A stretch of 64,000 nt of DNA from Phyllosticta citribraziliensis (GCF_038025025.1 NW_027117347.1:62001-126000); one strand, 5' to 3'; numbered from the stretch's first letter, positions 1 to 64,000 are shown. The notes: a model not told the origin generated them from the sequence alone. Translations and numbers: made by a program.

Positions 1-399
1 AGGGACTATATTATAGATAGTTCCTTATACTAGTACTAAGTATTAAAGGGAGGGGTAAGTATAGTAGAAGTAAGGGTCCTACTATAATAATACTAGTACT
101 AGGTTATATAAGAAGGGAGATCCTTACTAGGTGCTATATAGAAGTATATTATTAGCTATTTTAAGGAGATCTTCCTAGGTTTTAGTAGAAGTAGACTTAT
201 AGTATTTATATATTAGTAGTAATAAAGGTCCTAGATATAGAGGGGATGCTATAGTAAAAGGAAGTACTATAGTACTTTTAGCTACTACTTAATATTATAA
301 GTTTAGTTAGGACGTCTTTTTTTAAGTAAGGATTATATTATTATTATCTCTATCTTAGCCCTAGGGCCCTACTTATTCTTATCTACTTACTTATACTAC

Positions 400-1882
400 T
401 AAGCCTACTAGCTAGTACCTGCCTTACTTACCTAAGGCGTCCCTAACTATCTATAGACTATAATACTAAGCTAAGAAGAAAAATCTAGATAACCTTAACT
501 TTATAGTATTTCTTAATTAGGGCTTATATATTCTCTATTCTATAAGTAAAGAGCTAGTCTATATAATTATTAAGGGAGATATGGCCTAGCTGCCCTATAT
601 AGTACTAATAAGATAGCAAGCTAAGTAGATAATTAAATATTATAATAAGGAGCGCTCACATCTAACTACTAAGAAAAAAGGCTAGTATTAGCTAATAATC
701 TATATAAACTACCTCTATAATAAGGACGGCTATAGATTACTAAGGGTATATATTAGCTACTTTATAGATTACCTAGAAGAGTACCTTATAGATAATAACT
801 ATACCTTATAGGTTAAGAGCTTATTTCTTTATAATTATATATATAGCTATAGGTAATACCTTAATATAGGAGCTATTTATTTAAGAGGCGGTCCTATACC
901 GACCTGTATTTAAACTATTTATAGTTTTACTAGAAGTATATATAGATACCTTAAGACTAATATATTAGATCCCCCTTAAGCCCTATCTAAAGTTAGATAT
1001 ACTAATAATATAATAAAGTAACTTTATAAGTATTTAAAGTACTAGAGCTCTAACTTTTTAATAAATCTAATAGACGCCTTAATATACCTAGAATATAAGG
1101 GTAAGGGGTATAGCATCTACTAATTTATTCTCTATAAGGTCTTTACCCCCTTATAAGGCTAGATTAGTAAGGTCCTAATTAATTAATTAGGTATAGGCTA
1201 TATTAAGATAGGGTATAGCATGTCGTCCTTACTAATAGGCTATAGTAACACCTTATACCTAATATACTTTATTAAGATCTACTATAAATAGGCTGGTAGA
1301 GCGCGCCTCTATATACCGTTTTATAGTAAGTTTTAAACCCTATATAGCCTGCAAGTCTAACTAGTAGCAGTATAATTATATAAGCGCGTATAGTAGAAGA
1401 AGATAAAGCTAGCTATTTAGAGGGTATCTAAGCTAGAACTAGCTAGATAAGAGATGATAAACACTATAGACTAGTTATTAAGATAGGTTACTAAGTTAGA
1501 AATAAAGTCTAAGAAGGTCTAGGTATATATAAATAAGATAATTAAATCCTATAAGTAAGTATTAGAAAAGGTAGCTAATACTAAGAAGAGGGCTAACCTA
1601 TTAACTAGGATAGCTACTATTATTATAGATAATAATAGATAGTAGTAGGACTAGCCTAATAAGGATAACTAGCTATAGGCCTAGAAAAAGAAGAAGAGGG
1701 AGGTAGTAGAGTTAGCTAAGTTATAAGAGTTTAAGGAGTTTAAGGACTTAAAGGAGTTAGAGTAATTAGAGCTAATAGAGTAGTTAGAATAGTTAGAGTA
1801 GTTAGAGTAGTAGGAGTAGTTAGAGGAGTTATAGGAGTTATAGGAGTTAGGAAAGGGTAAAGAAAAGTAGTATACTAAGTAA
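400..1882 (+). pseudogene. RIPed family A orphan gene with C-terminal coiled-coil/acidic tail
   Basis: 722-815 reads KDGYRLLRVYISYFIDYLEEYLIDNNYTL*VK, matching QDGFGPPPNDMQHITALLEQYLTDAKYTKKVD at 32.67-32.57 kb (-). 1045-1325 de-RIPs to SNFLMNLMDA...PLQGWISKVLINQLGMGY...WAGRARLYMPF, matching SNFIMNLVDA...PQQGWVAEMLINRLGMGY...WAGMAELYTPF at 40.8-41.1 kb. Confidence 0.8.
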
Positions 1883-2239
1883 TAGCCTTAGGTCTTTACT
1901 ATATATTAAGGGGTAAGTAGTTATTAGTTTAATTAATAGAATATAAAGAGTTTCTAATATAGCTTATATAAATAATATATTAGGACTGCTATATAAATGC
2001 TCCTTATCTAGGTTTAAGTAATAGACTAGTCTAGGCTAAGGTTACGCTAGACTAGACCCTTAGTATAGGTATTAATACCTACTAAGCTAAGAAATCCTCT
2101 AAAACCCTAACCCTCTAACTTAAAACCTAAACCTTAGCTAATATACTCTTAGCTTACTACTACTATAACGTCTTAGAATGCTATAGATAATAGTAAATAG
2201 CTAACTAATTCTTACTCTTTTCTAGAGTATAAGCTCTCT

Positions 2240-2875
2240 ACTAATTCCTATATAGATAATGCTAATATAACTACTAGATATAAGGAGCTATCTAAAGATA
2301 CTAACTCTAGTATATTAAGCCTTCCCTATACTATATAAAGACTAAACCTAACTTATTAGTAGTTAACTATAGTACTAATACCTTTAGTAATTTATCTAAG
2401 CTTAGCCCTAATAAGATAGATACTAGCTATAAGTTATATCTCCTCTTCTATAGATAATGCTAACCTATATAGACTAGGATAAAAGTATAATTAAGCTCTA
2501 AGCTAAGATTAAACACCTCTACTAAGAGGGTATTACTAAAGATAAAAAACTCTATAACCTTAAATATTATACTTACCTTATTACTAATAAGAATAGAGAT
2601 CTCTATAAAGATAACTATAACTTCTAGGATAAGTTAAAGAAAAGGTATAAGGCTAGTATAAGCCTAATAGAATATAAGGTCGCTTTACTTATCTAGAGCT
2701 ATAATTAGATTACTAAGAGGGTTAATTTAGTTAATAAGAGGGTTAATTTACTTATTAAGAGGGTTAATATAATTACTAAGATAAGTACTAAGATTAAGGG
2801 TATAATTATTTTACTTATTAAAGTAATTAACTTACTTAATTAGAGTAGTAGCTAGCTTTATTAGTCAGGTCCTAG
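2240..2875 (+). pseudogene. RIPed family B small coiled-coil gene
   Basis: 2455-2510 de-RIPs to MLTY(V/A)DQDKSMIKLQAKI and the end to TQLEQQLALLVRS*. These parallel LTFADGYKAMARLQSKN and TRLELAPSSLLARP* in ORF 21274..21579(-). A 21-bp heptad repeat lies at ~2708-2790. Confidence 0.65.
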
Positions 2876-3483
2876 TATAGGTATATAGCTACCTATATAT
2901 ACTTATAGTCCTAGAAAAGGACCTAGTTAGTATAGTATAAGTCTAGATAAAGCTTCTTTTATATCTTAGGGTAGCCTACTATACTAATAAAATACTATTA
3001 AGGAGGTTAGGAGAAGGATAACTTAGTAGACTAAGTATAGTAAGGAAGCTAGTAGATTATTAGTACTATTTTATAGTTACTATAGGTTTAGGTAGAGAAT
3101 AGGACTTTACTACTTAGTTAATACTTAAGCTAGATATAGTAGTTAGATAGGATAGGGTATAAGTTAGTTAAATATAGTTTTTTACTACTTTATAATCTAT
3201 ATCTTACCTATAGTATTTTAAATACTTAGGATCTCTTAAGATATAATATATAGGAATAAGGAGTATTTATCCTTCTAGTTAAGCTAGCTACTATTATTTA
3301 TTACTAGCCGCTGCAGCTTTAGCATAGCTGACCTAGTAAGGGGCGTGCTAGGCGTGCTAGTAATAGTATAAATAGTAGCATATCTAGTTTAGGTAATAGT
3401 AATTCTAGTAGTATAAGATAGTTAATAAGTTTAGAGTAATATATCTATTTTTAGTACTATATCTTCTACTAACTACTCTATCT

Positions 3484-3590
3484 TAGACCTTTTTATCTAT
3501 ACTTCTTTAGACCTTTTTATTTATACTCCTCTAGACCTTTTTATCTATACTCCTCTAGACCTATTTATCTATACTTCTCTAGACCTATTC
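3484..3590. repeat. 24-bp tandem repeat (~4.5 copies); minus strand de-RIPs to about (RSVDEKVQ)n
   Basis: Unit tagacctttttatctatacttctt is repeated directly. Confidence 0.85.
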
Positions 3591-4737
3591 GTCCCGCCCC
3601 TCTATAACTAATTACTAACTTACTCTATTCTATACCTAGCCTCTAAGGTTATAAAGGCGCTAGTATTAGGTATTAATTATATATACTATATAGGCTTATT
3701 AAGTATAGAGTTTATCCTAGTCTTTTATTACCTACTCTAACTTCTTAATAACTTTAGTAAGTAGTTCTAGTATAACTTATAGTAGCTCTTTTATATACTC
3801 TTTATAGAATCTACTAGTCTATATTATAAGAGTAGTAGTATTTCCTAGAGAGGAGTTATTAAGGCTATTAAGAACTACTAAGTACTAAAGGTTAACTTAA
3901 GAGGTAAGATCTTTAATAGCTTACTCCTTAATATTAGGCTATAGGAAGTGATCTAGTACTAAGGAGGAGATATTACTTAGAATTATATTATTAGTAGTAC
4001 TAGCCTTTTCTAGACTACTAATCTTATTAGCTAAAGAGATAGTGTTCTTTAGTAGGTTAGATACTAGTATTAGTCTACTCTTATTATTATTACTCTAGAT
4101 ATTAAGGCTGGCTATTTAGTCTAGCCCCTTAGTTAGCTTCTAGAATTATAAAATATACTAGTTATCGCGATCTACTAAGTCCTAGGTTATAGTAATAAAG
4201 GAGCCTATAAGCCTATTACTAATATAGCTAGCTTATTAAAGTTTATTAATTATTAAAGTAAGATAAATAGTATTCTAAGGTAGGTTAAAATAAAGCTTCT
4301 CCTAATTATTATATTTATTAGCTAGGATGTTAGTAGTATTAGAAGTAATAGCTATAACCTTATTAACTACTAATTAGACTTATAAAGTATTATCTCCTAA
4401 GAAGTAGTCGGCGTATATAGTTAGTACTAAAGTTATTAAAGAGAAGCTAGAGATATAGTAGTCTATATTTTAAACTATAGCCTTCTAGTTACTAGTAGTA
4501 TAGTCTAAGGGCTTAACCTTCTAGAAGCTAGAGATCTTATCTTACTCCTTAAGCTTAAGCTTAAGCTCTATAGCTCCTATATTAGCTGCTATTTAGATCT
4601 CTAGGATTAGGTTATTAATATCTAAAGTCTTATATATAGAGTGCACGTTATATTAGACCAGGTTGCCTATAATCTTTAACTATAACTAAAATATATATAA
4701 AGTCTCTAATAACTAACCTTAGACTATCTTAAGTTTC

Positions 4738-4848
4738 TAGTAGACCTAACTAATCTCCTCTTAGGCTTCTTAGTAGACCTAACTAGTTTTATTTTAGGCT
4801 TCTTAGTAGACCTAACTAGTTTTATCTTAGGCTTCCTAGTAGACCTAA
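4738..4848. repeat. 33-bp tandem repeat (~3.5 copies); minus strand about (EAQDETSQVYQ)n
   Basis: Unit tagtagacctaactagttttattttaggcttct recurs. Confidence 0.85.
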
Positions 4849-5076
4849 ATATTTTTCTACTTAGCTGTCCTCTTTTTAGAATTTATAGATGTAATTTTAT
4901 AGCTAGCCTCTCTAATAGTATCGCCTATCGTCTTAGAGGGGTTAAATAGAGTAATAGTAGTAAGCTTTTACTATAGCTATTTAGACTCCTTAGTATCACT
5001 CCTAGCCTTATAGGCCTATACTACCTAAAGCGCTTCTTATAGCTCTATAACCTAAGTATCTAGGTCCTCTAAAATA

Positions 5077-6100
5077 AGGCTAGTCTTAAGCAAGTTTATA
5101 CTTATATTAAAGCTCTAGTTAGTATTATTATAAGTCTTTTATAAAGCTTTAATAGGGTTATATAAGTTAGTAGAAGTTAACTTTAGCCTTAGCTCTTCCT
5201 CTTTAAAACTATCCTTAGTCTACTCTATAGCGCTCTAGATCTCTAGGATTAGAGTATTAAATAATATATCTTTATCCTTAAAGACTAGGTTAGTTTTAAA
5301 GAGGCTAGTCTTAAGTAAGTTTATACTTATCTTAAAGCTCTAGTTAGTATTATTATAAGTCTTTTATAAAGCTTTAATAGGGTTATATAAGTTAGTAGAA
5401 GTTAACTTTAGCCTTAGCTCTTCCTCTTTAAAACTATCCTTAGCCTACTCTATAGTACTCTAGATCTCTAGGATTAGAGTGTTAAATAATACATCTTTAT
5501 CCTTAAAGACTAGGTTAGTTTTAAAGAGGCTAGTCTTAAGTAAGTTTATACTTATCTTAAAGCTCTAGTTAGTATTATTATAAGTCTTTTATAGAGCTTT
5601 AATAGGGTTAAATAAGTTAACTATAGTTAACTTAGTATATAGCTCCTCCTCTTTAAAACCATCCTTAGCCTGCTCTATAATACTTTAAATTTTAGGTAGG
5701 ATACTATAAACCTGCTTATATTTATCTTCTATAATAAGACTAGTTTTAATTAAGGTAGTACTAGTCTTAAAGTCTTAACTAATAGTATTAAATAACTTTT
5801 TTAGAGCTTTAATAGGGTTAAATAAGTTAACTATAGTTAACTTAGTATGTGGCTCCTCCTCTTTAAAACCATCCTTAGCCTGCTCTATAACACTTTAAAT
5901 TTTAGGTAGAATACTATAAACCTGCTTATATTTATCTTCTATAATAAGACTAGTTTTAATTAAGGTGGTACTAGTCTTAAAGTCTTAACTAATAGTATTA
6001 AATAACTTTTTTAGAGCTTTAATAGGGTTAAATAAGTTAGTTATAGTTAATATTATACGCGGCTCCTTATCTTTAAAACTATCCTTAGCCTGCTCTATAG
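5077..6100. repeat. Compound coding tandem repeat: 225-bp units followed by related 210-bp units
   Basis: aggctagtcttaag occurs at 5077, 5302 and 5527 (period 225). agagctttaatagggttaaataag occurs near 5593, 5803 and 6013 (period 210). The minus strand unit reads NPIKALKKLFNTISQDFKT...EQAKDGFKEEEP. Confidence 0.9.
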
Positions 6101-6580
6101 CCTCCTTTACTATAGTAACTAAGCTTTAGACTTATTCTACTATATCTTTATATTTAAAAGAGGGACTAGTACTAATAATAGTAGAAATTATCTCTAACTC
6201 CTTTTCTCTCTCCTAGTAGTTTTTATTAGCCGTTCTTAGGCTGCGCATGTTATTATTAGACTATTAAATAGCTAAGGCCCTAGACTAATATAGCGCATCT
6301 ATACTCTTATTAATTAAGAAAAGTAGGGTATTTTTAGGATCTTAAAGAGAGATACTCTTAAGCTTCTCTCTTAGTAAGTAGTCTAAGATAAATTTATTAT
6401 CTAGGGAGCTTCCTAAAAGCCTAGCTGCTTTAGAGATAGTACTAAGCTTAGCTTAGATATTACGTGCCTATTTATCTAAGTTAATATAGGTGTCCTAGAC
6501 CGTTTTAACTAGGAGCTTATTAACCGCCTTAAGCTAATTAAGATACTTAGAATTATTACTTTAAATACCCTTAAGCTTCT

Positions 6581-7045
6581 TAATATAGGAGTTCTTCTTT
6601 ATAGCCTCCTTCTTAAGCTCTTTAATATTAGAGTTCTTCTTTATAGCCTTCTACTTAAGCTCCTTAATATAGGAGTTCTTCTCTCTAGCCTCTTACTTAA
6701 GCTCTTTAATATAGGTACTCTTCTTCCTAGCCTCTTACTTAAGCTCCTTAATATAGGAGTTCTTCTTTATAGCCTCCTTCTTAAGCTCCTTAATACTAGA
6801 GTTCTTCTTTATAGCCTCCTACTTAAGCTCCTTAATATAAGAGTTCTTCTCTTTAGCCTCCTACTTAAGCTCCTTAATATAGGAGTTCTTCTTTCTAGCC
6901 TCTTACTTAAGCTTTTTAATATAGGTGCTCTTCTTCCTAGCCCCTTATTTAAGCTCCTTAATATAGGAGTTCTTCTCTCTAGCCTCTTATTTAAGCTATT
7001 TAATATAAGGGTCCTTCTATCTAGCTACCTACTTAAGCTCCTAAA
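6581..7045. repeat. 42-bp tandem repeat x~11 encoding a double-heptad coiled coil (IKELKQEAxEKNSx)
   Basis: Unit taatataggagttcttctttatagcctcctncttaagctcnt has period 42. Confidence 0.92.
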
Positions 7046-7883
7046 TAAGTGATTTTTACTATATAACTTCTTAATTAAGTCTATTCTTTTCTCTCTTAAC
7101 TCCCTTAAGCTACTAGATATACGCGGCTTTTACTATAACCTTACCCTAGAGGTTAGAATTTTCTTATATTAATTAAATATTTTAGTCTCTTATTTAGAGT
7201 ATAGAAGGACGGTCCTTCTCTTTAATATATTCTTAGTATATCTCTTTAAACTTACTATTCTATTTAGTAAGCTTATTATTCTACTATATATATTCTTATA
7301 GGCTTATCCTTAATTCTTTATTCTATACTCTAGTATCTTTAAACTACTTTTCTATCTTACTTACTATAGATTCTAAGATATTAGTAGATACCCTATTAGT
7401 AATATCTTTAGTCTAAAGAGTAAATATTAAATATATAGCTATAAGATTAATAGCCCCCTTAGCCTCTATATAGGCTTTATAGACTTCTTATACCTAAAGC
7501 TATACCTTTTTAGTACTCTTCTTCTTAATACCGACTTCTCTTATAAAATCCTTATTAAGTTTAATAAGCTTATTAATCTTCTATTAGTTTAAAAGTATAG
7601 GTTGCTCCTTTCTACTAGATATAAAGGATATAAGTTTAAAACTAGGAGCTTAATTATTAGCTATAGTAAGGGGCAACTCTCTAAATATTAAGAAGGTAAT
7701 TTATATTAGCTAGAGGACTTTATAGAGCTATATTAAAAGGCTATTAGTATAAGCTAGTATTACCTAATATAATAAGGAAGAACCTACTAAGAGAATTAAC
7801 TTTATAGAGAAGTCGCCTAGTAAGGGAGTAAGTATTAGATATTAAGAGAGGAGTAAATAATAGGAGGGGGCTAACTACTTAGA

Positions 7884-8110
7884 GGTTAAGAGAGTAGAAG
7901 AGAATAATAGGTAAGATAAATCTCTATAGGTTAAGAAGGTAGGAGAAAACTACTAGTAAGGTATAAATTTTAGTTAAGAAGGTAGGAAAATAACTAGTAA
8001 GGTATAAATTTTAGTTAAGAAGGTAGGAGAAAACTACTAGTAAGATATAAATTTTAGTTAAGAAGGTAGGAAAATAACTAGTAAGAGATAAATCTCTAGA
8101 GGTTAAGTAG
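7884..8110. repeat. ~42-bp imperfect tandem repeat x~5 upstream of the family C gene
   Basis: gttaagaaggtaggagaaaactactagtaag...aaattttag recurs. Confidence 0.8.
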
Positions 8111-8399
8111 GAAATAAAAAGAGAGGTAGGAAAGGTCTATTAGTAGTTTTAGTAGTAGAACTAAAGTATAATATATAATAAGGAGTATAGTAACCTTAAG
8201 CTAGTACTATAGGGACGGGCAAGATAAAAATTTTAAGAGAAAATAACTAAAGGGTTATATATTAGAGAGGTTATAGAGGCGTAGAGGGTATATTTAGAAT
8301 TAATAGGGTGCGAGTATTATAGGTCGTATTAGAGGTAATAAGCTAGAGGTAACAAGCTAGAGGTAACTAGAGTAAAGTAGAATAATAAAGGCCGGTATA

Positions 8400-9310
8400 A
8401 TATATAAATACTCCTAGTAGGTTCCTAGTATATAGAGGATATTATAAATAGAATTACTAATATTTTATCCTATAAACTAAAGCGAAGTAACGGCGGTCTA
8501 TAGGTATAAGACTACTATAGCTATAAAACTTAGCCTAGCTAGCTAAACCTCTACTAACTCTCTTTAACTCTTTATTAATATTAAGATAGTAAGAAGCTTG
8601 CCTTGCCTTATAATCTATACTAATATTATAGATGCCTCTTACCCTATCCCTAAAGATAAACGCCTATTCTAGGTAAGGTTTATTACCTTAGTATATTAGC
8701 CTTATAAGAACTCCCTCTAGCTTAATAGCCTAAAGCTTATATATCTAGGCTTTCTCTTAATTATATTAGAGCCTATATAAGTATAGAACCCTTAGGTTAA
8801 TAAGGCTATTTTTATACTCTATAAGCCTAGTAAAGGTATTACTATTTATTATAAGGTTAATAAGACTAATACCTATAGTAATACTATTATTCCCCTCTAT
8901 TATAATAATAATACTATCTTTATCTCTACCTTAAGTAGTAAGGAGATATACCTCCTAATAAATAATATAGCCCGCTACTATATAACTATCTACTAGCTAG
9001 AGAATAAGCATATTATAATAATTTTAGCTACTAGTAATAGTAAAGGTAGGGCCTATATAACCTAAGTTAATAATATAGTCTTAAAGGTTAGTTGCCCTAA
9101 GGACCTCTAGATTAGAAGTAAGATTTACTTTAGTAATAGTAACCTCTAAGACCTATTCTCTAACTAGACTATTACTAATATTTCCTAGGGTGCTATAGTC
9201 CTAGTTAATCTATAGGCTAATAACCTCTATAGGCTTCTACTTATTAAGGTTACTAGCCCTATACTCCTCCTTATATTTAGTATAGCCAGCTTCTACCTCA
9301 TTACCTAAAT
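8400..9310 (+). pseudogene. RIPed family D orphan gene
   Basis: De-RIPed motifs KTTMAVKLSL (8508), TIIPL..EIYLLMNNMARYY (8880-8985) and NNLCRLLL (9220) appear in the same order as VTTLAVKIRL, KMILP..MLNMDNIAHYY and TSLCRELL on the minus strand at 23.79-22.77 kb. Confidence 0.6.
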
Positions 9311-10210
9311 TATAAAAAGCTACATTATATAGTAGGGGCTTACTTAGGATAGATAGGGTAATTAAGTTTCTAGTAAAAATAGTATAATAAAGTTAAGGGA
9401 AGACTTTAAACCTTAGTAGGTAGTTATTAAATATAGTAGTTTTAAGTCCTTATAGTAAGTAGATAATTAAAATAACTAACTATTATATATAATTTAATAG
9501 CTAGCTATACGCGCTAGTTATTTTTAAGGCTCTTCTTAATAGATAGTATCCTTACCCTTAGTATAGTCTATCCTCTACTAATATATTTATATATTATACT
9601 TAGATTAAACGACTCCTACCTTACTATAGTAAGGTATTAAAAGGAGCAGCTAAGACCTAGCAGGTTAATTAGGCTTGTCATCTTGCTTAGTAGTAGTTAT
9701 TTATAGATTTAAGGGAACGTGGCTTAAAAGCGGTCTATATTATAGAGTCTTTACCTATAACTATAAGCTAAATCCTCCTAATATTAGTCTAGCTTATAGT
9801 ATAGCTTCTACCTTAGGAGATCCTCTTAGCCACTTTATTTAATATATTAAAAGGACGCTATAGATATATTAGACTAGTAAATAGAGGATCTCTTAGAGTT
9901 ATATTACTTTAGAAGCCTATAGTAGATAGTAGTAGTACTAACTACTAGAGAGAAAGATTATAAGTATATATTTAGCTATATATACTATATCTTAAAAAGG
10001 AGCTAGATACTAATAAATATTAAGTAGTTTAGAAATAGAAGGGGAGGTAAGGTTAGAGGTTAAAAGATATATACTACGCTTTATTAGTAGACTTAGAGTC
10101 CTTATATCACACTCTACCCTATTAAACCTATATATAACTAAGTATATAAATTCTACTATCTATTATCCTACTCTTATATCCTTACTCTACTTCTATATTT
10201 ATATTATTAA

Positions 10211-11100
10211 GATGGCTGCTCTAAGCTCTAGGCCCTTATAGTAGGTATTAGACCGCCTTAGTAGGCTTCCTAACTTAATAGTCCTAACTTTAATCTTACT
10301 ACCTATAAGTCTCCTATTTAGTTTAGCTAATTTTAATAGATAAGACTATATTTATAGACTTAAACCTTATATCCTTACTAGTATTTATTATTACTATATA
10401 TTTATTTATTAGCCTATCTTATTTAATTTCTTATTACTATCTTATTAGTATTTATTATTACTATATATTTATTTATTAGCCTATCTTACTAAAGTTTAGC
10501 CTTACTTACTAATCTTACTACATCCTCTTCCTATATTTAAATTTAATTAAATAGGACTAATTTCTCTATTTCTATCCTACTCCTATATCTAATATTATAA
10601 AAGTCTACTAGAATAGATAATTTACTTACTCTTATTATATATCTTCTTAAAAAAGGCCCTTATTAAGTCCTAGCTAGATAGATAATTCTTATATAACTAT
10701 ATATATAAATAGTAATATAGCTTTATTATATCTTATATTATCCTTTAACTATACTATTCTAAACTAGATGCTAAACTTAGCTTATATATAGAGATTAGCC
10801 TTATATATAACTTTTCCTCCTAGGACCTTCTATCTAATATTCCTATCCTATATAATAGTTATAGTAATATAATAATAATCTAGAGTAAGTAGTTAATTAT
10901 AGCTCTAATAATAAATACACACCTTAGGCTAGAAGTCTATTAAAGGTGGATAGTATAAGATATTAATAGAGATATATATTAGTAAGACCTATATAACCTG
11001 TACTAGAGCCTCTAGGATAGATATAGTAGCTATAGAGTACTAGTATATTTAAGGTATTATAGTATAAATCTCTAGTATAAAAGCCTTACTAATAAATTTA
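10211..11100 (+). pseudogene. RIPed family E orphan gene with internal ~67-bp duplication
   Basis: ATG survives at ~10212. LILLPVSLLFGLA resembles LLINLVSLLLGTS at 28.89-28.85 kb (-). Duplicated tract at 10379 and 10446. Confidence 0.4.
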
Positions 11101-13957
11101 TAGTAGAAGTAGACCTACCTATACTCTAACTACCTTAACCTTATTCCTTAATAGTAAGCACCTACCTATTAGACATGCCTTACTACTATAATAAAAAGAA
11201 TCGCGAGGAAATACTAAATATAATATTAAAGCTAGATATTAAGGACTAAGCTACCTAAATACTAGAGGATAAGGTAAAGATAGGTATTATCTTACTACTT
11301 ATACTTAGATTCTAAGTAAGATCTTAGTTTAAGATAGCTAACTATCTAGGAAGAAATACTAGAATTAGGATAGTCTACTAAGGCTTCCTAGTAGTACTAT
11401 TACTACCTATTAGGTACTACTATAGCTATATAAGTACTACTAGCTCCCTTACCCTTAGCCCCTCTAATAGTAATAACAATTCTGCTGAGGCTGGCGTTAA
11501 TAATAATAAGTAGGAGGTAGAGGATAAGGGTAAAGATAATAATAATAAGGAGGATAAAGACCCTTAAGTATAATAGTAAGATAGGGCCTAGCTTACTATA
11601 CTATAGATAGTAAGTAGATTAGTCGTATTATTAAAGTAACCTAGAGGGTAAGCCTATCTCCTACTATATAATCTATACTAGGGCTATAAAGAAGGGGGCC
11701 AGCGTATAGATACTAGGATAGGTAAGATAGCCTATAATAAGTACTACTAGTAGCTAGGTAGCTAACCTGTATTATAGACCGCTAGTAAGGCGGCTTTTAC
11801 TTAATACTACTAGATAAGGCTAGAAGAGGCTAAGATAAGCATTAATAAAGTCTCTAACTACTATAGGTAGTAACCTAAAAGCTAGGGTACTTATTCTTAA
11901 TCTAAATATCCTAGACTGCCTTAAGCTACTACCTTAGCTCTTAAATTACTCCTAGTATTTTCTTTACCTATAAGGAGGAAGCACGCCATCTTTAGAGTAG
12001 CTCTTTACTACCTCTTAACTCTAACTTTAACCTTAATCTCTACCTCTATCTCTACCTCTATAAGATTATATAGTTCTTAGCTTTAGCCTTACCCTTATCT
12101 CTAGCCCTCGCCTTAACTCTAATATTACTATCTATTTCTATCTAGTAATATAAGTCTCTAGAGGAGTTTAAGAAAGCTAAGTATAGAAATCTTAACTAGC
12201 TCTAAGAAAGGGCTAGTATATATAAAGCTTTAGATATTATTAATCTATTAATTGCCTAGTTAAAGTAGAAGGATAGGTTAGTAAAGGACCTATATAACTA
12301 CTTAGCCTAGACTATCTATACTATTAAATATATAATAATATTAACTAAGGACCTGCCTTATATTAGGTTAATACTAGTAGCTACTATAATATTCCTAGGC
12401 CTTATAAGCTAACCTATAGCTTATAGGTAGTCTAGAATACTATAAAGAGAACTCTTAGTAACACCGCATAGTCTAATTTAAAAGATTTTATTAAATAGGT
12501 ATAAATATAGACTAAAGAGCTGGCCTAAGTCTATAAAATAGCATATTCTAGTTAGCTTAGTATTTAGAAACCTATTAATAGCCCGTCTATAGTAGCTACT
12601 TTTAAAGTCGACGCGCTAAACCTATAGGCCTAGAACTCTATTATACTCCTAGATATTAACTTTATTAATCCTAGAGAAGTATTAACTTAATCCTTATTAA
12701 TATCTATTATAGTTCTAGCTAATAAAGTCTATAAAGATAGGGAGACTTTAGAGGTACTTTACTAGCTTCTAAGAGTAAGACACTTTATATATAATATTAA
12801 TAATATAGGAAAAGGTCTATAGATTATAGAGTAATATTTATAGTAGTCTATTAATACTTTAGGGCCACTCTTTAGTTATATTATATAAAGTCTTATTAAT
12901 ACTCTTAGGTATAGCGAAATATTAGAATAGCTACCTATAAAACTAAGAATATAGAAAGTATATTTATAGACTTAAAGACGTACTCTAAAACTTTTCTAAG
13001 TATATTAGAGGTATTCTTAGTATTAAATTCGACATATAAGAGCTTAAAGGGCTTACTAAAAATAAAATCTTAGCCTTCCTAGCATGCTATTAGAGCTATC
13101 TATTTTAAAGTAATAGCTAAGTTACTAGAAGGGTATAAGAGGCTAAAATTTCCTCTACTAGCTTAGGGTAAAGGCTAATATATTAAGGCCTTAGATATTA
13201 TTAACCCTTTAATTATATAGCTTAATAAGGCTAAGGCTACTACTACTATCTATAAGTAGACTAACTTTTATATTTCTCTACCTTTATTATAATAGTTCTT
13301 CCTACCTACCTATTTACTATTATAGGCAACGCGCCCTTAATAGGCCGTAGACTAGATACCTACCTAGGAGGCTTAAGAAAGAGAGTAAGCTTAGGGTCAA
13401 CCTTTAACCTAGAGCTAACTATATATAAGAAGCCTTATATCCTTAAACTAACTATAGTAAGCTGCTATTCTTCTACCCCTATAAACTTACTATATAGAAA
13501 GCCTCTTATAACTTATTAGTACTACTAGATTAAGTACTTAGTTATCCTTATACTTAAATACTCCTAGTAATTAATAATATAATAAAATCTTATATATTCT
13601 CTTATCTTTATTCTTTATATAACAGCCTGCCTTTCTACCCCCTTTTATTCTATTTTATAACTATATTATATCCTTTCTACTCTTTCTTTTATAATTCTTA
13701 TTCTTATTTAGCTATTTAGGTTGATTTAGTTTACTTTTATATTAGAGACTTAGACTAGACGTTATACTACGCTCTATAGGTGACTAATATATACCTAAAA
13801 TAAGCTACTACTTCTATTAGGGTTTTTAAATACCTAAGCTTTCCTAGTAGCTACTAAGCTTATCTAGTAGTTAATTAGCTTTAAGCTAATATTTCCTATT
13901 AGGCTTTCTTAAATACTATTAATCTTATATAGCAGCTAGTAAGCTTTCCTAGTAGCT

Positions 13958-14100
13958 TATCTAGTAGCTACTTAGCTTCTTAGTATCTACTCTACCTATC
14001 TAGTAGCTACTTAGCTTCCTAGTATCTACTCTACCTATCTAGTAGCAGCTTAGCTTCCTAGTATCTACTCTACCTATTTAGTAGCTGCTTAGCTTATTAG
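13958..14100. repeat. 39-bp tandem repeat x~4 with partial flanking copies
   Basis: tatctagtagctacttagcttcctagtatctactctacc at 13958, 13997, 14036 and 14075. Confidence 0.88.
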
Positions 14101-15115
14101 CAGCCACGTAGTTTTTATAGCACGCTATAGAGCTTTTCCTCTAGCTACTAAACTTATCTAGCGGCTAATAACTTATATAGAGGGTATAAAAGAGTACTAA
14201 CTCTTAACTTAAGCTAGTCTTACTCTTTAGGCTTTTTTATATCCTATAGATATAACTATCTCCTATAAATAAGTATATAAAGAGACGCCTTATAATATCT
14301 ACTCCTCTTATTATAACTAATATAACTACTAGATTTATATACCCTTACTACCTTACTTCTTTAATACGACTAACTGCCGCCTATACTAGTATAGGATCTA
14401 TGCCCTAGTATACTATCCCTATAAGTACTTAGTCTAAGATTAGTAGTACTAAGCTAATCTAGATAGCCCATATCATTATTAGACTAGTAACGCTTAATAA
14501 GCTAGATAATAAGGTCCCTATATAGGAGTTTATAATCTATAAGCTAGGTAGAGTATTAAGGTCTAGTATAACTAAGATAAAAATAGCCGTATTATCCCTA
14601 CTTATTACTATAATAATACTATAACCTTTATTAGCTTCTAGACCTTAATTCTCTATAACCTATTAGTAGTTTTAGCTTAAATTAGTTAAATATCCCTAGG
14701 AATAATCTATTTTTCTCTATACCTTAAGTATCTTCCCTTACTATTAGTTTCTATCTAGCTATATAGAAAAGGTTATAATCCTTAAATATATAATATTAAC
14801 TACCTCTAGTACTATTACCTAATATATTAGTATAGCTATTAATATACTTACCTAGGGCTTAACTATATCCTTATATATATTCCTTATACCTAATCCTCTC
14901 TATTACTTATAGTTTACTTATAGAATACGCCCTTATAGTAAAGGTTAGGGCTATAAAAAGTATAAAGGGGCTCTCTATAATAAGATATATACTATTAGTA
15001 CTACTAGCTTTTTATACTATTAGAATGTCTAAGACTTCTACTAGAAAGTTAAAGCTATTAGAGAGTTACTTAATATAGCTATAGAGCCTAGTATTTATCC
15101 CTCTCCTACTCTACC

Positions 15116-15450
15116 TACTCCTAGCTTTAAGGCACTTAATATAGACTATAGTATAATAATAGAGCATATTTCTATAATGCTACCCTATATTAAGTTCTTT
15201 TATATAAACATCTATAAGACCTTACTTAAGGCAGCTACTCTAATAGGATATATTAAAGAAAAATTTAAATTATTAGCCTACCCCCCCTACTCCTAGCTTA
15301 GAGGCTCTTAATACTAACTATAGTATAATAGTAAAGTATATTACTAGGATAATGCCCTTTATTAAGCTCTTTTAAACTAATATCTATAAGACCTTACTTA
15401 AGGCAGCTATCCTAATAGATATATTAAGGATAAATTTAAAATATTAGTCT
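15116..15450. repeat. 171-bp (57-codon) tandem duplication inside a RIPed ORF
   Basis: ctactcctagctt...atctataagaccttacttaaggcagcta...aaatttaaa begins at 15116 and 15287. Confidence 0.85.
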
Positions 15451-15969
15451 ACTCCTACTTCTAAGACCTTAGTTCTCTATAATATATTTATAGCCTTAGT
15501 TTAAATTTATTAAGTATCTCTAAAGTAATTTCCTTTTTTTCTATACCTTATATAATCTTCCTACTATAGTTTTTATCTAGTCCCTATATAGAGTAAGCTT
15601 ACTAATAATACCTATAGGTAACTCTAGATATCTTAAGTAACTAGCTTATAAACCTTATTAATTCCCCTACCTTATCTACTTCCTTTACGCGCTAATATAG
15701 CTATTAATATATAGGGTATACTTACCCTAGGCTCTACTAAATACTACTACTTAAAGAATAACGCTATATTTAATATTACTAAGGATTTTATTATTTTAGA
15801 GAAAGGATTTAATCTCTCCCCTTAGCTTTTCTATAAGTTTTTAATATTAATTATTACTATAGTTATATAGTATATTAAATATCTCCTATAATTAGGGTTT
15901 AGCTAAGTAAGATAGTAGATACTTATAAAGAGCTAAAGGTAAGTATATTAATTTCCCTCTATTTACTAT

Positions 15970-16660
15970 AGTATTACTAACTACTTTATAGAAATAGATA
16001 CCTAGAACTACCTAGTATATATCCCTTTATAGCTCTACCCTCTACTAGACTAGGGGTGTAGAGGCTGAGCTTTATAAGCTTTATACTAATAATAAGGAGC
16101 AAGTAGAGATGACCTTAAATAATACCTAGATTATAGAGTTAATAATAGAGATAGCTTATAAGGATAAGCTAATTAGGACCCTTAAGAGGTAGGCTACTAA
16201 GAAAGACGCCTAAATTAGTACCTTTAGGGGTAATATTACTAAGAAAGATGCCTAAATTAGTACCCTTAAGGGTATTATTACTAATAGAGACTCTAAGCTT
16301 ACTCTTTAAGGGCCAGGTTATTAAGATCCTAATCTACCTAGCTTAGTTACTACTAGGCTTCTACTTACTAAGGCTTATAACGACCTTAATAGTCTCCTTA
16401 ATAACTTTACTACTAAGCTCTTTAACCTTACTATTAAAGAAGCCATAGCGCTTGCTATATTAGAAACCTACTAGTAATACTATTAAAAAGGCTAATAAGA
16501 TGGCTAAGGAGCTCCTCTTTAAGTACTACTTAGTAGTAATAAAACCTCTACCCTAGCTTTAATAGAGTAGATATATAAGATTATTAAAAAAATAAAGTAC
16601 TATATTACTAGTAAGACTATCTCTAGTTCTATAAGACGCGCTAACTCTTCTAGATAAGAA
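15970..16660 (+). pseudogene. RIPed coiled-coil orphan gene
   Basis: De-RIPs to ...KDELIRTLERQATEKDAQIGTLRGDITEKDAQIGTLKG..., with a 42-bp repeat at ~16196-16275. Confidence 0.55.
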
Positions 16661-16699
16661 AAAGTCTAAGGCTAACTACTTATCCTTATACGCCCTAAT

Positions 16700-17340
16700 T
16701 CTAGCTATACCCTAATACGCTTTTAGGCCCTATAATTATTCTCTACTATAGATAATACTATTAGAATATTAGTCTATAATATTTTTACTACTAACTCTCC
16801 TTAATTTTAAGTCTTATCTTTAAATAGTTATATAGTCTTTAATTCCTCTATAGGCTTTACTACTAGAGCTTTATTCCCCTTAGGATGTATACTATACTTC
16901 TAGTAATAATATTTTTAATAAACATCTTAAGCTTAAGATTATAACCTGGTTTATAACTATAATTCTTAGGTATAATTACCTATATAGATAGTAGAAGCAT
17001 GCTAACTTATAATATACTTTAATACTATAGCTAGAATCTCTTAGGCTTAACTTATCCTTTATTATAGGCTCTTTCTATAATAAGACCCTCCTTAACTTAC
17101 TAGCTCTCTTTAACTTTATAAGTCTTATCTTTAAAAAGTTATATAGTCTTTTATTCTATATAGGCTTTACTATTAGAGCTTTATTCTCTATAAGAGCCTT
17201 ATTCCCCTTAGGACGTATATATAACTCTAATAAAGCTCTATTAAAGGATGCCTACTTTAGTATAAATAGCTCTAGTAATAAACATCCTAAGCTTAAGATT
17301 ATAACCTAGGTTTAGAACTATAATAAAGCTCTATTAAAGG
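16700..17340 (+). pseudogene. RIPed family F relic with internal duplication (KHPxLxI motif)
   Basis: aaacatc(t/c)taagcttaagattataacct occurs at ~16920 and ~17280, with matching upstream tracts. Compare RKHPVLRIDVG at ~38.39-38.42 kb. Confidence 0.45.
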
Positions 17341-18360
17341 ACTTTATAGCCTCCTACTCTACCTATACCTAACTTTAACGCCCTTAGCCTTAACTATACT
17401 ATAATAGAGGGCTATATTTCTATAATTATACCTCTTATATAACCCTTTTATAATAATATATATAAGATATTACTTAAGATACTTTTTAATAGGATATATT
17501 AAGAAGACTTTTAACTATATTAGTAAGAAGGTAAATATATATAAGAACGCGCTTAAAGAAAAGAAGTATATAATAATAACCCCTAGAAGTATTCCTTCCC
17601 TATTTAGCCTTATCTATATTAAAACATTCTATACCTTAGAAATAATTCTATAAGGACCCTTTAATTAATAGCTATACTAAGTTCTCTAGGGACCTTAAGC
17701 CTTATATTAATATAGAAAATACTATATACCTAAGGTTAAAGTACTCCTTTCCTCTATCTATAAAGAAATTAGTAAGCTAGTAGAGAAGAGTAGTAACTCT
17801 ATATTTAGTCTTAAGAATAACCTAGTAGAGGTAGTCCTTTAGTAATTTAATAGTCTAAATTAGCTATATTAAAGCTATATTAGTTCTCCTTAATACTCCT
17901 TTACCTAGGACTACTAAAGTTATCTCTTTATCTATTATATTTCTTTATCCTATAGTATTAACCTATATATTAACCCCTATACGCGGCCTCTATACTTCTA
18001 AGAGTTTTAAAAACTCCTAACTAGTACTATCCTTCCTACTAAGTTACTATTTATTAAGCGCGGCATCTACCTTTTAGAAAGGGTTATTTTATAGAGTAAG
18101 TATAATAGCCTTCTTATACTATAGTTCTATTTATACTCCTAAAGCTCTAGGGTATAGGAGATAGTTAACTTATAGCTAACTTATAGTTTAGTCTCTTAAG
18201 GAAGAATTTAGTATAACTAATTAGTCATCTAGAATGCTAATATAATAGGTGCCTATACTATAGTTATATAGGAGCTTTCTAACTAGGCTAAGTCCTTAAT
18301 CTATAGTATTTATCTAGTATAGCTATAAAGCTATCTAGCACTTAGTCTCTAGTCCTAATA

Positions 18361-18580
18361 AAGAATACTTTAGTATTATTAATATACCTAGTCTCTTTAA
18401 AAACCCTAGCCCTTATTATAGACTATTATTAAACCCCTAGCCTCTTTAAAAATTCCCCTCTATCTTAGTAGCCCTTATAAAGAACACTTTAGTATTATTA
18501 ATATACCTAGCCTTCTTAAGAACCTATAGCCCTTATTATAAACTCTTATTAATACCCTGCCTCTTTAAAAATCTATAGCC
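18361..18580. repeat. ~120-bp tandem duplication
   Basis: aagaa(t/c)actttagtattattaatatacctag at 18361 and 18480. Confidence 0.8.
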
Positions 18581-18599
18581 TATTAGTTTTAGTAATAGC

Positions 18600-19773
18600 T
18601 ATAGTATATTTAATAAGTTATTAAGGAGCTTAAGCTCTAGCACCTTTAAAAGGAGAATTCCTAACTCTAGTAGAGACCTACTAATAGCTAAGAGGGGCTT
18701 AAGTAGCTTTAGAGTAAGGCTCTTAAGAAAGATTTATATATTAAAGAGTTAGAAAAGGAAAATATAGTACTAGTAATTAAGTATAATCTTATTAAGTCTT
18801 TCCTCCTTAGTAAGCTATAGTATAAGGGTAAAGAAGCTACTAAAGCTACTTTATACTCTAAGAAGTTAATAATCTCTACTAACTTACTCTCCTTACTAGA
18901 TAAATTCTACTACTCTCTTTATCTTTACTAACTCTTATCCCTTACTAGTACTGCCTACTTCTTAGAGCCTAGAACTTATACTTATATAAGTACTACTAGC
19001 TTATAATATAAATAAAGGGTTTCTTTAGAAGAAGAAGGTTATAATTCTTATATACTATAATAGTAGACCTAAATATATAAAGTATTAAGGTATTACTATA
19101 TCCTATCTCTTACTTCTACTCCTATAAGTTTTTCCTTACTATATAGTAACATTCTAGCTTATACTAATATATTTATAGAAAGATTTCTATAAAGCTTAAC
19201 CTACTATATAGATCGAGTTATTAAGGAGCTTAGGCTTAGGCTCTAGTACCTTTAAGAGGAGAACTCCTAACTCTAGCTTAAAGTAGAGACCTAAAGGAAG
19301 GAGAAGTTAGTACTAGTAGCCTAGTATAATCTACTACTATCTACTATTCTAGTTATATTAAAAGATAATAACTAGGAGGCTTTATATATTAATAAGCTAA
19401 CTAAGGGGCTAGATAAAGTGGCTAGCCTTAATATCTAGATAATAATAAGGTATTTAACCTACTAAAGAATACTATCTCCCTAGCTAATAAGATTAGTTAT
19501 CTAAATATATAAGTTCTTACTATAATAGAACTACTACTTATACTAATACAGTTCTAATAAAAAACTACTATAATAGATTAACTAGTTAAGTAGGTTAAAA
19601 TCCTCTATAAGGTTTTAAGAGCCTAGCTTAAGGCTAGGTTAATAGACTTATATATCTAAGAGCTAGAGAGGGAGAACTCTATATTAAAAGTAGAGCGTGA
19701 CTTACTATAGTATACCCTCTAGGCTATAGTATATAATAAGGGTAAAGATATAGCCCGCGCCTTAAAGAGTTAA
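18600..19773 (+). pseudogene. Two tandem RIPed paralogous coiled-coil genes
   Basis: agttattaaggagctta..ctctag(c/t)acctttaa..ggagaa occurs at ~18616 and ~19216. Both end in about DxHIxELExENxxLxxE(R)D...KGK, similar to DPRLGELEAANEL..AERD at 22.27-22.35 kb. Confidence 0.55.
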
Positions 19774-21273
19774 GAAAGGGAAATATAATAGTTAGGCTTA
19801 ATAGTAGATAAAATAGGATTAAAAATTAAGATATTATCTATACTTCTTAAGTAACCTTTAACTTTTCTTATAACTACTACTATTATATATATATACTATA
19901 ATGCCTTATCTAGTAGCTAGCTAAAAGCCTTTATCTTTAATCTGCGTTATTTTATAGTACTAGGAGTAAAGCTATTAGACGGCTAGATAGTATAATATTA
20001 TCTATAACTACTTTAAGGAAGACTAAGACGGCTCCTAGATTAATTTTAAAGGAAACTTCTACTAGCTATAATCTAATAGTTCCCTAGAAATAGTAACTAG
20101 CAGGATCTAAGTACCTCTATAATTAAGTATTTAAGCGCGGGAACGTTAATAGGCTTAGAATTCTAGTCTAGGTATAGTATATAGTAGGAGTATTTTATAC
20201 TAGTTAGATTCTATATTAGTAAGATGACTAAATAACTTTAAATATCTAGTAAGTTAACCTAGAGTATTAGATTAATAATTTTCTTAATTATATAGGTATT
20301 TTTAGTTAGTAAATTAGTATAATAGTTAATTATATAGGCATTTTTACTAGATAGGCATTTTTTACTACTAGATTATAATAATATTAATTATATAGGCACT
20401 TTTTACTAGGGTTAGACTTTATTATAAGTCTTTTAAACTTTAAACTTAACTAAATTAGGATAACTTTAAATATAGTAAGATAGGCTTTATTATTAATCTT
20501 TTATCCTAATTAAGTTATTTTACTCTAAAGATATATATAATCTAGTAATAGAGTAATTCTTTAGGTTAGCTATAGTCTAGGTATTACCTAATAAGGTCTA
20601 CTTAAGATGAGGCAGGCTAGGGACTAGAAGAGAAGCTTTAATAATACCTTACTTTAAAATAGTACTAGCTATAGGATAAGCTTAAGATAAGAGTAAGAAG
20701 GATAATTAGAGAAGTAATATAAAAGTTAGAGAAGATAAAGCTTAAAAGGTAGCATATACTATAGGAGGCGTATTAATAAATTTTATAATAGAAATAATAC
20801 CTTTCTAAAGAAGTAGAGATACTAAAGTATATCTTTAAAGAATAGTAGGGCTAGGCGGTTAAGTAGACTAACTCCTTATCTATAGCCTTCTTTAGTATCT
20901 ACGTACTTGCGCAACTTAACCTGGGTAGATATAAGAGGGGAAGAGGCTATACTTATTAGTTATAGGCATCTCTTATTATAGTCCCTATTATTATAGTAGT
21001 AGCTGGCCTCCTTAGCGGCGTCGCGGTTGTAGCTGACCACTATAGCTGATAGTCCCTGGTGCTGCCTTTAACACGGTCTTTAAGTTGCCTCTGCCTGTGA
21101 ATTTGTTGGTAGAGAGCTGGGCCTGATAGTAGAGGATAAAAGACGGCGTAGATAATAATTACTCTATAGCCCCTAGTACTTGGCTTAAGCCGCCGCTTAA
21201 TAGATTTATGATATCACTAAAAATGTTAGCTAGTCCTTAATTCAAGCGGTTAAGGGATGTATGACTGATCTTA

Positions 21274-21846
21274 TCAGGGTCGCGCCAATAAGCTCGAGGG
21301 AGCGAGCTCCAAGCGCGTAGCCATGAGTTCGGCTTCCAGACCGTTGATTGTCATGTATAAGCCTTCAATCTCGCCGTTCCTGTTGTTCAAGCGCCTCTTG
21401 AGGGTGGCCAACCTGGCCTGCTGGTCACTGAGCTGTTGCTTCTGGTCCTTGACCTGTTCCTTCAGGGCATCGTTCTTGCTTTGAAGCCTGGCCATGGCCT
21501 TGTAACCATCTGCAAACGTTAGCTTTGCAAGTAAGAGGGAGGGTAAACTTACCGCCGTAACCCCTGGTGCTCGGCTCAATCCTGGGAGCGCCGCTCAACG
21601 GATGCATGACGTTGCCTGGAAATGTCAGCTAGCCCTTGATCCAAGAGGTTCAACGTACGAGTGATCTTGTCGGGTCACGCGCCAACATGTCTGCTTCGCT
21701 TTGGTTGATGCCACCGTCTCTGGAAATGTCGTACCTTGGAATGCTATCGGATCGGTTTGGATGGAGCCCGCCAATTCGCTTGAGACCTCGAGACGCCATT
21801 GTGGGACGCGTTTATTGGTGTTGATGGTTGGCAGTTGTGAGGCCAT
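21274..21846 (-). pseudogene. Family B coiled-coil gene, un-RIPed and split by a stop or frameshift
   Basis: ORFs 21625..21846 (ATG) and 21274..21579 (heptad-rich). Homologous to the RIPed 2.2-2.9 kb copy. Confidence 0.6.
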
Positions 21847-21932
21847 GACGTGAGAAAAGGCACGGAGAAGGCGGGAAGACTGTAGAATGTTGAGGGTGCC
21901 TGAATGGTGCCGAGTCCGTCGCTGAGAGACCT

Positions 21933-22470
21933 ATGTTTGATTTCCAGTCACTTCTCGACGCGTATGCGCCGACAAGAAGTTCGCCGCGGAATAGGAAATT
22001 CGCCTTGAGGATCTCCGCCGGGCCAGACAAGATATAAGGCAGGCGGACGAAACCTTTCGAGTCATGAACCAAGAGATTAATGCTTGGTACCCATTCAAGC
22101 GCGTCGCAGAAACATCTCGCGAGATTGCCACGCACGCTGCCACGGACGACTACACCAATTTGGTCCAGCAAGTCACCGCCATGGTCAAAATCAATGAGAC
22201 TCGAGAAAGAAAACCAAAAGCTTCAACAAGACAATGAGCAGCTGCGCGCCGAATTGGCTTCTTCTCGAGACGACCCACGCCTGGGAGAACTCGAGGCGGC
22301 AAACGAGCTGGTCTAGGATGATCTCCGGGTGGCCATGGCAGAGCGCGACTTTTACTCGCGTCGGGTGCGTGGTTCAAGCCAGCAGTACCCCAAAGAGCTT
22401 GATACTTTGAGTACCACCATGGCCTGCGTTAGACTTACGCTGCAGGAATGCTCCCGCCACCCCGCTTGAA
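21933..22470 (+). pseudogene. Frameshifted coiled-coil gene resembling the family C N-terminus
   Basis: ATG at 21933. Fragments SREIATHAATDDYTNLV and RLEKENQKLQQDNEQLRAEL lie in different frames, with an in-frame TAG at 22314. Confidence 0.5.
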
Positions 22471-22499
22471 TGAAGCCCGGTGATTCTGCTCATAGATAT

Positions 22500-24000
22500 T
22501 GCAACTGAACTGCAGTCGGCCACCGACAAGTTCAACAGCCTTGCCAAACAAGTCCAAGGAGAGCAGTGAGAAGGGGCTTCTCTACAGCGTCATCCCACCC
22601 TTGGCCGCGGCGACTGCCGCCCTCATGTTTGACATCACCAAACACTTGGGGTCGGCCAAATACTTTCATGGACCGGCCAACTGCGCTCCTTTTCCAGAGT
22701 TGATGGAGGACGGAGTCTCCAGGACAATACACCTTGATTTCGCACCTTCGTCGGCCCTGACCTCCTTCAGAGTGCCATTGAGGAGCTCTCGGCAGAGTGA
22801 GGTTCTCGGAGTTGGACAGGCTGAGGAGCTGCGCATCGGCTCGGAGGTCGTCTTCGGTGAGCCGGGCGCGTTCTTGGTGTGGACCGTCGCGGACATCGGC
22901 TGAGACAGTGGGTCTTCACGGACGAAAAAATGAACGACATAAAATGTAAACAAGAGGAGAATCAGGCGAGTTCGTGTCTGCTACGCATAGGAAGAAGCCA
23001 AAGATGGAGATGGCCGACGAGTGAGGCCAGATGCGTCGCGGCGCTGCTTGAGCCGCGTTGGCAGGCGTAGAGGGAGAGTAGAGCCCGGGCCCAGCATGCT
23101 GGTTACTATTGACGCAGCTGGCGCAAGACGTAGTTTGCTGCCCATCGCCTTCCAATGTGTATTTGCGCAAAGCAGTCTCGGTGTAGTAGTGAGCGATATT
23201 GTCCATGTTGAGCATTGCCACGGCAAACTCTCAGGCGCTTCATGGCGGTATGAAGAAGATGGAAAGTCCTTGGGTGCCGGGGCTCGCAACGATGCCGAGG
23301 AAGGATCATCTTGGTGCTCGCCATCAAGACCTGCTGGTTTGTTCAGAGGACGGATGTTGTCACGGGCCGGGTCGCTCGCCGGAATTCGAGGGGAGTGGAG
23401 CCATTGGAGCGTGGCCTTTGCAGGAGTGGTTCTGTCCTAGCCGCTGCTCATTGTCTTTCTGCTGTCTGGTCAGCAAAGCACTACCCTCAGAGTTTGTGAC
23501 TTTCCGTAGTGTGGTCCTGACGGACGTCCCGAGCTGTCGGCCGCCTCGGTCGTGGGTAGCGGTCGGTCTGGATTCGATGCTGGAGCGTGAGGGCGCGTGG
23601 CCGCATGTCGAGATCTCGGCTTCGGGCAACCAGAACAGCAAGACCATCAGTCCTGCAATGACTTCACTCCGCCCTGAGCGGATGCGCCACGGAGCACGAG
23701 GGAGGATTGAAGCGAATCGTCGGGATTGACTAACCTGAGGCATTGCGATGCTGCGCTCGAGGCGGATCTTAACCGCCAATGTGGTGACGGGTCCGACCAG
23801 AAGTTAGACCTCAATCGAAGATGACGTACGCGTCCGACCAGAAGTGAGACCTCAATCGAAGATGACGTACGCGCCCTCGCTCGAGGCGGATCTTAACCGC
23901 CAATGTGGTGACGGGTCCGCAGAAGTGAGACCTCAATCGAAGATGACGTACGCGCCCTCGCTCTGCGGCGCAATCAGAACCTTGGCTCTCATGGCGCAGA
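22500..24000 (-). pseudogene. Family D orphan gene, multiply frameshifted
   Basis: Ordered motifs shared with the RIPed 8.4-9.3 kb copy are spread over several minus-strand frames. Confidence 0.55.
23754..23963. repeat. Near-perfect mosaic tandem repeat A-B-B-A-B (~41-bp units)
   Basis: A = cgctcgaggcggatcttaaccgccaatgtggtgacgggtccg (23754, 23878). B = cagaagtgagacctcaatcgaagatgacgtacgcg (x3). Confidence 0.95.
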
Positions 24001-24899
24001 TGGGAATGCCGGTGTTGGTCAAGACAAATCGTGCTTGAGGAGTTGCGGCCACGCTGGATGACGGGCCGCAGTGAGGACAGGGCTGCTCAGTCAGTACCGG
24101 AGGCCAAGGGTAGAGGTACTCACCAGGGCGCTGCCTTGTCAGGCACTGTCCAAGAAGTGTGGGTGGTGAGGAGACTAATCCGGACTCTTCGGCTGTTGTC
24201 CTTGCCGTTCACAAAGGCTTCACACCACCTCGACTCGCTTAAATTTAGTCGGTGCTGCGTCTCGCCGTTCGTCTTGCATTCTGCAACACTCACCACCGAC
24301 CTCGTTAGCCATGGGAAACAACCAGTCGACCCAGGGCCGGCCTCGGTGCAAGAGTCCATTGCCTGTGCTGCACACTGACGACGGTGCTGTGCGTCCTTAG
24401 CCAACTGACCTCAAGCCAGTCTTTGCGGCAAGCCCAGATCACGGAATCTTGCACGCGCCCGTCTTCCCTCGCCTTGGCCCCGAAGCGGGCTCTCACGCCG
24501 ATGGCTTGCACGCTGCACGTCGTCCATCCAAGCGCCCCAAGGCTCTCGACGGAAGCATTCATGACTCCCACAACACTTCGAAGCCGCAGCCAAAATCGCT
24601 CAAGCTCGACTCGACCGTCGCGGGCCCTTCGATGGCGCTGATCCGTGGAGAGGGACAGTCTGCAGGCCGCAAGCGAAAGGCCTCGAGCGAGCCTGAAGAT
24701 CCGGAGAAGCGCTCTCGCAACGACGCTGACCTGCCTGGTTCCGAGCAGACCCCTGGACCCAAAGAGAAGCCCAAGATTCTCAATTTCAGTACGTCCCACC
24801 GTTGTTGACCTGTGCCCGACTGACCGACGCAGAGCTAGGGCCTGTCGCCCACGGCTATCGGCCTGCGCCTTCGTTTACCTTCTCTTCACCGGCGGACCT

Positions 24900-27100
24900 C
24901 GACCCCATTAAGGCAGCACCACAACGGAGGAACATGTTGGTCGTCGATGTAGATGCTCTGGGCGATTCAATCAAGTTGCAGCGGCAGCTTCGCGAAAAGG
25001 ACGGAGTCGGGTTGCTGTGGACTGACGCTGGCGGCTCTCTACATGCTGCACCGTTGTTGCCTCTGCCGTCATGACTTCAACGGAAGGGCGACGATTGTGG
25101 GCAGGTCGGTTAGGTCTCATGCTCGCGTTGCCGGTCGATGCGTCCTGCCTGACCGTGGCTCGGACTCTGGCGATCTGGCGAGTCATCAGGTTGGCCAGCT
25201 CTGTTTCGGGATTTGCATATGTGACGGGTCTAGGACGCGGGGCGTCTCACAGAATCTGGTCATTCCGAAGAGACCGAGAAACCCGATGCAAAAATGCGGG
25301 TTCCTGAGGTTGAACGTAACCCTCTGGCCTGCGGTAACCCGATGGCAGACGTGCAACGTAGTTGATCTTGGACCGGACCGCATTGAGATGATTCTCGATT
25401 CGTTCGCTCGTTGGATCGCTGGGGGACGTCTGTGCTGCTCTACAGTCGCCACGGCCTCGTCGATGATGCCAACTCTGTGCGGTCTCGTCTGCCGAACCAT
25501 GGGTGGTTGAAAATCCCGACCGCGCAAAGTCGACTGCCTGAACTGATGCACGGTTGTTTGGAGGAGCTTTACGGTGGTCCGTCTTTTGGCCAAGGTCGTC
25601 AACAAGCTCTTCACCTGTTGCTCGCGTCGTTTAAGATCATCCTTGGCTTTCTTGGATCTTTCAATGCATTTTTCATTCTGTCCCTTCCCGAACTCGACTT
25701 CCCAAATGCGCCTGTCCAGGTTTTGTTCACGGCGGTCGAGATGCCAATGCAGCCCATGGATGTATTCGTCTTTGTCATTATGATGTTTTTGTAGCCCTGG
25801 GTACTGTGGCTTATTGTGCTGTTGCCGGATCTTGCACCGGATCTTGCTGCACTCGACTCTGGATGGCCTATTACCTAATCATCTTGGTGGACCTGGCTCG
25901 CGCGTTGTTCAGAAGGCTTGTTGTTTCCAAGACGAGCGTTGACTTGCTGATCTTCGGGTCGTTGGTCAGGGCGGCCATGCATCTCGGGAGCGTTCATCCG
26001 CAATGCAGTCTAATTCGAATTGACTTGAGTTGAGCGTATCTGCATGCACAACGGAGGAACATGTTGGTCGTCGATTCGTCGTTGGGACGCTCCGAACATG
26101 CCACAAATGACGGGCGTCTGCGTGATGAGCCATGAGCGAAAGTGGGCTGATGCAGACGCCCTGTGTGCTCAAAATTCTTGCAATATAATCTTGTCTTTCT
26201 CCGTGTCGCCGGTAAAGCCCATCTGACTGCGCTCGAGTCTTTCCATCAAAGACCATTAATTCGACAAGGCGCGGACGAGCAGTTTTCGCGGTTGTTAGCA
26301 CGAACAACCGACGACTGACACCAAGCCAAGAAAGATGCAAGCCACTCCAGATGGGACTGCGGACAGTTTCGAGGGCCTCTGCTGGTGACGGGCCGGCTGA
26401 GGACTTCATTGCAGAGCCAGAACAAGTTGGCGTGCTCTGAATTGAGTTTTGTAATCGCTTTGATCGGCAGGTATGTCGGCGCCAAATTGATAGCGACATT
26501 GTTCGGTAAGCTTGTCGAGTCTCATCTTTCGGTTTCGTCCGTCCCAGAGGCCGTCGAGGCGGTGAATCTGGAAGCAAAAGTTGCCTTGCCGGCCTCGTCA
26601 TCAGCCCAATCGCCTCCGTGCTGACATCGCGTGCTGAGATTCCTGCTACGAACTTCATGCACTTGCAGAGTCAACTTGGCGCTCCCAGCCGCGGGCAGCA
26701 CCACTCTGCTGATTACCACCAATTGGTAGACACCTCCGTCTTGTCGCAAAGATACTGATATTCTTGACGCCTTCATGGGTGGGGGCGGTCAAGCGCGCAA
26801 GGTTGGACGGAAAGAATCGATGGCGGGGAATTGGCGCTGTTCTTCCACTTGCGAAGGACTCGTATTTCGTCAATACGGCGTGATCCCAACGTCCATACGT
26901 GCAAACAAAAGGTGAATTTTTCTTCCAACGCCCTGTTCTGCAGACTGGGAATATCTTCGACGAAACCCCCCGATGACCACAAAAGACAAGGTTGTCGTGC
27001 GGACCAAGCCTCGTGAATCCAGTGCTCGCCGACCGCGCACTGAACTTGATGTTTGATCGGCATTCCAAAGAGGAATCAAAGGGCGCGGAGGTTGGGGCTT
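24900..27100 (-). pseudogene. Two tandem, diverged family D-like pseudogenes (~25.8-24.9 kb with a coiled-coil N-terminus; ~27.1-26.0 kb)
   Basis: An identical 29-mer cacaacggaggaacatgttggtcgtcgat lies at 24920-24948 and 26047-26075. TRFCETP and FWLCNEVL sit at equivalent offsets. 25170-25200 resembles RIPed 9650-9685. Confidence 0.5.
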
Positions 27101-27299
27101 GCATGGTTTCGCCAGGCGCTGGCAGTCACCGGGCGAAGATAATTCGCCAAGGTCGCGGAGAGTAATGTGCTTTTCTTCGAGCGTGGGGGGTTTCCGGGAT
27201 GCTTGTTGTTCATCATGGTTGATGGCCAGCCTTCGACCTCGCGCATCGTCTCTTCGTACTCATCTCCGCGACTATGCGACCACTCAATTTTGGGCCAGC

Positions 27300-28960
27300 C
27301 TTCGACCTCGCGCATCGTCATTTCGGGACCTTCAGCCTGACATGTGGTGTGTCGACGTTTCTTGACGTGCAAAGTCGATGTTTAGGGAACATGACGTCGG
27401 GGAATTGACTGGTTTCGCTTCGAGGGAGTAGTTTTCATGAGGTGGGGGAAAGATTTAAAAACATCGACAGACGCTGAGAAGACCTCCAGGTGTAGAAAAC
27501 GATGGAGGCGATGGATCAACCTGCGGCCAATCTGGTCGCCCAGTCGTTCCATGTCCGCCGCAAGGCCAGAGTGACACATTGGGCCGCGAACTCCAGTATG
27601 CCGCGCATCGAACATTGCCGAGGTACTCCAAAACCAGCTGTTTCTTGCCGCACCCAGTCGACTCCCAGTTCTACGGCGACTCGTCGCGAGGTGATCGGTA
27701 GGCGCAGGTAGTCATTGCGACGTCTGGCTATTGCGCAACGATGATGGCTGTCACGTTCCAACGCTTCTTGGAACATTCGAACCGTGTTGAACGGCGCACA
27801 TGCAAAACTGCCGTATCCGCGCTCCAGTATTCGGCCAAGGCTCGGACGGGAGCAGAGACGCCCTGGAGGATGCGTCACGCTGCGCTCATCGGGGATGTCG
27901 TCCTTGCGTCAAGGTTGGCTTTGCGGATAGCCCGGCGCTGCTCTACTTGGATTGTCAGAGGGCGGACCTGATGGTCGAAACGAAGACGAGTCTTCGTCGG
28001 AGGTAGGATCTCTGCAAACCACGTCAGCGATTTGAATCTGACTCCTGGCCATTCACGTCGTCTTGCTCCACCGCGCACAACACAGGGTGGGCTGGTATGG
28101 CGGCTTCCATTCTTTAGGACGAGGTGTAAGAGGTGATGTATCCAGGTCGTGCAGATCGGCCTCGGAAGCTGGTCCCACGTGTCCTTTCCGGCTTAGCCGA
28201 CAACCTCTTGCGGTCACCTCACCCACCATCAGTCTTTGGAGCGTCAACTGCTTGTCGGCGTCGAGTTCTGCGGCCCATTCGCAAGCCTTCCACGGTGTCG
28301 TCGCTTTGCTGCACCCTGTCCCTGCAATCTTGTCTCTTGGGGCCGGAGCAAGGGACGGTGCGCCAATGTCTTTGGATCTCGCGGAGGCGTCGGCGTCCAG
28401 GAGGCTCTTGTCGCTGCGCTCACGGAGGCTGCAGATGGACTCGCCGCCTCTGGACATCAAGAGGAACGATGCCAGACTCACTCTAGGCGCCACCGTGCGG
28501 CTCGTGTCATCCCTTGCTGCCCCTAGCGTTTCGCGCCACAAACTTCCAATTACCGTTAGCCGATCGACAAGGCCTCAGGAGAATCCAACAAGGTTGTTGG
28601 TCTTGAGGGTAGATGGTAGACTGGTCTGAGAATTAGTGGTAACACAGTGACAGACGACAAGTGAGGCGGGAGTGGGGCGGGGCGCATACCAGGACTGGAC
28701 GTTACTGGAGTGTGGATGCCAAGGAGTCTCGCTGCTGCTGATGAGCTGCAACATGGCGACAATTTTGGCCGTACAAGGAGATGGGAAACCAGGAACGTGC
28801 CAGACCGTCGCCACGGCACGTTGATGGTTGCTGGTCGAGTGCGTGGACGTCCGGATGTGCCCAAGAGGAGGCTAACAAGGTTGATGAGCAACAGTACGAG
28901 GAAACTTCCCCTAGCCGTGATCTGATGGTCCGAGCTGCCACCATGATCAGGTCAGTCTGC
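27300..28960 (-). pseudogene. Degenerate family E-like orphan gene
   Basis: Patchy protein-like fragments in shifting frames. Weak N-terminal match to RIPed 10.2-10.3 kb. Confidence 0.3.
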
Positions 28961-29478
28961 AGGAGGCCGGGCTGGTCACTCTCGAAGAGTAATGTTTAGA
29001 AGCTTGTCATCAAGGACACTTACACCACGCACGGTGATTGAGGTCCATGGGAAAAGGCGCTAGAGAGCATGCAGACCGGCAGAGAGGAGCGGAGTGAGGA
29101 GGGCTGTAATAGAGACAGAGTCAGCAAAGAAGTCAAGTAGGTCGGGAGACATGGAGGACACGGACGAGAAGGTTGATTGGAATGCCTTGCCTGAGTGGAT
29201 GTTCGGAACACGGAGGGCCGAAGCCGGGAGGGCGCGACTTCCCTCTTGACTTCGGCACCGCGCCCAACGCACACTGACCTTGAACTTCTTCACCTCTTCC
29301 CCATCCCGACCGCGTTTCGTCCTGGTTCGCCCACTCCGTCGACTCCATACGCTTCGACTGACCGTTTGACACAGTCGACCACCTAGCTGTCTGCCTGCCT
29401 TCCTCTCTGCCTCTCTATCTATCCGACACGTAAGTACTGAGCTGCCTTACACTCGCAAGTTTGACTGACTATTTTAGA

Positions 29479-29754
29479 ATGCCACCTCGCGACTTTAGCA
29501 GATTTGGGGCCATCATGGCCAACAACGCCTCCATCAATGCGTTTATGGAAAAGCACCGGGCCCGTAAAGCCGAGAACGGCGGCAGCAGCAACATCGCCAC
29601 CACCAAAGATGGCGCCAATTGCGAAGGCGCCGGTAGCCAGCCCGCTGCCACCACCACTACCAGGGACGCAGTGGTCCAAACGGACAGCAGCGACAGCAAC
29701 ACCAGCAAGGCGGTGGAGACGAAGGATGCCGGGTTGCAGACCGAGGGCGCATAG
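29479..29754 (+). CDS. Family G small disordered protein (91 aa) with DAVVQTD / DAGLQTE motifs
   Basis: Open ATG-TAG frame. Preceded by a canonical 48-nt 5'UTR intron (gtaagt 29430 ... ctgac ... tttag 29477). Paralogs at 39.0-39.4 and 47.6-47.8 kb. Confidence 0.7.
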   Translation: MPPRDFSRFGAIMANNASINAFMEKHRARKAENGGSSNIATTKDGANCEGAGSQPAATTTTRDAVVQTDSSDSNTSKAVETKDAGLQTEGA

Positions 29755-29778
29755 GGAGCTAGATAATTAGTCATTCCA

Positions 29779-30725
29779 ATGGAGAGTATCACAGATGGCC
29801 GGACAACCTGAGAGAGCATGAGATCCGTGAAGGCGACCTCAATGACACCAAGAGAACCGAGCGGTCCACAACGGCTTTATCAAGTCCAGAATGAGGCAGT
29901 CACTCCTGTCTGATGCCGACTACGAGGTGCGCGTCACCGCGGTGATTCGAGCCCTTGAGGAAGGCGAGAAAAAATCACCGAGCTCCAGGGTCAAGTCAGC
30001 GCCTTGACGGCGGACTGCGCCACCTACAAGCAACGGGGCGACCATACAAGCAGCAGCGGAATTCATACAGGCAGCAGGCCAACCATGGTCAGGCGCAAGA
30101 TTCCAGGATCGTTCTCGAAGAGCAATGGGTTGAGGGCATGATTTTGTGGTCGGGGATACTCGCAACGCCGTGCCGCAACAATGGCCTCCAGGTTGTGCTC
30201 TGATGGCCAATACCCGCATCCGCGACCTTGTTGCCGGCCTGTCCAAAAAGTCCACGTCCAGTGAAGAAAGCGGCATCACTTGAAGAAGGCCTGGTTCGCG
30301 GCGCCACAGCCGCAGTCGCGCGGACTCAAGCCGCCCTGACGGCGACTGAATCAATGACCACCAGTGAAGTGGACATCAGGGCCGATACGCACCGTGTTCC
30401 TAGTGCTCCAGAAAAGAGCCCATTCCACCTCTCCGCCACATCGTCACCGGCTTGGCTGCGACGTCCACCGCCAACAAGCAAAAGGCGGCGAATGAGGAGG
30501 CCCAGGTGCGCAATGCCGCAGCCGCAATCGTCCGGACTCGAAGCACCCTGGCCCACCATCGACAGACGTCAGTGCCACTTCGAAGCATTTTTGGATGCTT
30601 CAGAAAGGAGCTTCGGTCCGCCAATCCAAGACATCGTGAACGGCTTGGTCGAAAAGTTCACCTCCGATGCGGAACAAGCTCCTGCGCACGAGAAGGTCCA
30701 GGTCGCGGTGCCGCAGCCGCCATAA
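29779..30725 (+). pseudogene. Degenerate coiled-coil gene, possibly family C-related
   Basis: Helical fragments (YEVRVTAVIRALEEGEK, KITELQGQVSALT, LMANTRIRDL) are broken by frameshifts and stops. Confidence 0.4.
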
Positions 30726-30860
30726 CGAGGACTCGCGCATCCCTGAACAAAGGCCTATCCGCAGCGTCAACGTGCGAGACCAAAGCATTCAAGAGAGGCC
30801 GTGGTGCCATCATCCACCTCGGACCATCTCTCAAGGCCCTGCGGACCTACCAGAGCAAGT

Positions 30861-31630
30861 TCACGCTTCTCTCGGCTTCGTACAAGACCAGCATCCGACG
30901 CCGCGACTGGTCGGTGACATGCTCGGGTACAAGAGATCACTTGGCGCTGGGCTGATGCAGTCCACGAAATTCAGCCTCTCCAGGCTCCGACTGGAACAGG
31001 AGTTGCTGCTTCTCTCGTAAAAGCAGTCAATGTCAGGACCGATAGGAGCCGCATGGCAGAAAGCCTCGCCGTGGGAGGCCACGCGACGCCAAAACTTCCA
31101 GTCACCGCGGTCACATTCTCCAGGCTTCCTGGGGATGACTCCGTAGAGAGTGACAGGGCTCCCGTCATTGGACGGAGTTTCGTCCACGCTCCACGAGCCA
31201 TCCAAGCCAGCAAGGGCAGAAAGCTGCTTGAGGGGTCCATCAGAAGGCTCCCACGTCGCTAGACTTTCACACACGACGTACCCCAGGTCATCTCGGTCCA
31301 AAGTCTGCCCAAAGATGGGGAAGCCGTGTCGCCACAACCATCTGCTGGACCAGGATTCTCCTCCCAGCTTCAGCGTGGGTTACAAGCTGCGAGAGCCCGC
31401 AGAGAGCTCCATGAGAATGTGGAAAGGGCCTCCAAGCGCGAGGTCATGAAATTTGAAGTACGCCAGCTGCCTCTGGTCCGCGATGTCTCTGGATCAAACA
31501 TCACAACTTTGGAGGCTTCGTCCCAGACGGGATTCTCATCCCAGTTAAAGCGTTGCGTCCAAGCGAGCAGATCCCGCCAAGAGCTTCAAAACGTCGTGGA
31601 GAGGGCCCCTCAGCGCCCCATCATGAGTCG
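30861..31630 (-). pseudogene. Family D-like orphan with 177-bp-period internal duplication at its 5' end
   Basis: ORF 30861..31337 has globular composition including EAFCHAA. ggattctc...tcatga is duplicated at 31353-31449 and 31530-31626. Confidence 0.4.
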
Positions 31631-32147
31631 CGTAGTGGTGTCGGCGCCTCTCATTCCAGATTCACTGCCAGGATCCACCATGACATCTGTTCAGCCACCG
31701 GCAAGGGGCTGTCGGAACACTGGCCACCTATCATGACCACGTCCCGAAAAGCGCCGCGACTGCGTCACAGCACTGGGACTCCCTTGGTCTGGATGCAGCA
31801 GTGAATGAATGCTCCCTAAGCGCGACTGCGGCGGATGAATGCTCCCTAGGTGCACTCACATTGTTCTCAAAGCTTCGACACCACTGGCACCGTCCATGGA
31901 CAGAAGCAAAGGGAGCTCCAAGGCGCAGGCCGTTGTGCCCGACACCCGGAGATATTCAGCGCCATAATTCAGTGACCTGCACTTCAACACCCGGTCAAGC
32001 CTTGCTCGACAGCGTCCCTTTCTGGCGACATTAATGCCAACACTGCCGAGACTTGTGAGAGTCCTGGCCGACACAAACACGAAGAGGTCATTCTCTGCTC
32101 GATGAGATCTTCCGTGGCTGGCATCTCTTGCTCCATTTCCTCAATGG

Positions 32148-32890
32148 TCATGGAATTGGACTCGATTCTTTGACGCCTGCCGAGTCGAGGGACCGCGTCT
32201 TCGGCCCGCTGGTTTGCGGCGAGAAACTGACCTTGGTTCTTCTCCCTTTCCCTTTCAATCTCGGCACCTGATGTAGGACATGCTGAACCGCTGCGATGTA
32301 ACCGAGTCCGACGCGGTTGACGAAGACTTCGCCCAGCCCTGCTGTGGCTTCCAACACTTGTCAGGACGCTGCTTGATCCCGTAGTTGGAGTCCGGCAAGC
32401 TCACCCTGCAGATTGCCTCGAGCAAATTCATCAGAAAATTCGATTGCCGGTGGGAAGGTGTTGAAGATGTGAAGGGAGTCTTCTCGAATTTAGATCTGTG
32501 CCGTGTATCTTCAGTACCCCTCATCCAGTTTGCGGCTTGGAAGTCGGCCGTCTTGGATGGGTTATTGGCGTTATCGACCTTTTTAGTATACTTAGCGTCG
32601 GTGAGGTACTGCTCGAGCAGTGCCGTAATGTGTTGCATGTCGTTCGGCGGTGGACCGAAACCATCTTGGACTTGAGTTTCTCAAATCAGGGTCTGTGTGG
32701 TCTGCGGTGCCGAGGCCACGAAGAACGATTTGGGCCGAGAAGAAGGCAAGGCTGGCTCGGGACCGAGCTCGAGAGAACAAACGAATCTCAAACACCTGGA
32801 TGCGGAGACTGACAGGATTAAACAGGAGATGGACGTGTTCTCCGGAGAATGATTCAGCCAGGCGCTTTACCGCAAACCAAGATGAAACCC
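32148..32890 (-). pseudogene. Family A copy, frameshifted
   Basis: DGFGPP..LLEQYLTDAKYT and QSNFLMNLLEAIC...WKPQQGW are in one frame. EVFVNRVGLGY continues in another (ORF 32148..32357). Confidence 0.75.
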
Positions 32891-32944
32891 GGGGATGCTC
32901 ATGGCAAATGGCATCCGGAGCTCGACAACTTGGACACGGAACGC

Positions 32945-33450
32945 AATGAGCACCGTTTCAGCAAAGGAGCGATGATCGACGAGCGGTCCACGATATGAGC
33001 AGGCCGAAGAGGACGTCGTCAAGCCATGAATCCAAAACTCGGCTTGGCCACGACCGAAATCGCGGAACAGGTGGATGTCGACATTCTTGACAGCAGCCTG
33101 AACAAGCTACGGGGGATCCTCATCAAGGGAAAGCGAAGGGAACGATGAGCTGTGTGAGAGGAATTCTGAAAAGAGCGCTGTCATATCCTACAGGACGGTA
33201 AGGAATCAGCCGGCCGCTGCAAAGACGCCACTGAGAAACAACACGCTCCAGGTGAGAACCAAAGGCTTGTGGAGGTCGACAAGCTGAAGCAGGAAAAGAA
33301 GGACTTGTCGGCCCTGGAGAAAGCCAACGGAGAGATTCGGGCCAAGATGCAGAGCTTGAAGAAGAGAAGGGACAGTCTAAAGCTCTCCAGCACCGTGTTG
33401 AAAGACTGGAAGGTGAAGCCACAGCACTCGCCGACAAAGCGGAGCTGGAC
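32945..33450 (+). pseudogene. Family C N-terminal homolog, frameshifted coiled coil
   Basis: 33035-33110 KLGLATTEIAEQVDVDILDSSLNKL resembles de-RIPed FTLQTKDITDRVSTDILESMVSKM (7420-7351, -). It is followed by EVDKLKQEKKDLSALEKANGEIRAKM. Confidence 0.55.
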
Positions 33451-35149
33451 GCCCCATGTCACGCTCCAGAGTGACAAGAGAGGCTTAGCATCAAGCCACT
33501 CCAGCTCCGGCGGGACGAATCTTCCAAGGAAGCGAAACGCATCCTGGGCAATGGCAAGACCTAGAGACATGGTGCCTTCATTCCCCATTTACCCAGATCC
33601 AAGACTCGCAAGGTTCTCTCGAGTGAGTGGGTCCAGACCAGTCTTGTGGACATGCTTGTGCAGTCGGAAATGCGCGGCATATTGCAGTCTCGCGCCTCCA
33701 AGGAGGGCGTTCATACAGCACTGCGCTGGTAGACGACATGCAGATATAGCCTGGAAAACCGATGAGCGTCTTGGGAGGTCGAAACCGCGCAAAACTTTGC
33801 AATCAAGGAAAGGCAATGTCTGCAGAGTCGACTGCTTGGCAGCAAATGGGAAATGGAGGGAGCTTTCGAGGCTGTCAAAACCATTGCCGACGTCCACGCA
33901 GATCGTTGAAAGGAGTTCGGGAGCCAGGCGTTAGCCGGCTGGATGGCGTCGACGTGGTCACCAGGCATGTTTTCCTGTGTGGCATAGTGCGAATCGGTCT
34001 GAGCTTTCTGTCTGGCGAGCTGTGGTCACGTCGGCGTCAGCCATTTGCGATCCGGCCTTTCATTGCGTCCGATATTGCGTCTCCCTGACGGGTGAATCTT
34101 CGAGAAGGATGCCCTGAAGAGTGTCGAATTGTCGGCAGAACATATACCAGCGGGACCGTCTTGCCAAATAGCGAAAATGTTCAATGTGTTTGTCCTGGAA
34201 ATTGACCTCACCCCCATCCTTAGCCCTCCCCTCCTCATCCACGGTCAAGGCACCTTTTCGAAAGAGCCAGGGCAAGTCTTTGCGACACAGTACGGGCCGA
34301 GCGACTGGATGTAGATGGCTACTCCATGAGGATCCTATTCCTCACCAGTCTCTCCCCTGAGATCCGTAATCTCGTCAACCACATGGATTCCCACTAAGAG
34401 GACCTCATGCATCATGCGGGATTCTTGTACGGGCGAGACCCCACTCTCACGAGTCCCACCAACGCCTCGCCATCGCCTGCACGTTCGGTTTCGGCGTTGA
34501 AGGCTCGGCCGCCAACACGAACACTGCGCCAGTATCCCGACCAAGGCGCCCCGACCAAGGGCGACAGGAAGACCCAGGGCATCCCCGACGCGTGCACTAG
34601 CAGCAAGAGGGGTCGTTCGACCCACACTCATTCTCGCACGAGGTCTCCCACTCAGTCGTCATCAGACAGCTCAGATTCAAACACTGTCCGCAGGGGAAGC
34701 GCCTTGGGTCGTGGCCACTAGGAGTCGCGGAAATACCGGGGGGAAAGGTCGCCAAGGAGACCAAGGCCAAGGGTGACAAACTCCCCAAAAACCCGGTGGA
34801 CGCAATCACCGAAACGCAAAAGGCCATCATTGCAGCCGACAAGGGCAGAGAAACGACCTTGGCAGAGACTCCGCCGAAACCGAGGAGTACCAGGCATGGC
34901 GGAGAACTGCAAGATGCCCGAGGAAGCGGCGAAAAGGACCATGCGCGAGCAGGGAATCCTTCTTCTGAACACGTCTGGCAGCAAGCCGCGCGATGTGGGC
35001 ATTTGCGTTCTGGAGAAGGACATCTCAAAGGGTAGCCGCTATGTGCAGGGTTGGGATTTACCTGCAAAGCCTGTGTTGAATTCAAGACCAACGGCTCTGC
35101 CTCTCTGGAAGGACGGAAGATCGACAACATTGACCACCCAGACCATTGG

Positions 35150-35540
35150 CTCTAATTCGCAGAATGGCAACGATTGATGGGCAGGCGCTTCCCTGCATGT
35201 TGCAAGTCCAAGAATGATTGGGCGTGGGTTTCTCGAATCAGCGTCTTTGTCGTGTATCTTCGGTATTTTCGTCCAGCTTGCGGCTCAGAAGGCCTCTGAT
35301 GCCGAGGCGGCCACGAAGGACGAGTTGGAGACAGATGAGAACGATTGGGCAGGAGAACAAGTTGGTCTCGCGGCAAGGCTGACCGAGACCGCGCTCAAAG
35401 CCATGAACGAGGACCTCGAGAGGACAAACGAGGCTCAAAGACCTGGATGCGGAGACCGAGAAGATCAATCAGGAGATGGACGTGTTCTCCGGAGAATGAT
35501 CAGCCAGGCGCTTTACCGCAAACCAAGATGTTGACGTCGT
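35150..35540 (-). pseudogene. Family A 5' fragment (recent paralog of 32.7-32.9 kb)
   Basis: caggagatggacgtgttctccggagaatgat(t)cagccaggcgctttaccgcaaaccaagatg is shared at 32823-32884 and 35470-35530. QIVLRGLG resembles QLVLRGRLG. Confidence 0.65.
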
Positions 35541-36282
35541 GAAAGACAACCGGGTTCTGAGCAAAGGCGGAGTGATTGTCCTGAATCATGTCAGGACACT
35601 GCTGCTTGGGCCGAGACTCTACTTGTGGCAGCGTCAAGGGAACTTCAGGGTTCGAAGATTCGTCAGTGTCGTGCGTGTAGGGTGGAGGGAGAGCTGTGGT
35701 CTTAATTTGTAGAACTCGCAAGTGAAGAACGGGTGGTTCGCACTAAATAAAGAAAAAGAAGAAAAGGGAAGACGCAAATAGTGAAGAAGGTCGTAAACCA
35801 AGAAGGAAAGAAGGCCACCAATGCTTTTCTGCCAAGGGATGGTGCTATGGTAGTGATGTTGGGAATGGTCGCGATTTGTAAAGCAGGCGTGGATGGTGGT
35901 AAATGTTGCACGAGCGTAAAAAAAAAGGGGAAAAGGAAAAGAGAAAAAAAAAGACAAGAACCAAAGGTGTCGAAGAAAGGGTCGGAGAGAGTGGAGATAA
36001 GGTCGTGAAGGTCGGTAATTATGGGGCGCGGTGGGCTGGCTCGAAGTCCAGGTTGGGACAGGATCTCCAACCGCCTTCGCCGGTGAACAGGGCAAGGAAT
36101 GCGGGGTGTGGTGGCGCCGTGCGAGGGGCACGGGCAGGGACCTTGGACAAGATCATGGTTCCTGGGAACCGAACGCAGACTTCTACGTCAAGGTTAGCCA
36201 AGCCATCCGCGTAGGGACTGGGGAGTGGGAGTGGGAGTGGCACGTACTGAGGATGTCGGCGAAAAAATTGTCTTCCTCCTCC

Positions 36283-36816
36283 TCATGGGCTGGCTCCAGG
36301 GCCGCCGTACGAGCATGCTTGGGCAGCGGCTCGTCGACAGGTTCGTCTGCCTTGCGCTTGCACCCTGCAAGTGTCAGCTACTCGTTCATAAGTGAAGGCG
36401 CTCTGGCATGACTCACTCTGCTTGCTGCGACATTGTCCTTCTGACCGGCTCTTTGCCACCAACTGCTTCATCGTCCACCCCTCTGCAGCGCACAGGGCGC
36501 CGACTTGGTCGTCCAAGTCCTTCTTTGTGAGAAACTGGGCGCCAGACCTGTGGTACGTGGCTCGACCAGGTGCCCGGACGCGAGCCAAGAGAGCGGCGCG
36601 GTGGCGCTGAACGTCACCGTCCAAGATCATGAGCTTTCGAATCGCTCCAAGGCACTCGACACTCAAGTCCCATATCTCCATTGGAGTTCCCCTCTTGTTC
36701 CGTGGCGCAATGGCCCGGTGGATGATCTGGGCGATGTCTTGGTCGCCTGCCTTGGCATTGATGAGCTCAAGGTGGCTAAGCTTCTCTGCCTTGGTGGAGT
36801 TTGGCCATGGTGCCAT
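36283..36816 (-). CDS. Hypothetical helical orphan protein (177 aa, MAPWPNSTKAEKL...)
   Basis: Uninterrupted ORF from ATG 36816 with a plausible pyrimidine-rich leader. No family recognised. Confidence 0.5.
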   Translation of the reverse strand: MAPWPNSTKAEKLSHLELINAKAGDQDIAQIIHRAIAPRNKRGTPMEIWDLSVECLGAIRKLMILDGDVQRHRAALLARVRAPGRATYHRSGAQFLTKKDLDDQVGALCAAEGWTMKQLVAKSRSEGQCRSKQSESCQSAFTYERVADTCRVQAQGRRTCRRAAAQACSYGGPGASP

Positions 36817-37041
36817 CTCGAACTTGCTTGGTGGTGAAGTTGGGATGGCGAGGCGTAGATGATGAGCAGGCCGGATGATGGACGTAAGAGGGCAGGACGA
36901 GGAGGGAAGGACGACAGTGGTTGTCTGAGGTAATGAAGGACTACTTCCTACGCGCAGCAAAGTGGTACATGAATGCTCCTTGAGCGCAGGCGTAGCAGCG
37001 AAGGAATGCTCCTCAAGGGTAGTCAACGAGAAAGACGATAC

Positions 37042-38150
37042 CTAACGCGCTCGAATCGGCTCATCGGTCGTCGGAGGTCCCGAGGACATGGAGGCCGACA
37101 TGTCAACGGAGACGCGGGCCGGGCCTCCTCCTTGGTACGCCGCCTTCGCGACCATGACCCTGGCTACTGGGAGCAGCTCGAGGGCACGGTCCCACTCCTT
37201 GATCCGGTCGTTGGCGTCAGCAAGCTCAGGCAAGTGCTTCGTGACGGCGTTGCGGTGGCACGAAGGCCCTTGGCACGCTCAACCATCAGGTCTGACGCTG
37301 GCTTGACCAGGGCTGAACCCTGCGCCTCCTGAATGTCCGCGAAGGACCAATTCTTGACGCCCGCCGTGATCAGCCGGTCGAGCTCCTCCCAGGTCATTTC
37401 GGACCTCGTTGACCTTGTCCGAGAAGGCGTTCTCCTTGTCACGTAGGCCTTGATGCCCATCGCAAACTTCTTCAGCGCCGACTGCTCTCGTCGCCGATGG
37501 TCTTGAGGCTGGCGCGGGCGTCCTTCCAAAACGATGGCGGCGTTGGCGCGCTCACGGTTGCCGTGAATCTGTCGGGCAATGGGCTCGTGGACTGAAAGCG
37601 GATCTCCATCAGGAGCGCCTCCACGTTCTCGGCCAGCTGGATCTCGTCCCAGTCCTTGATCTTTTCCTGGTCATCGGCGTTCTGCTGGTTGACCTCGGTG
37701 TTGTGCGCCGTGACCTCAGGCGACAACGCGTCGTACGCGAGCATGCTATCCTTCGGGCCGCAACTTGGTCATTGGTCAGGGACGCAATGTCATCATACGC
37801 GTCGTTCATCTCGCCGAACAGGTGGACGAGGCTCGGAACAATGACAGGTGTTCCGGGTCGGCCGCTGTCTTGGAGGATTGACCAGACTTGCCGCCAGTCA
37901 TGGTGGACTGCGTGAGCTTGTTGCGGTGGCAACGTCGTCGTAGGTCTCGCTAACTCGCCAAGGAAGAGAACGAGGTTGGGGAACAGCGAGAGGTGCTCGG
38001 GATCAGACTCTGTTCACGGGGATTGCGTAGACTCGCAGGCTGATTTCCAGCCGCTGGGACTGGGCGGGGTGGTACGTCGTCGTATGTGTCCTTCATCTCG
38101 CCAGAGGAGAACGAGGTTGGGGAACGGCGAGAGGTGCGGGATCAGACACC
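37042..38150 (-). pseudogene. Frameshifted paralog of the 39859-40612 gene, with a triplicated 5' module
   Basis: HLFGEMNDAYDDI, LAYDALSPEV and ADANDRIKEWDRALELLPVAR..AKAAY match RLFGEITDAYEDL, LAFNALTPEI and AIANERIQDEWRRALKLLPAAR..AKAAY. Related ~78-bp modules lie at ~37790, 37932 and 38074. Confidence 0.8.
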
Positions 38151-38199
38151 GTCCTCAGGGATCGATTGGGCTCGCCGCCGGACCTGAGACAGGAGCGGC

Positions 38200-38450
38200 T
38201 ACGGGCTGTGTATAGGTCGTGCAGCGTGTCCGGAATTCTGGAATGGCTGGTCCCAAAGGCATTTCGAAAGACGTGGACGACGAGCCTGGGCAGAAGCAAG
38301 AGCGGCAGGACGACGACCTGCTTGCTCAAAACTGCGTATACGCTTCTTTCGAAGAACACGCGGCTAGTTGGCTTCGACTGGTCGAGGAAACATCCAGTGC
38401 TGCGGATTGACGTGGGCCACAAGACCCTGGCAAACGCCCTTTGTTAGAGC
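38200..38450 (+). pseudogene. Family F fragment
   Basis: TAYTLLSKNTRLVGFDWSRKHPVLRIDVG shares a short motif with the RIPed 16.9 and 17.3 kb repeats. Confidence 0.3.
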
Positions 38451-39012
38451 AGCAAATCGCCGATTCTGATATCCCAGACTCATGGTACAGTGGTGCGGTA
38501 TGCGGGAATGGTGAATCGACTTGCGGAGGGTCGTTCCGATTGCGGTTGGGGCAGATGGACACCTGCTAGAGAAAAGTTAGCGAATTGGAATTGCTTGAGG
38601 CTTTCAGAGAAGAACAATCGAGCGCGTCTTGCCGGAAGGCTGGCGAAACAGGTGTTGGTGGAGGCGCTTGGCGCAGTATTCGCTGCGCATGACGGAGGGG
38701 CCCAGAACGACAGGAGACTTTGCGGCGGCGAGCGCGGTAAACAGAGGGCAGCGTGCGTCGCGTCGCGTCTGCTTGGTTGGAGTGGAAAGTAGCGAGATGA
38801 AGAAGGCGGAAGAGCCTCTGGTACGCGGTCATCATGCAGCCTCCCGCTGTTGTGCCTCCACTGAAATCCCCTTCAATCTCCATCCTCGATCTTTGCCCCA
38901 TCAACATGCGTGAGCGCCCGCCGGTACGAGCAGACGTCAATCCAAGCCGACGAGTGGTTTCAACAACGCGATTGTGTTCCAGTAAGCCATAACTCAGCAG
39001 ATTCTTCCATTC

Positions 39013-39424
39013 TTAGTTATCATTGCCATCAGCCTTCTTCTCCTCCTTCTCTCCTCCCTCTCCGTCTCCAACCACCGGGAATGATGGTGGGTCGGGGGAG
39101 GGCGACCCGGCCCGAGGTGCAGAGATGGGCGTGGTGGTGGTGTCCTCTGTCTGGACGGCTGCGTCCCTGGTTGTGATGGTGTTGTTGTTGTCATCTGTCT
39201 GGACCGCTGCGTCCTTGGTGCTGCTGCTGCCGGGTTGCGCGCCCGCGGCGGCTTGGATACGCATCCTTTCACTAGTAATGTGTTAGTACAATGATGGGTA
39301 GATGGTTTCATACTTACAAAATCTTCTCCATACTCGCTAATCTCTTTCGACTATCTCGCACCACGCGATCACCTAACTCTTGCCCAAGGCGCTGTTCTTC
39401 ATGAAACTCCGCGTAATCTAGCAT
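39013..39424 (-). CDS. Family G spliced gene, 121 aa, two DAAVQT[DE] motifs
   Basis: Exon 39424-39318, intron 39317-39272 (GTAAGT..CTAAC..TAG, 46 nt) and exon 39271-39013 join in frame: MLDYAEF...MEKIF|ERMRIQ...TKDAAVQTD...TRDAAVQTE. There is also an intron acceptor (GCTAAC..TAG) just before AATG. Confidence 0.8.
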
Positions 39425-39858
39425 TCTATTCACATGTTAGCATAGGTACTCTCAACGGCATGATACGGTGTGGTACGCGATGGATGCAAACTGCGGACGA
39501 TGCAGAAGCAGGGACAGCGGCAGTGAAAAGGCGGAGCGGAGGGCGCGGCGAGGCGGGCGAGAGGTCGTGGTGAAATGCGAGAGGGAAAAGAAAGGAATTC
39601 GTGCGGGGCGGTCCTCATTTGAAGGTTTCGCTTGTGCAGGTGGCGAGTGTCGTGAGGAAGGAGCACCCACCCACTTCCTCGGGAAGGTCAACCTCCGCCG
39701 TGACGACACGCACGGCTACACAAATGGTCGAGATGAATACTGGAGTACGCATCACGTCTGTTGAAAGGATTGAGGTTGATTCGATTGTCTCTGGCAGACT
39801 TGCCTGCTCGTACAAAACGTCCCCTCACTCGCTCATCCTGCCCCCTCACAGCTCCTCC

Positions 39859-40612
39859 TCATCCTGATGCTCCCGCCTTGGCTTCCTCGTACGCGGCCTT
39901 GGCCTCCTCAGCCCTGGCCGCTGGAAGCAGCTTGAGGGCGCGGCGCCACTCATCCTGGATGCGCTCATTGGCAATGGCAAGCTGGATCAAGTGGTTGGTC
40001 ATGGTGATGCGGTAGTCACGGAGGCTCTTAGCGCGCGCGGCCATCAACTCGGCGGCTGGCGAGTCGTCGGGCGCCTGGTTGGGCTCGCCAACGGAGACAT
40101 CTTCGTCATCGGCGGCGTAGGTCTTGATGTCAACGACAAACTTCTCAAAGACCTCGAGCTCCTCCTTCTTTGCATCAAGAAGGCGAGCAAAGGTTTCATT
40201 CCAGAGACTTATGGCGGCCAAGGCGCTGTCACGGTTGAGCAAGAGCTGGTGGGCAATGTGTGCCGTGTCCTGGAAGCGCGAATCCTTTTCCAGGAGCTCT
40301 GCAACGGTATCGACCATCTGGCCGCCGAGCCGTTCGACCTCTGAGACGTGCGCCTCGATTTCGGGCGTCAAGGCGTTGAAAGCAAGCTGGCTGTCGGTGC
40401 GGGCATTGTATTGGGCTTTGGACAAGTTGTTGAGATCCTCATACGCGTCGGTTATCTCTCCAAAGAGGCGAGCGATGTTGGAGCGCGAGAACCGGAATTG
40501 CTCGGGGTCGGACTGGTTGTCGGCCACCGGGGATTGCGCGGGGCTTTGATCAGCCACTTGCAGTCGTTAGTCCATGCTAAAGTTCATATAGTAGCATAAA
40601 GAAAGGCTTACT
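39859..40612 (-). CDS. Intact helical/coiled-coil orphan protein (232 aa), family C-domain member
   Basis: Long open frame lacking a 5' ATG. A 55-nt intron 40611-40557 (GTAAGC..CTAAC..AAG) would create A|TG. QYNAR..FNALTPEI resembles de-RIPed QYNVH..INNLIPEI (~4656-4596, -). Confidence 0.75.
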
Positions 40613-40799
40613 TGTTCTTGATGGTGGGTCGTAGAAGGCTGTCGGTGATGGATCTGAACAACACGAGGTTGAGAGTTGAGGGCCGGGCCGCCGTACGGAG
40701 ACAGTGGCGAGGAAAAAGGTTGCGCCGGTGACTGCTGAGGTGCAGGCAGGCCTCGCCGGTACTGCTAAACCAACAACTCAAGAATCGCCTGACCTCCAC

Positions 40800-41414
40800 T
40801 CCAAACACGAGCAGTCGAATTCATCATGAACCTGGTCGACGCCATCTGCAAGAAAGACTTTCCCGCCTGTCACATATCCCAGCATGTCGTCTTCTCTTGC
40901 TGGATGCCACAGCAGGGATGGGTGGCAGAGATGCTGATCAACCGACTGGGAATGGGTTACACCAGCAGCGGATACGGCTTTTCATACCATCCTGCCGGCC
41001 GCAGCAACGCCAGCGCTGCCGGCTACACCAGCATGGACTACGACAGGTGGGCTGGCATGGCCGAGTTATACACGCCGTTCATGGGTATGTTCATCCAGGT
41101 CCAGCTACATGAGCTAACACACGGTAGTACAAGGAGAGGAGCGCAAGAGTCTCCAGAAGGACGCCATTGCCAAATTCAGGACGGAGGTGCTCGACAAGAT
41201 GGAGGAGGAGTTGAAGGCGCGAGAAGAGGGCATTCGCCTGCGCGCTGAAGTCGACGAGGCAAAGGCTACGAAGGCGCGTTGGGCGCAGGGGGACAACCAG
41301 GCCATCAAAGAGGCGAATGAAGTGATCCGAGGGCGCCAACAAGAATCCTTTACTGAGGAAGCTTGCGGAAGCGGTGGCCAAGCACGGCGGAGGATTGGAC
41401 AAGGGCAATGCTGA
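40800..41414 (+). pseudogene. Family A copy, 5'-truncated, frameshift before the coiled-coil tail
   Basis: ORFs 40826..41248 and 41187..41414 carry conserved motifs shared with 1045-1325 and 32.2-32.5 kb. Confidence 0.7.
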
Positions 41415-44112
41415 AACCCAAGGTTGAGCCGGTCGGTCTGGAAGCCTGCCAGTAGGAAGCGCTCCGGCAGGATTTGGGTCCGGACGTGATGGAAGCTCGA
41501 TTTCCAGAGTCGAGGGCGAGTGTGTGGCTGAACGGCCCGGATTAAGGTCAGGCGTCTTCCACTGGTAGTCGACTTGGGCGTGATGTTGGGAGCTTTCCGC
41601 ACTCCACGCGTGGGCCAGACATCAACAAATGGACGAATCTTGACAAAATATCCAGACACGGCCAAGTCAAGTCCAAGCTTCGGTCCGTTCGGTCAAGGGG
41701 ACGAACAGGCGTCTCTCCCAGGATAGCCAAGCACTGTAACGAGGGAAGAAGTGGCAAGCATCGAGCAAGAGATGGTCTGCCTGTTGACCAGCGCGTCGCC
41801 GAGGTTTGGATATGCAGTGACGAGTCAAGACGACGCATCCAGCAACACGAGCATTCGTTGAACGAGACTTCCAGGGGCTTGCTCTTTGCGTGGGTCTTCA
41901 ATATCCGATTCGAGTCAGGGTGAAATACATTGACAGCGTCAAATGAAGCCTGCATTGCCAGCGAGGCTACGGTGCTGTGGTCGGGTAGTGGAGCTTTGCA
42001 TGCACGCAGCTCAGATGGTGCTGCGTCCTCAGTAGGGCGGTCCAACATCCGAGTTACGAACCGAGGACTAACTGGAAGAGGAAGTTTGCAGGGATAAGCT
42101 CAGGATCCACGTACCAACACGGACCAAACTCAAGGGACAGTCCTTGATGTACTCAGCCCTCCGAAAGAGTACAAGTACAACCACGACCATGCGGACGCAC
42201 AGGATGCATGCGTTTCCACCGCAATCTCCGTGGCAAGTCTTCAGTGGCTTGTAGACGGGCTTCCATATTGAATCTTGGCCACCCTCCACGGAAAAAACGG
42301 GTCCGCGTCGTGGCCGAGCAGAATTGTGTGCCCACGACAAGTCGGGTGTACGAGGAGCGATCACGCAATCGTCGACCACGATGCGCTGAAAAGTCTTCGA
42401 GCAACTGCGGCTGAATGTAGAGCTCCAGACGATATCGCCGTGCAACCGACGTTGCGCGATGGGAAGAAAGACGGGTCATGACCTCTAGGTGGCTGCACTG
42501 GACTGCCAGCCATGACGATGACAGACGTCTGGATGGCGGCAGGTGGAGGCCGGCCGGGTCGATCGTAAGGGCGCGGTTTTGAAAGGCTGCAGGACGACAA
42601 CGAAAGCTACATGTCAGAATTGCCAAATACCGAAGAGGCGGGGGACATTCTCTCCAGAAGCGGGCGCTTGTCATGCCAAGGCATGTCGAGGTGAGGGTAG
42701 CCGTGGAGGTAGGACAGACCTTGGCTGTGCATTAGTCGAGGTGTTGAGGGTCGTAGCGGTAGGACGGCGGGATTCTTTCTCAAGATTAAGATTCGGGTCA
42801 GACCTCGGTGGAATGCGTTTGAGACGCGCGGCGAGTTGACCAAGCTTGGGAAAGAGTGATTGTTTCCTGCCAGAGACAGCGCTGGCGTCTGGAGGTGGAT
42901 TTCGGCCCATACACCAGGGTACTGCATCTTCCAAATTGTCCGTGCCTGGCCCACCATTGCTTCTGTGCCATGCAAGAGGTCAAATGATGGTGATTCGGCC
43001 ACACGAGCTGAGCAATGCTCTCGTCCACACCCGAGTGCGCCGGCACCAGCCCACCCGTCCAGATGTCTACCAAGACCACGGCTCAACCCATCGGAAACAG
43101 CGTAGACCTCTTTCTCTGCGGCTCGGCGACAACCCCAAACAGCCAGCATCCCAGAATCCAGTATGTGAATCGAGACCACTCGTTCGACAGGGATACGTCA
43201 TCTCTTTTTCCAGACGGCAAGTCCAGTATGTGCATGGCCACTCGCTCGAGAGATCCGTCGTGCTCTTCTCAGGACGCAACCCTGACAGGCCAAGACGAGC
43301 CCTCAGACCAGCCCAATCCACCATCTTCAAAGAAGTTTCATTGTAGGGCTCGTTTCGTATGCTTCGATCGTCGGAGACGTAGCTGGCAGGTCACGTAAAG
43401 GGCGGGGTTTGTTCTTGGAGGAGGCGATTCATAGCTCTACATCACGAAAGGTCAGCACGACGGAAGTTTGAGAGGATCGGAATGGCGTACTGACCTCTGG
43501 TGGGCGGAGTAGCAAGGCGAGTTGAAACGCCATTCGGCCGAGACGGCCCGGGAGGGTCGGTCCGTCGGCCATTGACCGCGCACGGCAACCAATTCCACTC
43601 AACCCACACCGTTCAACACCAGTTTCCTTCTCAACAACGCGCGGTACAAGTCCAATCGTGTCCACTTCCTCGAAGACGAGAAAGAGGTGGCTTTGGGGCT
43701 GCACGACGCACCACCGGAAGACTTTTCGCAGGAGACCATCCGAGTATCCATGACGAGTAACGAAGCCCGACGCCTGCTTCGGCATTCGTAATGAGCCACG
43801 ACTACGACCGCGACCACGAATCCCCGTCATCCTGACCAGGCCCTCGCCTTCACCCATTTTGCGCTGCTAGAGCGTGGATTGGGTGTTGTGGTTCAATCCC
43901 TCAATTCCCAGAAATGATTCTGACTTCTACAGGGAATGCTCGAGCGACGACCCTGGCCAGTGTTCGAGATCCAACGGACCGATTTGCCACGCCGGCAATG
44001 TGAGAAAAAGGACAACCACGCGTCGAGTACAATACAATCCAATTCTGACCCTCGCGATACAAGGCCCCTCGCGTCGCTGCGCGACCTCGCGACAACCATC
44101 GCTGCACCGGAC

Positions 44113-46464
44113 TCAAGAATCCGGACACAAATCATAATTGCCCTCCAAATTATTCCCCCACCAGCTCGGCATGGGCCTCGAAGACCCCCCCGCACCCAAC
44201 ACGGCAAACGACAACAAAAACAAAACAAACAGGGCGGCGCCGTCCCACGCCCCGGTCACCAAGTACGAGTAGTCGCGGAAGATGCGCGGCTTGTAGTTGC
44301 GCAGGTAGTACTGCACGGTGAAGCCGGCCGTGACCTGGCTCAGCAGCACGCACGTCTGGCTGGCGTTGTACGGGATGTAGCCGGAAAAATTAATCAGGTG
44401 CGGCACGTTGAGTTCGCGGAGCATGCGGCCGGGGATGAAGTGGACGACCAGCCGGTGGAGGACGACCAAGCCGGCGCCGATGCCCAGGCCGATGGAGACG
44501 GCGGCATAGCGGGCGCCCACCTTGTAGAGGTAGTCGGCGAGGGCCCACGAGGCGGCGTTGGTGTTGTACGACTGAATGGTGGCGCCGCTCCAGGAAGAAT
44601 CGCCGTTGCCTTTGGCGAGCAGCTCCTTATTCCCGGTGACGATTGAATCCATGACGGCGTAGTTGATGAAGCCGCCCAGGATCGTGCCGTAAATCTGCGT
44701 CAGGAACATGACGCGAGGGGGAATTTTGACTGCTGGTCAGCAGGGATTTCAAGACGGGACGAAAACTTACGGTATTCTCCCAACTTCAGGTCGTTGCAGA
44801 GGTCGACGCAGCTGGAAATGACATTGTGCGACCAGGCGGCAAAGTACATGTTGCCGACGGGGCGGCCGGGAAGGATGAGACCGGCCATCATCTTGGACAA
44901 GTTGTTGGTGGCGATGCCGGTGCCGAAGCGCGAGTAGAGAATCGTACTGAAAGGAGCAATGAAGATTCCCAGCGCCAGCGACACGATGAAGCCGCCGGCG
45001 GAGAGGGTAATGTTTTCTTTGAGGACGACGACCAGGCCGAGGATGAAGCTGATCAGGAGGACCCCAACATACCACGTCCAATTGACTTCCTTGTAGTGCT
45101 TGGCCATGTGTTCGTGGTGGGGATCGTCGTAGGTGCCTTTCCTCGCTCTCTTGTATTGCCTGACAATGTCTCCGCCCCAAAAGAGGATGCAGTGGGCAAT
45201 CAGGGCGCCGATCGCAGCATTGGCCATCATCATGGAATATGCAAACGTTCCAGCCAACCTGGGCAGGCCGTGCTCGGCGAGAGCGTCCTTGTCGAGGATA
45301 CCTCCAACAAACACTTGAGTGGTGGGGTAGGCCGATCCATTGTCCGTTCGAAGACTGGTGGACATGAAGGGGAGATCTCGAGACCCCCAGACATTTCCCC
45401 AATAGATGCCGGCCATGGCACAGAAGCAGATGAGATACCCCAGAGCCCGGTGGACTTGCAACTTCAGCGGCAATGCGGTTGCATGAGAGGTTATGTACTG
45501 CCAGTCAAAAGACAAACTGAACAAGCCGAGACCTTCATTGTTGGAGGCACCGCCAAAGACTTGGGTCAAAGTCTCCCCAGTCGAACCAGTGGCCTTCATC
45601 GAGGCCAGACAAGGAATGGAAACCGAATTCAACCACGGCCAGACGTATGCCGGGAGCCATTCGTAGGCAAACATGCTTCCAAAGGCGTACCAAAAGTAGC
45701 GGAGCGGCTTCGAGTCCTTGAGATTGTCCCAGTGCAATCCCTGCAGCGTCTTGACCGTCGGCAGTGAACCCCAAAAGACGGCCTCGACGTGCCAGACGGC
45801 AATCGGGCGAATCAGGCCAGCCAGTCCGTATCCAAAGAGACCAATCGAGATGGTGGCGAGGATGACGGCGACAGCACCAACCGGCAGGTCGTAAAACAGC
45901 ATTTGTGCGGCAAAAACCTCAGAACTGGCAGCGGCTTCAGAGGCGGCCGTAGCAGTAATGGCGCAAATGGCGTGTTCCTTGAGACCCCAAGGTCCGGGAT
46001 TGAACGAGATGAGAGCCCGCAGCCAAAGAGGCTTTCCCTGACCACCTTGAGCCCTCCATCGCGCCTCGAAATGGTCACCGCGGGGAAGAAACGACGCCCA
46101 CGCCTTGCCGAGGAAGTAGGCGATGAGAACGATGAACGTGCCGGAAATGTCGGCGCTGGTCGGTTTGAACTACATCCGTCAGTGAGACATCCATGCATTC
46201 TTCAACACAGCATACCCTGTAGATTTGATACATGACAGCCTGGAAACAGCAGAGGATCGTGGCCAGAAACATGCTGCGAAAGGTTACGGCCGGGTCGAAA
46301 TCATCCCGCAGAGGCAGTAGTCGCCTGGCAGCGTCGGCACCAGTGATGATGATGGAATTGTCGCTGTCATCATCCTCCCTCTTTTCGCTGTCAATCGGGG
46401 ACACGTTAGCGTCAGCCGTCTTGACCTCCTGGTCTTGACTGGCGATGATCTCTTCAACCGCCAT
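44113..46464 (-). CDS. OPT-family oligopeptide transporter (multi-exon)
   Basis: Motifs RDDFDPAVTFRS, NPGPWGLKEHA, NEGLGLFSLSFDWQYI, DLKLGEY and YLVTGAWDG. Many TM helices. Short GT-AG introns near 46.2 and 44.75 kb. Confidence 0.93.
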
Positions 46465-47574
46465 GGTGAGGAACGAGCTGCTCAACTTGATGGGTGGCAA
46501 GGATCTTCATATCCATATGTAAAGATGCACACGTGCAAGATGCAAGATAACAATAAAAATTCGCAATCGCACGCCTTCATAGCCGAAGAGAAAAGTGGAC
46601 GACAACTTTATACCCTTGACTCGTCTAGGACTGAATGGAACAACTCCACGCCACCTCACGATTGCGCCGTCGGAAGTAACGCTGTAGGTAGACTTGTCCT
46701 TGACGAGATTGGCCCGAGCGATGGTGTGTTGCGGCACGAACAAGCTTGTTATCGGGCTCGGGGACTTCTCCAATGGGTAGACGTGTGGCCGGAGTTGTTC
46801 TGGGGTTGGTGGCCTGGACTGCGGCGTGATTGACCTGCAGCTCATGGTTGCAACAGTCTACAGCGTGAATATCCAGTGAACATCCAGTGAACATCAGCAA
46901 ACATCAAAACATCAGCAAACATCAGCGTCCAGGATCAAGGAGGTGTGGCGACGAGAGTGGGAGACGCGAGACCGAAGGACGTGCGTGCGGGGCTTGCGCT
47001 AAACTTTGCTGGGACTTTTGCCGCGGAGACCTTCAACACCACGACGACCGACGCTACGACAGACTTTGAAGCATGTCGCCATGTCGCGCACGTCTAAAGG
47101 GTTGGCTTGACATGAGGACGGGAAGAAATTGCTGTAAAAAGATGTCCACCAGAAGGAAACTCCTGGGCCAAGCCTCCACCCGCGCCAAGGGAACCAAGTC
47201 TGAAAGAGAAGCTTGATCATCATTCGGGAGATCTGGTTGGAGGACTGTCGAACAGCTCCACAGAGGAAGGGGCCCGGAGCTTGACTGCGAAGTGGATCAA
47301 TGCACACCTTTTGAAGCCGAGCGGAATCTCAAGTGGTCAAACACAAGACAAATGTCAGCCTTGCTTCATCATCTTCCGCCTCCAGCTCCTCAGTTGCACT
47401 CACCCTCCCGCGGTAGGCTTCTCTCCGGGCGACCTCTGGCGTTTTGAAGCGGACCTTTCCATGCAGCTCAACTTACCTACCAAACCAAGCACCTATTCAC
47501 CTGGTCAGCCAAACCATCTGCGTACCAAGGGATGCTCCGGCATGCGCGAGACTCGAGTGATTAATCTCGGTAGG

Positions 47575-47799
47575 ATGCCGCCGAGAACCCTCGGAGAGTG
47601 TTTGAATTCTGTGCTGTCGACAAGTGCACAATACGCGCTTACATGGAGAGGCAAAGGCCAACGAGGCGACCTCCAACAGCGCGGATGGCGCCGGCCGGTC
47701 ACAAGCTCGCCAGCCAAACAGGACAACCCCGAGAGCAGCGACACGAGCAGCAAGGCGAGAGAGATCAAGAACGCTGCGGTCCAGACTGAGGGAGAATAA
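47575..47799 (+). pseudogene. Family G copy, frameshifted
   Basis: MPPR start, TIRAYMERQR (cf. SINAFMEKHR) in a second frame, and an end SSDTSSKAREIKNAAVQTEGE* (cf. DSNTSKAVETKDAGLQTEGA*). The 3' flank is also similar to 29.75-29.81 kb. Confidence 0.75.
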
Positions 47800-47916
47800 G
47801 CAGCTAGGTAGTCAGTCCAATGAAGCGTCAGCCATCTGGAACAAGGCCGCAAGACTGTGACTGGTCTTCAATGTTCATGAACATCCCGGAAAAAGACTCA
47901 GACAACGCAACACCGT

Positions 47917-47982
47917 ACAAGAACACCGACAAGAACACCGACAAGAACACCGACAAGAACACCGACAAGAACACCGACAAGA
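47917..47982. repeat. Perfect 12-bp tandem repeat x5.5 (acaagaacaccg)
   Basis: Directly visible. Confidence 0.97.
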
Positions 47983-48295
47983 GAAAAAAATGCAGCAGTG
48001 GATGCTCCGACAATGTACGTTGCCACACAAGCAACAAAGGCTGCCATGTTGTGGAAGTGTATAATTTCCAGAATCTATGCTGTGGCTACCACAAAGGCGT
48101 GTTTGCTCCCAGAGGAGCTTGTAGCAGACCCTCGTTGAAGCAGGCAGACAATGTATGCATGCTGGCCAAGTCGATCATAGGCGCGCACCTTCGAGATTGA
48201 CGACCATCGATTTGTAGGCCGTCGGCAAGGCTTGTCTTCTTTCCCTGAGCTTTTGTCGTCTTTGGTCGATTTGGAAGGAAATCCGGTGTTCGTGC

Positions 48296-48958
48296 TCAAA
48301 GACTATCTCTGCTTGCTCCGAGGTCTTCCAAGGTCATCCACTCCATTCCTGGTGAAGCTTCCTTAGCCTGGTTGGCGAGCTCCCGCATGACGGCGGCATG
48401 AGCACCCATTGCGTTGATCTTTCGGAGAATGTCCTTGCGGGATTCACCAAACTTGGAAATGATCTCACCGGCTTCTTTCTCAAAGTCTGAGGCGGCTTCC
48501 TTGAGCTTCTTGAACTCCTTTGTATGCTCGAGAGACTGAGCTTGCGACTTGGCCGCCTCATCCATGATGCTGGCTTCCTTCTCGATGTAGGAGTCGGTCG
48601 TGTTGTCAAAGTCTATGGCCATCAAGAGCAGGTTCGTTCTGGCGAGCTCCATGTCGTAGATGAAATACTGGACGGCGGCTGCTAGCTTCTGCCACTCTCT
48701 GATGGTATTTCCCATCCTGTCGCTATATTCGCAGATGCTCCATTTGGTTGGCTCAGTAATGTCCGTCCTCGTTGACGGCACCATTTCCGAGGTACGAAAT
48801 GTTTCGATTTGCTCTTTGAAGAGTTGTTTGTAATCCGCGTAAGCCTGTACGACATGCTCGAGGACAGTATCGATTTTTTCGAACATGATGTCGTGCTGGG
48901 CGAGAATCTCACTGGCGCTGGGTGAATCTCCAGGTGGGTCACCCGGCTCAGATGCCAT
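48296..48958 (-). CDS. Intact coiled-coil orphan protein (220 aa)
   Basis: Open ATG-TGA frame with helical, E/K-rich composition. A probable GC-AG 5'UTR intron 49009-48959 (GCAAGT..CTAAC..CAG) abuts the ATG. Layout is like the 232-aa gene (S/P-rich start, then VxxAYxD). Confidence 0.75.
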   Translation of the reverse strand: MASEPGDPPGDSPSASEILAQHDIMFEKIDTVLEHVVQAYADYKQLFKEQIETFRTSEMVPSTRTDITEPTKWSICEYSDRMGNTIREWQKLAAAVQYFIYDMELARTNLLLMAIDFDNTTDSYIEKEASIMDEAAKSQAQSLEHTKEFKKLKEAASDFEKEAGEIISKFGESRKDILRKINAMGAHAAVMRELANQAKEASPGMEWMTLEDLGASRDSL

Positions 48959-49251
48959 CTGTCGTTTGTTAGTATTGCCTCACCTGGCCACTTTTGCCAG
49001 TCGACTTGCCTTTGACGATGGAGATGAGAACGTAGCGGATGTTGGTGGATGCGCGAAGATGAGGGTGGAGGAAGAGGGTGTAAGAATTCATCGCATGGGT
49101 TTGGGCGTGAAGTACCGCCCGCGCCGGCGCCAATATTCAAGCCAGTCCACTCAACACGCCGCTCCACTCACTTCCAACCCACGGCTCTGCATCTCCCGCG
49201 CAATGACGACTGCTCCGTGCCGCCCTGGTCTCACCGTCTCAACACTGTCGA

Positions 49252-52200
49252 TTAGAAGCCATCGCACCACCTCACATGCTCCTCAACCAACGGATACACA
49301 TCCTCATGCGCATTCCGCCCAATCCAACAATCCAAATGGCCGTACTTGGGCACGACCCTCCGCCGATACAAATCGGGCCCGAACCGGTCTCTCAGCAAGT
49401 CGTACGCCAGACTCGTCGCTTCAGGAGTATACACGACGTTTTCGCCGCCGCTGATGAGCTGGATGGGCAAGCCGCGCAGCCGCTCGACGCCATCCGTGAC
49501 CAGATTCTCGCCGCAGCCGTCCAGCACGACGTTGGGATCCTTCTCCGACTCCTCGGCTTCAATGGCGGCGCGCGCCCCGGCCATCAGGAACGACAGCAGC
49601 CGCATGTGGATGCCGCCGAAGAGGTTGCCGACCTGCGAGTGTGTCGAGCGCGTCAGGTTGGCGTGGACCCAGAGGCGGCTGAAGACAAAGTCGAGGCGGT
49701 GGCAAGCGGCGCTGTTGCAGAGCTCGGCGGAGGAGCCGACGGGGTAGAAGCGCAGGGCTTGGTCGATTGCTTGCTGGATCAGGGGCGAGGAGGGCGGAGA
49801 GTTGATATCGTAGAACGGGTCGCCGGTCAGTGTCTGCACCGTCAGCGATACTCCTCCAACAATGGTCGACTCACCGTGTAGAGATTCGTCAGGCTCGGCA
49901 TACGGGCAGCCCGCGCGTTGACGGCGCCGACCCACTGCGCCAAAAACACCTGACTTGCCGTCAAGCCCTGCAGCCAGCTCGCCGGGAGCGTTCCATCCAA
50001 AAGAGCAGACGCCGTCGCAATCGATCCAACGCAGTGGCACAGGACGTACATCTTGCGGTCCTCACGACTGCGGACAAACTCGGCCGCCGCAAGGACATCA
50101 AGCCGGGCTTCATACGGCGTATACCCCTGCTCTGCGCTAGGCACCGCCCCAAACCGTGGGAGCAGTACGTACACGGTGTAGCCTCTGCCGACAAAGTACT
50201 CGACCGTGTTGACGTTGATCGTCGGAGTAGCAAAGACTTCGTGAGTGGTCGCCGCTCCCACGACAAACAGCAGCGGCCTCCCACCCTTCTCTCGAGGTTC
50301 CCACACCCTCAGCGTCGTCTGCACGCCATCCTTCGCAGTCAAGACAGTCTCCACGGGTGGCGTCTTGGGCAAGTACCCATCCGTGGACATTTTCCGAGCG
50401 TATTCCAAAGATCTCAGTGGACCAAGAAAGTAGTCGGCAGTACTCCTGGCAAAATACCCCAAAAAGCCAGCAATGGGAACCAGTCCGCGCAGACCTTTCT
50501 GATTAGACCCCAAGCTCCTCAACTCAGACTTGAAATTCCCCCAGGAAACACGTAAAACACCTCTTCCAACCAAGGAGCCATCCGTGCGGGTCAGCGTCGT
50601 GTAAAGGGTCGTGGTCGCCTTCCAAGTATTCGAAATGGACCACGACATGTTGGAGTCGAGCCGTTTGCAGCCTTTCAAGTGAAACTCTTCCCCGCTCGTG
50701 CTGAACAGTGTCAATTCGTAATCCAGATTCTTCGCGTCCGAAGTCGTCTGGTCGACCGAGAAAAAGTGCACCCGTCCTCGAACCAACAAGGGATCTCCAG
50801 AAAGAGCACATGAAAAAGTACCCGTAGCCGATGCGCCAAAGTCAGAGTCACAATCCTGCATTGGGACTTCCACGCTGAGATAGAGCCTTGCCGCACTGGA
50901 ACAGCCTCTTGCCACATTCTCAGCAACCACGGCGTCTTCAATGTCGTCGCCGAGATGCAAATGTCCTTGCAAGATCTCCGCAAAACGCACAGATCCGGGA
51001 ATCTCCCCAAAACGCACCTCAGACCCGGGGACGGCGGGTGTCGACCGTTTCGGCTCGCCAAAGAGGTCAAGGCGACCATTTCTCGTCTCATCAATGGTCC
51101 ACCGACCCTGAGCCAGGAGACGGACGGACCGCTCGGCCAAAGCAGTGATTGTGGCAAAGGGGTTCACACCTGATGGTCAGCGCGCTTCACCGGGCACTTG
51201 ATATGGGCTTACCCAATGCCACCGGAACAATCGATCCATCCAGGCAAACCAACCCTTCATAAACCTCACAGCCTTCTCCCGAGTAGACCTGGCCCAAGTG
51301 GTTTGTGACGCCTCCTCTCCCGGTGCCGTCCCTGCTCATCCCGGCGCCGCCCAATGGATGGACGGTGAACTGACTGTACATTGGCGACTTGACCAGTCTG
51401 CCGCCAACGGCCAATGTCGCCTTTTCCAAGACGTCATTCAGCTTCTTGACCCGCTGCGTTCTCCCAACACCAATAAACTGCAGACGCGGCTTGTCGTTCT
51501 CCAGAGTCAAGATTGCCTCGTTGCTGTCGTGCGACATGATCAAATACGTCTGCGTGCGATTGAGCGAGCCGCCTTCCGAGTACGGCCCCAGAAACTTTGT
51601 CTGCGTCTGCGAAAAGAGTTGGCGGAGACTGGTTGCTCCTGGAGCCGTCAGCATCGCGCGCAAGACGGGGGCGAGAGCCTCAGGAATGCAGCCTTCTTCA
51701 ATCACGTATCCATCGAGGACATTCGGCGTCTCCGGTCCGCGATTGTCTATGATGCCGGTAATGGTAGGGCCCGGCGGGCTGTCTCCTGGATGCTCCCGAC
51801 CCACACCATTGACCACCTCGTCGGTGTTGTATCCTGCAACGTCAGCAACGCCAGGCAGGAAAGAATTTACCCACCAAAACTCAAAATGTCGCCGTTTCCA
51901 GACATCTTCTGGCCAACCATCTTGGACATGGTCATTCCGCGCGCCTTTGAGCGGAGCAGAATCTCCGTCGTCCCCAGCGAACCAGCAGCGAGGAAACACA
52001 ACTCTTTCTACTCCAGTCAGCAACGCATGGACACGGAAATGAACACGTACTGCGCGAACCCACATGAGCTCGCTATAAAACTCGTCGCGAAACTTGCCTC
52101 TCTCCCCATGCCAGGCAAAGAAGACGATGTATCCCCTCTCATCGCGCCGAACATGTCGCACTTCGCACTCGCAAAACATCTCCGCGCCCCAGTTCCACGC

Positions 52201-53101
52201 GTCCGGGATGTAGTTCATGAGAACCGAGTTCTTGGAGCCGTCGTTGACGCCGGAGCAGTCCTGGCCCGAGCCCGTCGACGCCTTCATCTCGACGCCAGCC
52301 GCGTTGAGGCCGTCGTGGAAGAAGGTCGTTTGTGGAACGCGGTAGAAGTTTTTCTCCTGACCCAGTGCTTTGGCCTGTTTTTCCAGCACGTTCAGTTTGT
52401 GCAACGAGGGGTAGTCCTCAGGGTAGGGCGTGGGCTGCAGCATGTCGGCGGCGCGTTTGTAATCTGCCTACGTTAGAGGAGACTGTCAAGTGTCGGTCAC
52501 GTACATTGCTCAAGAGCTGCTGGATCGTTTCGAATCTCAGGAGGCCATTCGCCCATCGCCAGAGTCCGGCTGTCGGCTTCGAGAAAGACGTTGGCGTTGA
52601 GTAGTGACGTGCCTCCCAGCCCTGCCGTCGTCAACAACTGGAACGTTCAGGCGGGCAGATGAACGGTACCATGTCCCACAAACGCGTTCTGACCCTCCCC
52701 GACAACGAGATGGTACAATCCCGTCCGCGTCCCAACCTCCTTGGCCGTGTCCCCCGACACGTGCAACTCGGGCATTACATCTGCCATTGCACTTGGATAC
52801 TCCCCAGCTGCCATCGTCAGTATGGACCAACGCGTTGGTAGTTGGACATACGCCACTTTTCCTTGCCCAGCTCCAAGACCGCGACCTGTTTCCCTGCTCT
52901 TGACATCACGCTTGCCGCTACTCCACCTCCGTACCCAGATCCCACTACGACCACGTCGTACTCTGGCCTCATTGTCGGCACCGGCCTGCTGAGACGGGGA
53001 AATCTTGCATGCCGAATCTCATCGGCATGTTTGAGAGGAGTCTTTTCCGATGCAAGTTTCTCATCGGACCACAGCAGATCTGCTTCGGTAAAGGTCGCCA
53101 T
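49252..53101 (-). CDS. GMC/cholesterol-oxidase-like FAD oxidoreductase fused to an alpha/beta-hydrolase domain (multi-exon)
   Basis: YDVVVVGSGYGGGVAA (GxGxxG), GLGGTSLLNANV, TVHPLGGA, NPFATITALAERS, then HCVGS elbow and YGHLDCWIG. Confidence 0.92.
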
Positions 53102-54054
53102 GCTTGATCGTTTACTTCTCAGTAGGTCAACAGGTTAATAAGGGACCAAATGAAAAAGCGGTAGTGCTGACGGGTTCACACAGGGCGCCCTACATATGCA
53201 AGACGACGCCGACTCGCACGCAGAGCCAGACTGGGGCATTCCTCCGCCTGTACACCTGTATCGTCCTCAAACCTCACCAATGACTGGCCCGGTGGGTGGT
53301 TCGGGCAATGGCCGGATGCAAACAGCGCATCGCATTTGCTAGTCTTTTCGGACCCCAAGAAATAGACTATTAGCCTGTACGCGTGACGGCCTGTGGCCTC
53401 AGATTCAGACTCGAGTTCTGACCACGGACGCAAAACTCAGCTTATCGCTGACCAGACCGAGCCAATAATCGACGCGACGGACATTTCTACGCTTCCCATC
53501 TCCATTCAGGTCGGATACTCACTCTTTAGGCAACATGTGCCGACCCCAGCTTCTCGTCGACGGTTCCTTCCGAAGAGTGCTGAAGCGAGGCAACATTGGC
53601 GACTCGTCAATCAAGACTCGGCGCGTGGCTTGTCGATACGGTCCTGAAGGATCAGTTCAACCAAGGGGCCGTGAGTTGCTCCGCGGGATTGGACGATCGA
53701 CGTCGGGGGCGGCAATCTGATATGGGGGCGAAGTGACAGGTCGGACGGATGAGAAAGACTCGCTTTGAATGCGGCACTCCGCAAGGACGCCGATGATTGA
53801 AATACAGTGACTGAAATTAGAAAGTACAGTGGAACCAGTCAACCATGAATGATGACCGGGAATCGCAAAATGACGAGAAGAAATTGACCACGTGTCGAAC
53901 GCTAGATTAAGGGGTATATGGAAGATGCAGGTCCTCCGTCCAATATGTACAACAGTCCAGCCAGTCGGCGTCGAAATGATTCCCGGTCTGGCTGCGGCAA
54001 TAGAAGACTGCGCCTGGATGCCTTGTGGCCTTGACGGGTCGCATTTCAAGACAG

Positions 54055-55197
54055 CTAAGCATCCTCAGCGTGACTGTGAAACTGGCCAAACTGCTCTTCC
54101 TCGTAAGAGAGGTCGGATCCCTCACCACTAATCCTAGGAGCAGGCGGCAAGGGCTTCATGGTCGGCAGTGACTTCATCGTCATGTTTGGCAGCGACTTCA
54201 TGGTGTCGTAAACGGCCTCCCCAGAAGAGCTCAGAGAGTCACGACCGTCTTTCTCAGTCTGGAACAAAAGACCTTGTCCCTCCTCCGCATGCATCCAATC
54301 CTCCATCCACCGAGTGTCGAAAAATTGTCTGTAGCCCTGCTGAATGGCGCGACCTCTCCTGTAAAGAAGGGCAATCGAGCTCATGACAGCGGCCACGGCG
54401 AGGACGCCTCCACTGACGGCCATGTAGATGCCAGCGCGCTCCCAGATGTGCAAGCCCAGCTCTCCAAAGTTTTTCATGACATTGTGTCGCATGCTGCCGA
54501 TGCGCCCATGCTGATCAAAGTTTTGACGCCAGAAGAAACGGTAGTACGGATAGTGTTCGGTTTCGGCGCAGCGCCAGCTACGTGACGTGCAGATGGGGAG
54601 CTGCTCGGGGGTTTGGAGGGAGTAGTCGGCGGGTCGGTCAAGGAGTTGGACGTCGGAGATTTTGAACGTCGTGGGGAGGGTGGTTGCGTGATCGAGGGAG
54701 ACTTGGACGATCTTTTGGGTCGCGCTGCCGAGAAGCGTCGTCTCATTTGATCCACGCGGACTGGCACCCAGAATATCGACGAGAATCTTTGGCGCCGTGG
54801 TCCACTTTGCGGCGTTTTCCTCGTCCTCGGGGGAGACGACGCGGGCAAAGTCGAGCTCATGCCGGGAGCCTCCCGCAGCTCCGACGCAGCTCCCTGCCTC
54901 GACGTCTTTGAGGTCACCGATTGAAAAGTTTGTGGGTACCGAGCAAGCGTCAAAGGTGGTTGGAGAGTCGGGGCAAGGAAAGGGAAATATCGGTCGATCG
55001 TTGAAGAGGAGAGTGCGGTTGTCGCGGCTCATGGTGAAGTTCAGAACGAATGCACTCTCGCCTGCGAGCCCAGACGAGTACCCAGGGGTGTCGAGCTTCA
55101 GGGTCTGGCTGCGCTCATCCTGCGCGATGGCGACGTCGGCCAGGGAGAGATAGGGGATGCTCAGAGAGAGCAGAGCCCAGGAGAGACGAGAATACAT
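54055..55197 (-). CDS. Fungal hypothetical protein with signal peptide and one TM helix
   Basis: MYSRLSWALLSLSIPYLSLA signal-like start at ATG 55197. TM segment IYMAVSGGVLAVAAVMSSIALLY followed by a basic stop-transfer. Confidence 0.8.
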   Translation of the reverse strand: MYSRLSWALLSLSIPYLSLADVAIAQDERSQTLKLDTPGYSSGLAGESAFVLNFTMSRDNRTLLFNDRPIFPFPCPDSPTTFDACSVPTNFSIGDLKDVEAGSCVGAAGGSRHELDFARVVSPEDEENAAKWTTAPKILVDILGASPRGSNETTLLGSATQKIVQVSLDHATTLPTTFKISDVQLLDRPADYSLQTPEQLPICTSRSWRCAETEHYPYYRFFWRQNFDQHGRIGSMRHNVMKNFGELGLHIWERAGIYMAVSGGVLAVAAVMSSIALLYRRGRAIQQGYRQFFDTRWMEDWMHAEEGQGLLFQTEKDGRDSLSSSGEAVYDTMKSLPNMTMKSLPTMKPLPPAPRISGEGSDLSYEEEQFGQFHSHAEDA

Positions 55198-56654
55198 GAA
55201 TTGAACGTGCAAAGGACCAAAGGAGTGTGGGTGGTCAGAAGACCAGTAAAGAGAGTGACAGACTGTAAGACAGGCAGGAAGGCCGCAACCTTTGCTGGTG
55301 AGAGGCGAGGATGAGGCGGAGGTGTTGACCTTCGACGCACGTCCATCACCTAAAGATAAGATAAGCCGATACGATCTCCGCGATTGACCCGGACCCGGAT
55401 GACCACGCCTTGTGAACGCTCCTCGTGCCATCTTGCTGTCCATCTTTCTCTTGACATGTATTGGTTCCAGCGGTGCATGAGCCCATTCCACCGCACGCAG
55501 AAGCAGTTGTCGTGGTCGACGAGTCCATGGCAACACCCCTTAATCAAGAGCACGACCACACCGCACGAGACTACCCGTAAGCAGATCATTGCCGTCAGAA
55601 TCCTTTGACCTGAAACAGAGCAACCCCTGGCTTTTACGATGGAAGAGCTTCTTGAGCTACGCGAGCGATGAAGTTGAAGTCTTTGACACATACAGGCATA
55701 TAGCACCACGTTGAAGATCGATCTCTGCCCAAAACCACCCGAGAGTGAGAGACTGGCTCCTCAGTCGACCAGACCTAAAGCTTGACATGCTTGCTGCTCA
55801 CTACTTGGCGATCAGGCAGACATCTGAGCCGTAAAGATAGAATAAGGCTGCCAACAAGCTCGGCCTCTCCAGTTCTTGACCATCAGACGCGATGCGATTA
55901 CTACTTCTTCCATTTGAATAAGGGTCCATCCAAGTGCCGGACCACAAAGTCAAATGCCTCCAAGTTTACCATCTCTCCGCTTGGTCTCCGGGTTTCTTTC
56001 TCAAAGGACCGACAAGGTCGATCAAGCCCGACGCAATCGATCTTAAAGGTTGCGATATCTTCAACCGTCCTTACTCATCGCTCCAATCCATGAAACCCAG
56101 AATCCAGGTACCGCTGTGGTTGGGTTCGCATGGAAACGAATCAGTCAAACCAAAGTTCGCAAAGATCCCAGCCACTCTCAACCGCAACGTCTGGTCTGTC
56201 GCGTCGCATTGAGCCTCGCTATCCAACAGGCACCATTCAAGCACCAACCAAGTAACTATATCGTTGGCATGGTTCAACACGACTGCGAGATGCAAAGCGA
56301 CTCGACGTTCGGTACAAAGTATAAAACCAAATTCAGTGTGCGCCATCGCGGGAGCCGAAGACGCCATCCTCGCCCTATAGGCGGCGGCAGCAAGCACATC
56401 ATCGTCGCCTGCAATCATGCCATGCCTGCACATCCCGCCCGCCAGCATCCACACGCACGCGCTGCGACTTTTATTCAAGACGATGGCTCAATCGGTCGGC
56501 TGAATGTACTCAATTCTTGGTGTCGCGTCCGCGAAGACCCGTCGACTCGAGTAATGTTGTTTGGGCCGCTGTTGACGCGATGATTTGGTAGCGGTTTATA
56601 GTGCGGTTGCCGTGTATCTGGTCGTTGGACTTCACTGATTGAACTCAACTCATC

Positions 56655-59128
56655 ATGACTGCAAAACTGGCTGCCAGGGCCGCTGGCTCTGCAGCATCCA
56701 GCTCGGAAGCCTTATCGCCGCCTCTGTCGCAAGCCGTGGGATACATTGTGGTGTTGGTGATCGGACTCATCATTGCGTTTTGTAAGATTGTCTGCGCATC
56801 GCTTCCTCGCTGACGGTGGCAGGCATGGTCTTCGTGACGAGATTGCTCAAGAAGACGGTCGGCGAGGACAACCAAAAGACGGAAGTGTTCATGACGGCGA
56901 ATCGCAGCGTCACAAGAGGCCTCACCTCGTCTGCGGTCGTCTCGGTACGTGTCACCAAAGCGTCGAATACCGCTTGCTCACAACCTCAAGTCATGGCTTT
57001 GGAGCACGGCAATGCTGGGCTCGTCCTTCGTCGGGTACGATTATGGAGTCGCTGGACCATTCTGGTTTGCCGCCGGATGCAGTCCAATGATTGTCTTCTT
57101 TGCTCTGCTGGGAATTTCGTGCAAGAGGAAGATTCCCGAGGCGCACACGTTGCTTGAGATTGTTCGGATCCGCTACGGTGAGTTGGACGCTTTGCTGTGG
57201 CCTGGCTGACGCGAATAGGAAAACTTGCACACGTCATTTACATGATTCTGTGTCTGCTCAACAACCTCTTTGCGTGCGCAAACATGCTGCTCGGAGCATC
57301 TGCCGTCATCACTTCCATGTCAGTCAACTGACCCATTCCATCCGCAAGCTTACCCGAATAGGACCGGGATGCACATCATCGCAGCGACATTTCTCCTCCC
57401 AGTCGGCGTCGCCTTGTACACCTTTGTCGGCGGCATCAAAGCCACGTAAGTTACAGGATCCAAGCCTTGCGTTGCTAACGGGACAGATTTTTGACCGACT
57501 ACTTCCACACGTTTACCATAGTCATCATCCTGTGCTTCCTCACAGCCAAAACCTTTACGATTGATGAAATCGACTCCGTCGGCCATCTGTACGACCTCGT
57601 AAAAGCGGCTGGCGCTCGTCATCCAGTCGCCGACAACCACGACGGATCGTACCTGACCATGGCATCGAAAGGGGTAATCCGACTTTGAAGACAATGGACG
57701 CCAGCTGATTGGGATAGGGCATCCTCTTTGGCATCCTCCACATCTGCGCAAACTTTGGACTCGTCATTGTACGTCAACCAGCGATATCCCCGGATCAGCT
57801 GACAAGGTAGATGGACACGAGCTTCTTCATCAAGGCGTTTGCCGCCTCGCCGTCGTCAGTCGTCCCAGGCTACGTCATTGGCGGATTGGCCTACTTTGCC
57901 ATCCCCTGGGCGGGCGGGACGCTTGCCAGCTCGATCGTGCTGGGACTGGAACCGGACTCGATATTTCCCACATACCCGCGGGTAAGTCTCGTCCGCGCAA
58001 GTGTCCGCGTCAGTAACGACTAACGACACAGCGAATGACGGCAACCGAAGTGAGCAACGGGCTGGTGCTGCCCTACGCCTTTATGATTGTCGCCGGCAAA
58101 GGCGGCGCCGCGTGCGTCCTGCTCATCACCTTCATGGCCGTGACGTCCACGCTGTCGGCGCAGGTCATTGCCGTCAGCTCCATCATCAGCTTCGACATGT
58201 ACCGCACGTGGGTGAATCCTCAGGCAACGGACGGCGACGTGATCCGCTGGAGCCACTACGGCGTCGTCTTCTTTGCCATCTTTGCCGCCGCCTTTAGCAC
58301 CATGCTGCACTACGTCGGCGTCGACTTGGGATGGACGCTGTACATGCTGGGTCAGTCCTCTTCTAATTCATTGGGTACGCGCTGACCTCACAGGCGTCAT
58401 CACCTGTCCCGGAATCTTCCCCACCACCTTCACAATCCTCTGGAAGCGCCAGAGCCGCATGGCCGCCATCGTCGCCCCCGTCCTCGGCTTCTTCACCGGC
58501 CTCGCCGTCTGGCTTGGAACCGCGCACGCGCTCTTCGGCGAAGTAACGATCAAATCAACCGGCGGCATCGTGCCGTGCGTCTGGGGGACGGTAACCTCCA
58601 CCTTCTCGCCGATCCCGTACTCGCTCATCATCACGGCGTTCAACCCGCAAAATTACGACTGGGCCGACTTCCGCAAGGAGCGGCTGGCGTTCGAGGTGGA
58701 CGCGACGGCGACGCGCGACGCGCTGACGGAGGAGCTGGAGACGGCCGACGTGCACGCTCAGACGAACCTGAAGCGCTGGGGCCGCATCGCCGCGTACTGG
58801 AGCATCGCGACGTTTCTGGGGCATTGGGTGCTGTGGCCGCTGCCCATGTACGCGGCGCACTACATTTTCTCCAAATCGGTGAGTGAGATCCCGTGGGCGC
58901 GCTTGTTCTGACTCGGTCTAGTTTTACATTGCCTGGCTCGTCGTGGCAATCATTTGGCTGTGGGGCACGCTGTTCGTCGTCGGCTTCTACCCCCTGATCG
59001 ATGGCCGTGCCCAGATCATAGCCGTGTGGAAGGGCATGCGTGGGTCGCCACCGCGGCGGGAGAGCAGCACCGAGTCTGTCAACGTGGTCGAGACGTCGGC
59101 CGAGACCAAGGAAGTAGACGAGAGATAG
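56655..59128 (+). CDS. DUR3: Urea active transporter, sodium:solute symporter family (multi-exon)
   Basis: PPLSQAVGY, EVFMTANRSV, SWLWSTAMLGS, YGVAGPFWFAAG, AHTLLEIVRIRYG, GGIKA, TDYFHT, GSYLTMAS and LWPLPMY. Several ~50-nt introns. Confidence 0.92.
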
Positions 59129-59807
59129 ACGCGCGTTGGATGTCTGCTTTGGATCCGAGGCGTTGGGGTCGTTCGTCGCACCGTTCTCTTCTCGAGCACT
59201 ACTACAACAATTCAGTCGCGTGCCGTGGCAATTCTGAGGCGGTCCCATTTCCATGTCGTGCATGTCCACAGCCGGACGTCCAACGCCCTGGTTGGATCTG
59301 ATTAGATGATGCATCAGCATCCACTGCCCGGCAGCCCGCCTGGTGCTCCCTTCCCGCAACTTGCTCTGGAGTCAGTGCCACGAAGTCGGCATGGCCCGTC
59401 TGGTGTGGAGAATCGGAGGTTTGAGGGCAGTAAAGACGGCAATGATGGATGCGTACGGAGTAGCTGTATCCGCCAAACATCTGCTATCCAGATACAATGT
59501 CAGACAGCGCACCCGAGCCAGATTGATCAAGCAGCCCGGCCCGAACAGGCACGCGGCAATCGACCAATCAAATCGACTTCAGATCTAGACAAAGTTGATC
59601 TGCACTGATCCCGGTGACACGCGATGACGTCTGGAGTTCGACCAGAGAGGAAGAGTGCCGCTTTCCCGGACCCCGACCATCTTCCGGCCTCATCTCCTGC
59701 CAATGAGCTTAGAATGACGCAAACCAGATTGACGACCGGTGCGTCAGTATATAGATCAAGCCAAGCACGCCAAGCGCAACACCACACCAGGACATCACCA
59801 AGGCATC

Positions 59808-61061
59808 ATGTCGAAAAAGTCGCTCGCGATCATCGGGTCCGGCTGGGCCGGCTTCACACTCTCGCAAAAGGCGTCGCTGGCCAAGTACGACGTGACCGTC
59901 ATCTCGCCCATCCGGACAATCCAATACACGCCGCTGCTGGCCAGCGCCGCGTGCGGGCTATTCAACTTCCGGCTGGCCGAGGAACCCGTCAAACGCAAGA
60001 CGCGTTCCGACGTCAAGTACTTCAAGGCCGTGGCCGACGACATCGACTTTGAGAAGCGCGTCATCCGCTGCAAGACGTCGACGCGCATCGGCGACGAAGA
60101 CCCCAGCACCTTTGATGTCCGCTACGACAAGGTGTGCATTGCGCCAGGCTGCGACATTCAGGACTTTGGAACGCCCGGCGCAAAGGAGCATGCGTTGTTT
60201 CTGCGGACGACCAACGACGCGCGGTTGATTCAGCAGCGGGTCCTGGAGATGCTGGACAAGGCGTCGCTCCCCACCACCACCGACGCCGAGCAGCGCGACA
60301 TTCTCAACATTCGCATCGTGGGCGGCGGCGCCATTGGGATTGAAGCCGCGGCCGAGCTGTACGACCTGTGGGCCGAGGAGATGCGCTTCCTCTACCCGCA
60401 CCTGGACGGCAAGCTGACCATCACCATCCACGACGTGGCGCCCTCAATTCTGTCGACGTTCGACTCGCGGCTGAGCGAGTACGCCACGCAGTCGCTCAAA
60501 GGCAAACACGTCCAACTCAAGACGTCATCTCACATTCAAAAAGTCGAAGCCGACGCCATCTTCACCAAGGAGGACGGCCGCCTACCGTTTGGGTTGCTGA
60601 TCTGGGCCACCGGAAACAAGGCCAGCTCCCTCGTCCAAAAGTTGCCGGTCAAAAAACCAGACGGCGGCCTGCCTCGCATCCTCACCGACAAGCACCTCCG
60701 AGTCCTGCGTCCTGATGGCAGTCCGATGGAAGACGTCTACGGCTTGGGAGACGCGGCCGACATTGAAGGCGAGTCTCTGCCCACCTTGGCCGAGGTCGCC
60801 CTTCAAAAGGGAGAGTACCTCGCCAACGCATTAAACTCGGAATCCACGCAACCGTTCGAGTACAAGCAGAGAGCCCTTTTGGCCTACTTGGGCCGTCACG
60901 ATGGCATCATTGGTGGACGCCAGGACTGGACGGGTGCAAGCGCGTGGTTGGCGTGGAGGTCTGGAAGTTTGGCGTGGACAAGGAGCTGGCGGAGGAGAAT
61001 CTTCATTTCCATCAGTTGGCTCTTTGTATGGCTGGGCGGAAGAGATATTGCGAGGCCATAG
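59808..61061 (+). CDS. Type II (alternative) NADH:quinone oxidoreductase-like flavoprotein
   Basis: IIGSGWAG, YTPLLASAACG, FGTPGAKEHALFL, IVGGGAIGIE, GLGDAA, LPTLAEVALQKG and LAYLG. Confidence 0.93.
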   Translation: MSKKSLAIIGSGWAGFTLSQKASLAKYDVTVISPIRTIQYTPLLASAACGLFNFRLAEEPVKRKTRSDVKYFKAVADDIDFEKRVIRCKTSTRIGDEDPSTFDVRYDKVCIAPGCDIQDFGTPGAKEHALFLRTTNDARLIQQRVLEMLDKASLPTTTDAEQRDILNIRIVGGGAIGIEAAAELYDLWAEEMRFLYPHLDGKLTITIHDVAPSILSTFDSRLSEYATQSLKGKHVQLKTSSHIQKVEADAIFTKEDGRLPFGLLIWATGNKASSLVQKLPVKKPDGGLPRILTDKHLRVLRPDGSPMEDVYGLGDAADIEGESLPTLAEVALQKGEYLANALNSESTQPFEYKQRALLAYLGRHDGIIGGRQDWTGASAWLAWRSGSLAWTRSWRRRIFISISWLFVWLGGRDIARP

Positions 61062-61139
61062 ACTTTATTCTGGTAGTTTAGTATTCTAGTTCACTCCAAT
61101 GAGGCGTCGAGTGATCTGATATTTGTACAGGGACCCGTC

Positions 61140-62414
61140 TCACTTCTTGTCCGTGAATGTGACTTTTCCGTCTTTGCCCACTTCGGCAAACGTGACCTTC
61201 TCAGGCTTCTCCGGCTTGGCCGATTCTGCTTTCTCCTGGTCCAGGGTGGCCTGAACGCTCCCCGCAGGACTGTCGGCAATCTCGTTAATGTCCCGCGTAG
61301 TCAGACTGTCGCTGAGGCGGGATCCCCGAGACTGGATGAGGATGGTGGAGGGTCCACGGAATTGGAGGAAGAGCTATCAAGTCAGCTCCAGACTTTTTCA
61401 CAGCAAGAAACATACCCTGTCGCCCCAAATGGTCTTCCGAGTCCACGTCCTCAGAGTGAAAAACACCCGGGCCATGGTCTTCCACACTTCACTCTTTCGC
61501 ATTTCATTGAAAAACCTAGTGTCCGGGAAGGCCTTGATTCCAGGGATTTGAAAGCGGAAGGATGTCGACTTGAAGCGGTATGGAGTTGGCGGGGTCTTGT
61601 TCATGGTGTACGCCAGAACATTACTGTACGAGTCAGCACTGCTTGACAAGGGCCTGCTCGGACTGCCGACTACCTTGGATGCACAATGTATTCCTCGCCA
61701 GCCTTGAGCTGGACTTGGTAAATTTGACCCTTGCCAACCAATGCAAGTAGACCCCTGCCAGTAACGAGGGAGCTACCCCAATGCGCCAAGCTCTTCACCA
61801 GTCAGCCATGCTCTCCAGCCTGCTCTCGCGAATTGGGACCTACCAAGTTTGTGTTTAACCTAGGCTTCACGCCCAAAGAGTGGCCGGTCCATGCCAACAA
61901 GCCGTTCCGCTGAGCGACCAACCAGTCTAGCCTTCCATCGAGGTGAACAACGGCAAAACTCGAGACTGGACTCTTTGCGGCAATCAGAGCGGTTATGGGA
62001 GAGGCCGAGGATATTTTCTGGTAGAGACACGGTATGCCTAGGGGGGCACGGCTGACGGGTTCCAGCAGCGACAGAGTGGAAACGGTGTTTTCGGCCTTGC
62101 CATTGACGGCGACGAGGGTTCCACGGCGGGTGTAGAGGTTTTGAGAGGCGGAGAGAGAGACGGAGAGGAGCGAGTACGGGGCGCCGAGGACTTCGAACCG
62201 AGCATCTGATTGTTCAGTATAGCAATTGAGGGGAGAAGGAAGACATACCCAATGTTGACTCTGCAGGCGAAACATCTTGGTCAAGGTTGGGCGAGGTCGT
62301 CGACGGGGTCGCGCTAATGTGGATTTGGCGCTGTACGAGAGGAGAAGTGCGCGCCCAGCATGAGCGGCAGAGAGACCTTGAGCTCAGAGCTGAGCTTTGG
62401 CGGAGCGGGCGCAT
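61140..62414 (-). CDS. AIM24: Mitochondrial AIM24-family protein (multi-exon)
   Basis: Arg/Ser-rich presequence, [38 protein letters not shown] and [10 protein letters not shown]. Ends ...[10 protein letters not shown]. Confidence 0.85.
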
Positions 62415-62665
62415 GATGCAGATGAGGCGAGCTCGAAAGCTGGACGATGTCGAAATGATGCCGCGGCGGCTGACGGAGAGAAACACCGGCCCGACGCCAA
62501 GCCCGACGCCAAGCGCGGCACTCTCACGGCATTGCGTGCGACTTGCACCATTGCCATCACCACTCGTCTCTCTTCTTCAATCACCTTCAATCCACTCCTC
62601 CGCCTCTCCACCTCTCCACCTCATCGCTTGAGACATGGGGCAGCCGCTGTCGTAAGCTGAACAAA
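62415..62665. promoter_or_regulatory. Putative bidirectional promoter between AIM24 and ATM1
   Basis: Start codons are head-to-head ~250 bp apart, with a CT-rich tract at 62565-62625. Confidence 0.55.
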
Positions 62666-64000
62666 ATGCTGACGCGACAGCTGCTGAAAAGTGCCTGCGC
62701 CCCGCGATGCTCCCCAACTCTCCTGGCAGCGCGCCACTCGCCCTTGGTCCGCTACGCTCAACCGAACCGCATCTTTGCAACCTCCCGCCCCCGCAAGGAT
62801 GACACAAAGACAGGCCAGGCTGAAAAGGGCGTCACAGGGACCGTAAAGGCGAAACCCCATGACCCCCTGGCAGAAAAGACTGTCAGCAACAAGGAACAGC
62901 GCAAAGCCGACTGGGCCATTATGAAGGAAATGTCAAGATATTTATGGCCAAAGGTGGGCAGCCAGCTGCATGTCTGAACAGAATTGACTCTGAAAGGACT
63001 CTCTCGACACAAGAGTACGGGTCGGCCTGTCTGTAGGCCTCCTGGTTGGCGCCAAGGTATTCATGTCATCCTACCATATATAGTCGTGCTCATAAACCCA
63101 GGTTCTCAATGTGCAAGTTCCTTTTTACTTCAAGAGCATTGTGGACTCTATGAACATTGACTTTTTGGCCGTGGGCGGCACTGCCTGGACGGTTGCCGGC
63201 TCTCTGATTGTCGCTTGTAAGCATCCGCCTGAATTAGAAAAACCCAACTAAGAAGAAAGATGGCGTCACCAGGATGGGATCCACCATGTTCCAAGAACTT
63301 CGCAACGCCGTCTTTGCCAGTGTGGCACAAAAAGCCATTCGACGCGTCGCATGCAGCGTCTACGAGCATTTGCTCAAATTGGATCTCAACTTTCATCTTT
63401 CCCGCCAGACCGGAGGCTTGACGCGCGCCATTGACCGCGGTACCAAGGGAATCAGTTTCTTGTTAACTTCCATGGTCTTTCACGTCCTTCCTACAGCACT
63501 CGAGATATCCCTTGTTTGTGGCATTCTTGTACGTCATTCCGGCTCTTTCTCCTCGCCTGCTAACCAGCCAGACATATCAATATGGCGCACAATTTGCATT
63601 CATCACGGCCGCGACAATGGTCGCATACACCGCCTTCACAATCACCACCACTTCATGGCGAACCAAATTCCGCAAGCAGGCCAACGCTGCCGACAACAGG
63701 GCTGCCACGGTCGCCGTCGACTCGCTCATCAACTACGAAGCCGTCAAGTACTTCAACAATGAAAAGTTTGAAGTCGCGCGGTACGACAAGGCCCTCAAGT
63801 CTTACGAGAATGCCTCCATCAAGGTTGCGACATCGCTCGCCTTTCTCAACTCTGGCCAGAACATGATTTTCAGCACTGCCCTCACGGCCATGATGTACCT
63901 GGCAGCCAACGGTGTGGCTGCGGGCTCGCTCACAGTCGGCGACTTGGTCATGGTCAACCAGCTCGTTTTCCAATTGTCTGTCCCCCTCAACTTCCTCGGC
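62666..64000 (+). CDS. ATM1: Mitochondrial ABC half-transporter for Fe-S cluster export (5' part; runs off window)
   Basis: Presequence, [70 protein letters not shown] and [15 protein letters not shown]. Confidence 0.96.

Follow-up and report, generated by a model that had tools for sequence, protein, structure and literature searches.

Do three small, diverged open reading frames in a 64,000-nucleotide stretch of the Phyllosticta citribraziliensis genome (the window) encode docking sites for the dynein light chain LC8? The original prediction described three paralogous small ORFs (family G, copies 1 to 3) with five DAxVQT[DE]-like motifs, and each ORF and each motif is confirmed at its position. 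The tandem arrangement claimed for the family stands in copies 1 and 2 and fails in copy 3, which keeps a single motif. No fourth copy was found in the window by tblastn and regex scans.

Copy 1 is a plus-strand ORF of 91 aa (29479-29754), located by ORF and motif scans and by codon usage. It contains the motifs TRDAVVQTD (29659-29685) and TKDAGLQTE (29719-29745), also on the plus strand, and their glutamines (Q67 and Q87) are 20 residues apart. The codon score is 0.216 per codon with a GC3 of 0.77 and is the highest of the six frames; the NDH2 gene scores a similar 0.255. In the deposited 193-aa model P0002, copy 1 makes up the C-terminal 91 residues, and the N-terminal extension (28357-28617) is without coding signal (-0.18). 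A predicted plus-strand 5' intron (GTAAGT...TAG, 29430-29477) ends one base before the ATG and is used by P0002, where SDT is joined to MPP. No joint for this intron is present among the RNA contig splice joints. The only spliced RNA seen at copy 1 is antisense to it. This minus-strand contig consists of the pieces 29279-29418 and 29470-31788, and its intron (29419-29469, joint 29418>29470) has CT..AC ends, equivalent to GT..AG when read on the minus strand.

Copy 2 is a minus-strand gene (39424-39013) of 121 aa with one internal intron. Coding exon 1 (39318-39424) begins with the ATG at 39424 and contains 35 codons and two bases. Exon 2 (39013-39271) carries TKDAAVQTD (39219-39193) and TRDAAVQTE (39171-39145), with their glutamines at Q25 and Q41 of the exon, a spacing of 16. 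After the motifs comes a tail of 43 residues in which Pro, Gly, Glu and Lys abound. The 5'-UTR intron (GTACCA...ATAG, 39426-39476) ends one base before the ATG, and the internal intron (GTAAGT...CTAAC...TAG, 39272-39317) separates the two exons. In a contig of run X1, both are spliced out exactly as predicted, with GT..AG ends on copy 2's own strand (joints 39425>39477 and 39271>39318). The frame is kept across the internal splice, where MEKIF is joined to ERMRIQ. Copy 2 is therefore present as a correctly spliced transcript, and of the three copies it has the best claim to being a working gene. Exon 2 has a codon score of 0.067 and a GC3 of 0.71, the top of the six frames. The codon signal of exon 1 is weak or lacking (-0.22, GC3 0.46), which makes an in-frame ATG within exon 2, at 39264, a candidate alternative start.

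Copy 3 is a plus-strand ORF of 74 aa (47575-47799), defined by ORF and motif scans and by alignment to copy 1. Its sole motif is IKNAAVQTE (47764-47790, plus strand), and the first motif site is degraded to TSSPAKQD. Alignment to copy 1 covers the MPPR at its 5' start and the flank 3' of its stop. Compared with copy 1, the central part of copy 3 is shifted in frame, which points to possible decay, and this copy looks partly decayed. The first 42 codons score -0.15 and the last 32 score 0.04 with a GC3 of 0.75; the score of this tail (0.043) is second among the six frames, behind an antisense frame at 0.092. Sequence and alignment predict a plus-strand 5' intron (GTACCA...GTAG, 47522-47573) in a position homologous to the 5' introns of copies 1 and 2. 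It is left unspliced in two contigs (X1 record 5 and X2 record 12).

All three copies share the layout in which a 5' intron ends one base upstream of the ATG. A coding-like codon score is found in copy 1 (0.216), in copy 2 exon 2 (0.067) and in the tail of copy 3 (0.043). In the composition of these copies (exon 2 in the case of copy 2), order-promoting residues make up 9-18% and polar or small residues 81-89%. Three of the four family G segments fall on the disordered side of a charge-hydropathy plot and copy 1 falls on the boundary. The family G proteins are short and polar and probably disordered.

The motif set is not due to chance. At a tolerance of one mismatch, a degenerate DNA pattern for D-A-x-x-Q-T-[DE] has 5 matches against a mean of 0.12 in shuffles, and 5 or more matches are reached in none of 100 shuffles. 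When the residues of the three proteins are shuffled, at least one relaxed motif appears in 189 of 100,000 cases. In a six-frame scan of the window (127,996 residues) with the stricter yeast Dyn2 consensus, there are three hits, all in copies 1 and 2. A chance origin is excluded. Outside the motifs the family has diverged, and identity to copy 1 is 40% and 32% for the other two copies. Across the five motif copies of 27 nt, variable sites are concentrated at third codon positions (8/9, versus 5/18 at first and second positions; Fisher p=0.004). The invariant residues are encoded by three codons at A(-3), two at Q0 and four at T(+1). This concentration at third positions indicates that the motif is constrained at the peptide level.

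The same data bear on the alternative that family G does not consist of working genes. Under this alternative, the copies would be relics in decay or sequence that is never translated, set in an orphan region that evolves fast and is transcribed pervasively, and the motif would persist by descent, internal duplication or conversion. An exhaustive profile search of 1.84 billion representative proteins returned only the family's own copy 1 model and one spurious repeat protein. No homologue outside the source genome was found in the protein searches, and copies 2 and 3 are absent from the deposited protein collection. So far, family G is a small gene family found only in the Phyllosticta citribraziliensis genome. 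Among the ORFs of the 21-44 kb region, none is above a Pfam family cut-off and 101 of 102 are without any match; in a second Pfam set of 20 proteins, the ORFs from 21-44 kb are likewise without a family. These results are all compatible with copies that do not work as genes, as are the frameshifted middle of copy 3 with no coding signal there and the opposite strand of the sole joint over copy 1. The two copy 2 motifs differ by 1 base in 20, which fits a recent internal duplication. Neutral decay or conversion would not be expected to leave the third-position excess (8/9 versus 5/18) or four Thr codons at T+1. Also against this alternative are the codon usage of copy 1, which is on a par with a housekeeping gene, the splicing of copy 2 on its own strand and the intron-before-ATG layout in all three copies. 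On this evidence the alternative is rather unlikely, and translation of the family is inferred.

The likeness to LC8 sites in the original prediction is upheld, in that the motifs fit both published consensus forms and one of them, the second of copy 2, docks canonically in a co-fold model. One consensus is [D/S]-4 K-3 X-2 [T/V/I]-1 Q0 [T/V]1 [D/E]2 (PMC3078936). The other, for yeast Dyn2/LC8, is charged-X-G/S-[V/L/I]-Q-T-D/E, and the yeast intermediate-chain Dyn2 sites described there have G, A or S at -2 (PMC3727929). In family G, the Q-T anchor is present in five of five motifs, with V at -1 in four and L in one. Position -4 is D in four of five and N in copy 3; position -2 is A or G in four of five and V in the first copy 1 motif. 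Position +2 is D or E in all five motifs, and there is no proline from -5 to -1. The flanks that favour LC8 binding are an H-bonding D/S at -4, a small residue at -2, a strand-breaking D/E/P at +2 and no proline ahead of the anchor. Position -3 is A in all five, and the preferred K/R is missing. The motif glutamines of copies 1 and 2 (20 and 16 residues apart) leave short linkers, with two motifs per chain.

The motifs were also compared, by hand counts, with the 79 validated binder 8-mers of PMC6607443 Table S4. In that table, D is at -4 in 31 binders, R/K at -5 in 17 and A at -3 in 6. Position -2 is A in 7, G in 19 and V in none, and position -1 is T in 62, V in 6 and L in none. Q0 is found in 74, T+1 in 70 and D/E at +2 in 37. 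The binders close to the family G motifs are IDAATQTE, RDGSTQTE, KDSSTQTD, RCVSVQTD and RHQSVQTE. VQT is a minority anchor (3/79). The V at -2 of the first copy 1 motif matches 0/79 binders, and bulky hydrophobics at this position are described as disfavouring LC8 binding (PMC6607443). The L at -1 of the second copy 1 motif is found in 0/79 binders and 1/32 non-binders, and the N at -4 of the copy 3 motif in 6/79 binders. TQT-type anchors often fail, and the same table contains 32 anchor-containing non-binders. The thresholds given for LC8Pred are an amino-acid score of at least 12.9 and a volume and polarity score of at least 0.1 (PMC6607443).

In the co-fold, a fungal LC8 dimer was modelled with one chain made of residues 1-55 of copy 2 exon 2. 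The score is 0.70 (runs 0.70, 0.72 and 0.66) versus 0.31, 0.22 and 0.00 for controls, which are unrelated proteins rather than motif mutants. The mark applied to such scores is reached by 51 of 78 solved complexes and by 2 of 108 mismatched pairs. Contact agreement among runs is at least 47%, and the partner pLDDT is 46-57. The fold of the partner is uncertain. The modelled interface involves partner residues 33-44 (ITTRDAAVQTED), which contain the second copy 2 motif, and LC8 residues 75-86 (strand GRNFGSFVTHET). The pose is the canonical one, with Q41 in contact with residues 51-52 of the second LC8 copy. A co-fold with the host LC8 dimer had been proposed; the LC8 modelled here comes from another fungal class and is not the host's own. 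Many LC8-peptide complexes are already solved, so the pass may reflect recall of them.

The proteins could be real and the motif constrained while its partner or purpose is another one, such as a different beta-strand-addition, modification or degradation signal, with the likeness to LC8 sites coincidental. Constraint at the peptide level does not identify the partner behind it. Relative to the metazoan optimum, several positions deviate (A at -3, V at -1 and, in copy 1, V at -2 or L at -1), many anchor-bearing peptides are without LC8 binding in PMC6607443, and the co-fold may pass on likeness alone. However, D/N at -4, a small residue at -2, a branched hydrophobic at -1, Q0, T+1 and an acidic residue at +2 are the positions that define yeast Dyn2 sites as described in PMC3727929. 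The co-fold also chose the motif over other segments and placed it in the canonical register, and no alternative named motif was found to fit. A different partner is rather unlikely.

The neighbours of family G are also orphans. P0001, directly upstream of copy 2 (39859-40612, minus strand), is a 232-aa orphan helical protein for which neither a Pfam family nor a usable Atlas hit was found. An intron (40557-40611) interrupts its start codon between A and TG, and the joint 40556>40612 is present in contigs of both runs. A degenerate P0001 paralogue lies at 37132-37833 on the minus strand in three pieces in different frames (58%, 29% and 44% identity by tblastn). P0124, convergent with copy 3 (48296-48958, minus strand), is a 220-aa orphan helical protein with no Pfam family and at most weak similarity to P0001 (25% over 63 residues, E 0.001 in a single comparison). 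Long coiled-coil proteins had been proposed as neighbours; the helical neighbours are orphans of only 220-232 aa and belong to no family. Paralogous gene families are present inside the cluster. A 20-kb RIP-type AT-rich block adjoins it, with a GC of 0.29, a TpA/ApT of 1.97 and a (CpA+TpG)/(ApC+GpT) of 0.10. Orphan genes next to repeat-rich regions are common in fungal genomes, which argues against taking this setting as a sign of a selfish element. A selfish element, such as a spore killer or a meiotic driver, exploiting LC8 and the dynein, spindle-pole or nuclear-pore machinery for biased inheritance would fit species-restricted orphan genes beside such a block and the paralogous families of the cluster, but biased transmission is not supported by the results and this reading is highly improbable, given that a Pfam search of the cluster's ORFs found no domain and that LC8 clients as described in PMC6607443 and PMC9500918 are mostly unrelated to dynein transport.

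The preferred reading is that the family G motif is a predicted LC8 docking site. From the sequence and the co-fold model, LC8 binding is plausible, with the balance close to even. Each protein has an N-terminal segment of about 35 residues and then one or two C-terminal DA[AG][VL]QT[DE] motifs. As a short linear motif, this sequence would dock to the dynein light chain LC8 (DYNLL, Dyn2, NudG), joining one groove of the dimer as an added beta-strand anchored by Q0 and T+1. A spacing of 16-20 residues between two motifs would allow a pair of stacked LC8 dimers to zip two chains together. This ladder and its stoichiometry would follow the example of Nup159 or the dynein intermediate chain. Known ladder clients (the Nup159 DID, the dynein intermediate chain and ASCIZ) form a 2:2n duplex with LC8 dimers, in many cases beside a self-association domain. 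The simplest cellular role would be LC8-driven dimerisation or competition for LC8. A fuller version, in which the family was recently born in one Phyllosticta lineage, in an orphan compartment beside RIP-degraded repeats, and its tandem LC8 motifs were selected, is quite improbable as a whole. If it is true, the family G proteins would be free-standing small adaptors or sponges for LC8, a universal hub protein, and might shift how much LC8 is available or behave selfishly. Family G would in that case illustrate, in nature, how a linear motif can connect a newly arisen gene to an ancient hub.

Among the closest known systems are the tandem Dyn2 sites of yeast Nup159 and Pac11. As described in PMC3727929, these short sites have a QT anchor, with position -4 charged, position -2 small, position -1 occupied by V/L/I and position +2 by D/E. 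They lie a few residues apart in a disordered segment, in which two chains are zipped by stacked light-chain dimers. Like these sites, the family G motifs fit the Dyn2 consensus, and two are present in each of copies 1 and 2. Nup159 and Pac11 are both large and conserved and possess further domains, whereas the family G proteins are orphans of 74-121 aa with nothing else recognisable. Binding is measured for the yeast sites and modelled for family G.

The metazoan and viral clients in LC8Hub (for instance FAM83D IDAATQTE, the AMOT family [KR]D[CSG]STQT[DE], SON RCVSVQTD and MAST1 RHQSVQTE) use the same eight-residue register (PMC6607443). The best-matching of these sites share D at -4, Q0, T+1 and D/E at +2 with family G. 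FAM83D also shares A at -3 and -2, and SON and MAST1 share V at -1. Most validated clients have T at -1 (62/79), and K/R is preferred at -3, whereas in family G position -3 is A without exception and position -1 is V or L.

In the filamentous fungus Chaetomium thermophilum, the N-terminal RATQT of Naa50 serves as a site for LC8 (DLC1); as described in PMC9500918, it is restricted to a lineage, with weak conservation in related fungi. It binds LC8 without other dynein subunits. In Naa50, a single motif is grafted onto a conserved enzyme and binding is confirmed by pull-out and yeast two-hybrid, whereas in family G entire small orphan proteins bear the predicted motif. The Naa50 site is a precedent for the recent gain of an LC8 motif in fungi.

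Family G consists of three diverged small ORFs that share a DAxxQT[DE] motif; the ORFs and motifs are located as the original prediction claimed. Copy 1 (29479-29754, plus strand) encodes 91 aa and contains TRDAVVQTD and TKDAGLQTE. Copy 2 (39424-39013, minus strand, with an intron at 39317-39272) encodes 121 aa and contains TKDAAVQTD and TRDAAVQTE. Copy 3 (47575-47799, plus strand) encodes 74 aa and contains a single motif, IKNAAVQTE. A degenerate DNA pattern for the motif has 5 matches against 0.12 expected, and no count of five arose in 100 shuffles. With the yeast Dyn2 consensus, which is stricter, a six-frame scan (127,996 residues) gives 3 matches, each of which lies in copy 1 or copy 2. 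No fourth copy was found in the window. Outside the motifs, identity to copy 1 is low (40% and 32% for the other two copies), and beyond the motifs the proteins have in common a short AGxQP stretch and an N-terminal [FY]ME[KR] stretch. In all three copies an intron-like segment ends exactly one base before the ATG. The two sites are spaced by 16 residues in copy 2 and by 20 in copy 1. The proteins are polar, with 9-18% order-promoting residues in copy 1, copy 2 exon 2 and copy 3.

The family G motif, [KR]-[DN]-A-[AGV]-[VL]-Q-T-[DE], fits both published forms of the LC8 consensus. The general motif is given as [D/S]-4 K-3 X-2 [T/V/I]-1 Q0 [T/V]1 [D/E]2 (PMC3078936), and the yeast Dyn2 sites of Nup159 and Pac11 as charged-X-G/S-phi-Q-T-D/E, where phi is V, L or I and the -2 residue in yeast intermediate chains is G, A or S (PMC3727929). 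The family G residues were counted by hand against the 79 validated binders among the 111 8-mers in Table S4 of PMC6607443. Q at position 0 (74/79) and T at +1 (70/79) are frequent among these binders, as are D/E at +2 (37/79) and D at -4 (31/79). Less frequent are G at -2 (19/79), R/K at -5 (17/79), A at -2 (7/79), and N at -4, A at -3 and V at -1 (6/79 each); V at -2 and L at -1 occur in 0/79. Both copy 2 motifs have at every position a residue found in these binders, and they resemble the binders IDAATQTE, RDGSTQTE, KDSSTQTD, RCVSVQTD and RHQSVQTE from the same table. The metazoan data make three motifs weaker: the first of copy 1 (V at -2), the second of copy 1 (L at -1) and that of copy 3 (N at -4). 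One of the 32 non-binders in that table has LQT, and the yeast consensus permits L at -1. According to the same paper, the anchor by itself is no guarantee of LC8 binding (PMC6607443).

Fungal LC8s were obtained by applying a degenerate pattern for the conserved LC8 segment to metagenome contigs, and one fungal last exon was then used as a query. The LC8 used for the co-fold (P0043, 105 aa) is a Sordariomycete protein and not the host's own. Overall identity between it and Dothideomycete LC8s is 84%; in the last exon, the Dothideomycete LC8s and the query exon are 98% identical. For the co-fold, LC8 residues 18-105 were supplied in two copies, and the partner was the stretch 1-55 of the protein encoded by copy 2 exon 2. 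The complex scored 0.70, 0.72 and 0.66 in three runs. The score was 0.31 and 0.22 when the partner was replaced by either of two unrelated proteins and 0.00 when LC8 was replaced by an unrelated protein; these controls are unrelated proteins, not motif mutants. Across the runs at least 47% of contacts agree, and partner pLDDT is 46-57. Of 78 solved complexes, 51 reach the tool's mark, as do 2 of 108 mismatched pairs; the tool itself flags that the present job departs from its calibration.

The confident interface pairs partner residues 33-44 (ITTRDAAVQTED) with the GRNFGSFVTHET strand (residues 75-86) of one LC8 copy and with residues 50-56 of the other. The partner Gln contacts residues 51-52 of the second LC8 copy, an arrangement that we take to be the canonical pose known from solved LC8 complexes. 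Many LC8-peptide structures have been solved, and the co-fold pass may therefore show likeness only. In a published benchmark, LC8 binders and non-binders are told apart by AlphaFold-type scores with 8% false positives when a strict threshold is applied, and the false positives are mostly LC8-site-like sequences (PMC12057147). The predicted resemblance to LC8 sites is supported in silico by the consensus fit and by the modelled complex with a surrogate fungal LC8 dimer.

In the five 27-nt copies of the motif, 8 of the 9 third codon positions are variable, compared with 5 of the 18 that come first or second in their codon (p=0.004). Codon choice differs even where the residue does not: 3 codons are used for the invariant Ala, 2 for the invariant Gln and 4 for the invariant Thr. 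Such a third-position excess indicates that selection acts on the peptide encoded in this frame and on this strand. Selection on the DNA, the RNA or the antisense ORFs does not account for the codon pattern. A codon-usage score trained on the clear genes of the window gives copy 1 a value of 0.216 per codon (GC3 0.77), as good as the NDH2-type oxidoreductase gene (0.255), and the copy 1 frame is the best of six. Copy 2 exon 2 is likewise the best of six frames (0.067, GC3 0.71). For copy 3, the final 32 codons give 0.043 (GC3 0.75), which one antisense frame exceeds (0.092). A secreted effector and a kexin-processed repeat-peptide precursor were both rejected, the former because no copy has an N-terminal hydrophobic signal and the latter because signal peptides and KR sites are absent.

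Contigs from two sequencing runs, X1 and X2, were mapped to the window; both runs are presumed by guess to be RNA. A 6,358-base X1 contig omits exactly 39426-39476 and 39272-39317, both of which are GT..AG on the minus strand. Copy 2 therefore exists as a spliced transcript with the predicted structure. The X2 contigs do not cover copy 2, a blank that carries no weight either way. Copy 2 exon 1 has no codon bias (-0.22), so the protein may start at the exon 2 Met; both motifs are kept regardless. In our reading, copy 2 is a working gene.

The sole joint seen over copy 1 (29419-29469) is a minus-strand intron, so that the RNA seen at this place runs antisense to copy 1. This intron overlaps almost exactly the predicted plus-strand intron at 29430-29477, before the copy 1 ATG, which is the one used by the deposited gene model. 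That model, P0002 (193 aa, of which the C-terminal 91 residues are copy 1), joins copy 1 to an upstream exon without coding signal (-0.18). For the plus-strand introns predicted in copies 1 and 3, neither X1 nor X2 has a listed joint, which carries no weight either way. Copy 1 is probably a working gene. Two contigs extend without a splice joint across the 5' intron predicted for copy 3. Compared with copy 1, the central part of copy 3 is frameshifted: INAFMEKHR of copy 1 corresponds to IRAYMERQR read in a different frame of copy 3, and this part has no coding signal (-0.15). We read copy 3 as eroding, with its last motif kept. Just 3' of copy 3, at 47909-47982, lies a perfect 12-bp tandem repeat (AACACCGACAAG, 6.1 copies) within an ORF (47820-48200, plus strand), where it translates as (KNTD)n; X1 and X2 contigs break there.

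A family G profile searched against 1.84 billion representative proteins matched only P0002, which is its own copy 1, and P0003. The latter, a 706-aa repeat protein from bacteria whose matches lie in 10 low-complexity stretches, was rejected as spurious. A word-indexed search with copy 1 returned no match under a 50-160 aa length filter that also left out its own 193-aa model, and the neighbouring protein P0001 matched itself only. The short form of copy 1, copy 3 and the copy 2 exon 2 ORF were absent from the protein collection by exact look-up, and the ESM Atlas gave no usable match for P0001 or copy 1. The 90% identity clusters of P0002, P0001 and P0124 (the protein beside copy 3) have one member each, while that of the NDH2 protein includes close relatives from the sister species P. 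citrichinensis and P. citricarpa. Small genes often go unannotated. On present data, family G and its neighbours appear to be restricted to this species, Phyllosticta citribraziliensis. Among the papers listed by literature searches on LC8 in fungal orphan genes and on filamentous-fungal dynein light chain motifs, which do not cover the bodies of subscription-journal articles, none describes such a family.

The long coiled-coil neighbours of the original prediction did not materialise; the neighbours, 232 and 220 aa long, are helical proteins without known relatives. The first, P0001, lies beside copy 2, and its start codon is split between A and TG by the intron at 40557-40611. Its structure is confirmed by the same X1 contig as copy 2 and by one X2 contig, and a degenerate paralogue lies at 37132-37833. 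The second, P0124, lies beside copy 3. Neither P0001 nor P0124 contains an LC8-type motif. No result ties the cluster to spindle poles, pores or biased transmission. The extension to a selfish element is unsupported, as is a role in inheritance or plant interaction.

The orphan-gene cluster begins immediately beside a 20-kb AT-rich block. Bases 1-20,000 have 29% GC, a TpA/ApT of 1.97 and a (CpA+TpG)/(ApC+GpT) of 0.10, values that we take as marking repeat-induced point mutation (RIP). The two indices are 0.45 and 1.26 over the following 22 kb, and GC is 54-60% from about 22 kb onward. The first recognisable genes occur only from 44 kb on. Pfam matches identify an OPT oligopeptide transporter (44113-46506, minus strand) and an NDH2-type oxidoreductase (59808-61061, plus strand). 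According to published abstracts, PMC9073689 among them, some Phyllosticta species are citrus pathogens and others are known only as endophytes.

Between 21 and 44 kb, no Pfam family was matched above cut-off, either by the 102 ORFs of at least 100 aa or by the ORFs of that stretch among 20 window proteins. Of those 20 proteins 17 have no family, and the transporter and the oxidoreductase matched as expected; an Integrin_B_tail match (18.2 bits) was rejected against a cut-off of 33.6. Among the 102 ORFs, 101 have no family, and the three coiled-coil-type matches of the ORF at 21277-21594 (minus strand) are each below their own cut-off. X1 and X2 contigs with canonical splice joints cover this stretch, with seven minus-strand joints (29419-29469, 31789-31859, 36183-36247, 36364-36415, 39272-39317, 39426-39476 and 40557-40611). 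It also contains several small paralogue pairs (32629-32946(+) with 35339-35539(+), and 40793-41245(+) with 32258-32680(-)) and, at 23787-23954, a 41-bp tandem repeat (4.1 copies, 68% matches). A short element with the core ATGAATGCTCC is present in two copies each at 31780-31860 and 36960-37020. At these sites many X1 and X2 contigs break with loose ends and the summed depth jumps; the element is therefore probably a dispersed short repeat. At the edge of the stretch, an X2 contig (43650-45882) has a plus-strand GT..AG joint at 44000-44063 and then runs for 1.8 kb antisense to the transporter gene, and an X1 contig spans 44232-47946 without a joint. The RNA over the transporter may be antisense or unspliced.

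At the level of the motif, the LC8 interpretation is supported in silico. That the product of at least copy 2 binds LC8 is an evenly balanced proposition. In the simplest model, each site would occupy one groove of an LC8 dimer as an added strand, and two chains would be held in register by two stacked dimers. The N-terminal segments would thereby be brought together, and the product could act as an adaptor, as a sponge for LC8 or in another role.

LC8 clients are recognised by a short degenerate motif. To our knowledge, almost all are conserved proteins of animals, yeast or viruses, and we know of few from filamentous fungi. If binding is true, family G would add a client from filamentous fungi and an unusual case among LC8 clients, a free-standing, species-restricted family of small proteins. 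It would show a young gene plugging into an old hub through a motif pair that is its only conserved feature. Should binding fail, family G would remain a clear-cut case of orphan proteins with a linear motif under constraint. A precedent in a filamentous fungus is Naa50 of C. thermophilum, which has a lineage-restricted LC8 site that acts outside dynein (PMC9500918).
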